NCBI GenBank assembly: GCA_043228905.1
Contig: JBHGNT010000001.1
Span: 11,966,001 to 12,030,000 of the forward strand
Origin: Azolla caroliniana
Lineage: Eukaryota; Plantae; Polypodiophyta
Direction of reading: 5' to 3'
DNA: 64,000 nt
Made by a program: the position numbers and the translations under genes. Shown here piece by piece: positions 1-64,000 of the stretch; position 1 is the stretch's first letter; each line of letters starts with the position of its first letter. The notes under the pieces are model-generated. The model saw nothing but the letters and a program-made list of their open reading frames with translations, was not told where the DNA came from and ran no database searches.

Positions 1-1085
1 AAGAAAAAAGGGGAAACTTGAAAGAAGGGGGGGTGGAGGTGAATTGCTTTAGCCTTTGATCCCAATATATGGTCTGCCACGTGGCTCCCACGTGGCCTGT
101 CTTTGTACACGTGTCCTGCCAAATGTCCGTGACGCGTCCTGCTGCCCAAGCATTTTATTCATTGGCGCGCCTCTCTGAGTGTTGCCTCTCTCTCTCTCTC
201 TCTCTCTCTTTAACATAAAAGTTTGTTGTTTTTCTTGTTTTTCTTTTATGTACATAGCCCACGTTCTCTTTGGCGGTTTTCTTATTAATTTTTTAATGTT
301 TTGATTCTCACTTCCTCCGACAATGTTTGATGAGCTGTCCAGAAGCTGTCTCTGTCCCTTCCCTTCAATAAAATCTCTAGCTCCACATGGTGTATGTACA
401 TATATGAACCCAACCCCCCCCCCCCCCCTCCCACAAAAGAAATAAACAAACGCAAAACCTTGGATCGCTTTCTTTGTCGTCCTTTACTTGCTCTAGCCAC
501 ATGCCACAGACTCTTCGTCCTTTACTCGCTCTAGCCACATGCCACATACTCTTACTTCGACCAATGTGCATTTCACTAGAGGTGCTCGGGCTAACGACAT
601 TATGTGTTCTAGCTGGATGTGATGGGGCTTATTTCGTTCAACACACATATTATTGTATTAGAGATGTGTCAGTGTGTTTTGTTAAAGCTCGTGGTTGTAC
701 TTAACGTTCTACTATTCCCATACTACATCGCCATGGGCGGAAGAGATGTAAAAGAGGTGTCAATCCAATAAGAAGTGCTCTTGTTGTGTTAAGAACTAAT
801 TCACGCTAGCTAGTGAAGTGAAAGAAAGCACACCCTTTTCTACTCTCTTTTTTTCCAATCCAACATTTTCAGTAACCTTCGTAAAAAAACCGCTTTAAAT
901 GAAGGTACCACTTTGTGTTTTGATTAGTCGTTGAAGTGTGAAATGATATGACGCAAATAGATTATAAAACAGTTTGAGTGAGAGAGATAATAGGGTTTTG
1001 CTACCAATGTGTGTGGAAATCTATGATGGGTTGTTACCAACTTTCCAATTTTAGTACTTTTTCATTGATATGGTGTGGAAACGAT

Positions 1086-1900
1086 CAGGGCCTAAATTTG
1101 ACGGGTTAGTATCAAAGTTTTTTGACGGGCATTTTTTAAAGATGTATGTCATATGCCATAAGATTACAAAAACTAACATGTCATTTGATATACAAATTTT
1201 AAAAGTGAAAAGCTCTATATAATGTTACATCGTTATAGATGTCATTACTATAACACAAAGATACACAAATTAGCATAACTACCTCACAAAGATAATGAAA
1301 TACATAAAATAAATATCGTGTTAATGTTTTTACTATTAAGTATGAAGAAAAGGTATTTTTTTTGGAAAAAAACTGGTTATTTTTGGAAAAAACGTAGTTA
1401 TTGTGTTGTTAAAAAGGTTATTATATCGAAAAAAAAGGTTAGTAAAAACTTAAGGTTTAACTTAATACGTAAAACATTAAAATCAAACCTACAGTTTACA
1501 CGCTTAGAGTATTTAATAAAGGTTATTGTTTAAATTTTCAATCAAATTTAAACTAATATTATTAGTAAAGAATAAAGATTTGAAAATATATATCATTATT
1601 ACATGATGATAATATTATTTTAAGCGTGTTATAAAAAAACATATAATATAAATATATTATTATACACACTTGATAGTATATATATATATTTATATGATAA
1701 TGTGTCATATATATAATATATATGACATGGAAAATAGAATTTTAGCATGTCATTTGACATGTATTATTTTTAGGGGCTTTTGACATGAAAATGGAAATTG
1801 AAACTTTGTATGTCACTTGACGGGCATTTTTATTAAGTGTATGTTTTTGACGGGCAAAAGGGCCTTTGACGGGCATGACACCCATCAAACTTTTGCCTTG
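1086..1900. mobile_element. Non-autonomous hAT-like DNA transposon (MITE-like, 815 bp)
   Basis: Imperfect TIRs: CAGGGCCTAAATTTGACGGG at 1086 and CCCATCAAACTTTTGCCTTG ending 1900. 8-bp TSD GAAACGAT (1078-1085) / GTAACGAT (1901-1908), 7/8 match. Repeated subterminal TTGACGGG motifs at both ends and an AT-rich non-coding core. Confidence 0.7.
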
Positions 1901-3867
1901 GTAACGATGCAACTCTTGAAAAATATTTTGTTCTCTACTTGTGAAGACTTGAAATGAAAAGAAATTATGAGGAAATATTGTAAGGTTATAAGAATTTAGT
2001 AGAATTCTTATACATACACACATACACATAGATACAAATATATATATATATCATATGTATGTATGTATATATATCCCCTCTCGTATATTAGCAAGATTTT
2101 GTTCCCTTCAAAATATTTCCAACCGACAAGAGTGGATATTAGATTGGTATTTTAGTGAACGAGTGCACATTTTTTACAAACTCTTCTCCCAAGTGCCTTG
2201 ATGTCATGTGGACCAATTTCTTCAACCTATTTGTCACGTCAACTTTAAGTTTCTATATATTTCACATAGATACATGGGCCAAAAGCTTACATAGGTTGTG
2301 CCAAATTTCAATCCCCATTTTGGTAGTACATTAAAACGTTGAGATCCATAAAACCTTTATTCATAAAGTCAAGCGTTATCGAATCTTATACTCTTTTAGA
2401 TTCTTCTATTCGATATATGTGTGCATTAACTAACCTTAGATGTAACCTTTCATTGGAGCTATGGAAAAGGACATCTTAACATTTTCCTAATCATTATAGT
2501 GTGCGTGACAACCCTTTGTATCAATTAACCTAGTGTGCATTCATCCTTTTTGAGCATGTCTTTATCTTGCACTGACAAGACAACCATTGATCCCATCACT
2601 TATACCGCCATATCTATTTGGATGTCACTCTACTCGAGTATTGAGCCATCGATCACATTAGAAATTGCTTACCCCACATTTTTAGCCATTCTAACCAACA
2701 CAACATTCTCTCCTAGCCACATTGTGGGCTCTCAACTACGAACTATTCTTGTCACTTGAACATCAAGAGTCACATTTTACGTCCTCACAAGCTACATAAA
2801 AAATATTTCTTCTGGTCCCATAGGTCAAGGTGAGATTAAAGATTGATGGGGTGAACAAGGTCCTTATGTTCTTTAACACAATATTCAACTAGAATATGAC
2901 GACAAGACAAATGGGGTAATCGAGAATGAGAAAGGAAGTAAAGAGAATATGCAAACAATACGACTAGTAGAAAATGAGCATCTCATAAAATGTAAAACAT
3001 ACATCTACAATGTTAGAATACTTGTCTGATAATCAAAAATATGCTACCAACTCAAAGGTTAGGAAAATTAACTAAGGAGGTCATCTATGGAAAAGTCAAG
3101 ACAATATGGTTCCGACCCACATAGAGGAAAAGAGTCTATCAAGAAAAAGTGGCTCAACATTATATATAGAAGAACTCATCAAGAAGGCATATGAGAGCCT
3201 CAAAGAGAATTTCAATGTTGAAGATAAAAGAAGATGAAAGAAAATAAACTCGCATGTTGAACAAGGATGGTGAAGAGGTACACAAAAATGTAGGAGTAAC
3301 TTGTAAAATGGCAGGTTGTCACAAAGTTACACGCATGCATGTGAAATTTAAGCAAGACCATAAGGGACTTGAACTAGAGAGGATGGGTTGAGTTTGTAGG
3401 TTCAGTGTTCAAAAATGTCAATGTCCACACTAGCTTTCTTTTCCGAAGTTGAGTTTTATTTTCTTACAATTTTTGTTAGATCGTATAAATTCCATGTATG
3501 TGACGTTACATGTGTGTGTGTATTTATTTATATATACGTGTATGTTTGTAAATAAGTGGGGGTATATGCGTGAACATGTATAGGTATTTTACTTTTAATA
3601 TGCATGTCCAATTTAGTGGGCACATATTAATATTGTGAAATGCACATAAAATATCAAAACCAGCCTAGTTAGCTTCTTACTTCTTACTCAATTTATAGTT
3701 CATACAAAGGTACTGATTTTGGTTGGCTTAGCTAAAAAGGGCGTGCTAAAATGGTGCCACAAAGGAACACATGCACACCACATTTCCCCCCTGAGAGAAA
3801 CAAGACATTGAGGAGCAAGAACAGGAACAGGAACATGAGCAGTGGCATGTCAAAGGAGGGGGCGCAT

Positions 3868-4200
3868 CTATCGGAGATAGAGCTCCCAGGTGGCATTATC
3901 CATGTTGGTAGGTTTCGAATGGACATCAATGGAAGATTCTTGTGGGAGGCGAGGGTTGATCCATATCGATGCATGTACGGATGTATTGTAGGCTTGGGTG
4001 ACGAAAGGCAAGATTTGCCCAGGTTTTGTGGCATGGATCGATGTAAGCAACAATCTCCTTCTTGAGGGTCTTGTTGAGGTGTTCGGCGAGGTCATTTGCC
4101 TGAGGATGGTATGGGGACGCAAACATTTGCTGGACACCGAGTTGAGCTGCAACGACGCTAAGGACATCCCCACGGAACTGTCAGCCCTGATAGTTGGACG
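3868..4200 (-). pseudogene. Ty3/gypsy integrase core fragment
   Basis: ORF 3926-4126 reads SPYHPQANDLAEHLNKTL, matching the integrase YHPQxNGxxERxNxTL motif. The region is frameshifted. Confidence 0.7.
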
Positions 4201-4240
4201 GGGCTAGTGACGGAAAATGAGCTAGCAATCGGCGAACAAA

Positions 4241-4853
4241 GATCAATCGCTCCTGTGGACTAAGGGCCACCTGGACTTGGCTGAGGTGGGGGATAGGAGA
4301 GTTATAGGCGGATAGAGATCAATCGGTCTTTGTGGACTGAGGGCCACTTGAACTTGGTTGAGGTGTGGGACATGAGAGCTATAGGGGGATAGAGATCAAT
4401 CACTCCTGTGGACTGAGGGCCACCTAGACTTGGCTGAGGTGGGGGACATGAGGGCTAAAGGCGGATAGCGATCAATCGCTCATGTGGACTGAGGGCCACC
4501 TAGAATTGGCTGAGGTGGGGGATAGGAGAGTTATAGGCGGATAGAGATCAATCGGTCTTTGTGGACTGAGGGCCACTTGAACTTGGTTGAGGTGTGGGAC
4601 ATGAGAGCTATAGGGGGATAGAGATCAATCACTCCTGTGGACTGAGGGCCACCTAGACTTGGCTGAGGTGGGGGACATGAGGGCTAAAGGCGGATAGAGA
4701 TCAATCACTCATGTGGACTGAGGGCCACCTAGAATTGGCTAAGGTGGGGGACATGAGGGCTAAAGGCAGATAGAGATCAATCACTCCTGTGGTTGAGAGC
4801 CACCTAGACTTGGTTGAGGTGGGGGACATGAGGGCTAAAGGCGGATAGAGATC
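4241..4853. repeat. Tandem array of 8 x ~76 bp with a 229-bp higher-order period
   Basis: GATC unit anchors at 4241, 4317, 4394, 4470, 4546, 4623, 4699, 4775 and 4850. Units 1/4 and units 2/5 share diagnostic variants. Confidence 0.9.
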
Positions 4854-4868
4854 CCCACTTCTCCACCA
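4850..4868 (-). other. tRNA-Ala-like primer-binding site
   Basis: The minus strand reads TGGTGGAGAAGTGGGGATC 3 nt after the 5' LTR. This resembles the complement of a tRNA-Ala 3' end (...CTCCACCA). Confidence 0.65.
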
Positions 4869-5111
4869 ATATGTGAAATGCACATAAGATATCAAAACCA
4901 GCCCAGATAGCTTCTTACTTCTTACTCAATTTATAGTTCATACAAAGGTACCCATTTGGGTTGGCTTAGCTAAAAAGGGTGGTCGGCTTAGGTACATGCA
5001 TCCTTAAAAGGGTGTGCTAAAAGGGTGGCACAAAGGAGCACATGCACACCACAATATCAATATGTATGTCTAATTTAGTGTAAATAGGTATTTGTTGATG
5101 AGAGAGAGGGT

Positions 5112-5257
5112 CTTATTATTAAATTTTATCTTAGTTTATTTTTATTATAAATTATAATAATATAGTACTTTAATTTGACCTTATCATCTAACATAACAAG
5201 ATTCAAACCCCTAACCTCCTACTCATCACACCAGCTTTTATCAATTAAGCTACAACA
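5112..5257 (-). mobile_element. Degenerate tRNA-derived SINE-like remnant
   Basis: Minus strand has A-box-like TAGCTTAATTGATA (~5239-5252) and B-box-like GGTTTGAATCT (5199-5209) at tRNA spacing, followed by an AT-rich tail. Confidence 0.45.
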
Positions 5258-6761
5258 TTTTGTCGAATTTATTCCATATCCTGCCTATCATATTCTTGAG
5301 ATATCCTTCAACCTTACAATAAGCCATCGTATGTAATCCCTTTGCTTCATATGAGTACAATGGATCCTTGTCCACATGAGATCCCTAGGGTTTAGTAAAG
5401 TGCGCTTCGAAGTTTCATGCCTAGGCTACGACATGCTAAAGAAGAATGAGAGGATGTTTGGAGGTAGTCTAGACGATACACACTATACATTCTGAAACTT
5501 CATTCCTAAACATTACTAAATTTGATTATAAAAAGGAGGATCTTGAGGGTGATCCAAATGATGAAACAACAGCCATCTTCGACGCTTCCCAATAAAGGTA
5601 GTTTAGATGATGCTAAAAATTCCATCTTCGAAGCTTTGTCACAAGCCTCATTAAATTAGGAACATGAAGTAAATATTTACTAGGGACGATCCAGACGTTG
5701 CTTTGAAGATCATCTCAGAAACTTCACACCCTAGAGTCAATATAGTAGGTAAAATGAATGAGAAGTTTGGATGTGATCTAGATCATGAGACAAATACCAT
5801 AACTAAAGCTTTGTGTCCAACCTCCATTATATACAAGAACTCACATGAAATAGCGGATCATGTCAAGGTAGAAACCTTAGAGATGTGATTGACACAACTA
5901 CCTTCCAAACGAGGAAGGAAAGAAACGTGAGATCCATGAATTGGAAGGATTAAAAACCAAAAGTGAAAAAGAGGGAGATGAAGAGCCCAACAATGTTGAC
6001 ATTTCACCAAATCTTGAAACTTGGCGTTTGATAGACAGGGATGGTCTGGTTAATGGTGAGAAGACTATTACCGAAGCCTTGGGCCCAAACCACCTTAATA
6101 GGACTCAAGTGACAGATGGCGATGATACGAACATAAATGAGCAATATATGATATGTGAAGCCAATGAGATTAGGCAAGAGCAACACAAAGATTTACTAGA
6201 TGAGGAGAGTTTAAAGGATGATCCCTTAGAAGTGGTTACCATGTTGAATTGGTAAGCTAAACATGAGAATAGGGTGAGCTAAAGAAATGGAAAGTGATGA
6301 TAATAAGCATGAGAGGTAGCTACGAGTTCCATGACTTAAGAGATGGCAAAGATGAGGGTGGCACATATAAATTGCATTAGAATTTATGCTCGGAGCCGGA
6401 GCAAGGGTCAGATGAATCCATCTTAATGACTCATGATATCGAGTGATAGAAAATCCAATTTTGTGGATTAGATGGTTGACATGACTTTGACAGAAAGAAT
6501 GGTCGTGGTGAAATTGGAGGGAAAAAGATAAGTGACCATTGGATCTAAGAGAACTATATAGGTTCAATATGTAAATAGCTATGTGCAAGGTAGGAAAAAC
6601 ACCTAAAACATGAGTTATACAATAAGTTAAAGTTAAAGTTGAAGGAATAGCTTGAAGGAATCCAGAGTAGATGAAGCTCAAACCAACAAATAAATATAGC
6701 TCAACTAGCAAAAACTAGCTATTGGAATGGGGTGTGTGTTGCAAACTTCTAGGATTATCGT

Positions 6762-7216
6762 TATTATAGATCTTGATACTAACGTAAGCTTAAGATAAGG
6801 ATAATGAAAACATAGATAGAAAGGAGAAAGAGAAAGAAGGGTGCCGATCCACCCGACCACCCCCGAGCGAAGGGATCGAGACGGACTCGAGCCTCGATCG
6901 GCGTCCCATACCACCGCCGTGGCGTCGAGTCGTACCTGGTGCTGGCGCGCTCGCTACAAGAGTTGACCCACCACACGAGCAGAGTCTCGATGTAGTCAAA
7001 AGATGATCAAATGAGGGTAGCTAGACCTCTTATTTATAGCGATACCCAAGGCCCCCAGGCAAGTTCACACTTGACCTAATGGGTTGTCTCAATCCCGAGG
7101 ATTAAAAGTAATCCTCCCCTTCTTTACACTCTCATTTAACCCTCACACTTATCCACATGTATAGATTACTACGGTAAATTCTTACCACGGGATATTATAT
7201 GGTCATGCCCGTAACA
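6762..7216 (-). repeat. 3' LTR of the chromovirus
   Basis: Reads TGTTACGGGC...CTATAATA in element sense, with TATA box GCTATAAATAAG near 7029-7040. 6859-7216 appears identical to 13130-13487. Confidence 0.95.
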
Positions 7217-10200
7217 TACTCCCCCTCTTTAAAACATTGCACTCTTGCAATGGAAAGTTAGGGAAGTTAGTTCTTAGAGTATTTTCACGTTCCCATGTGG
7301 CATCTTTTATTGATTTATCCATCCATTTTATTTTGAATTCTCGGATTTCTTTAGTACGTAATTTTTTTGTTTTAACATCGAGAATTCTTTCTGGTACATG
7401 TGGTTTAGAAGATAATTCTTCAGAAGTAACCAGAGTTTCAGTCGTAACTGTATTGTCGCAAGAACCTAGAAGTTCTTTTAGACGACTTACATGAAAGACT
7501 GGATGAATTCCGACACCATCGGGAAGAGCGAGATGATAGGCTGATGACCCAATGCGTTTGAGGACTGTAAAAGGTCCACAAAACCGTGGGGCTAACTTAG
7601 CGCACTTACCCGTAGACAATGTCTTAGAATTGTGAGGTACACGTAAAAATACCTTCTGTCCAAGGTTGAATACACGAGGTTGCCTATGATGATCGGCATA
7701 AAAACGCGCTCTATCTTGAGCTGTTTTTATATTATCTCGTGCAATATGCAACATATCTTGCATATCCCGAAGAAAGTTTTGCGTACTTCGCAACTCATCA
7801 TGATGTATATTAACATCAATCGGGGCTCGTGGCTGAAAACCATACATCAACATAAAAGGACTATATCCCGTCGACGTATGCTTGGAGCTGTTATAAGCAA
7901 ACTCCAAAATTGGGAGATAACATTCCCATTTTGTTGGTTTTGCACCAACGTATGCTCGAAGCATGTCCTCAATAATTTGATTTACTCGTTCTGTCTGTCC
8001 ATCGGATTGAGGATGATCCGTGGAGCTCATGCTCAACGTAGTTTCTAACTTCTTAAAGACTTGTGTCCAGAAGTCACTAGTAAACTTTGGATCTCGATCA
8101 CTCACGATATCCATCGGTAACCCATAAAAACGAAACAATTCGTCAACGAATTGGTAAGCCAATTCAGGAGCTGTTACCGTGGTTTTAGTAGCAATAAATC
8201 TGGCCATTTTAGTTAGTCGATCAATGACAACCCAGATGGCATCATGACCTTTTTGGGTGCGAGGAAGGCTAACAATAAAATCCATGGATATACTTTCCCA
8301 CTTATTATTGGGAATGTCCAAGGGATGTAAAAGTCCTGCGGCTTTAAGTCGCTCGGCTTTGTTAACCTGGCACTGGTGACATTTAGTCACATAGCTATGT
8401 ATGTCAGGACGCATCTTAGGCCAATAAAATTGAGTGGAGATGAGAACGAGTGTACGATGTATTCCAGGGTGCCCTGCTGAGGGTGCATCATGGCATTCAA
8501 AAAGAATCCTCTTTTTGACCTTGGGTAAATCTGGAACACAAACCTTCCCATTACGGTAGAGCAAACCATTAGCAATGTGGAAGTATTCCTTCGAGGATGT
8601 GGTGGTGTCTGTTCCAGACTCAACTCTTGCCCAATATTTTGCGAAATAACTGTCATCAGGATACTTTCCTCGAAGGTGATCATAAAGATCTGATGATATT
8701 GCAGTGAAGCTAAGCATGTTAACTTCACGGATGCGACTTAGTGCATCAGCGACAGTGTTCATGGAACCTTTACGATATCGTATGGAAAAATCAAAGTCCT
8801 GGATGAGATCAGCCCATCGTGCCTTACGACCTTTCAGGTCTTGTTGGTCACAAAAATATTTCAAGGACTCGTGGTCCATAGTTACCACAAAGTGATTTCC
8901 ATAAAGATAATGGCGCCATGTTTTGAGCGCATGTATAACTGCAAATAATTCCTTTTCTTGAACGGTATACCGACATTGAGCAGAATCAAGTTTCTTACTC
9001 TCGAATGCTATTGGTTTACCATCTTGATACAAGACAGCACCTATAGCATAATCGCTTGCATCGGTTTCAACCTCAAAAGGTTTTGAAGGATCGGGTAAAA
9101 GAAGTGAAGGAGCCTTGCAAACCAGGTCCTTGAGTTCCTTAAAGGCAAGGTCTAGTGTAGCATTCCACACAATAGGTTTTGTAGACTTACGCGTTTGACC
9201 TTTTAAAAGATCAGTAAACGGCGTCGTCAATTGGGAGTAATTACGAAGAGACTTTCGCAAAAACCCCACAAAACCAAGGAATGATCGAACTTCTCGAATA
9301 TTCCGAAGAGTGGGCCAAAGCTTGATTTTCTCAATGCGAGAAGGATCAATTTCAACTCCTCGTTCGGTTATGAGATGTCCTAGATAAGTAATTGATTTCT
9401 TGAAGAACTCACATTTTGAGATCTTCGCATAAAACTGTTTGTCACGCAATGTTTGTAAAACAAAGCGGACATGTCTAGCATGTTCTTGTAATGTATGGCT
9501 ATAAACTAAAATATCATCCAAGAAAATAACGACAAATTTTCCAAGTTGTTCTCGGAAAATGTCATTCATTTCTTGTTGAAAAGTAGCCGGAGCATTGGTC
9601 AAACCAAAAGGCATAACCAAATACTCGTAATGGCCATATCACGTACGAAATGCCGTTTTAGGAACATCATCCTCACTTATTCGTATTTGATGGTAGCCAG
9701 TACGGAGATCAAGTTTCGTAAAATACCGAGCTCCCTGGAGACGGTCAATTAGATCGTCAGCCCGGGGCAATGGATACGAATTCTTGATCGTCACTTTATT
9801 CAAGCGTCGGTAATTAATACACATACGCCATGTGCCCTCTTTCTTTTTAACCAAGAGAACTGGTGCACCCCATGGAGATTTACTATAACGTATATAACCC
9901 ATTCGTAAATAGTCCTTGAGTTGCTTAGATACCTCATCTTCTTCGGATCGACTTAAGCGGTACGGAGGTATACTTATTGGTGCAACACCAGGTACAATAT
10001 CTATACGATGGTCTATATTACGTTTAGGAGGTAACCCATTAGGTAGTTCACTTGGAAAAACATCATGAAAATCATTTAAGATTTCATCAAGTTGTTGTTG
10101 TTCAAAATATGTTAATTGAATCGGGACATTATCGATATTGTAAACGTGAATGTCCGGATCAAGTACACAATAAAATAACGTAGAACAAGACAACTCGGAT

Positions 10201-10679
10201 ATTGATGGACACGAGGAAACAATCGAGAGGGATTGTTTTTTTACACATTGAATAAAATGCGTACAATCGTTCAGTACAAAAGAAATGGAATGACGAACCC
10301 AATCAATAAATAAAGAAGAGTTTTTATTATAAAACCAGGGATAACCCAGTATTACATCGGTGGTACAAAGATTCATTACATGGAAGTCTACTTCCTCTAT
10401 ATAAGTATCAATAGAAATTCCTAATGAATGAATCGCCCCGTTGATGTATTGTACTCTTCCATCAGCCAAGTGCACCGTGTAGGTGTGATCACTTACGGTG
10501 GGTTGGATTCCCCATATCTGAACCAAACGATCATTCACAAAATTGTGTGAGCTTCCCGAATCAAATAAAAATTGTACGGGAGATCCATTGATATACCCGT
10601 TTGCACGTAGTAAATCATTGGGACCCAATACATAGTGAGGGAAAGAACATTGACAATTACTTAAATGATGTGTATAGAC
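7203..10679 (-). pseudogene. pol: pol polyprotein (PR, RT, RNase H, integrase, chromodomain) with one premature stop
   Basis: Motifs: protease FDSGSS, RT MPFGLTNAP and FLDD, RNase H ETDAS, integrase HHCC and DDE, GPF motif, and chromodomain PERIL...KW...ATWE. ORFs 9639-10628 and 7203-9620 are in the same frame, split by a TGA at 9639-9641. The last codons run through the PPT into the LTR. Confidence 0.95.
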
Positions 10680-11636
10680 CTAAAGGACATTAGGAATCTG
10701 ACCTTTATGGTCTGCAGCTTTAGCTTTGTTGTCGTGCTCTTTCCGTTGGAGCTTTCGACATTGATCTTTTGTATGACCCTTCTTTTTGCAGAATACACAA
10801 AAAGGATGTTGTCGCTTACAATCGCGATCCAGGAATTCGTTGGGTGTCTTGCGTTTCCCAACAAATTGCGACTGCTTAGTCCCGGGCGCTTCGTTGGGTT
10901 TGTTATGGTCCTTCTTCGAAGTGCGTTGATAGCGAAGAACTATTTCAACGGCCTCTTCGAAGGATTTTGGATCCTTATCGTGCACTATCCAGTGATAGTC
11001 CGAATTGGGGATGCCATTGACAAAACAAGCTATCAACCAATTGTCCCCTTCTAGACCCGATTTTTGGATTTGGGTTCTAGCATGGTGAACATAGTCTTCT
11101 AGCGAGGAAAATTTCCTGCTAGAGAGGTTCATTAAAGCTTGTGCTGCCTCGGTTCGAGAGGGAGGTTGCAGAAATTGGCCCTTAAAAACCGTGACAAAAT
11201 CTGTCCAGGTATCGGGCAATTTCCCCATAGTACGGAGGCCACGCCACCAGGCGGCGGCCTTACCCCCGAGTTCTCGACCGACATATGCAATCTTCGTACT
11301 ATCTGGCGTGGGATAGAGCTCAAAATGAGACTCCCATCGTCCCAGCCATGTGCAGATTGCTTCTTCGGTTCTTTCCTTTTTGTCTCCCGTAAATGGCTTA
11401 ACGACAAATGATGGTTCACCTTGTCGCTCATCAGGTCTATTAGTCTCACGTTGTAGACTAATGACACGTGCCTCAAGAGCACTCTGAGATTGCCGAAGTT
11501 CGGTCATCTGTTGAGCGGTGAAACTAAGGTATTGGGTTATTTGTGCCAAATACATCTCAGTGGACATTTGTCCAGGAGGATTCCCTTGAGTTCCTTCCGC
11601 TTGAGCGGATGACATCGGGTCGTTAATTTGAGCCAT
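10680..11636 (-). CDS. gag: Retrotransposon Gag (318 aa)
   Basis: Intact ORF with a capsid-like segment (AAAWW...TWTDF) and a CCHC knuckle CVFCKKKGHTKDQC. Confidence 0.92.
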   Translation of the reverse strand: MAQINDPMSSAQAEGTQGNPPGQMSTEMYLAQITQYLSFTAQQMTELRQSQSALEARVISLQRETNRPDERQGEPSFVVKPFTGDKKERTEEAICTWLGRWESHFELYPTPDSTKIAYVGRELGGKAAAWWRGLRTMGKLPDTWTDFVTVFKGQFLQPPSRTEAAQALMNLSSRKFSSLEDYVHHARTQIQKSGLEGDNWLIACFVNGIPNSDYHWIVHDKDPKSFEEAVEIVLRYQRTSKKDHNKPNEAPGTKQSQFVGKRKTPNEFLDRDCKRQHPFCVFCKKKGHTKDQCRKLQRKEHDNKAKAADHKGQIPNVL

Positions 11637-13021
11637 TAAAGATTATTTCTGGAAAAGAAATAGGATAAGGTCAGAGATATAGTCATAACATCATGTCGTG
11701 ATGTAAACATATCATGGGCGAGCATTAATCGATATCATTATCTCACGTCAATACCCCTCTAGACGTATGAGATGAGGTTCAAGATCAGGTTACTATGGTA
11801 ACACAAAGGTGTTTTAAAAACCATGGGGGTGACAAATAAATGTCTTTCCCTGATCTCTATATCGATTTTTTCATGGTGGCTCCCCGAGGCTCAACCATGT
11901 ATGTTCGCGTCATGAATAGTTTATACACGAAAAAAATGTTAATAATAAACTATGTTTCGGTGCCCACATATGTGGTTTCGGCTCTTTAAGTCCTATTACG
12001 AGGACCCCGAGGTGCACTTAGACCTTAAGTCTAAACATGTGTTATAGGCATATGTATCAAGGATGTTGTATGGTCTTGGTCATATTTGAACTCGAGACCT
12101 CGAGAACAAATACATTAAACACTTGAGCCAACCAAGTAAGTTGCTCTTCTCGAATGCTTAATGTTTGATGCGTATAAGAGATATGCGAGGCAATTGATCA
12201 TATATGTTTTTTTAAAAGAACATATATGTCAAGGGTCCTTATTTCGCCCTCATTTACCAAAACTATGTTGGTACGTTACCTAACCTCAAGTCTCGTAATT
12301 ACGATGGCATACGCCAAAGTGCAACCTAATGGTGAAGCCAAATGAGCCCTTGTTTCGTAGTAGGCTCACGTGGGCCATCACATGGTCACGTCATTACGAA
12401 TGCCTCTCGTAAGAATGAGCTCATGGTGGCATCGTATCCATGTAACGAGGGAGGGATGTTGGATACGCGCGTCATTGGAGCGACCTCACTTGAAGTGGGT
12501 CAAGCCCTACGTACTCAACATCATTTTGGCTATTGGCGTTTCTTTACGTAACAAAATCGAGGTCGTCAACGGGGTTATCAACAATAAAAAAATGTTGAAA
12601 AAGGGATGGTGACAACGCCATTCTCACAAAAATGTAAGGACGGCCACCAACATCCTTTTCCCGACCATGACAACTTTCGATATAATCACGTAATAACGAA
12701 TATACACATATGTTTACTTATCACATATATACGATCAAATACGTATATATGTGACCACATATGCCTATATTAAACATATCGTTATAGTAAATAGCCACAA
12801 ATGATGTGATCGAGATACGTAATCGAGGTATATACCTCTACGCACACGAAACATCCACAAATAAGAGATCATCGTAATACGCAATGGAGGTATAGACCTC
12901 TTACGCATACGAGACCAAACGCATATCGTTTACAACAAATCAAGGTATTAAACTCATACGCAAACGTAACATATGTTCGTGAACGTAATACGTAATTGAG
13001 GTATTAACCTCGTACGCATAC

Positions 13022-13487
13022 GGTCGGGTGGATCGGCACCCTTCTTTCTCTTTCTCCTTTCTATCTATGTTTTCATTATCCTTATCTTAAGCTTACGTTA
13101 GTATCAAGATCTATAATATTTGCCCGACCACCCCCGAGCGAAGGGATCGAGACGGACTCGAGCCTCGATCGGCGTCCCATACCACCGCCGTGGCGTCGAG
13201 TCGTACCTGGTGCTGGCGCGCTCGCTACAAGAGTTGACCCACCACACGAGCAGAGTCTCGATGTAGTCAAAAGATGATCAAATGAGGGTAGCTAGACCTC
13301 TTATTTATAGCGATACCCAAGGCCCCCAGGCAAGTTCACACTTGACCTAATGGGTTGTCTCAATCCCGAGGATTAAAAGTAATCCTCCCCTTCTTTACAC
13401 TCTCATTTAACCCTCACACTTATCCACATGTATAGATTACTACGGTAAATTCTTACCACGGGATATTATATGGTCATGCCCGTAACA
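13022..13487 (-). repeat. 5' LTR of the chromovirus with an inverted U5 segment plus PBS
   Basis: 13130-13487 matches 6859-7216 directly. 13022-13118 is the reverse complement of 6762-6858. Confidence 0.93.
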
Positions 13488-13810
13488 ATCGTGGCTTGTT
13501 ATAGTAATTTTCTTACTATAAACTATATATAATTGAAAAAGCGTTTATTACGGTATATGCTATTTGCAACCAAGAAAGGATCATCATAAATCTTCCAAAT
13601 AAAAAATTGATTCAACTATCTTTCATGTATGTGTGTATTTGAGTAAATTCTTAGAAGACAATGATCGTTTCTATTCAAGTCTTGTTTGTTTACCATATAA
13701 TCATCTTAGAAACTTTACAAGGATTGCAATCAAAGTTTCTGGATCGTTAATCAAAGTTTCTATGAGGAAGTTACAACCAAAGACTTTGTAAATAACAGGA
13801 GACGACCCGC

Positions 13811-15274
13811 TATCGCGAAGTTTCGCAAGTGTCTGTTAGTTGGGCGGGACCACGGGGGTCTTGGACTAGGGAGTACGAAGGGATAGAGAAGACCCGAGGT
13901 TTGCTTTACGACAATACTACTTCCTAGGCTAGGACTTGTTGCCCTTTTTGTGGGGCCGGTGGTTTTCATTAATCATGACTCGTCGAGTTTTCGAGATCCC
14001 TGCACGAGCCAAGTGATCAAATGGGTACAAGCAAAGATGAGCACGCAAAAAGAACACACAAGGGGACGAGAACACAAACACAAATACTCGTACGTCTTTA
14101 TGAGGAGGAGAGGTGCATGGGCATGATAGAACGCTCCCTCGTCACAAGACGTCGAACGTACAAGGAAAGGGACGAGAATACAAACATGAACGCCCGTACA
14201 TCTTTACGAGGAGGAGAGGTGCATGGGCAAGCCCGAACGCCCCCTCGTCACAAGACGCCGAACGTACAAGGAAGACACAAAACACACGCACGAATGCTCG
14301 TACGCCTTTATGAGGAGGAGACGTACATGGGCAAGACTGAACGCTCCCTTGTCACAAGATGGTCGAACGTACAAGGAAGACAAAACACACGCATGAATGC
14401 TCGTACGCCTTTATGAGGAGAGGTGCATGGGCACGCCCGAAACACTCCCTCGTCACAAGACGGCCGAAGGTACAAGGAAGACACAAAACACACGCATGAA
14501 TGCTCGTACTCCTTTATGAGGAGGAGAAGTGCATGGGCATGCCCGAAACGCTCCCTTGTCACAAGACAGTCGAACGTACAAGCAAGACACGTAACTCACG
14601 CACAAATGCTCGTACGACTTTATGAGGAGGAGAGGTGCATGGGCACGCCCGAAACGCTCCATCGTCACAAGACGAACGAACGTACAGGGGACGAGAAATA
14701 AAGAAAGAAAACACGAATGACATTGGCCAAAGAAGTAGATATGTAAGTTCGATTGCAATGCAAGAGTGCCCTTTATAAAATAGGGTTTGATTACAATGTG
14801 GCAACTTCTAGTTAACTACAAGCTCAACAAAACATAAACACTAAATGCCCTTAGGGACAAGAGCAAATCCGAACACGGAGCTCGGAACACGAACACAAAG
14901 AAGACCAGCACATGAGCACAACACACCACAAAAAAGCCGACCCCAATGAACCACGACCACCCGAACAACGAGTACACGGGCTTGCAACGACGAACGGGGG
15001 CGAAACAACGCCGAAGCAAGGAGGCTCGGGCTCACGAGCACCGTAAATGAACCGAGTAGTTTGAGTGCCAACACGAAGAAGACGAGCATGTGGCGATGAG
15101 GGGATGAAGGGGTATGAGATGAAAAAAAAATGGTGAAGATGAAGATGACGAGCTCCGAAAGAAAAATGGCGATAGTTTCCTCCTCCCAAATGAGCCCCCC
15201 TTGACCTCCTTTTATAGGAAAAAAGGAAGGGGGGTCGCCACATTCACCACTCTCGAGCACGCCACATCACGACA
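13811..15274 (-). mobile_element. Probable solo LTR related to 17216-17894, containing a tandem array
   Basis: Shares GGGCGGGACCAYGGGGGTCTTGGACTA near its left end and the TCACGACA right terminus with 17216-17894. Minus-strand CCTATAAAAGG TATA box. The flanks (CCGC / ACGT) do not form a clean TSD. Confidence 0.6.
14070..14697. repeat. Tandem array of ~6 x ~104 bp
   Basis: CTCGTAC-like anchors at 14087, 14193, 14297, 14400, 14503 and 14609. Confidence 0.88.
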
Positions 15275-15409
15275 ACGTGGTTACTTGATCGAAGCCCATC
15301 ACCTCTACGTGTGTCGTGCTTAGTCTCGTGTTCAGAAATAACCGGTTGATCGCTGTAGCAACAACCTGCATAGTTCGTATCAAAGAGGAGAAGAAGAAGA
15401 AGTTCAACA

Positions 15410-18400
15410 ATGAACACTTAGATGGGAAGCGCTCTTCCTTCCACGAAGCTCGATAGAAACAACTTTGCATCTTGGGAGTATAAGATCCACCAATAGCTTG
15501 TCGGTCAAGGCTATTGGAGTTATGTCTAAGGAGCAAACAAAAATCAATCCAACCCAACACATGTCGACTACCCAGCTTGGGAGGAAGTGGCGAATCGTGT
15601 GTTGTATTCCCTTGTATCATGCATCGGCTTAACACATCGGTTCAAAGCCATTCGGTCAACAGTCCTTGCGAGGGAGAATTCTCCCTCCTTCGATCTCCAG
15701 TCGATGTTGCTGGTCGAGGAGAATCATGTTCGAACAAGAAGCAATTCGCAAGAAGGAAAAAAAATCTATTCAAATTTTGATGGAGGAAGAGGGCACGGTT
15801 GTGGAAGAAGAAGAAGATTCGGTCAAGCCTGACACAACCAAGAGCAACAAGACGTTTCAAACGCACGAGGCGGAGCGTCCGGAAGAAGGGGGAGCAATCA
15901 AGTCGGACCCAGCCGTCAAAACAATCCCGCCCAGTGCGGATACTATGGTAAATTCAGACACTATGAGGCAGAGTGTCGAAAAAAGAAGAGTGGGTCAGCC
16001 TCCACAAGCCGACAACTCACGAAAAACGCCTCCAACTCCGACTATGACAATCATGGCCGAATATTTGTGATGAGGCATAGAGAGAACTCCATGACAACCT
16101 CCAACCTAACCAACACCTCCAAACCAGAAGATGTATGGTTTGTCGACTCGGGTGCATCCAACCACATGACATCCCACGAGGATTGGTTCAAGGAGCTACG
16201 AAAGCCCGAATGACCCGGCTATGTGGAAACTAGGGATGACTCAATTCACCCCATTCAACATGTTGGCAATGTCCCATTTGGGGAAGAGCAACCAAACCTA
16301 CATCAAGAATGTTCTGCATGTTCCCACAATAATAAAGAATGTGGTCTCAGTTGGACAAATAGTAGAACAAGGCATGCAAGTCTGATTCAACGATAGAGGA
16401 TGCTTATCGAAAAGGAAGGCCGACTTATCGCTCGTGGTTGGAGAGAAGGTGGGATGTTCATCCTCTATTCCCACGAGATGAACTTGGCAATGTATGCCAA
16501 GGGCCAGAGAGCCAACGCCGATATAGAGTTGTGGCACAAGAGGATAGACCACAACAATCTACAAAAGCTCAAGGGAATGCAGTCGAACGGAGTCGTCATC
16601 GGACTCCCGACCCTCACTGAAGAGGAAATTGTAGGCATGTGCGAAGCTTGCCAATTCGGCAAACAACACCAGCAACCGTTCCCAAAAGAGAGGAACATAA
16701 GCAAAGGGATCCTAGATGTAATACATTCAAATGTATGGGGACCAGCCCAAATGGCAACATTGGTGGTTGCCGATACTACATAACATTCATTGACGACTTC
16801 TCCAAACATACCTGGATCTACCTTATGCGGCAAAAGAGCGAAGTGTTTGGACACTTCCAAAATTTCATAAACGAAGCCGAAAAGCCAATCAGCCGGCATG
16901 TCTAATGCTTTCGATCGGACGACGGCAAGGAGTATTTCTTGGGTGCCTTTACAACATACCTTCGACAAGAAGGAATTCGGCAGGAGTTTACCAGCCGACA
17001 CACACCTCAGTAGGACAGAGTAGCCGAACGCAAGAACTGGCATATACTCAAGGTGGCAAGGGCAATGATGAATTAGAAACATCTGCCAAAGTCATATTGG
17101 GCTGAAGTGGCGAATATGGCAGTCTATCTGATGAATCAATGCACAACATCAGGAGTGCATTATGTTACCTCCTGCGAAACGTTCTATGGGACGAAATCGG
17201 ATCTATCGCATACGTTGTCGCGTTGCTACGCACGTGCGTGGCGAAGGGCGGGACCATGGGGGTCTTGGACTAAGGAGTAGAGGAGAAGGAATCGGACATG
17301 GAATGCTTTGCTCAAGAAGAAGAAGAATGAACAAGAGATTAACTCGAACAAGAGGAAGATGGAGACAAGATGATCAACAAGATATATTAAAACGAAATGA
17401 ACGATTACAAAATGGAGGCCGCATAGGTTGCACCAAACGACTACGCGAAACCCTAACTGACGAAGATAAAGATAAAGATAAAGAAACCCTAACCCTAACC
17501 CTAACACTCGACCTATGTGGTATACCTCGCACACTCAAAATAGGCAACCCCCACAATGGTGCCTTCCCTCTCCTTTTATAGCACAAGGAGGGAAGACCGT
17601 TTACAAAAGTGAGACTAAAATATCCCCTTTCATTTAAAGGGGATATTTGCCTTGATTTGGGGAGGGTGAGATTGATGGCCCCCTTAACTCCCACCTCCTC
17701 ACAAACAACTAGGTACCTATGTACCGCATAGTACCTCTCTCTCTCTCTCTCTCGCGTGGATGTGCGTACAAGACCACATCACCTTTATACCTTTATTACT
17801 ATTACAAATACATTATGTACGTGTGCAACGTTGCACATCGCTCTGTGGCTCTCGTTGCTCGGGTTTCCGCTCGTGGATAAAAATCTTCACGACAACGTAC
17901 ATGTTCCCGACGAGACGTGGCAGAAGCTTGATCCTAAGTCGGAGAAATGTATACTTGTAGGGCACTCAATCAAGCGAAAAGGGTATACGTGCTTCAACCC
18001 CTCCTCCAAGAAGGTTCGAGTGAGTAGGGATGTCGTTTTTGACAAGTCGACATCCTAATATATAGTTGAGCCAGCCCCATTTGACACAATCGAAACCGAG
18101 TTCGACACAGATGTAGAGAAGGACGATTGACCGTGACCCACATAAGAGAAAAGTTCAACCTCAACCAGGTTGACTGGACCACAAGAGCCTCCAAGCGATC
18201 AAAGAACATCGCGGCCGCGTCCAAAACAGGACAAAGGCAAGGCCAAAATGCCTGAGTACAAAGACTCGGATGGAAATGAATCGACTCACTCACCCGACAA
18301 TGAGTATAATGGTGGATTGGATGTTCTCAGTGTGGGGACACCACGGGGACCTCGTCGCTCCACCCGAGAGAAGAACGCAGTCAGTCGATTCGGCTACAAT

Positions 18401-20257
18401 GACTACATGGCATATTATTATGCATTCATGATGAAGGTGGCGTGGCGACAATCTGAGAACTGGAATTTTTTTTTGAAGCCACAAAAGACCCTAGATGGGT
18501 CAAAGCGATGAATAAGGAGATGCAAACACTCTGCAAGAACGAGACATGGGATCTCGTCCTTTCTTCAAACCATCAAAAGGCAATTAGATGTCGGTGGATC
18601 TTCAAGGTAAACCACAAACGTTGATGGCACTATCCATCGGTACAAGGCCCGACTTGTGGCGAAGGGTTACGCGTAGATGCACGGTGTTGACTAGGAAGAG
18701 ACCTTTACCCCGATGGCAAAGAAGACTACAATTCGAACCGTGATCGCGCTTGCAGCAGCAAAAAGGTGGCACCTCCTCCAAATGGACGTAAAGAACACCT
18801 TTCTTTAAGGTGAGTTAGATGAGGAGGTGTACATGATACAACTCCCTGGATTCAGGTCGACTACGCATCCGATTGTTGTCTGCCGACTCAAAAAGCCTCT
18901 CTACAGTGTCAGACAGGCACCGAGAGCATGGCATTCGAAGATAACACAATATCTTCATAAAATTGGCTTCAACATGTCCAAGTTTGACAACTCTCTGTTC
19001 ATGTAGAGCGATTGCAGAGGACAAGTATTTATCATCATTTATGTGGATGAGTTGGTCATAGGAGGAGAGCATTTAGCAAATATTGAGCACATCAAGAAGC
19101 TCCTCTCCAGCCAATTCGAAATGACCGATATGAAGGAGCTCCATTACTTTCTAGGAATAGAAGTAATTCGGACTCCAGATGTCATAATGCTTTCTCAAAA
19201 GCACTATATCCTCAATCTTCTTTAGAAGTTTGGGATGACACAGTGTAAGCCCGTCACTACCCCTCTCTATCGAAATCTAAAGCTAGATGCCGACTCCGAC
19301 ACTAGAGAGTGTGAGCTGATGCTCTATCGTCAACTAGTTAGAAGCTCATCTACCTCATGATTACCCGACCCAACCCAAGTTACCCAATTGGCCTCCTTAG
19401 CCAGTTCATGCAGACACCAAGAAACATCCACTTGGACTGTGGTAAGCGACTGATACGTTATGCAACTGGGACGATGGATTTCGGCATCCTTTACAAGTCG
19501 GCCACACCAATGCCGACTATGCTAGGTACAGAGTCCATCGAAAAATCGACATCCAGATTTGTTTTCTCTCTCGGTAGTGGCGCCATATCGTGGAGTAGTA
19601 AGAAACAGCCGACAATTGCACTATCGAGCACCGAAGCTGAATACAGGGGCGCGACCGTAGCCAGATGTGAAGATGTTTGGCTCAAGAGAATATTGAAGGA
19701 CCTGGGCATTCTCATCAAGGATCCAATTCTCCTCTACTGTCACAACATGAGCAATATTCACCTCGCTCGGAACCCAGTCTTCCATGCTCGGACTAACCAC
19801 ATCGAAGTGCACTATCACTTCATCCGAGAGTGTGTTCTGGCTGGGGATGTCGACCTGCAACACATCAACACAAATTTGCAGATGACCGACATCTTAACCA
19901 AGGCCTTGGGAGTCGACAAGCTACGACAGTTCACAACGAACTTGGGTCTTTCAACCGTCGACCAGCAAAGCTTGAGAACATAGTCTAGGATACTCAAGTG
20001 TGTGAACACCCCACCTCCTTGTATAGTAACTAGTGTGTCATAGAAGTTAATGTCCTATGAAAAATACTCTTTAAGTAGTTAAGACATGACCTCTTTCCCA
20101 AGAGGTGGTACTAGTGAGAGAACTTAGAGAGAAAATGACTACATAAACACCTTCTCCTTCTCTTTATAACCGTTGTTGGCCATTCTTGATTTCCTTGTTA
20201 ACACACACACACACACACAGTTCTTCTGCTGCACAGAATCATCACCGATTCTTTACA
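15410..20257 (+). mobile_element. Decayed Ty1/copia element 1 (deleted gag, INT, RT, RNase H, 3' LTR remnant)
   Basis: Motifs KLDRNNFASW, WFVDSGASNH, LWHKRI, CEAC, YVDE, SWSSKKQ and HIEVHYHFIRE. Many stops and frameshifts. 19971-20257 is LTR-like with the PPT missing. Ends are approximate. Confidence 0.85.
17216..17894 (-). mobile_element. Solo LTR (679 bp) inserted in the integrase of copia 1
   Basis: TGTCG...CGACA termini and a 4-bp TSD ACGT (17212-17215 / 17895-17898). Similar to the LTR at 63049. Confidence 0.85.
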
Positions 20258-21765
20258 GATAGTTTAGAATATGAGTATGATGTTGTGCACAATGAATTAT
20301 ATTACTTGGTTCATTTGTTGGGTTACACACAATGTGATTGAACTTGGGAGCATATGGATAATCTCACTAGCACCAAGTACATTGTACCTAAATTAATTTC
20401 ATCATTAATATCTTGATAATCCAAGTCCTCGTTTATGCATTACGACTCATGGAACTCGTCATCAAAGGAAGGGGATAATATCATGAACTTCTATGTAACA
20501 TAACATAATTGTATAATATCATATTCATCATAAAAAGTATTGGTTATCCTTTTACATATGATATTTATTATAACTGCTTATAGGTAATCTATTTTGTAGA
20601 CTTAATATTACAAGATGTTGCCTCCTCATATAAGCTAATGTATGGTCGCTGATATGGCATGCTTGCATGGATGCAACGACAATCATGCATAATGCGAGGT
20701 GTTGAATGGGTCCAACATGCTATATAAGCAAGATCTCTAATTATTCATGAATGATTCCAATTCAATTTGCCAATCTTTTACATATTTATGTAATGTTGTT
20801 GTTCTCGTGAATATAATTGCATTTTTTCTCTTATTTCTCAGTTCTTCCATTCTATCTTGTTCTCGTCTATGACCTAGAATTCTAGGACACTCATTAACTA
20901 TGCAAGGATCCTGGCAATTAAAATAGCTTATTTCATGCCAAAACATCTCTCATTACCCAAATATTACACACTTTTCCCTTGACTTGAGACTTGTGCATAT
21001 AATCGTATTCAGGTTTTGCAAGGTGTGCTACAATATGAGCCAACCACAATTGTTGGGGTAGGAATGCGAGTGGAGTTGTGCATGGAACCCTAGGAGGTGA
21101 CTTATAGTGTTCTACACATGGATTTTATTTCTATCTCCCATTAGAGGTCTTCCAATAGTTTTCAAGGCTATGCATCACAAAAAGCGTAATGTGCTTTGTG
21201 TTGGTGTAACAATGGGCATTTATGTCTTGTGCGATGGACATAGGATGTAAGGCAATGGATGTTCTCATAGATGGTATATCCAATGGTTCCCTCTACTTTC
21301 ATTGTATGGTGAGTGCTCGTAGGGAACTATGTGATTTTCCCCCGAAGATTCAAGGCCGCCTTAGTACACGTCTACAAATATATCATGCAATCCTTGAGCT
21401 ACATCACTACAGTGCACAAATGGTTGAATTTTGAAATTGACTAGCGATGAGAATATTTTATATGGTGGGATCATAAAAACTGCTTGTAAACTTATTCATA
21501 AGTTTTTCATCAATCATCTCAACACTCTCTTCACATTTATTATCAAAGTTTTTGGTTTCGCATATGTAATCTTGAACTGCCTTCCTCTGCTCATGTTCTA
21601 GAGAGAAGATTTAGTTTATTTATTCCACCATGTCCCTCTTGTTGTCAAAAAAGGCCGACTCCACCCAATGTGTATCTCCAGTGTGAATACATTACCCAAT
21701 TAGGGCTTTACTATATAAGCCCAACTATAACATTGTAGCAAAGAGAGAGAGAGAGAGTGTGTGTG

Positions 21766-22227
21766 TGTTACCTGGACAAGTATATATATGTCGGAGTCGG
21801 ATCGACAGTTCGGATCAATGACTTAACAGATAGCCGAATAAGGCATAGTTAGTTACGAAGTTTTGTAATTCTTGATAATTATAGGCAGTAGGATTTCTTG
21901 ATGAGAAAAGGCGTTCGGGTTACCTATAAAAGGAACCAAAGGCATTGTAAAAAGCTATCGTTGTATTTAGTAATATAAAGTTTGGTTAGGAAATCTCTGT
22001 GTACGAATTGCTTTTTGCAATGCCTTTGGTTCCTTTTATAGGTAACCTGAAGGCCTTTTCTCATCAATAAATTCTACTGCCTATAATTATCAAGAATTAC
22101 AAAACTTCGTAACTAACTATGCCTTATTCGGCTATCTGCTGAGTCATCGATCCAAACTGTCAATCCGACTCCGACTTCGACCTCGAACATCCTTCTGACT
22201 CTGACGTATCTATACTTGTCTGGGTAA

Positions 22228-22229
<2 letters not shown>
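21766..22229. repeat. Long inverted repeat (fold-back of an LTR 5' part)
   Basis: Arms at ~21766-21955 and ~22010-22229 are near-complementary. Outer ends are TGTTACC and GGTAACA, and each arm carries CCTATAAAAGG. Confidence 0.92.
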
Positions 22230-22265
<36 letters not shown>

Positions 22266-22472
22266 GAGAGAGAGTTTTTGGAGGGAATAACTGAGTCTAC
22301 CATTTGAGCTTTAACGGTGTCACTGTGTACTATGCTTCTCATCTTCTTGCTTCCTGAATATGTTGTTAGAGTGCAACTCTACTTTCTTAGTTTATCTGTG
22401 TTATTTGTTAGACACGATTGCTACAGGTCCTCACACCATCTTCCGCTGCATAACATCTCCATATTCAACATA

Positions 22473-25400
22473 TGGTATCAGAGTGACCTTGCTGTCAGAC
22501 GACAATGAATAGCAAAAAACTGAGAAGAGAAGCTATCCGGTTGAGAGAAAAGACTAGGCCAACAACATCCACTTTCTAGAAAAACGGCGACACAGTTTGG
22601 CACAAGTGTGGAAATCCGGAAGTTCGACGGGAAGAACTTCACTCTATGGAAAGAAATGATGCAAGACGTGCTCATAATCCAAAGACAGTTCAAAGCCATC
22701 TTGCACAACACCTGACCAACTTTGATGTCTATTGAAGAGTGGAGATCTATGGAGGACATGGCACACTCCACCATCTGGATGCACCTGGCTGAAAATGTCT
22801 ATTTCAACATGGCAACAGAGACGTTGACATTCTCATTGTGGGAGAACTTCGGGTTGTTTATGAGAAGTCCTCATCGAAACTCATATTGATCCAAAAGTTG
22901 TTCAAAATGAAGATTAGAGAGACTAATCCAGCGACCTCCCACATCAACACCTTCAGCCGGGTGTTGTCCGAACTCTCCTCCCAAGGGAACAACTTCAAAG
23001 AAGAAGTTAAGGCCCTTTCCCTCCTTTTGAGATTGTTGGCAAGCTGGGAGGTATTCTGCACGACATTCTCCAACAGTTGTCCAAATCTCAATTTGGACGA
23101 AGCAATCGGACAAGTCCTAATGAGGACATTCGACGATGATCGATGGGCCTCACCATTGACAATTTTGCAGAATTTCACCACGCGATCAAGCCATCCAGAA
23201 GAACCGACCGAAGCACCAGTTGACTGAAGAGGAGGGACGATCAACAATGGTCAAACTCAAGGAATGCTTGGTCGAACGCCTTTTGCACACATTGCAGAAA
23301 GGTTGGCCACAATGTTTCTGAATGATGGTCGATAAAAAGAAAGGAGAATGGTCGGCGATTCAATTGGACATAAGGAAAATCCAATTTGAATCATTCTCCT
23401 ACCGTCAACCAAGTCAATATTGCCGAATCATGGCTTGGAGAAGTCCTTTCCTTGGAAGACTCTTCGACTGGTGAAGTCCTATACAGCGTGTAAGACGTAT
23501 GAACATGGATGCTGAACTTTGGTGCCACATTTCATATGAACCCCAACATCGAATGGTTTTCGGACTATTTGGCTGGAGCCGACGACACAGTTCGACTCGA
23601 CAACAGGCAGGAGTAAGTAATCATAGGGATCGGTGATGTCCCCATTCAATTGCCAAATGGCTATTCAATCACCCTGCCCCAAGTCCGGCACGTACCCGAG
23701 CTACGACGAAGTCTGGTCTTCATTGACATGCTAGCCAAAGCCGGGTACCGGACAACTCTTAGTGAGTCGTCATGGATGATCATCCAAGGAAACATGAAAA
23801 GAAGATGTAGATGCAAGTACAGCAACCGGTATCCACTAATAGCGATCAATCAAGAGGGCACAGTGAACGTCGTTGAATCACATGACTCAAATTTATGGCA
23901 TGGCCGACTCAACCATATGTCTCAAGCCGGATTAGACTGGCTTATGGAAATCGGCTTCATCTTGAAGCTCTAGACAAAGACGGACTTCTGCGAGCATTGT
24001 CATTACGAGAACACTTTCCACTATGAGATGGTACGACAACCCCTAGAACTGGTGCACATCGATATTTGTGGGCCGATGCCCGAAAGATCACTAGGAGGCT
24101 CCCGATACTTCATCACCTTAGTCGATGATTGTACTTGGAAGGTTTGGGCTTATTCAATTAAGTCCAAAGACGAAGTGTTTGATGTTTTCACTCGGTGGTT
24201 AGCCAAAGTCGAAAATAGATCCAGCCACAAAGTGAAGACACTAAGGTTGGACAACAATGGTGAATACACCTCCAAAGCCTTCGCCAGGTAACTGTCCGAA
24301 AAAGGGATCCGGAATCAGAAGACCGTTGTCACAAAAATACGACAAAGATATGTTGAACTTGAGGTAGGACCCCAGAGCCTCCAACCAAAGGATACCAAAT
24401 TCGTGCATTTATACTTTAAGAATTAATGGAAACGAGAAAGTTTGGTAAATTTCATTAGCAAAGGAAAAGAAAGTTACTATCTATCTTAAGATTGGGATTA
24501 CAGAAGTTTAGGTTTAAAGAGATTAATAGATAAGAAAAATTAGGGTTTTTTGAGAGATATATTTTCTGTAAGGAAAATTAGGGTTTTTGTGAGAGATAGC
24601 TTCAATCCCTTAAGGAAAAAATTACCCTAATAATAATAATAATCCCTCCCTTACATTGTGCTTTCCATCCTTATATAGTGACGGGTGAGGCTTCACACAT
24701 AGCAATCCATGTTTTTTCTAACTATAGACTTCATGCTTTTTCTTCTAACAATAGCATTCTTGCATGTGAGATGTGCATGAATAGCTTTTTCGATCATGCG
24801 TTATCTTTTAACTAAAATTTTATGCACTCTATGTTCAGTTGCATGCGTCCACACATGATCTTTACTTTAGTTGGCATACTTCTCTCCAGTTGCATGTGTC
24901 CACACGTGACCTTTACTTTAGTTGCAAGCGACCGTACATGACCTTTACTTTAGTTGGCATACTTCTCTCCAATTGCATGCATCCACACATGAACTTTACT
25001 TTAGTTGCATGCGACCGTATAGTTCGACCTGTCCATGATTGGTACTATCATCCCGCTCGATCCGTGCGTCATGACCATCCCAACAGTCCCTTTTCGGACG
25101 TTCCAAACCGTTCCAAAATCTTTTCGAGCAATTTCATCCACATCTGTTCATCCAAGAAGTTCCACCGCATTCGTTTTTCTGGACAACTCGGCCGAAATGA
25201 CTCCAATTGTTTTGTGCTCCAAACACACATATATGAAATAATAGGTTCTGGGTCTGCTTACATACTACTGGGTCCGACATTATCCTATCAATGTGGGATA
25301 TCTCACAGTTCTGTTTTCCCCATCTTCTCAAACTTCATACTCACATAACTTGATACTTAGTTGTCTATTTCATATGTAGTAAAATGCGTTCGTAAGCTCT

Positions 25401-28000
25401 TAAAGATGTCCATCTTTTCATACCAAACCATTAAGCTAATCTAAAATAATTATTTCATTATTTTTCATATCGTGTGTGAAGAACCACATGACACCGTTCC
25501 CTACACCCCGATGTAGAAGGGTGTAGCAGAACAGATGAACCAGACCATCTAGGAGAGGGTGACTGCAATGTTCTACCAAGCCGCAATATAGCTAGAGTTT
25601 TGGGCCGAAACAATGTAGATGTCAATGGCAGACTACTTGATAAATTTGTCGTCATCAAGAGTAATTCGGCTCCAAGTGCCACAAGGACTATGGTAAGGTA
25701 GACAACCGACATACGATAGGCTCCTACTTTCAGATGTGAAGTCTATGCCTTCATACCAAGGGAGAAAAGGACCAAGTTGGCATCCCATGCGACAAAATGC
25801 ATTTTTCTCGATTACAAAACCGATGGGGATTTCGAATACAAGATATGGAATCCAAAAAATCGGAAATTGATCCAAAGCAGCGATGTTGTCTTCAATGAAG
25901 ACTCAACACTCTCCAGCCAATCCCAACCGAAAATCGGCAAAAGAGTCACATTCAAACTTTGTGGAAATGAATCTAACGACAATGAGCCGATTATTCAACT
26001 CGAATTAGAAATTCGGCAAAATGTCAAAGTTGAATCGACCAACAACCCCTTGTCGAATCTGAATTGACAAAAGGTCCAACAACCGACTCCGAATCGGCTA
26101 AAATATTGACAAGATCCAAATCGGTTAAGGTGACCAATGGTCAATCCGAACTGCCCAATGCACAACAACACGATCAATTGCTCCCGAAGAGGAGGATTAT
26201 CCAACAACAATGCATGGCAATTGCTAGAGGGGATCATCTCAAGGAACTCTTGAAGACAGTTCAAGTAATGTCAATTGGTCGATCGTTCCAATTGAAGAAT
26301 CCGAACCAACCATATCGGCACCAAGGAGATTCGGACGAGTTCGAAAGCCAACTGAGTTCTATGAACTTGACGTGGACTATGTCAACTATACGGATGTTGG
26401 CGAACCTAGCTTGTAGGAGGAAACTGTATCCACACCAGATGCCGAGATATGGCTTCAAACCATGCATTTGAGATGAACTTGATCAAAGAAAATAACACAT
26501 GGGAGGTGGTCGAACTACCTATAGGAAGGATGCCGCTACCCTGCAAGTGGGTCTACCGATACAAATATGTATCCGGTTTGGATAGACCCAAGTACAAAGC
26601 TCGACTCGTCGCCAAGGGATTCAAACAAGAACACGGGGTCGACTATGACAAGATCTTCTCGAACTACTAGTAGGAAGGAAGTCGCTACCCTGCAAGTGGG
26701 TCTACCAATACAAATATGTATCTGGTTTGGATAGACCCAAGTACAAAGCTCGACTCATCACCAGGGGATTCAAACAAGAACAAGGGGTCGACTACGATGA
26801 GATCTTCTCGATGATAGTCAAGATGACCACCCTCTGGCTCCTACTTGGGATCATGGCGACGGAAGAGCTAGAGCTTCAACAACTCGATGTCAAGATGACC
26901 TTCCTACACAGAGATCTCGACGAAGATATTTAGATGTCTCAACCGGCAAGCTTCATGGCGATGGGGGAGCAAGGTCACCTCGTTTGCAAGTTGAAGAAGA
27001 GCCTATATGGCCTAAAGCAAGCACCGAGAATGTGGTATCAGAAGTTTGATACCTACATCCGGTAGCTCAATTATAGCCGACCGGACTCTGACCCATGTAT
27101 GTATATCCAAAAACTAGCCAACGAGTCCCATATCTATTTGATCCTATATGTGGACGACATGCTCATTGCCAGAATAAATTGAGCAGAGGTTGGAGAAATA
27201 AAACGGAGGGCCTTCATGATAAATTTTCCATGAAGGAGCTCGGACAAGCCTGACATATCTTGGCTATGCGGCTAGAGCGAAGTTGGATGACCAAGACCCT
27301 CCTACTCTCCTAGTCTGACTATATCTGGAAGGTGTTAAGACAATTCAACATGGAGAACACAAAACTGACACTGACTCCGCTTTCGACGTTGTTCAGACTA
27401 TCAGGCATAGACTCTCCATCGACCGACAAGAAGAGAGAGCTCAATAAAAAGACACCCTACATGTCGGCCATAGGAAGTATCATGTACACAATGGTGGCAA
27501 CCCGACCAAGAATGTAGGGGTCGTCAGCCGGTACATGTCAATCTCAGGACAGAAGCATTGGGAGGTTGTGAAGAAAAGCTTTAGGTACCTATGAGGGACT
27601 AAAGATGTACAACTAACTTTCGGATCAGCCAATCCACCAAAGTCGAGGGCTATATTGACTCTGACTACGCCGGAAATCGGATAATCGGAAGTCAATGCCT
27701 GGCTATATGTTCACTTGTGGCGGTGTCATCATATCTTGGAGTTTGAAGCTTCAAGAGTACACGACCCTCTCAACAATAGAGGCCAAGTACATAGCCTCCT
27801 TGGAGGCAGATAAGGAATCGATCTGGATGCATCGACTATCGGCTTATTTTTCGGCAACGAGCCAAATCAACCATCCGATGTTGATACTGTATTGCGACTC
27901 ACAAAGCGCAATCTACCTCATCCGAAATCCGGTCTATCATGCGAAAACAAAGCATAGGTGTGGTACCATCACATCCAGGAGCTCATAATGGAGAAGACGC
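22473..28000 (+). mobile_element. Decayed Ty1/copia element 2 (Tnt1/Tork-like), internal region
   Basis: Met-i PBS TGGTATCAGAG at 22473. Gag KFDGKNFTLWK, integrase LVHIDICGP, RT YKARLVAKGF and YVDD, RNase H YCDSQSAI. Heavily disrupted. Confidence 0.88.
24327..25493 (-). mobile_element. Solo LTR (1167 bp) inserted in the integrase of copia 2
   Basis: TGTCA...TGACA termini and a 4-bp TSD CCGT (24323-24326 / 25494-25497). The copia sequence resumes afterwards. Short internal tandem repeats at ~24837-25015. Confidence 0.85.
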
Positions 28001-28261
28001 TCAAGCGGGAAGCTGAAGGACGACTAGAGGCCGAAAGCTAGAATAAGACTCGATCCGATCTAGACGTACTAGCCGATTTGGCCGACCGGACAAGCCACTC
28101 CGGACAATACATTATCCGAACAACTAGCCGAATTATGCTAGATTTAGACTTAACCTCTACCGATTCGGCCATAAGCCGATCCACTTGTAATTATACAACT
28201 AGAATTTTAGATTCAAATTGTAATCTAGCTTTATGAGGGAGATAACCCCAACAAAGTGAAT

Positions 28262-29028
28262 ACCCTTGTCACGAAAGGGTTCAAACAAGAGCATGGGGTT
28301 GATTGTGGCGAGATATTCTCACCAGTAGTCAAGATGACCGCCCTCCAACTCTTACTAGGATTTGTGGCACAGAACACCTCGAGCTAGAGCAACTGGATGT
28401 AAAGACGACATTCCTACATGGAGATCTGGAAGAAGACATTTACATGTCTCAACTGGCAGGCTTCACGGCGACAAGGGAGGAAAGTCACCTCGTATGTCAG
28501 CTGAACAAAAATCTCTATGGCTTGAAACAAGCATCGAGGATGTGATACCATAAGTTTGACTCCTACATCAGGCAACTTGGATACCGTCGATCCGACTATG
28601 ACCCATGCATGTATATTCAGCAATTGGCTAACGAGTCTAGGATTTATCTGATCCTACATGTCGACGACATGCTGATTGCAGAAAGCAACCAAGCAGAGAT
28701 CGGAAAGCTTAAGTGGAGCCTTCATGACAAGTTCGCGATGAAGGAACTCGGACAAGACTGCCACATATTGGGCATGAGGATTGAGGGAAATTGGATGAGC
28801 AAGATTCTCTGACTCTCCCAGTCTGACTATATCCAAAAGGCGATGAAGCACTTCAACATGGAGAATGCGAAGCTAGCACCAACACCGCTTCTGACGTCGA
28901 TTAGACTATCGGACAAAGAATCTCCTTCAACGGACAAGGAGAGAGAGCTTAATTGAAAGATTCCCTACGCATCGGTCGTAGGAATTATCATGTATGCAAT
29001 GCGGTGTTCAGCCGGTACATGTCAAATA
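28262..29028 (+). pseudogene. Second copia RT fragment, same family as copia 2
   Basis: Motifs QLDVKTTFLHGDLEEDIYM and ILHVDDML. Parallels 26750-27540 and is truncated by copia 3. Confidence 0.8.
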
Positions 29029-29545
29029 TGACAGGAACTACGCGCTCCCGATGAACAACACTCGGCCACAATCGAGCTTAGAATCAAACACAAAAGACGG
29101 GAATGAAGGCACGACACAATGGAGAGAAGAGTACACAGAAAAGAAAAGAGAATACAGGATGTTAACGTGGAAAACCCAAACTAGGGAAAAACCACGACGG
29201 CCCACAGACTGCAAACTATCACTATATCACAATGATTACAACAGTGACCTCATGGAGGAAACGACCTCGTGCTCACGATCTTCGCCACAGACGACAGTTA
29301 CAATAGAGGCAACGACCTCTTCGTTTCTTTCTTTCTCTCTCTCTCTCTGTACACTGTTGCGCTCTAATCTTGCGCCAACAAGAATGACAACCACCATTAA
29401 GTTTGCCCTAAGTCATATTTATACAAAAATGACTTTTCGGCTATTTACAAATATAGCCCCAATGGACGCTCAGAAACATATTTACGAATATGTCCCTTCA
29501 TCCGGTGAGCACTCCTCACCGGGCCTGCATCATCCGACGCTTATC

Positions 29546-29740
29546 CGGGCACTCATCATCCGGTTCTCACCGGGGTCTTCCGTAGCCGGGTACTCCTCAT
29601 CCGGTTCTCACCGGGTCTTCCGTTGCCGGGTACTCCTCATCCGGTTCTCACCGGGTCTTCCGTTTCCGGGTACTCCTCATCCGGTTCTCACCGGGTCTTC
29701 CGTTGCCGGGTACTCCTCATCCGGTTCTCACCGGGTCTTC
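29546..29740. repeat. 40-bp CCGG-rich VNTR in the copia 3 LTR (about 5 copies; about 4 in the partner LTR at ~34366-34520)
   Basis: Unit CCGGGTACTCCTCATCCGGTTCTCACCGGGTCTTCCGTTG. Confidence 0.88.
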
Positions 29741-29777
29741 CCATCGGGAGGGACCTGTTTCCTAACAAACTCCCCCT

Positions 29778-32700
29778 TCACTCTTGCATGGGATGTCTCA
29801 CTAGTCCGACCTGCTTTCGACATGCATCCAGCTTGTCAGGTGTCAGTACTTTGGTCAACATATCTGACCCGTTCTCGGTCGTGTGGATCTTCGTTAGCGC
29901 GAGCTCTTGGTCATCTACTCTTTCCCAGATCCCGTGATACCTACGCTGGATATGCTTCGTCCGGGAATGGTAGGCCGCATTCTTAGCAAGGTGGATGGCA
30001 CTTTGACTGTCGCAATAGAGCCGGTATTCATCTTGCCGGATACCGAGCTCTCCAATGAATTCCTTCATCCATAATATTTCCTTGCCGACTTCCACAGCCG
30101 CCATGTAGTCCGCCTCCGTGGTTGACAACGCAACCGTCTTCTGCAACCTGGACTGCCACGAAACAGCTCCCCCTACATATGTCATTACATACCCGGATGT
30201 AGACCGGTCGGTGTCCACATCAGCCGACATGTCCGAATCGGTAAAACCGTCAAGTTGAGGTTTTCCGGAGCCGAATCGGAGACACATATTTGAAGTGCCC
30301 TTCAAGTACCGGAGTATCCATTTGACCGCGTTCCAGTGCTCCTTGCCGAGATTGCTCATAAACCAGCTCACCATTCCGACTGCGTATCCTATATCCGGTC
30401 GGGTACACACCATTGCGTACATTAAGCTCCCGACAACAAAGGCATATGGAACCTTCATCATATCAGCCTTCTCTGCTTTCGTCTTTAGGATTTGCTTACC
30501 GGATAATCTGCAGTTTGCCGGAAGTGTCGATCCGACCAGTTTCGCTTCTAACATGTTGAATCGTTGAAGCATCTTTGTCATGTACTTCTCTTGTGACAAC
30601 CACAATTCTTTCGTTGGCCGGTTCCAGATGATATGCTTCCCAAGCATCTGTCTTGCCGAACCCAAGTCTTTCATTGAGAAGGTCCGGTTGAGAGCCTTCT
30701 TCAGCATCCGTATTTTGGCTTGGTCCCGTCCGACGATCAACATGTCGTCCACGTATAGAAGGAGTATCAGGAAGTCGCCTCCTTCGAACTTCTTCACAAA
30801 CACACAGTGATCGGCCTGCATCTTGTGGTACCCTTGATCGGTCATGAAGGAGTCGAACTTCCGGTACCATTGTCGGGGAGCTTGCTTCAGTCCGTACAGG
30901 CTCTTCTTCAACCGGCATACCAGGTGCTCCTTCCCTTTCTCCAGGAATCCTTCCGGTTGTTGCATGTAGATCTCCTCTTCGAGGTCACCGTGAAGGAATG
31001 TCTTCTTCACGTCTAGCTGCTCTACCTCGAGGTCCATGCTTGCCGCTATACTCAGCACCGTACGGATGGAGATCATCTTTACTACCGGGGCAAATATCTC
31101 ATCGAAGTCCACGCCCTTCTTCTGTTGGAACCCCTTCACCACGATCCTAGCTTTGTATCTCGGGAGGTTGCCAGCATCTCCTAATTTCAACTTGTACACC
31201 CACTTGTTTCGGAGTGCCCACTTTCCTTTCGGCAACTCCACCAATTCGTACGTATGGTTCTCATGCAGGGAATCCATCTCGTCCTGCATGGCACTTAACC
31301 ATTTGCGGCTGTGAGTGTCATCCTTCGCCTCTACCAAGCTTTCTGGCTCCCCCTCATTGGTTAGCAACACATGCTCTGCATCCAGAAATCTTCGGGGGGG
31401 GCCTTCTCTCTCTATAAGGATATCTCCGTCTTTGGGCTTCGGTAACTAGGCCCTCCATTTTCTCTTCATCCGAATCCGATTCGGGGTCTTGGCCGGTTCC
31501 GGTTTCAGCTTCCTCTACTTCTTTTGCCGGTTCGGTTTCCTCACCGTAACCGGTTGGTTCCTCGAGTGCTAACCGGTCTCTTGCCGGTTGGGTTTGCTCC
31601 TCGTAGAATCGATCCTTACCGGTCGACTCAGAGTTCATTATCTTCTTCTCCGACTCCTAGTCGGCAAGTGTCTTGTCCTCCATGAAGATAATATCTCGAC
31701 TCCGGAATACCTTCTTGTCGACCAGGTCCCACACTCGATAGCCGAACTCATTGTCGCCGTAACCGAGGAATATGCATGGCCGGGTCTTTGGATCCAGCTT
31801 TCCTCTCCGGTCCTTAGCAACATGCAAGTACGCAAGACACCCGAATACTTTCAGATGCCGGTAGGAAACTTCCTTACCGGTCCAGACTCTCTGTGGCGTG
31901 TCTCCGTCCAAGGGTACTGAGGGTGATCTATTTATCACATATGTCGCCGTCGACAGTGCCTCAACCCAAAACTTCTTGGGTAGTTTTGCATGCGCCAGCA
32001 TACTCCAGACTCTCTCCATTATGGTCCGGTTCATCCTCTTGGCCAGCCCATTTAGTTTCGGCGTCTTCGACACGATAAATTCGAGCCGGACTCCCTTCGA
32101 GCAACAGTACTCCTTGAATTGCACCCGGTAGTCACCTCCGTTATCTGCTCGAACCGCCTTCAGCTTCCGGCCGGTTTCTCTTTCCACTCTCACGTGGAGC
32201 TCTTTGAAGACGGATAACACCTGATCCTTCGTCTTCAACGGTGTGGCCCACAGCTTCCGGTTGTGGTTATCTATGAACGACACGAAGTACTGTGATCCTG
32301 CATGTGACTTCGTGTCCACTTGACACACATCAGTATGCACCAACTCTAGTGGTGCATTACGTCTCATCGGTGGCCTTGGTCAGAAGGAGGTCTGGTTTTT
32401 CTTACCGGCCAGACAATCAGTGCACTTCTCCAAGTGCACGTTCTTCACTGGAATGAGGTTGTCTTTTGCAAGCCTCTTCATCCCCTTCTCGCTCATGTGA
32501 CACAGCCTCTTGTGCCACAACTCACTGGCAGTGTCGGATGCTACATTCACTTCCTCCGGTCATAACCGGGCATTCATCAGGTACAACGTGTTGACCTTTC
32601 GGGCCCTAGCCACAATCAGGCTCCCTTTGCTGAACTTCATAACACCATTCCGGATGCTACCCGTGTATCCTTCATCATCTAGCCGACCGGCTGATATCAG

Positions 32701-33820
32701 GTTTAGACAAACCTCCGAAACGTGTCGGATATCCTTCAACAGCAGCTTGCATCTGGTTAGTGTTGTCAACCACACATCTCCTATGCCAAAAATTCGGCAT
32801 GTACCTTCATTCCCCATCCGGACACAACCGTGATCACCGACTGAGTAGGATGAGAAGCATTTCTGGTCCGGGGTAAGGTGGAACGACCACCCAAGTCATC
32901 TTGGCGCCGACATGGTTTAGCTCACTCTCCTCGGTGATGAGCATCAACTCTTCTTCACTTGCCGCGATTGTCGTCGTTCCCTTCCGGTCCGGCCCCCTCC
33001 GGTCTTTACCGTTTCGGTCCGGTGTCCGCTTCGAATCGGTACCATCAGTTTCCTTGTCTTTTCGGAAATGCCGACAGTTCTTCTGGAAGTGTCCCGGCTT
33101 GCCGCAATAGAAGCAAGTAGGCCTCCCCCTTGACTTTGACCATGTCCCCGACTTCTCCCGGTTCTTGGGACTACGGTTCCTTTGTCTTCCGCGTTCCGAT
33201 TCGGTAAGGAGCGTTTTGTTGTCGGAGCTCGTATCCTTATCTTTCTGACGCGCCTCCTCATCTAGCAAGCTCAACTTCACTCTTGCTAGGGATAACCGTT
33301 TCCCTTCCAGCCCGGCATTGCCCAAAGTGACAACCAACGTCTCCCAGCTATCTGGGAGGGAACCGAGCAGGAGTAGCGCTAGTACCTCATCGGCGAGAGG
33401 TACTTCCAATGATGTTTCCTGGTGTATCAGCCCCTGGAAGGCATTCATGTGCTCGGCCATGCTGGAGCCATCTTGGTACCGGAGTCTTACTAGCTTCCGG
33501 AATACCGAAACCTGATTAATAGCATTCTTGTTTTGAAACATAATGCCGATCTTCTCCTAGAGCTCATGAGCCTTGCTCTCTTCATTGAAGTTGTTGTATA
33601 GGCTCATGTTGATGAAGCACCGTATGTACGCCGTTGTCTTCATGTGCATCACCTCCCATATCGTGGCATCGATTTTGTCCGGTCTCTTGTCCCCGAACTG
33701 AACCGGCAACCAAAGATCTTTAACCACGAGCATGTCCCTCATCTTCGACTTCCACACGGAATAGTTGGAGCCGGTGAGCTTGAACATACCTCCCAACGAA
33801 TCGTCCATTTTCTGTGTCAT
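29778..33820 (-). pseudogene. Copia 3 gag-pol with stops and frameshifts; RT-RNase H segment 29778-31370 is open
   Basis: Motifs CFYCGKPGHFQKNC, LVHTDVC, RADNGG, LLYVDDML and YCDSQSAIHL. Confidence 0.92.
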
Positions 33821-34135
33821 TTCGCTATGATACCAATTTGACAGGAACTACGCGCTCCCAATGAACAACGCTCGGCCACAACCGAGCTTAGAATCAAACA
33901 CAGAAGATAGGAATGAAGGCACGACACAATGGAGAGAAGAGTACACAGGAAAGAAAAGAGAATACAGGATGTTAACGTGGAAAACCCAAACTAGAGAAAA
34001 ACCACAACAGCCCACAAACTGCAAACTATCACTATATCACAATGATTACAACAGTGACCTCATGGAGGCAACGCCCTCGTGCTCACGATCTTCGCCATAG
34101 GCGGCGGTTACAACAGAGGCAACGACCTCTCCGTT

Positions 34136-34173
<38 letters not shown>

Positions 34174-35303
34174 CACTGTTGTGCTCTAATCTTGCGCCAA
34201 CAAGAATGACAACCACCATTAAGTTTGCCCTAAGTCATATTTATACAAAAATGACTTTTCGGCTATTTACAAATATAGCCCCGATGGACTCTCAGAAACA
34301 TATTTACGAATATGTCCCTTCATCCGGTGAGCACTCCTCACCGGGCCTGCATCATCCTGTGCTTGCCGGGCACTCGTCATCCGGTTCTCACCGGGGTCTT
34401 CCGTAGCCGAGTACTCCTCATCCGGTTCTCACCGGGTCTTCCGTTTCCGGGTACTCCTCATCCGGTTCTCACCGGGTCTTCCGTTGCCCGGTACTCCTCA
34501 TCCGGTTCTCACCGGGTCTTCTCATCCGGAGGGACCTGTTTCCTAACAGTAAAAATTGGGAAATTGAGCCAAGGACCTATAAGCTGCATGAGGTATTTCG
34601 GGTGTAGATCCAAGAGGGGATGGAGCTAGAGAAAGCTACTTGAAACCCTGTAGAATTTTTATGGGACGTGGGAAAAAAAGAAAAAAAACACAATTGTTTC
34701 AATATACAATAAAAATTGGCCGAAATATCATTCAACAGCTGCCATGGAATTCACAAAGATGCAGTTGGTTGTAAATGGAAGGAGGAGGGCTTATATGAAA
34801 CTTGCATGCAGGATTATTGGAGAAAGTTGTGGGCAGTTGAGTTGCCCGAAAATGCAAATCCTTTATTTCGGCTTATCCGCTAACTCCTTAGCCCTGATAG
34901 TGCAGTGCACAAAACCCACTTGACATGGATAACGGTTGCATGCACACAAATTTGGGGATCACGGAATTTGCAGGAAGCTTGGTCAAATGTGGCATTTAAC
35001 GGTCTATGGAACATTTGAAAATAGAGATATCTCAAATGGTACTCAAGGCAAATTCACACAATTGCATATGTCATCACAACTATATGGATTGATCTAGTGG
35101 TATCATTATGTGCACAATTCAAAAACTTGCAACGAGATTCAAAGTCTCAAGAGTTGGCACGAGCACGATTTATCTCACTCTGACAAATCACATCATTGGT
35201 GGACTTCACGTCAAGACATTCGAAGTGGTGCTACTAGCCGCCTCATTAGCTCTACCACTCATTGGCTAGGAAATCACCCATATTGCTTTCGGCGATATGA
35301 ATG

Positions 35304-38300
35304 TGTTGAGTGGCAAGCTCAACCGGATCCGGATCGGCTGAATAAGCTTGAGCCGAATCGGCATCCGGAAGGATGAGCCGGATCGGTGAGCCGGTCAGCA
35401 AGTGAGCCGGTGAGCTGGGGAGCCGGTTAGCAGGATCAAGCAGTAACCGGAAGCCTAGTAGCAGCCTAGACTACTAGGTAGTTTATGTCTCGTAGTAAGT
35501 GTCAGACGCTCGTGTGAGAATTGAAGTACCTGTCAGTCCTTTATGGACTTGTATAAATAGTGTTGTTTAGCACGTTGTATGTACAGATTGAGTATTATTT
35601 TTTGAATTGAGTTTGTGTGCACTCTCTCTATCTCTGTCTCTCCCGAGTACTATGTATATTCAAGCTCTCCATTAAACTTGCATTTCTGTGTTCGGTTTTC
35701 TATTGCTTCCGCACGCTATTCTTTTTACATGGTATCAAAGCGTGAGGGTTGAGAACCTCTACAACCGACCTTAGCTCAAAGAAGAAAACCTAACCTTCGT
35801 AAAGAACAGGAACAACAAAATGGATAGAGGCATGGCTAGCTCGCTTCCTACCGAGAAACTCGACAGAAACAACTATGCATCTTGGTCGTACAAGATGCAC
35901 CAGTACCTGCTCAGGCATGGATACTAGAGCTATGTCGATAGAGCAAATGACACAACACCCGATTCGACACACCAAGATTTCCCTGCGTGGGAACAGTCGG
36001 CGAGCAAAGTTCTCTACTGCTTCGCGTCTTGTGTGGGCGAACAACTTCTGAGCTATATTCGGGATGCGAAAATGCCAAAGGATGCTTGGGGAAATCTGAA
36101 GAAGATTTTCGCCACAAGCACCACAACCAAGAAGCTTCAACTTCGACAGGAGCTGAGCAACTTACGACAACGCGACTTGTCGGTGGCTGATTACACCTCG
36201 AAGATCAAAGAGATATGTGACTCCTTAGCCTCTATAGATGTGAACGTCGAGGAAGAGGAGATGGTGCAGATCTATCTTGGGGGACTGGCGTCAAAGTTCG
36301 GAGCGTTCCGAACTGTTGTGTGTACACGGGAGAATACGCCATCGTTTATCGACCTACAATCGATGCTCCTTATAGAAGAGAACCACGCGGGTGCGTCGAT
36401 GAGCACGCATGCCGACAACAAGATGTTGTACACGGAGGGAAATAGGCCCCGTGGTCGTGGTGGACGAGGCGGGTCGGCTCGCAATGGTAGCGGCCGGCAA
36501 GGGCAGGACCGAAGGCACAAAGAACGTGCCGACAATAGTTCCGGACCGTCCACAAGCAGGGGGAGTCAAGGTGGCGCCGGACGCCGGCAAGCAAAGGCCG
36601 ACATGGAATGTTGGTACTGTGGTAAAAAGGACCACAGAGAAAGCGAGTGCTGGAAGAAGCACGCCGATTCGGACAGATCCGGATCCGGCAAGGCCGGCAG
36701 AGAGAACTGGCAATACTCGCAATACGCAGAAGAATCGAGAGGATCCAAAACCGGAAAAGCCGGTAAAGGGCCAACCTTGGTGATGAAACACAAGGCTAAC
36801 TGGATGAAGAAGACCACTTCCAAATTAGAGGAAGTGTGGTACGTTGATTCCGGTGCATCGAATCACATGACGAGCCACAAAGAGTGGTTCTCTTTCTTGG
36901 AGTAACCAGAACAACCGGGAGTCGTCAAAACTGGAGACGACACTCCCCACCCAATCGTGCATGTCGGAGAAGTCCCTTTGAGCCATATCGGACAGAGGGG
37001 GAAGCTGATGAACATATTACACATTCTGACTATCACGAAGAACCTAGTGTTAGTCGGTCAGATCATTGACCAGGGGCTGCAGGTGCGGTTTATGCACCTT
37101 GGGTGCTTCATCAAGGAAGAGGGCCAGATTATCGCGCAAGGGCGTAGAGATGGGAGGATGTTCATCCTCGACACCAATGACATTGGCACCGCTTTGTTCG
37201 CCAAGGACAGAAGATTGAATCAGATATTGATCTCTAGCACAAGCGGATCGGCCACGTCAATTACCGGAGACTTCAAGACCTGCAAACGAAACAAGTTGTT
37301 TTCGGTTTGCCAAAGTTCAGTGGACGGAAGGTCCAAATATGTGAAGCCTCCCAACTCGGGAAGCAACACCGGCTTCCATTCCCCACCGAACGAAACCATA
37401 GTCGTAACAAGCTCGACCTTATTCATTCGGATGTATGGGGACCGACACAGAATGTTAGTCTTGGCGGGAGTCGATACTTCGTCTCCTTCATTGACGACTA
37501 CAGCCGGCACACATAGATCTACCTCATTGAGCGGAAGAGTTAAGTCTTCCAGTGTTTCCGAAACCTGCAAAGCCTGGTTGAACGGGAAACGGAGAGGAAG
37601 ATCAAGTGCCTGCAGTCGGATGGCGGAAAAGAATATTTTTCCAGCCAATTCAACAGTTATCTGCAACAAAAAGGAATTTGGAGAGAGTTCAGCTGCAGAT
37701 ACACACCGAAGCAAAACAATGTAGCCAAAAGCAAGAACCGATCGATCGTCCGGACGGCCTTCTAAATCCAAAACCGGATCGGTGACAAGGTGTCCGTGCA
37801 TGAGCTGTATTTCGGGCGCAAGACGAATTTGAGACACCTTCAGATATTCGGTAGCATTGCATATGTGCATGTGCCAGATGAGAAGCGGAGGAAGTTGGAT
37901 GCAAAGTCGGAGAAATGCATCCTGGTCGGTTACTCGCATGAGCAAAAGGGGTATAAGTTTTATAACACCCGAACAAAGCATGTTCGAGTTAGTCTGGATG
38001 TTGAGTTTGATGAGATGGCATCATGGTATGCCTTACCGGCTCCGACTTCCGACCCCGACCCGATACCGGAAGATGAGGCTAGTGAGCCTGAGGAGGTCCG
38101 AGTAGAATATGAAGACTTTGGCACTCTAGAAGAGAGTCCGATCTCATTCTGGCTAAGTGGACTGAATGAGCGGCTGAGTCGGGATGACCAGTCGGATGAC
38201 GAACCAGTGAGTAGTGGAGACTCTGTCATGCTCTGCCCACGCAAGGAACCGAGGAGACGGTTCACGTGCAAAGAGAAGGGGAAGAAGAAGATGCCGGAAT

Positions 38301-41078
38301 ACGAAACCAACAACGGTGACACGGATCGGAGCGGATCCGACTCCAGAAAGGAAGAAGGCGGATCTTCGGGAACGAAGTCCGAACCAGCCAAGAAGGGCCT
38401 CAAACCGAGTAACGATAGATTACGCTGGTCTTCCCGCTAGAAGAACCCCGTGAAGCGGTATGGGTACAATGAGTACATGGCGCATCACTATGTGTACATG
38501 ACCAAAGTGGCAGAAGTGCGTGAGCCGGAGGGCTATGCAGAAGCGGCAAAGGACGCAAATTGGTGGAAGAAATGCAGGCACTAGATGCCAATGACACATG
38601 GGACCTAGTTGACCCTCCCCGACATTGTAAACCGATCGGATGTAAGTGGGTGTACAAGGTAAAGTACAATGTTGGCGGTTCGGTTAACCGGTACAAGGCC
38701 TGGTTAGTGGCGAAGGGATATGTGCAGACCTACGGAATCGACTATGACGAGACCTTCGCTCTAGTAGCGAAGATGACGACGGTTCGTGTGGTGCTGGCGG
38801 TTGTTGCGGCAAGGGGGTGGCATCTTCACCAGATGGATGTGAAGAATGCATTTCTTCAAGGCGATCTTGAAGAAGAGGCCTTTATGACCCAACCCCCCGG
38901 TTTCTAGTCAGGGATGAACAAGTCGGCGATATGCCAGCTGAAGAAGTCACTTTATGGCCTGAAGCAAATCCCCCGAGCTTAGAATGCGAAGATCACGCAC
39001 AGGTTGCGTAAGATGGGGTTTGCGGCCTCCAAGTCCGACTCATTGTTGTTCATCTAGCAAGGTCCAGACAGTCCGGTTTGCATTTTGCTTTATGTTGATG
39101 ATCTAGTCATCACCGGACCCGAACTCGATGAAATCAGCCGAGTCAAGTCCCAGCTGTCATACGCAATTGAGATGAAGGACCTGGGGGAACTTCACTATTT
39201 CCTTGAGATCGAGGTGATCCGAACCCCTGACGGCATATTGCTCTCACAAAGACACTATGTGTTGAATATGTTGTACAAGTTTGGCATGACGGAATGCCGA
39301 CCGATCTCCACACCCCTGGACCAGAACCAGAAGCTCCGTCCCGACTCCAGATCAGCCTGCGATGAGAAACGGTTCCGACAAATCGTCGGAAGCCTGATAT
39401 ACTTGACGATCACTCGACCAGACTTCAGTTACCCAGTCGGAGTGATCAACCAATTCATGGAGAAGCTAACCGTCGAGAACCTACAGTGCGCACACCGGAT
39501 ACTCCAGTATGTGAGCGGTGCGAAGGACCGGGGACTGTTATACCGGCATGTTATAACCGAAGAGCTAGTCGGCTACACCGATGCCGACTAGACCGGCAAT
39601 GCATCAAATTGCCGATTCACCTCCGGCTATATGTTTTCCCTTGGTAGCAAGGATGTTGCGTGGAGCAGCAAAAAGCAGCCAACTGTGGCCCTTTCGAGCA
39701 CTGAGGCTGAATACCAGGGCGCTATCGTTGCCACCTGTGAAGCCATTTCGCTTCGGCGACTACTGCAAGACCTGTGGATCGAAGTGCCGACCCCGATCCT
39801 AATCTACGTGAGAACATAAGCACATGCCGCGCGCCAAGAACCCCGTATTCCATGCTCACACAAAGCACATAGAAGTGCACTACTACTTTTTGCTTGAGCG
39901 TGTCCTGAGCGGTGAAGTCGAACTTCGGTATGTTCATACGGCTCGGAAAGTTTCCGACATCTTCACCAAACCGCTCGGGTCGGACAAGTTGCAACACTTC
40001 ACCGAAATGCTTCATGTTTAGCATCTCGACGTGCCACACTTGAGGGGGAGAACGGGCAAAGACACCGGAACGGGCAAAGGCAAAGAAACTACTGATTGCG
40101 CGGGTGAGGGAAGAACCAACAAAGGGAGAGACGAGAAGGAAAAGGAAGCCGAGTCGACAAAGGAAGTTGACACATCCGAACAAGTTGAAACAAGCGGCAA
40201 GGGAGGCAGAGTCAAGAAGGACAGAGCCGACCGGAAGAAGAAGGCCAAGACTCGGACATGGTCCGATGTGGTGAAGGGCCTGGAACCGGAAGACGAATCG
40301 GGAGCGACCGATTTGGACAAGAGCTAGAACGAATTGGAGACAACCAATTCGGTTCAATAGACGGATTCGGTTCAACAGATGGATTCGGAAGAACCGAATC
40401 AATTCAAGGCCAAGAGGACGAGAAGGCAGTGAAAGTCGACGCCAACACGAAGGAATCAACGAATCGGCAAGCGCCGAAGTCACAACAAAGAGGGAGCTGA
40501 ATTGGGCTTGTTGAGCAGAGGAGGTCGAGGTGCGCAAAATCAGAAGGGTCGCGGCAAACAGGACCGGACCGGACGAGGCGGAGTGACGCCAGAAGGAACC
40601 GGGTGGAAGGACCAACTGCCATGGAGACTGACATTACGATCCGACCTCAAGTTGAGCTTGAGGGGGAGTGCTAAGCGGCAAGCTCAACCGGATCCGGATC
40701 GGCTGAATAAGCCTGAGCTAGATTGGCATTTGGAAGGATGAGCCGGATCGGTGAGCCGGTGAGCTGGGGAGCCGGTTAGCCGGATCAAGCAGTAACCAGA
40801 AGCCTAGTAGCAGCCTAGACTACTAGGTAGTTAATGTCTCGTAGTTAGTGTCATACGCTCGTGTGAGAATTGAAGTACCTGTCAGTCCTTTATGGACTTG
40901 TATAAATAGTGTTGTTTAGCACGTTGTATGTACAGATTGAGTATTATTTTTTGAATTGAGTTTGTGTGCACTCTCTCTATCTCTATCTCTCCCGAGTACT
41001 GTGTATATTCAAGCTCTCCATTAAACCTGCATTTCTGTGTTCGGTTTTCTATTGCTTCCGCACGCTATTCTTTTTATA
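35304..41078 (+). mobile_element. Full-length decayed Ty1/copia element 4
   Basis: TSD GAATG (35299-35303 / 41079-41083). LTRs at 35304-35729 and 40669-41078. PBS TGGTATCA at 35730 and PPT TTGAGGGGGAG at 40658-40668. Confidence 0.95.
35820..40327 (+). pseudogene. Copia 4 gag-pol, with a possible in-frame C-terminal extension
   Basis: Motifs EKLDRNNYASW, CWYCGKKDHRESEC, YVDSGASNH, IHSDVWGP, LYVDD and HIEVHY. ORF 40031-40327 is in the RNase H frame after a TAG at 40019-40021. Confidence 0.88.
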
Positions 41079-41445
41079 GAATGGTTATCTCACTCTGAAA
41101 AATCACACCATTGGTGGATTTCATGTCAAGACATTCGAAATGGTGCTACTAGCCGCCTCATTAGCTCTACCCCTCCCCAGGCAACAAATCACCCATATTG
41201 CTTTCGGTGATATCAATGTCTAGTTGTGTTCATAAGCTTGTTAACTATGTTTTGAGGCTTGTTGAAAAATAACAAGTTTTGTAATGAAGTCGCGTGTTGT
41301 TATGTGGACAACAATTACCCCACTTTTTTTACCTAAGGTGTCACACAATGATAGCCAAATATATATGAAAGCGACTTGTAAATAGTAGAGTATCTATAAA
41401 TACGAGTGTACATAGGTTGATCTGTCTATGTGATTCACCTAGGTA

Positions 41446-41950
41446 ATGGGAAGTAGTTTTTTCTCCAAAAAAAAAGTTACAATGCAATTGATTTCATTAT
41501 TCAAGCATCATGGTTTCTTAGAAGAAATTATTAGTGATCGCAAGCCACCATTCATTTTGAAGGTTTGTAATCATTTTTTAAGCTTCTCAATATATCTTGT
41601 AAACTCTATTCCAATTATCATTCATACCGTGGTAGTCAACCCACAATAATTAGACCTCGCGGCAATATCTAATTGTTTTATCAATTTAAACAAGATGATA
41701 ATTTAGATGATTGTTACATTTTCAAGATTTCCCTTACAATATTCATGTGGTTTCTTCAATTGGATACACTCAATTCTTAACAAATACATGTCAAAATCCT
41801 CGTGGACAATTCTTGAGCATCCCAAAGTCTCTCCAAATTTATGTTGAGGATTATCTAGTTCAACTCTAAGAGATGTAGGTAGAGTTTTCACACAATTTGT
41901 GCAATGCCCAAACCTCACACACATGAGCTACATATCAAAATCGTTTAGAC
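41446..41950 (+). pseudogene. Highly decayed Ty3/gypsy integrase remnant
   Basis: LFKHHGFLEEIISDRKPPF resembles the integrase motif HGxPxxIISDRDxxF. Boundaries are approximate. Confidence 0.5.
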
Positions 41951-42199
41951 TCTTCATTAGAGAAATCTAAGTTCAAAGTTGGGGATAGAGTTTGATTATT
42001 ATAAGATGCTGTAAAGAATAACAAGCCATATGAGGAGTTACGAACACTTGGTCAATTCTTGATCTATGTCCAAATCAATCTGTTATTCCATATATCACTT
42101 TTTTAACATTTTACGCTTCAAGATTTATCCTAGATTGAGTTGTTTTTCCCCTACATCCCATTTAGCTTATTGATGGACCAAAGATACGAGTTAGAAAGC

Positions 42200-43830
42200 A
42201 TTTTCAACTCCTAGGTGGTACATATCAAACAATATAACTTGGTGTATTGATTAAGCTACATACCAAAAAATATTGAAACAAGTCATTTGAAAGGTTACCA
42301 ATTATATTCTAGCCTTATAAACTTCAAGATAACTTTTGATATGGGTGACCCAAGAGCATATTTGAAGATGCGTGGAAGGACTCAAGGTACCATGTGAATT
42401 TGTGTTTGCAATTTCTCAAATCTATGAGAAGGTGATACGCCATGTGCGTATGAGAACTGAAATTTTAAAATTTTTCACAAACATGGTGACCACTCTAATA
42501 AACTCTCTTTGGGTTATGCACTAATGAATTTAAACAAATGGTTGACAAGATTGTAACACAATAACGCATTGAAGAAGTTACCATTGGGAACGTAATTGTC
42601 ATGTTTTTATTATATCGAGATAATGTGGTTTTTTCTACACATACTTTAAAAGATTCCCAAATGCACTCGAGTTAGAATACTTTTGAATGCATAGTAACTT
42701 AAGTGTCAATAGCTCCAAAATGAAGGTGATGCATGTGAAAACTAAAAACAAGGATAAATAATGCAATGTGTGCAAAATGAGCCACTTGAAATCAAAGAAA
42801 GATTCATGTATCTTGGCATTGAGGTTCCCTCTCATCATAGATGGAGTGAATGTGTTATCCCCATCTTAGAAATGAGAAAGACCACTTACTATGCATTACA
42901 TATATATAAAATGGTGGAAATTTTGAAAATTGGATTCTCAAGGAATTTTTATATGACACATTTGTAGTGTTTATCCTTGTTTATGGGGATTGATGTATGG
43001 AGTTGTACCTCCCTAATTTCACCTGCAATTCAAAATTTGCAAAAGCACTTTCTTATGACACCATACATGGTCCTACTACTCGAGACAAGATCACTTTCCT
43101 TTGAGATCATTTACATAAAAAGGGCATCAAGCACTTGCGTTGGGCTCAAAACAAACCTTGATGTTGAATCCTAGGTTTACATAGAAATCAAGTAAGAAAA
43201 TTTAGAAAATACATGAAATTAAAATTTTGGATGGGTGCAAGATATAAAGAAATTATTGGGGAAAAGGGGATGCATTGCATTTTCTTAATGATGTATAAAT
43301 AGATTTCTCTATAAATGAGTCATTTATGAAAAATCAACATGTCATGGTTTGGGAAACATGTTTAAGCTTGCATTTCATACATTATATTATATCTTGCAGA
43401 AAACTAGTAAACCATCCTCTTTTCAAAACACAAATACCAAACTCATCAATACACATTGGAACGTGTCCCTATGTCCACCTTTAAAATCATTACTTTCATA
43501 CGACTTAGTTCACATTGTCTTTGATGTGAGATAGGAACTTATTTGACATTCCTTTCATTGCACATTGGGACGCGTCCCTATGTCCACCTTTAAAATTATT
43601 CCTTTCATAAGACTTAGTTCACATTGTCTTTGATGTGAGATGGGCATTGGGGACTTATTTGACATTGCTTTCATTGCACATTGGAACGCGTCCCTATGTC
43701 CACCTTTAAAATTATTCCTTTCATAAGACTTAATTCACATTGTCTTTGATGTGAGATGGGCATTGGGGACTTATTTGACATTCCTTTCATTGGCATGGGT
43801 GAGGAAATTCATTGATTGTGCATGTTTTGA
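42200..43830 (+). mobile_element. Decayed RTE-clade LINE 3' portion with a 3 x ~120-bp tandem duplication at ~43450-43790
   Basis: Remnant motifs FINFKITFD, NEPLEIKERFMYLG and RLSSHCL-CEMG. Homologous to 54540-55430. Confidence 0.55.
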
Positions 43831-43840
43831 CCTAAACAAG

Positions 43841-44621
43841 TGTGGGAGTTAAAATATCTCAATTTGAAATACTCACCGGGAACTGGAACACGAACACCAA
43901 CGGGAGTGAGCGACCTTGTGCGGACCTCATCGGGAACTGGAACACGAACACCAACGGGAGTGTGAGTGGCCTTGTGCGGCCCTCATCGGGAATTGGAACA
44001 CGAACACCAATGGGAGTGAGCGATCTTGTGCAACCCTCACTGGGAACTAGAACACGAACATGAACAGGAAAGAAACTAAAACATAGAGACAATGATGAGG
44101 AGAAACTAAAAAATAGAGACAATGAAGCGATGTTGATGATGGTACGGTGATGATGGTAACTCTAGAAGCAAGGGCGATGACGAAGACAGGTGATGCTTCT
44201 AGTTGGAAGGTGAAAAAACTATCATGGACACACCAAGCGCGGACTAAGACAGAGCACAGATGATGAGGCTACGACAGAGCGATGACACGAGGAACTTAAG
44301 ACGGGGAATGACACAAGAGCATAAAGATAGAGATGAAGATTAAGGAGACAAGATTGGGCAAAACGAGAATACTATATTGATATGTCCATGACTGGCGTTG
44401 TTCACCTTGAATTCCTTCAAGGTGAACTCAACTATTTATACTAAGTGGCATGCATACCTGTTGCACGCATGTGATACAATAGAGCATGTAGGCAGTAGGA
44501 ACGCATGCATGTGCCAAGTGTAAATAATACAAGGGAGAAATTATGCACATGATGCTAGCTAAAACCTACAATGAGGAAGTATATACATGATTATATGTTA
44601 GATGTGTGATTAACACATAAC
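43841..44621 (-). mobile_element. LTR-like segment with 4 x ~54-bp repeats (43878-44060)
   Basis: Repeats of GGGAACTGGAACACGAACACCAACGGGAGTG, a minus-strand TATAAATA near 44434-44441 and a right end ...TAACA. No TSD found. Confidence 0.4.
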
Positions 44622-44634
44622 ACTCGATTATAAC

Positions 44635-45663
44635 TTGCTCATGTCAAGAGTTCGAATCTTGACAGTCATCATCTTATATGTGGATGACCTAGTCATTGGA
44701 GGTGAGCATCTCGTCGAAATCAATAAGGTCAAATCCCTCCTTTCCGATAAGTTCGAGATGACAGACATGAAGGAGCTCCACTACTTCCTCAGCATCGAGG
44801 TAATTCGGACTCCGGCCGGAATCATGATCTCTCAACGGCACTACATCCTCAACTTGTTATACAAGTTCGGAATGGTTGAGTGCAAATCCGCGGCAACCCC
44901 GCTCGATCGCAATCTCAAACTAGATGCGAACTCCGGCACCAAAGCGTGTGAGCCGACTCAGTATCGGCAACTCATTGGGAGTCTCATCTACCTCACGATC
45001 ACACGTCCTGATCTCAGTTATCCGGTCGGTCTCCTTAGTCAATTGATGCAAACACCGCGTGATACTCACTTGGATTGCGCTAAGCGAGTTCTACGATACG
45101 TGAGCAGCACAATGGATTACGACATCCTCTACAAGACCGCGATGCCAATACGACTCGAGGGGCACACAGACGCCGATTGGGCCGGCTACAAAGCCGATAG
45201 AAGATCAACCTCCGGATGTGTTTTCTCCCTCGGGAACGGAGCAATATCCTGGAGTAGCAAGAAGCACCCTATCGTCGCTCTTTCTAGTACGGAGGCAAAA
45301 TACAGGGGTGCTGCCGTAGCTGCGTGTGAAGCCGTATGGCTTAAGAAGATTTTGAAGGATCTGGGCATTCCCATCAAGGATCTGACTCCCCTTTACTGCG
45401 ACAACATGAGCAATATTTATTTGGCTCGGAACCCGGTGTTACACGCACGGACAAAGCACATCGAAGTGCACTATCACTTCATCCGAGAGCGCATTCTAGC
45501 TAGCGATGTTGACCTACAACACATTAGCACAAATCTTCAAACGACCGACATCTTCACTAAAGCCTTAGGAGCCAACAAGCTGTGGCAATTCATGACCGAT
45601 CTCGGATTGGCGATCCCTGACCTGCCAACCTTGAGGGGGAGTACTAAAGACATTACGCAATAA
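44635..45663 (+). pseudogene. Copia 5 RT C-terminus and RNase H (5'-truncated, 342 open codons)
   Basis: Motifs ILYVDD, HTDADWAG, SWSSKK, YCDN and HIEVHYHFIRE. Confidence 0.9.
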
Positions 45664-45929
45664 CGCGTGGATTCCGCAAGCCGCGCACACTACGCAAGAA
45701 CGTGTGGATTACGCAACCACGCAACGAAGCCGCGAAGAGCCGATCTACCGCGCAAAGCCGCGAAGAAAGACGCAAGCCGAAGCACAGACTTCGCAACTAC
45801 GCACAACGCAAGTTGGAGCACGAATTCTGCAACTCCGCATAAATGCAAGTCGACGCGGACTCCGAAACGCGAGTCGAAGCGGATTTCTAGTACCATCTGA
45901 AACCGACTTGACTTGAGCTTGAGGGGGCG

Positions 45930-46366
45930 TGTTGAGAATCAAGGTCAACTTGGTCTAGTGTGTGAACTCACCTTGAGAGTGAATAGACACTCCAACAGTC
46001 AAGAGTCACCATTATGTCACCTCTTTGTATTCTAGCATTTAGTATGAGTCATAGAATCATATTCTATGACACATAACTTATGCGCTTTCACATTCCCCAT
46101 GCTCCATGAGTCTTGTAGTTAATGAAGAGAGAGGGTGACTATATAAAGCACCCTCCTCCCACCTTGTATTGTGTTGAGTCTTTCTCCTTTGTTAATATAC
46201 TCTTACCTTGCGTATTCTCTGTGTCTTATTCCTTGTCTCTCTCTCTCTCACTCACTCTCTCTCTCATACACACACATAACTCATATCTCTTCCACTTCAC
46301 AAGAATCCATATCCGATTATCTACATATCCATTCAGTTTCAGAGGTAATTATATCTTCATATTCCA
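45930..46366 (+). repeat. 3' LTR of copia 5
   Basis: Begins TGTTGAG right after the PPT TTGAGGGGGCG, contains TATATAAAG, and resembles 19971-20257. Right end is approximate. Confidence 0.7.
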
Positions 46367-46556
46367 AGGTATGCTTGTTGCGTGCAGTGGCATTTGTAAT
46401 TCTCTGAGCATGTTTTTTTTTTTGTATAAAAGATTTTCTTCAATAGTATTAAGAACAAAACGCCCGGAGGCTACAACTTGAACCTAGCTACCAAGGAGGT
46501 TACAATTTTTCCTATACAATGTTGTAAAATACAAGGATGTTTACATTTGTTGATAT

Positions 46557-49500
46557 TCAAGAAAGAGTCCATGGAAGTTGATATTGCCATTGAGGCTCTT
46601 GAGTTGACATTGTAAACAGGGGCACATTTTTCCATAAGTGAGGAAGCTTTTTCCTTTTCTTGTTCACAGTATCTAGGGAACCTTGCATATTATGATACTG
46701 GCCACGAACTACTGCTAGCAAGTTCTCCCATATCTCAAACAACACATCTGAGAGATGAATGTCTACCCCATCATAAAGTCTGTTACATCGATATTTCCAT
46801 AATGCCCCTAATGTTATTGTGGTCAAAGTTTTCCAAATTTGGACAGATTGCACCTGCTTGCGAGGTTGCTGGAAGGGACTAACTAATATCAATCTTCTAT
46901 TATGTATTGTCATTGCCTCATGAACATCGTTTGCCTCATACAACATCAAGCTAGAATGTAATACTCCCCACATCGCTGATCCCCATGAGAATAGGCAACC
47001 TACATTGATTGTTAGGAATAAAGACATGACTTTCTTCCATACTTGTTGAGCAAAAGAACAAGACCATAAGACATGCTTGGTAGTCTCCAAATGTTCATGG
47101 CAAAAGCCACATTGCCGCAAATTGGGTGCTACATTGCCTTTCAATGAATGACCAACGGGTAGTGCCATATGCACTAATAACCATCGAAAGAGAATAAATT
47201 TAGTTGGCCCCTTGAATGACCATATCCATTTCCAATAGGTTCTCAAATGCAAAGTGGAAACACCCCAATTGGTCCAATGTTTCTGAGCTGTTGGTATCGT
47301 TACATTCTGAGAGAGCAGTAATGATCTTCCAAGTTTTACTGAGTACTGAAAGAAGGGGACCTTTACGATCTTTTCCCCCAAGGAGTATGACCAAAGCCAA
47401 CCCCCCAGATCCCATGTTAACCTTGCAATAGGATCTTTTGTGTATAGCCACAGGATATCACACATATGAGCAACTGATGGATAAGGATCAATGATCCATT
47501 TCTTTCCAGTTTTAGCAACCACTCTAACGGGTGCACTTCGCAAGTCCTATAGATAATTGCAATTAGAAGTATAAGATTGCAATCTATTGTTGTGTAGGAC
47601 CTCAAAATAAGAAATGCACCCATTAGGTGAAACACCTTTAACAGCCATCAATGTATCACTTGTGAAGCATCCAGACTATAGATGTTCTTGGCTAGGTTGG
47701 AAGGTTGTAAGAAACGAAGAATATGTTGCTGATAAGGTGGCCGTCATTATCTTGGCACCATGAACTGATTGTAGATGTGCAAGTCGATCTTCTTGCGGCA
47801 TTTGTTGAAAATGAGTCCAAGTTCTTACAGATGCAATTGGCCCATTATCCAATTTACCCCAAGTAAGGTGAGTACGCAGGCCCAATACTTTTCCTGCATT
47901 ATCCCAAAATAGAGAATTGACAAGCATAGGTTGATTAAGTAATGCATCCCAAGTAGAAGGTTTGTCCTGTAGCAAAAATGATTTAATCGCATCCAACGCT
48001 CTTATGATTCCTAGCAAAAATCTATTGGATGCAAGATTCCTCCTTGGTGTTTTCATGTCATTCAAGAACAACCACTTTAGAGAGGGTGACCATGCTCCTC
48101 CTGTCTTAGGAGTTAACTGCATTAACTGATTTAAAAACATTCCTTTCCAAGCTTCTGATCCTGACAACAAACCTCTGATAACAAACTTAGTCAAGAGAGC
48201 TCTTGAGTGCATTCAAGGATCTATCGAACCCAACCCTCCATTGATTTTAGGTTGAATCAACACATTCCAAGCAACTTTGGCTACTATAGGAGAGCCATGT
48301 TTTCCCCCCCAAAGGAAATTCCGGATCAAGCTTTGCACTTTTGTTATTGTTGATCTAGAAAATAGCCACACATATGCTATAAACCACATTGATGCCAATA
48401 GTACTATGTTTGCTACTACAACCCAGCCCGCAAAAGACAATTGTTGGGCATCCCAATACAGTAATTTACGTTTTAATGATAATATTAACGAAGATAGCAT
48501 TGCTTCTGGCCTTAAATCTATTCCAACCATACATCCCAATATCGAATTGGCTAACCATGATGAAGCCATCGGAAAGCAGGACCTGGATACCACTCAAGTT
48601 GAGTTTCTACACCCACCCAAAGGCCAACCGACTTATTCCAGTTAAGTGATGCACCTGCAACATCTAAGAAAGCCTGCAAAGCATTTTGTACTCGACCAAG
48701 ATTATCAATCTCCTCATTAGCATAGAGGGTTGTATCATCTACAAAACTCAACATCCACTATAGTGGACTGTGTAATAGGTAATACTATGCCTTTGATACT
48801 AGCAGTTGACAATCTTAGGTAGGAGGACAAGGCTTCCCCAAACAAGATAAAAGGAAATGGAGCAAGAGGGCATCCTTGCCTAACAGACCTGGAGATAGGA
48901 AATAACGTCCCTTATTCTCCAGCAAACAAAACTGAACTAGAAGCATGCCTGTAAAGGGATGAAACACCTTTTATCCATGCGGTAGGAAAACTTAATCTTG
49001 ACAGCACTGCGTCAAGAAAGTCCAAATCCACTTTATCATATGCCTTTTCAAAGTCAAGCAATAATACTGCAAGTTGTTGTTTATGTTGCTGAGCTAATGC
49101 AACCATTTCCCAAAACAAAAAGATATTATCAAAAATACTTCTATCTTGCAGAAAACTAGATTGTGTGTCATGAATAATAGACGGTAATACAGATCGTAGT
49201 CTAACTACCATAGTTTTCGCCACAATCTTATACACAACATGAAGCAATGTTATTGGCCGCCACTTGGAGACTTCATCAAATTGAGCATCCAGTTTAGGAA
49301 TCATATATATGATTCCTTCTGTCCATTCCGCTAGCATATTACCCGTTGAGAATATTAAATTAACTGCTCTAGTAAGGAGAGGACCAAGAAAATCCCAGTA
49401 ATGCAAATAGAAGCCAATTCCTATTCCATCTTTTCCCTGACAAACATCCTTACCTTAGGATTTAGCTGCAGCAAAGACCTCTTGAGATGTAAACGGTTGT

Positions 49501-50891
49501 AATAACTGAGAGGCCATTACATCTGTAACCTTTTGTTCAATAGTTGCAAGAACAATTTGTTTCTTGTTAAAATTGTCTATCGTAAAAGATTCAGCAAACA
49601 ATAAGTTATGATAATAATCTGAGACTATACTTCGCATCTCAAAGACATCTGATGTATAGGATCCATCAAGCTGCTTCAAGAAGTAATAGAAGGAGGTCTA
49701 GTTTTCCATTTAAACTGATTGAAGAATTCCTTATTGACCCAATCTTGCCTTTGCGACCAACGAGCAACATTACGATAGTAAAAGAACATTGAGCGTGCTT
49801 CCTGTTTTTCCTTTAGATTGTTTTTTACTTGCTGCAAATCACAACATAATATAGATGAAGTTGGATACCTTTCCAACAATTGTTGTAATGTTGTAAGAGC
49901 ACAACGCAAGTTAGGAATCTCTGAATTGCAGTGATAAACAGATGCTGAAACTATTTTTGTCAATAGAATATTTGTATCGAGTATGGCATGAACCATACTG
50001 CTAAGCAAACAATCATCCAAGAAATTGTAATTTGACCATATCTGAGTGATTGACATTCGATGATTATCATCATATAACAATGCAGGAGGGATACACAATT
50101 GCCTCGAGTATCGCCTCTTAGTAAATGTAACATGTAACTTCAATGGGTCGTGATCAGAGATAGTTGACCCCAGAATAATTCCTATGGATCCACCTGCTTC
50201 CCAAAAAACACTACTAGCATAAAATCTATCTAGTCGACACAAATTTGTAGCAACCAAACTTCCATCTGATCTAGAAAATTGAAGGGATCCTTGTGTACGT
50301 GAAAATGAGTGCACCTTCCATAAATCTAACAAACCATAGGTAAAACAAAAGTAGTCCCAACACTTAGCTTCCCATCCTGAAATTGTAGTAGTTATACCTC
50401 CCATTCTATCAGTAGCTTCCTCGATCATATTAAAGTCGCTTGCCACCAACCAACACTCCGCTAAACTCGCATAATCAGAAAGAGATAACCATAACTTTGC
50501 CCTTTCTACTGTAGAATTAGGGGCGTAGAGATTCATAAGGCCAACTTTTTGGGATCTTATTTTTACAATAAGGAATTGTGCCCGTTTATTCACAATAGTA
50601 GCAGTTGACACAATGATAGACTGCAAATGTTGTTTAATAGTAATGCATAATCCAGCCTGTCGGCCAATGGGGCCAAAGGCAAGAATCTAGAATTGAGTCC
50701 ATTGTCCTGGTAAAATAGATCCATACTTCTGAATCCTATCCATGCATAAGTGATGCTCTTGTAAAAAAAAGAATATCAATAGTGCCTACATTAGCAGTAC
50801 CTAAATCCGCACGTAAGAGTTCTTTAAATCTGTGAAAAGCATGACCACCCAAGCCTTGCACATTCCAGGAAAGAAGATGTAAGGTGTCCAT
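46557..50891 (-). pseudogene. L1 ORF2 (AP endonuclease, RT, zf-RVT), disrupted
   Basis: Motifs SWNVQGL, NLYAPN, SDFN, RLDRF, SDHDP, WRPITL, LDFEKAYDKV, RQGCPLAP, FVDD and CGFC...ETTKHVLWSC. Confidence 0.92.
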
Positions 50892-50899
50892 CTTACACA

Positions 50900-52693
50900 G
50901 ATTTTATTGGTGTCCTTTTCTCAAGGAGAGCATCTTGACGGCCTTTTTGGGCACCCTCCTGAGCTCTTGCTTGTCTTTTTAAAAGAAGATAGTTCCCTAC
51001 ATACTTATGCACCCTATGATCCTTAACTTGCTTTTGAGGGGTTTGAAGTGTCAAGGTATCCTATGAAACTTTGAATTGAAATCCATCACAAGGGAGTTTA
51101 TCCACTCCTTGAGCCATTTCAACACCCATAATATTTGATTGATTAGAAATAGGTTTTCCTACGAGCTTATCAAAGGGAAGCGAATTAACAGAGACATCGA
51201 TTTGTTGGTTTGCTTCTACCCCCATAACACTTGGAGGCATTTCCACATCTGTAATATCTTGAGCAGAAACGACTTTTCCTTTTAATTTTTCAGAAGAAGC
51301 CAAATTAACAGCTGGTGTCAAGTGTTGATTCTCAACCATTTTCAAGGGTGGTTGGCCTACTACTAACCTCGGAAAAGACTTAGGCAACTAAGTGGAAAGT
51401 AAGTCTGTCTTTTGTGAGGAAAAACCCGAATTAAATCTCTGTTGGGAAAGATGGGTTGATGTTTGATCCAAAGTATTCACTTCATGTGACCAATCCTCTT
51501 CTACATGGAGAGTAGAATACCTATTCTGTAAGGGGGGTAATTCCTTTAAATTAATAATTGACACCTGATGAGGCTTGTCATAAGATACTTGTGAAGATGT
51601 TTTCCTATGCCCGACCTCTGTCCAACCCTCAAATCTAGCCTAATACGGGACTATATTTGTATTGGGTACATGCTTGTCTGTGTCTTTATTAAATTTAGGG
51701 CAATTTTTTGCCAAATGACCAAATCCAAAACACCGAAAACATTGATTTGGCAAACCCCTATACAATATTTTCTGAGAATAAGATTCCTGTCTTGAGTCAA
51801 GTAAATTGGGCAACAATATATTTGAGGGCAAAATTGTAGACTTAGAAATCAAAAGTTTTGTTGATGTAGCTCCCATATACCTATCCTCATTCTGACAAGG
51901 CTTATCATAAGTTTCCAAGACTTTACCAATATTACTCGCAATTAGATGCACAAAAGGCACCCACTCTTTACGTAAATTGGGAAACACTACCCCACATGTA
52001 TGATATGAATCTAAATCATAAAGTACCTGATTTGCGGAGAAGTTGTGAATCCACTTGTGGAAGAAAGATCGGTACCATTCGTTTGAGCTCGAACTCCACT
52101 TGATAAAAGTTATGACCAAGTATTTGGATATCCGTGATGTTGTCAACATCTTGTTTCAAAGCGGCTTGCAATAGCAAACGAAGATCAGCACGCCAAGGAC
52201 GAATGCCCAAAACTTGCGCAATGATAGTCCTCTTATCTAGACATTGAATCTCTCTTACAATCTGTGCTCTATCTTGTTATGGCAACAAAAGCTCTACTAC
52301 GTTGTCCGAAATAGGTGTGATATTCGGGTTAGCTACACGGGAGTCCCGGTTAGACTGTTCGCGACGGCGCGGCAATTGCTCCTGGTTAGCCGTTGCATTG
52401 AAGAAGACTAGAGTTATGGAGGAGGTTGAAAGGCTAACTGCGGCAACTGGATTGGTTGTAGCACGTAAACTGAAGGGGACAAACGGCTTTTCCGCATCTA
52501 CTGTGGGATAAACAGAAATCCCTACACATATCTCTAGATGATTTGAACAACCATCGGCTACAATAGGTTGGGGTGTGACCGGCTGGGCGGCGGCGGCAAG
52601 TTGGGTGGCGGCAGGCTGAGTGGCGGAAGGCTGAGCAGCAGAAGGTTGAGCAGCATTAGGATGAACGGTGACAGGAGATATGGTGGTCTTCAT
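50900..52693 (-). pseudogene. L1 ORF1, disrupted
   Basis: Zinc knuckle CFRCFGFGHLAKNC, N-terminal AAQP repeats, and position upstream of ORF2. Confidence 0.8.
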
Positions 52694-52751
52694 CGTGTCG
52701 TACTATGCATTCCTTTGCAACGGCAACAATCCAAAATCCTCTCTGAGCATG

Positions 52752-54190
52752 CTTTTACCCCTACTTATCCTCCATATTCTAGCCTTTTGAGTGCCCACAT
52801 CATTAGAAAGTTCTAAATATCTTCCAGTCCACTAATGGATTCCCTTGGGCATTGATTAAGTTGGCCAATTTGAAGCCTGCTTTTTGTCCTATCATCAGCC
52901 CATCCACTAGTAGATTGTAGTCTTTTGATCGATCAATGTCCATACCAATTTTGAAGCCCAAGTATCTAATAACGTCTCCTCTCCTCAACCATATGAAATT
53001 GGGGTCTAGGGCCCAATTTAACATGGGCTTATTACTGATCCAAATGCCCATAGATTTATTCCAATTTATTTTAGTACCTGATCCCATACATAACTCATCA
53101 ATTGCACTTTGCAATCTGTCCAAGTTGTTTGCATCACCCTTGACATAAGTTGTTGTGTCATCAACATATGTCATATCAAGCACCATTCCTGCATCATCGG
53201 GCAAGGTGAGGCCTTGTATTTGCCAAGATCTATCAACAATTTGATAATGCAAAGCTTCTGCTGCAATGATGTATAGGTACGGGGCCAATGGGCATCCTTG
53301 GCGTACCGATCGTGACTTCCAGCGATTAAAACTTGGTTGGATGCACCTCTGTAAAAGGCACCCATTCCAAGGATCCATTGTTGTTCAAAGCCTAGGGCCT
53401 CCATCACTGCTTCTAGCAATTCCCATGAGATCCCGTCACCTGCATTATTGCCCGGTCCACTTCTTGCTCCTTTGCCAATGCTGAGTATTCCCAAAAAGTT
53501 ATCACATTGTCAACAATGCCCCAGTTTTCCAAGAAGCCAGTTTGTGTTGTATGTATAATGTCCCCTAGTACCATTTTCAATCTCTTACTTACAACTTTGG
53601 CCATTATCTTATGAGCATTGATGAGAATCGTCAATGATCACGAATTATCGAGCGTTGTCAGGTCTTTTCCATCCTTGGGTATTAAAAAAACCATTCCTCT
53701 ACACATTGTTGTGGGCATTAATCCTTCTTCCATAATGTATTGCATCCCTGCTAGCATATCATCCTTAATTAGATCCCAATGTTTGGTGTAAAAGTATATA
53801 GGAAGTTCGTCAATTCCTGCACAACTTTGTTTGTTCATATCCCCAATTACAACCCACAATTCTTGCATGCATATAGGGGTATTTAGTCGGTCCATCTCTG
53901 AGCAGTAACTTTCTTTGGTATCCTATTTATTATATTTCTGAAGGCATCATGATCAATATGTTCCTCTTTGCATACATTTAGTAGTTGAGTATAATAGCTC
54001 GTGGCTATTTCAAGCATTTCCTCCTCGCATGTGGTCATTGTGCCATATGTCTTTTTTAAACATGAAGGTTGAGTCTCGGATCCTCTACATTTGAGAGCTT
54101 CAAAAAAACCTTTAATAACCCAGTCTCCTACCCTCATCCAACTTGCTACTTTACTTTGATAGGCATAGGAATATTACATTGTGCTTCATA
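52752..54190 (-). mobile_element. Older L1-like LINE RT fragment (host of the full-length L1)
   Basis: Motifs IHTTQTGF, RSVRQGCPLAPYLY, YVDD, INWNKS and RYLG. Confidence 0.85.
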
Positions 54191-54539
54191 CTTTAGGGGC
54201 CATTACGAACATATGTTACAATTTACAGCATATGTCAAGCAAGCAATGTACCCACCCACCCAACAGTGGAGAATCTAAAGAACACCAAAGAAATTATATT
54301 TACTTTGAACAAGTGTTGTATAGGACATGATTTACTAAATGCCTATTTGGTGATCATTTCAGAGGTTCATATCTAATAACAAGAACACGCATTTGGTATA
54401 TTTTAAGTTGGCAACATCTTAGTGTGGAACGAGTGCGAGTGCAGGAATTAAAATTTTAAAGACATGTGTATCAACAAAGAAACATGTAAATAAGTATAAT
54501 TGAAGTTAAAATCCAACATTAATAATAAGGCTAACTTAT

Positions 54540-55430
54540 GTAGATGATGTGGTTCTTTTTTACAAATACTTTAGAAGATTCCCAAATTATTTTTGAGCTT
54601 GAATACTTCTGTATGCATGGTAACTTGAGTGTCAATGGTTCAAGAATGAAGGTGATACTTGTGAAGACTCAAAATAAGGAAAATGTATGCAATGTGTACA
54701 AAATGAGCGACTTAAACTGTAACTGGATGCATGTGTCATGGGCTTGAGGTTCTCTCTAATCATTGATGGGATGCATGTGCTATCCACCGCTTAGAAACGA
54801 GAAAGACCATTTACTATGCATTGGAGAATACATGCAATGGTACAAAAATAAATGTTGGGCTCTCAAGAAATTTGTTTTTTGATATATTGGTAGCATTAAT
54901 GCTTGAATTATGGGGATTAGTGCATGGGGCAATAGCTCCCTAATTCCACTTGGGGTTTCAAAATGTCCAAAAGAAATATCTTTGAAGTTTTTTGAAGTCA
55001 GGATTCTAACACAATATATGTTCCTACTTCTTGATACACAGTCACTTCCCACCGGAGAATGTCCACAAAAAGGGTGTACTTGTTCCCATTCTATTGATCT
55101 TGAAAGTAAAATTTCGATGGATGTAAGATATGAAAAATTATTTGGAAACAGATGCATGTTTGCTTCATTATGCACAAATCAATTTCTATGTGAATGAGGC
55201 ATCTATGCAAAATCAATGTGTCATGGTTTGCATTTCATGCATTATATTATATATGTTGCACCAAACTACCAAATCATATTCTTTTTTGTAGATGGAAACT
55301 AAAGTCATGAATACATGTTGGAGCACATTCATTTGTCTACCATCCATATCATTCCTTCATACAACTTTGCTCACATTGTGTTTGATGTGAGGTGAGGCAC
55401 TAGGTCATGGGTGAGGATACTCATTGACAA
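54540..55430 (+). mobile_element. Second decayed RTE-like LINE 3' fragment
   Basis: Collinear similarity to ~42615-43810, for example GAAGATTCCCAAAT, TGAAGGTGATAC and CACATTGT.TTTGATGTGAG. Confidence 0.55.
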
Positions 55431-55488
55431 ATGCTTCAACACGATAAGCAAATTTGGTTTATGGTTGGACCCATAGGTCATATTTGAC

Positions 55489-55519
<31 letters not shown>

Positions 55520-57185
55520 TAGGGTAGGTAGTTTACATTGTAGCATCAAAGTCATAAATTTGAGAAACCCAAGTTCAAAGCTCACCATGGCATAGATTTG
55601 GACTCCATTTTCGACAATCTTCATGATGAACCTTAACATCAATTAATAGGTGTGGCTTTGTGTAGAGTATAATGGATTAGTTTATGAAGGTGGCTCACGT
55701 TATCTTTTGCTCTACAAAACTCAGGGGTAGAAACATCGCATTTGATATTTACAAATTTAAGTGGATCATGAATTTCATTAACTGTTTTGGTTTTTTCCTA
55801 ATGTTCATCATCCATGTCAATATAGGTCTCCTCTCTCTTGACTAGTTTCTACTATCCTCTTTGAATCAAAACATGGTGGATCTTATTCTTTCATAGAGAA
55901 TTTGGATCCCTCAAGTTATGGATTTCTAAGCCTGATACTTTGCCTTGTGCCAAGAAAGACAAGAATTGGTTGAATTATGAGATAGCTAACAAGACATTCC
56001 ACCCATTCCCATGAGTGTGTTTAATATAGCACATAGGTTATTGCATCATTACTCATGGATTGCTTTGATTCCTTTCTGATTTCACTGCCCTCACCTAGGT
56101 TATTGTACATCAAAATGTCTCTTTAATATCTTAAGACACCACCACATTTTGTTTCTCACTCGAGAACGAAGGAGAAAACTATCCCTCGTGAGTCTCTTGC
56201 TTTTAATCAAGGGGCACTTTTGATATTACAAAAATCATTCAAGAGTATATAAATGATATTACTTCAATATAAAAGGGGCATTTATGATATTTCCTTTTAA
56301 AACATTATACAGAATATTACTTCAAACAATATATCATTTATGATATTTCTATTTAAAAGATTAAGAGTTAAAAAGAGAAAGCATATGTATGTGTAGAGAA
56401 AGCGTCTCAACCATTGTATTGAAACACACAATGAAACACACAAACAAACGACATGTTGTAAAAAGAGCAAATGACCAATGACCAAACACCTCATTAAGAG
56501 GAACAAAAAAATCAATTGTTCCATCGCATTCACAGTGTTACTATTATTGAGATATTGAGTGAGATCATAGTGTTACCATTATTGAGATATTGAGTGAGCT
56601 TGTGGAATCATGTTTTTCTTAAAAAAAGAGAGGATGGGATATTTGAAGTTTAAATACTTAAGATCTTAAGACTTTAAATGTGGCATGGCCTACTCATGTG
56701 TTTTACATTTTGATTATGTTCAAACTTTCGCAATGGGATTACGAGATTTTCACATAACACATTGGCAGAATATTTTCAAGTAACTTTGAAGATCTATAAT
56801 ATAAATCAACATTAAGGAGAAAACACTACAATATGGCTCATGTACATGAGCTAAATATGCACATACTAGCCAAAAGCTTTACATATGGCCCATAAATATG
56901 AGCGTGTAGATATCTTATAGACCATATTTTAATATTCGACAAAACACCTATGCACTACAACGAAAGTGTTGTAGTGGAGCCGAATATACTATTTATTCAA
57001 TCACATCTAAGCTTTCTGGTAAACATCGTCTAACCTGTGTCAAATCAAATCAAATGAGAGAATGAGGAAATGGGGTTATACAGAATCCCCAAGTATATAT
57101 CAATTAAAGCTTGGAAATTTTAGGAAGCATTGATACACAAAAAAGTAAGATGAACTTGGGCATACATTACCATATGATCAAGTGT

Positions 57186-57524
57186 CTAATGGTGCCCATC
57201 CCCTTGGTCACCATGTCCACCATCCCCACCTTTTCCTCCATGATTTCCCTCATTGTCATGGCCACCTTTTCCTGATCCATAGCCACCTCCATTATGGTGA
57301 TCGTTGTCATGGTCACCATAGCCACCTCCATTATGGTGATCGTTGTCATGGTCACCGTAGCCACCTCCACCATGGCCTCCACTAGAGCCTTCCCCATAAC
57401 CGCCTTTGCCTCCATGGTTCTCCTTGTCATCTTTACCAATAGTGGGCACGATATGAAATGCCTCAACAAGCAAAAAAACTATCAATATCATCCCAAACAT
57501 GGACAAAGCTCTTTGTCTCGCCAT
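57186..57524 (-). CDS. Secreted glycine/histidine-rich protein (GRP-like, 112 aa)
   Basis: Intact single-exon ORF with a hydrophobic signal peptide (...LIVFLLVEA) and GGGYGDHDNDHHN x2. It has a TATA box upstream and an AATAAA near 56992. Confidence 0.85.
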   Translation of the reverse strand: MARQRALSMFGMILIVFLLVEAFHIVPTIGKDDKENHGGKGGYGEGSSGGHGGGGYGDHDNDHHNGGGYGDHDNDHHNGGGYGSGKGGHDNEGNHGGKGGDGGHGDQGDGHH

Positions 57525-57553
57525 CTCTCTCTCACTCTCTCTCTCTCTCTCTC

Positions 57554-57586
<33 letters not shown>

Positions 57587-57628
57587 CTTGTTTTCACCAT
57601 TGAGCCTAGCATATGCATTTATATAGGC
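57525..57628 (-). promoter_or_regulatory. TATA box and microsatellite-containing 5' UTR of the GRP gene
   Basis: Minus-strand CCTATATAAATGC at ~57615-57627, then (CA)n and (GA)n tracts up to the ATG. Confidence 0.7.
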
Positions 57629-60292
57629 CATAGTCAACTTTCCTAAGTTGCAGCTCATGCTCCTAAATTAGAAACATTGGACTTTTTGGATATGCTTAAT
57701 GCATGCGTTAGTCAAATCTACATCCGTCAAATGCACATCCCGACTGCCTGTCAAAACCTTATCTCCTAGGCTTGTGCATACATTATTACCATGTGTGTTG
57801 GAGGGGCTTGGTCGTAGGTACCAATATCATCACCATCTAGACTATTCCTATTTGGATGGCATTTTTATGTAACACTTGTTTTTGGACTGAATTCCTTCCT
57901 TCCTATAACTCACATTTGTGGTTTCGAATCTCACTAAAATTGCCTACCAACTTTCCTTGTGAGAAATGAATCGTCTAACTTTCAAATATGATGTAGATAC
58001 CATTCTTCACTAATTAGAAAGTCACGTTGTTGGTAGATCTTTCAATTAATATGTTCTTCAAGTTTAACTCCAACTCGTAACGATATTGTCGTGCCCATAA
58101 AGTAACACACTTTGGAGCTACACAAATTCATGAAATTGTGTGTATTTCCCCATTTTGTATGCACATAAGTATTAACACTAGAACATGGAAATGTACTATC
58201 ATTCTATTGTAGATGGGGACTTCACTTATTTTATGGATACTCTTTTGGAGTGGCATTCCTCGTTGCTAATATAGTGTCGGCATAATTTATGCATTGCTCC
58301 CACACCTGAACAATTGAGAAATAAACTACCTCACCCATTTCTTATGGGGAAGACTCAGATGATCTAGTACCTTGAATTGAATAAGTTTACACGCTCACTC
58401 TAGGGTTCCTTTCAACTTTTTGTAATGTTTATCTTTTAAGCCGATATTTGCTAGAAGCATCATGGAAATATTTGCCTTGTGCTTCATCATTAATTAATAT
58501 CAATTAGTATTTAGGCAATCATTTGTATCTATTCATTACTCAAAATGTCATTTTTTTTCTCAAGGAACTCCTATTCATTACCTTAGTTGTCTTCATTTGT
58601 TTTTTTCTCATTACTATGTGAGGCCTTCAATTTCCTTGTGAAACACGTATTGGACAAGGATGGCTGAAGAGAAATCAAGAAGAATGAATCCTTTTTAACC
58701 CTAACTTCGAAAGAATCATCGTTCATCGTTACGTACCTTCATGGATTTCATTGGGAACTTGTTCCCTCATGTTAAATATCACCATTTTAATCATTAATCA
58801 CGTCGATTGCGCCACGTTTTACTTTATTGATTGAAATTAGAATCCTTTTCTTGATTTACTTCGTATGCACCGCTACACTATAGTGGACTTGACAATAACG
58901 CATGAGCATCCATTGTACCGGAGTAGCGATGTGATCGTCCATGAAAACCCACATGCAACGTTGAAGTACCTATATCCATTCTATTTATGTGAACAACCAA
59001 ATTTTTGCAGAATATTTGGCATTAGATTTTTACTCTCGTTTAGAAAAGTCATTTATAAGTTGTAATTATTATTCTACTTTGCAAGAGTGTATAATTTATT
59101 TTAAAAGATAGAAATGCAATCTTTACTCTCCAATGTTGAAGGTACCAAATACTCTTGTCTTCTAGAATATTTCAAAGGACTACAAAGCTTGCACAAGCAT
59201 AACAATCCCTACTATGTACTACCAAAGAAGTAAGTACATACATGTATGTTGGACACGCTTATATATATGACAATGTTCTAGTGATCACTTTGTATACATA
59301 CTGCCAAACCAAGTTTCTTCTACTAAACACAAAATTATGCATGGAATTGAAATATTCTATAGTTTAGTATGCCCTTAAATTTCGTCAACTTCAAAATAGG
59401 TATCTTCATATACATATTGACAAGTAGGCTGTTTTTCCTTAACCGAAAAAATGGTGTGGGAATTTCACTTTTGAAATGTCTAAATTATATCATGTGCGAG
59501 TTCTCACCTAGTAGAACATGAATTATGTTTGACGAGAAAGACATCCTATTTATATATCTTAGTAATAATTATTTGGGTCTAAATCTACAATAAATAATAA
59601 GATTGCACTTGTCTAAGAATATTGCAATTGTGACTCATATGTACAGTTCCTTTTGCTTTAGGGACCGTGACATGACCAATATATTACGATGCATACATAG
59701 GATTACACATATTACATCATATGTCAAGGAGCACTCAAGGTTTCCTAAACCAAGAAATTTATATTTATTTCGAACAAGTGTTGTTGAGGGCAAGATTTAC
59801 TACTAAAAGTCAATCCGATGATCATTTCCAAGGTTCATATGCAATCGTTTTAAGTTAACATTTTCGCATAGAGGGTATGGGGGTATTAACTTTTGAAAGG
59901 AATATGTTTGAACAAAGAGACATGTCTCAAAATAATTGAAGTTTTTAATCCAAATTCCTATGTACATAAACACGTTCCCCAATCACGAACACGTAATCAC
60001 ACACCTAGTTTAAAGTGTGCAAATTCCATGCATCACTTATAAGAGAGCACTTAATGATCCACTTAGTCAAAAGAGTGCAAACCCATGTATGTGATACATA
60101 TTGAGAAAGGCCTAAAAGGTAATTCTCACTATTGATCAAAGAGGTATATAACTTAATAACAAAGAAGGGTTTTATGTCTGCCCGTCAAAAAAAGTATTGT
60201 TAGCATCTCTTTCTCTGTGTTGTTCATCTTTTTCTTTGCAAGGAAACAACAAAAAACAACAACTCGACCACGTCTCCCTGCTCATTCAATAG

Positions 60293-61519
60293 TGGTATCA
60301 GAGCGGTGGGAGCCGACCAAATAAAACGTTTGTGGTAGGAATCGTTCGTTTTTCTCTCTTTGCCCCTCTATGTGTATGTTGTTTGCAAGAACTCGCCAAA
60401 ATAGACGTAATCTCCATTACTCCCTTGTTGTTGTAAGGACTTGTTTTCCCCCTATCTTTGAGACATTTTTGGGAAATACACCTTCAAAAGGTATTTTTCC
60501 TTCCTAAACCTAGAAACGGGAAGGATTTACTCGTTTCTGGTTTACAGAAGAGAGGATTTGCCTGCTAAATGCTTGCTCACTTGATATGAGATTGTGAAAT
60601 TGGAAGTTACGTTTTTTTTTTTGCATTCCATTTACCTTTGGTTGACATACGAGTGAGGTGTTATTCTTAGGGGAACATAGATACTTCTTGTTTTTCGGGG
60701 GCCCACAATATTTACGTATACATATCTTTTGAACACGGTGATAGTTGTAGTTGAGACCAACTAGTGAGTAGCGTCCCAACTAGCATTAGGTGCTTAGAGT
60801 TGCAATCAACTAAGCTTGTTATGCCATAAGAAGGGACACCTCAAGAAAGATTGTTATGCCCCAAAAAATAAGGAAAAAGATAATGCTAAATTCAAAGGTG
60901 ATGGGCATGGAAGAAAATTTAGTGGTCCTTCTTCCTCGGTGGAAATAGAGGAAGTAAATGAAACATATGATGAGATTGACATCTTGGTCTTAGATGATGT
61001 TAGCACACATGCTGGGGTGAATATGGTTTTTTCTCCATCCCGTATGTGGTTGTTGGACTTCGGTGTATCATTCCATGTGACTCCACATTAGACATTGGGG
61101 ATATCTCAATGCACTTTACTGATGGTTCTTATCTTATCATCAAAGATGTACGCCATGTTCCTCAACTAACTCTTAGTCTAATGTCCGTTGGTCAACTTGA
61201 TGACAACGACGATGATATTTGTTGCAAAAGGGAACAAAGTTGGTTCCCTCTACCCTCGATTTGTTAAAAAAAAAGAACATATGTTGGCTATCACAGACCA
61301 GCCAATGACGAGCAATTGGCATGGCCATTTAGGCCACATGTCACAAAATGGCATAGAAATTTAATCTCCTTATGGCCAGTTACCTAAGTTGTCATTATGT
61401 GATTTTGCATTATGTGAACATTGTCAACATGGTAAGCAAACCATAAGTGTACATAAGACCCATGTTCACTCCTCCACTAAATCATTGGATCTTGTTCACA
61501 CAGATGTTTGTGGAACTAT
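60293..61519 (+). mobile_element. Decayed Ty1/copia element 6 (outer layer of a nest)
   Basis: PBS TGGTATCAGAGC at 60293. Motifs CHKKGHLKKDC, WLLDFGVSFH, WHGHLGH and CEHC. DLVHTDVCG is interrupted at 61520. Confidence 0.8.
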
Positions 61520-63048
61520 TGTTGAGCGGGCAAGCCCAACATGATCTAGATCGGCTGAATAAGCCAAGAGTCGGATCTGAGTGTAATCGGTAGGCTGTTA
61601 GAGGCCTATGATCCTAGCCTAATACGTAGGTATATTTTTAGGAGTTAGTGTCAATAGCTCGGTATGAGCATTGAAGTACTTGTCAGTACTTCTAACAGTT
61701 CTTTTAAGGACTTGTGTAAAAGTGCTCACAGAGCACATTGAATGTACAAAGTTTTATAGAGCTTTTAAAATTGAGATTATTGTCTTGCTCTCTCTCTCAC
61801 CTACTCCGTGTATTCCATTCTCCATGTTTTGTGTTGCTATTCGGCTGAGTCGGTCGAGATATGTTTAGATTCCACATATTTATCTTTATATGGTATCAGA
61901 GTGTGAGGGTTGAACATCCTTTGCAACTAACAAGAGTTTTCTACACAAACCAAGACCTAACACTCGGTAAGAACCAACAAGAAGAGAAATGGAGAGAGGA
62001 ATGGGAAGATCACTTCTGATGGAGAAGCTTTATAGGAGCAGCTACGCATCTTGGTCATACAAGATGCACCAATACCTGTTAGGGCATGGGTATTGGAGTT
62101 ATGTCAATGGAGCAAATGATGCAATATCAGATTCGACACACAAGGATTTTTCGGCCTGGGAACAATTGGCAAGCAGAGTTCTTTATTGTTTCACATCCAG
62201 TGTCCGTGATCAACTATTGAGCTACATCCGGGACGCCAAGACCCCAAGACCCCAAGAGGCCAAAGGAGGCTTGGGGAACTCTGAAGAAGATTTTCGACGC
62301 GAGCACTATAACTAGAAAGCTTCAGCTTAGGCAGGAGCTGAACAACGTCTAACAAAGAGACATGTCAATGGCTGACTACACCTCCCGGATCAAGGACATC
62401 TGTGACTCTCTTGCCTCCATCAACGTGACTGTCGTGGAGGACGAAATGGTGCAGTTCTATCTCGGAGGATTGACGCAAAAATTTAGATAAATCCGAACAA
62501 CGGTTTGCATGAGAGTTGCAATTGATACTTCTCGTTGAAGAGAACCACGCGGGTATGTCAACGAGTATGCACACCGACAACAAGATGTCGTACACGGAAG
62601 AAATAGGCCCTGTGGTCTTGGTGGACAAGGGAGGTTGGCACGCAATGGAGGCGGCCAATAAGAGCAAAACTGAAGGCATAATTGAAATGCGAACAACAAT
62701 TCTGGACCCTCCAGAAACAGGGGGAGTCAAAGCGGCGCCGGAAACTGGCAAGGAAAGACTGACACGGAATGTTGGTAATGTGGCAAGAAAGGCCATAGGG
62801 AGAGCGAGTGTTGGAAGAAGCGGGCCGATTCGAACAAATCCGGATCCGGTAAGGCCGAACAAGGGAACCGGAAATGGATTGGGCCCAACCTTTAGGATGA
62901 ACCACAAGGCTAATTCGAGGAAGACATGCATCTCGGAACTGAATGAGGTATGGTATGTTGATTCTGGTGCGTCAAACCATATAACGTACGATGAGAAGTG
63001 GTTCTCGTATTTGGAGAAACTGAAACCATCGAGGGTCGTCGAAACCGG
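61520..63048 (+). mobile_element. Ty1/copia element 7 (copia-4 family): 5' LTR, gag and protease
   Basis: LTR 61520-61890 starts like the LTR at 35304. PBS at 61891. Motifs SYASWSYKMHQYLLGHGYW and WYVDSGASNH. Confidence 0.88.
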
Positions 63049-64000
63049 TGTCTTGAAGATTCCGGGCCATGGTGAGAAACCGGGGAATGTCGGAAGAATT
63101 GGTGGGGTGGAGCATGTGCACTCACCCTTGTACAAAGGGTGTAGGTGATAGGGGTACCTTTATGGCGCCGAGTAGGAGTTAAGTCGGGACAGAGAATCCC
63201 ATGTAAATCGGGATTTATCCCACATTGTTACGCATCCCTCTCCTTGTTCTATAAAACGAAGGGAGGGTCCCTTGTAGAGGGGTTGCCCATTTTGAGTTAG
63301 GAGGGTATACCGTTAGATTTAGGGTTTGCTAGTTCTTGGTCTTCATCTTTCTCTTATTCCCTTGGCAGCTTCCTTCTTCTTCTTACTTTCTTGTTTTTGG
63401 TTAGGGTTCTTCGCCTTCTTCTTCTCATTCGTGTTTGTTTAGGGTTGAGTTCGATGAAGAGCTTGTATGTTTAGAGGGGTTTGCTTCTGCTCAGTCTCCT
63501 ATGCAAGTCCCCGCTCGGCGCGATGAGCCCGAGAGCTCCCCAATCGGCGGCTTGGCAGCAGACGGTTGTTGTAACCTAACCTACCTTGGTCCGGCTTGAA
63601 GCTGGAGTTGTACCTGGCTCTTGTAATTATATATATAAAAGGTTGGGCATATTTGTGTTTTTGTTGGTGTCGGATGCATTTCTTTCCCTTTGTTTCTTGT
63701 ACATAAGAGGCGTGTGTTGAGTCGGTGTTTCGAGCGTGGTCTCTCTCTCTCTCCCTCTCTCGTGTTCGGAAGGCGCCAGTATGCGTCCGAAATCACTCCA
63801 GTTTGCGCCGCAACCGGTACAACCGGAACTGGTGAGAACTCGGCTTCTCGACACCCATCTCTTCCTCATTTGAGACGCCTATGGTCCCCCCCCCCTTTCG
63901 ACACGTACTCGCGGATTACCTTGACATCTTTGGTGAACCCGATGTGAAAGGGCAACAAGGGAGGATGGAGTCAGAAGACGATAACTTCGCGGAGATGGTG
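63049..64000 (+). mobile_element. 5' end of a Ty3-type element: LTR 63049-63926 and tRNA-Trp PBS 63931-63948
   Basis: TGTCTTGAAGAT...TTGACA, similar to the reverse complement of 17216-17894. TGGTGAACCCGATGTGAA resembles the complement of the plant tRNA-Trp 3' end. The element runs off the window. Confidence 0.82.

What the first reader, a model, noticed from the sequence alone, without database searches (positions are those of the whole stretch)
17212..25497. LTRs inserting at 4-bp CpG-centred sites inside older retrotransposons
Seen: solo LTR 17216-17894 has TSD ACGT and solo LTR 24327-25493 has TSD CCGT. The element at 63049 follows CCGG, and 13811-15274 is flanked by CCGC / ACGT. All are NCGN, all have TGTC...GACA-type ends (one mutated), and three sit in copia coding sequence. 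Known: most plant LTR elements make 5-bp TSDs with weak sequence preference. As I recall, 4-bp TSDs and Trp priming occur in the Phygy/Selgy-type Ty3 lineages of non-seed plants; this needs verification. Inference: the integrase prefers CpG, possibly methyl-CpG, which would steer insertions into silenced TEs. The sample is only four sites.
Basis: partly seen in the sequence, partly recalled or inferred. Interest (0 to 1): 0.7.

Follow-up and report, generated by a model that had tools for sequence, protein, structure and literature searches.

The report
CpG-targeting Phygy-like plant retrotransposon LTRs
These are remnants of a plant retrotransposon family that almost always inserts at a CG pair and duplicates four bases, a habit already published for the moss Phygy lineage to which it likely belongs; nothing here shows that the CG must be methylated.

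Summary
Two solo LTRs (17216-17894, 24327-25493) have exact 4-bp TSDs, and only a 4-bp duplication restores the host copia frame. 13811-15274 has unmatched flanks, so no TSD. All four LTRs tie to tRNA-Trp-primed Ty3/gypsy elements. Seventy-seven metagenome loci gave 82 unique half-sites: 64 have a central CG (background 3.5%), 13 TG/CA, 5 other. TG/CA occurs at the same rate as decay of a CpG inside the LTR. The motif refines to VCGB (5' T in 2 of 128). A near-complete relative (L043) has no chromodomain or archaeal RNase H, and its closest named relatives are liverwort elements. Neumann et al. 2019 already list Phygy as 4-bp NCGN with tRNA-Trp priming. Steering into TEs was not supported: 3 of 4 sites in copia is expected by chance (P about 0.3), and flanks are not richer in TE coding sequence than window controls. 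Methyl-CpG dependence is untested. Verdict: new member of a known kind.

The parts
13811..15274 (-). LTR A, lone LTR of 1464 bp with internal ~105-bp tandem units; U5 end mutated (TATC on + strand); likely recombinant of two copies
   Evidence: 74-81% identical to the LTR of L043, which carries PBS-Trp, gag and pol
13807..13810 (.). left flank of LTR A, CCGC (NCGN, does not match the right flank)
15275..15278 (.). right flank of LTR A, ACGT, in the leader of a copia element whose 5' LTR was not found
13842..13875 (-). 34-nt U5 motif shared by LTR A and LTR B (32 of 34 identical)
   Evidence: its core was the probe
17216..17894 (-). LTR B, solo LTR of 679 bp, TGTC...GACA, high-copy family
   Evidence: 77-79% identical over full length to PBS-bearing LTRs in L012, L059, L065
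17212..17215 (.). TSD ACGT, left copy
   Evidence: junction read without differences in run X1
17895..17898 (.). TSD ACGT, right copy
   Evidence: junction read without differences in run X2
24327..25493 (-). LTR C, solo LTR of 1167 bp, TGTC...GACA; a separate family with few contigs at this terminus, Trp-primed
   Evidence: one X1 contig continues from this LTR end into the same 4-nt spacer and Trp PBS as LTR D; no convincing alignment to A, B or D
24323..24326 (.). TSD CCGT, left copy
25494..25497 (.). TSD CCGT, right copy
63045..63048 (.). 5' half-site CCGG of element D
63049..63926 (+). LTR D, 5' LTR of 878 bp of an element that runs off the window
   Evidence: (TATA-region alignment to LTR B, score 77 against shuffled maximum 29)
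63931..63947 (+). primer-binding site of tRNA-Trp type after a 4-nt spacer
   Evidence: same PBS after 12 of 75 readable LTR 3' ends in loci; the assignment to tRNA-Trp is recalled, not from a tRNA search
63965..64000 (+). start of gag of element D
   Evidence: matches the gag N-terminus in L067
15420..19980 (+). decayed copia element hosting LTR B at the start of its SH3-like domain
22474..29020 (+). decayed copia sequence hosting LTR C in its integrase core
61890..63048 (+). copia gag-protease region interrupted by element D

Best explanation
The four LTRs are remnants of tRNA-Trp-primed, chromodomain-free Ty3/gypsy retrotransposons, likely of the Phygy lineage, whose insertions duplicate 4 bp centred on CG (consensus VCGB), likely because the integrase reads the CG step itself, without needing it methylated. 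Shown: 4-bp spacing, CG centre, avoidance of T next to the CG, Trp-type PBS, domain content of a relative. Inferred: the integrase kinks the target at the central base step, as the foamy-virus integrase does at VYRB, and adds base-specific contacts that narrow YR to CG. Inferred: B and C became solo LTRs by recombination between the two LTRs of one element, and A by recombination between two different copies, which deleted the DNA between them. Inferred: the TG/CA sites are CG sites deaminated after insertion. Nesting in copia follows from where CpGs are, not from a separate targeting step.
For: Paired TSDs and frame restoration at B and C. Half-sites: CG at +2/+3 of 3' flanks in 49 of 61 and at -3/-2 of 5' flanks in 15 of 21, which fixes the duplication at 4 bp without needing paired ends. 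Outer base A 76, C 31, G 19, T 2 of 128, against 37% T in background. Central TA, another YR step, in only 1 of 82. CpG just inside the LTR end decayed in 9 of 61, flank CpG in 8 of 57, Fisher p = 1.0. L043: PBS-Trp, overlapping gag and pol, RT-RH-INT, no chromodomain or second RNase H hit. Phygy definition in PMC6317226. PFV consensus VYRB (PMC4176367 passages). Drosophila ZAM subgroup targets CGCG (PMC5408687 passages) in a genome recalled to lack CpG methylation. No excess of TE-coding flanks.
Against: No Physcomitrium Phygy sequence was available, so the phylogenetic membership test is open (REXdb files too large to read). In short-read loci with both LTR ends in flank, only 1 of 10 had matching 4-mers; I attribute this to assembly through collapsed repeats, but did not show it. 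The loci are 74-82% identical to the window's LTRs and may come from a related species. 5' and 3' half-sites of one insertion may both be counted (at most 21). LTR C is linked to the Trp PBS by one contig only. Flanks are poorer in CpG (3.55%) than VCGB-anchored window controls (4.4%, p = 0.002), which could hint at a lean towards CpG-depleted, long-methylated DNA, although the one window is a weak control and short-read assembly favours unique flanks. No methylation data were seen.
Confidence: 0.75

Rival explanations
1. The integrase prefers methylated CpG and so lands in silenced DNA.
For: TSD CpGs were evidently methylated at some time (13 of 82 are TG/CA). Flanks are less CpG-dense than VCGB-anchored controls. 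Phygy domains are reported among families enriched in liverwort centromeres (PMC12885004 passage), and Phygy nested in Tcn1 is common among repeated nested pairs in moss (PMC6911290 passage). A 1992 paper title on CpG methylation and retroviral integration appears in a reference list (paper not held).
Against: Decay of flank CpG equals decay inside the LTR, as expected from methylation after insertion. TE-coding flanks 24 of 75 are no higher than random window positions, 93 of 300. No chromodomain or other extra Pfam domain in L043 pol. CG-centred targeting exists in Drosophila.
Confidence: 0.15
2. The elements are TatI-like or an unnamed sister lineage and only resemble Phygy.
For: TatI also has 4-bp TSDs and tRNA-Trp priming (4 elements). 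No direct tree with Phygy references could be built.
Against: TatI carries an archaeal RNase H in 100% of elements; L043 pol shows a single RNase H region at E up to 0.01. NCGN is reported only for Phygy.
Confidence: 0.08
3. The CG belongs to the LTR end, or is a chance or selection artefact of four sites.
For: TGTC...GACA pairs with matching 4-mers occur 24 times in the window by chance. The LTR ends are CG-rich and ACGT is palindromic.
Against: 5' LTRs end at the same GACA and continue into the PBS spacer, not NCGN (12 loci); 3' LTRs start after the polypurine tract, not NCGN (16 cases). The outer bases vary, and p is about 3e-60.
Confidence: 0.02

Closest known systems
Phygy (non-chromovirus Ty3/gypsy, REXdb; Neumann et al. 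2019, PMC6317226)
   Same: 4-bp NCGN TSD, tRNA-Trp PBS, no chromodomain, no aRH, coding sequence filling nearly all of the internal region, length about 9 kb.
   Different: Defined as species-specific to Physcomitrella patens. Here the host is another plant, likely non-seed (copia relatives named from the fern Adiantum at 55-60%; pol relatives from the liverwort Riccia at about 50-65%). The motif is refined to VCGB with T avoided and a weak G just outside (33 of 82), which the passages read do not report.
TatI (REXdb)
   Same: 4-bp TSD and tRNA-Trp PBS.
   Different: TatI has an archaeal RNase H; none found here. No NCGN preference reported.
Selgy (REXdb)
   Same: 4-bp TSD, non-chromovirus, overlapping gag and pol.
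   Different: tRNA-Ala primer and about 5 kb length; here Trp and about 9 kb.
Prototype foamy virus integrase target VYRB
   Same: 4-bp duplication, symmetric consensus with the same outer-base rule V..B and a central YR step (PMC4176367).
   Different: The foamy-virus consensus is weak and accepts any YR; here the centre is CG in about 80% as read and about 93% if TG/CA are counted as decayed CG. Works like it; not a member of that family.
Drosophila ZAM/Tirant errantiviruses
   Same: Ty3/gypsy elements with a CG-containing palindromic target, CGCG (PMC5408687).
   Different: Different clade with env and AGT/AnT ends; here TG...CA ends and no env.

Membership tests
Phygy | 4-bp TSD | tested here: met
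   Paired at B and C with frame restoration; CG offsets at both LTR ends give length 4.
Phygy | NCGN target motif | tested here: met
   64 of 82 half-sites CG, 13 TG/CA, 5 other.
Phygy | tRNA-Trp primer-binding site | tested here: met
   Window 63931, 12 loci, one contig for LTR C. Identity of the tRNA is recalled from the plant tRNA-Trp 3' end.
Phygy | Ty3/gypsy order GAG-PROT-RT-RH-INT without chromodomain | tested here: met
   L043 pol: RVT_1, RT_RNaseH, Integrase_H2C2, rve, no Chromo, while the window's chromovirus does hit Chromo. Protease is seen in Riccia relatives, not as a Pfam hit in L043.
Phygy | No extra ORF; coding sequence spans nearly the whole internal part; 7.7-10 kb | tested here: met
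   L043 internal 2045-7797, ORFs 2048-7734; about 8.8 kb if the 3' LTR equals the 5' LTR. One element only.
Phygy | Clusters with Physcomitrium Phygy in RT/RH/INT phylogeny | not testable with these tools
   REXdb sequence file too large to read. The quick tree shows only a clade with Riccia elements far from chromoviruses.
TatI | Archaeal RNase H domain | tested here: not met
   No second RNase H family at E up to 0.01 in L043 pol.
Selgy | tRNA-Ala primer-binding site | tested here: not met
   12 of 12 PBS-bearing loci are Trp-type (the script looked for this type, and the other 63 readable ends were unique flanks).
Chromovirus (Galadriel, Tekay, Tcn1) | C-terminal chromodomain | tested here: not met

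The most novel reading that the evidence does not exclude
A chromodomain-free plant Ty3/gypsy integrase reads methyl-CpG directly in its target duplication, so that a lineage spread from mosses and liverworts to this host uses the host's silencing mark as its landing signal.
Probability: 0.15. Interest if true: 0.75.

Novelty: new member of a known kind. Interest (0 to 1): 0.3.

Why it matters
Strong sequence specificity is rare among plant LTR retrotransposons; Phygy was the one exception noted in the REXdb survey, from a single moss. This shows the same rule in at least three LTR families of another plant, sharpens it to VCGB, and supplies an element with open gag and pol frames (L043) whose integrase could be assayed on methylated and unmethylated CG. 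If methylation mattered, it would be a new targeting route; if not, it is a naturally CG-specific integrase and a modest extension of known biology.

Tried and rejected
No whole genome is held for this window, so no genome-wide TSD logo. The PBS pattern found 0 matches in viral contigs, and the L043 pol found no confirmed relative there. Laying runs on the whole of LTR B gave no terminal flanks, because internal variants filled the table. Paired TSDs from short-read loci were mostly unusable (1 of 10 matched). Host species not determined: cluster look-ups gave no plant names, the chromovirus search gave only distant named hits and the Atlas gave no useful taxa. Rfam found 0 matches in the window. 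Earlier scan findings: none. A link to fungal Ylt1 elements was considered from the DUF4100 hit and memory, but the passages read did not test it. The careful tree did not finish; only the quick tree is cited. A 5-bp TSD was rejected. Pure bendability was rejected as sufficient, since central TA is 1 of 82.
Full report
Observation. LTR B (17216-17894) carries ACGT on both sides and LTR C (24327-25493) CCGT on both sides; the fifth bases differ. Because TGTC...GACA pairs with a matching 4-mer occur 24 times within 3 kb in this window, I tested the host frame: of assumed lengths 3 to 6, only 4 bp keeps the copia frame through both junctions, giving at B the motif seen intact in the paralogue at 37766-38437. 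Contigs of public runs read B's left junction (X1) and right junction (X2) and C's left junction (X1, X3) without differences, and other copia copies skip from about 17211 to 17895, that is, lack the LTR. X1 or X3 may be the source of this DNA, so this is not independent. LTR A (13811-15274) has CCGC and ACGT, which is not a duplication; the copia to its right has no 5' LTR in the self-comparison, so A is likely a recombinant of two copies (inference). Element D begins at 63049 after CCGG; its LTR ends at 63926, followed by a 4-nt spacer, a Trp-type PBS and gag.

Family links. A and B share a 34-nt U5 motif and B and D share the TATA region, both above shuffled scores; C shows no convincing alignment to the others. 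An exact scan with the shared motif returned 77 metagenome loci. A aligns at 74-81% with the LTR of L043, B at 77-79% over its full length with PBS-bearing LTRs, and D with L067, whose gag start matches. For C, one X1 contig continues from the LTR end into the same spacer and PBS, and a second C-type site seen in all four runs reads ACGT. Summed depth over LTR B is mostly thousands to hundreds of thousands against about 10-50 for junction contigs; depth is not copy number, but B is evidently a large family.

Target motif. Of 77 loci, 12 LTR 3' ends ran into a PBS, 63 into flank and 2 were unreadable; 2 duplicate flanks were dropped. Of 61 unique flanks, 49 have CG at +2/+3, 8 TG or CA and 4 other, against 596 CG in 17198 background positions (p about 3e-60); with exact GACA ends only it is 48 of 58. 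Of 38 LTR 5' starts, 16 followed the polypurine tract and 22 followed flank (21 unique): 15 CG, 5 TG/CA, 1 other. CG lies at +2/+3 on one side and -3/-2 on the other, which gives a 4-bp duplication independently of pairing. The base 5' of the CG, counted on both strands, is A 76, C 31, G 19, T 2 of 128, against 37% T in flank background, so the motif is VCGB; G is mildly enriched just outside it (33 of 82). The CpG just inside the LTR end has decayed in 9 of 61 copies and the flank CpG in 8 of 57 (p = 1.0), so TG/CA sites fit deamination after insertion. Against this: only 1 of 10 loci with both ends in flank shows matching 4-mers, probably from short-read assembly through the repeat; the loci may come from a related species; and up to 21 insertions may be counted twice.

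The element. L043 holds a 5' LTR (511-2044) after CCGT, a Trp PBS, gag (2048-4237), an overlapping pol (4216-7734), a polypurine tract and the start of the 3' LTR. Pfam finds RT, RNase H and integrase, DUF4100 in gag, and no chromodomain or second RNase H. Named relatives among the 120 listed are from Riccia, at about 50-65% identity. A quick tree of 39 rows places L043 among Riccia and unnamed elements, far from chromoviruses. The host is likely a non-seed plant: Adiantum proteins are the commonest named relatives of a window copia at 55-60% where best, which places but does not name it.

What is known. Neumann et al. 2019 (PMC6317226; passages; Additional file 5 whole; files 1 and 3 unreadable) state that Phygy elements prefer NCGN and list 186 elements with 4-bp TSDs (100%) and tRNA-Trp PBS (81%). 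Selgy uses tRNA-Ala; TatI has 4 bp and Trp but an archaeal RNase H. Phygy is also annotated in a liverwort genome (PMC12885004, passages), and 4-bp TSDs of Phygy are confirmed in PMC6911290 (passages). PMC9002660 and PMC13469084 only list the name (passages). Searches for NCGN with retrotransposon, Phygy and CpG or methylation with target sites (listings only) showed no paper that tests methyl dependence or reports VCGB; the library lacks most subscription papers.

Mechanism. The foamy-virus integrase also duplicates 4 bp, prefers VYRB and bends the target at the central YR step (PMC4176367, passages). VCGB is a special case of VYRB. Since central TA occurs once in 82, bending alone does not explain the choice, and I infer base-specific reading of CG. 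Drosophila ZAM-group elements target CGCG (PMC5408687, passages) in a genome that, from memory, lacks CpG methylation, so methylation is not needed in principle.

Steering into TEs. Copia internal sequence holds 35% of the window's bases and 49% of its VCGB sites, so 3 or more of 4 has P about 0.3. Of 75 flanks of at least 150 nt (7 of 82 left out: 6 short, 1 tract-like), 24 hit TE proteins near the site, against 125 of 300 VCGB-anchored and 93 of 300 random window controls. Flank CpG density (3.55%) equals that of random positions (3.3%, p = 0.54) and is below that of VCGB-anchored ones (4.4%, p = 0.002). The controls come from one TE-rich window and favour its own families, and short-read assemblies favour unique flanks, so this is weak either way. 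It gives no support for steering into TE coding sequence and leaves a small opening for a lean to CpG-depleted DNA.

Verdict. A real, strong CG-centred 4-bp target preference in Trp-primed Ty3/gypsy families that meet every Phygy feature I could test. The core claim is published; what is added is another host, several families and the VCGB refinement. Interest 0.3.

Noticed in passing
window 6757-13492: Young chromovirus on the minus strand with 100% identical LTRs and a 5-bp TSD (ATCGT); the last 97 bp of its 5' LTR are a perfect inversion of the matching part of the 3' LTR, and no tRNA-type PBS was noticed there. Template switch, self-priming feature or assembly error is open.
   Followed up: partly
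window 21790-22175: Fold-back with 169-nt arms, 93% complementary, 48-nt loop, just upstream of a copia PBS at about 22474; a possible hairpin-RNA source.
   Followed up: no
window 4217-4853: Array of about eight 76-77-bp units lying between two 113-bp direct repeats (3629-3741 and 4868-4979).
   Followed up: no
window 17199-17211: The host copia lacks about 25-30 bp just left of LTR B compared with other copies, apparently a deletion between short direct repeats.
   Followed up: partly
window 35170-41219: Copia element bracketed by a 135-bp duplication (35170-35304 and 41085-41219, 88% alike) instead of a short TSD.
   Followed up: no
L040 (U5 region): One LTR of the family inserted at ACGC inside the U5 of another copy, just before its PBS: self-nesting at the LTR's own CpGs.
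   Followed up: no
L024, L033, L065, L067: LTRs preceded by a polypurine tract and followed by a PBS: tandem elements sharing an LTR, or assembly collapse.
   Followed up: no
window 46560-53384: Decayed LINE-like coding pieces on the minus strand (RVT_1, zf-RVT).
   Followed up: no
window 56951-56975: Short perfect hairpin starting CACTAC, like the joined ends of a CACTA-type element.
   Followed up: no
P0522, P0524: Plant copia-like RT fragments deposited under an Enterobacter name on a 2.3-kb contig, likely contamination of that assembly.
   Followed up: no
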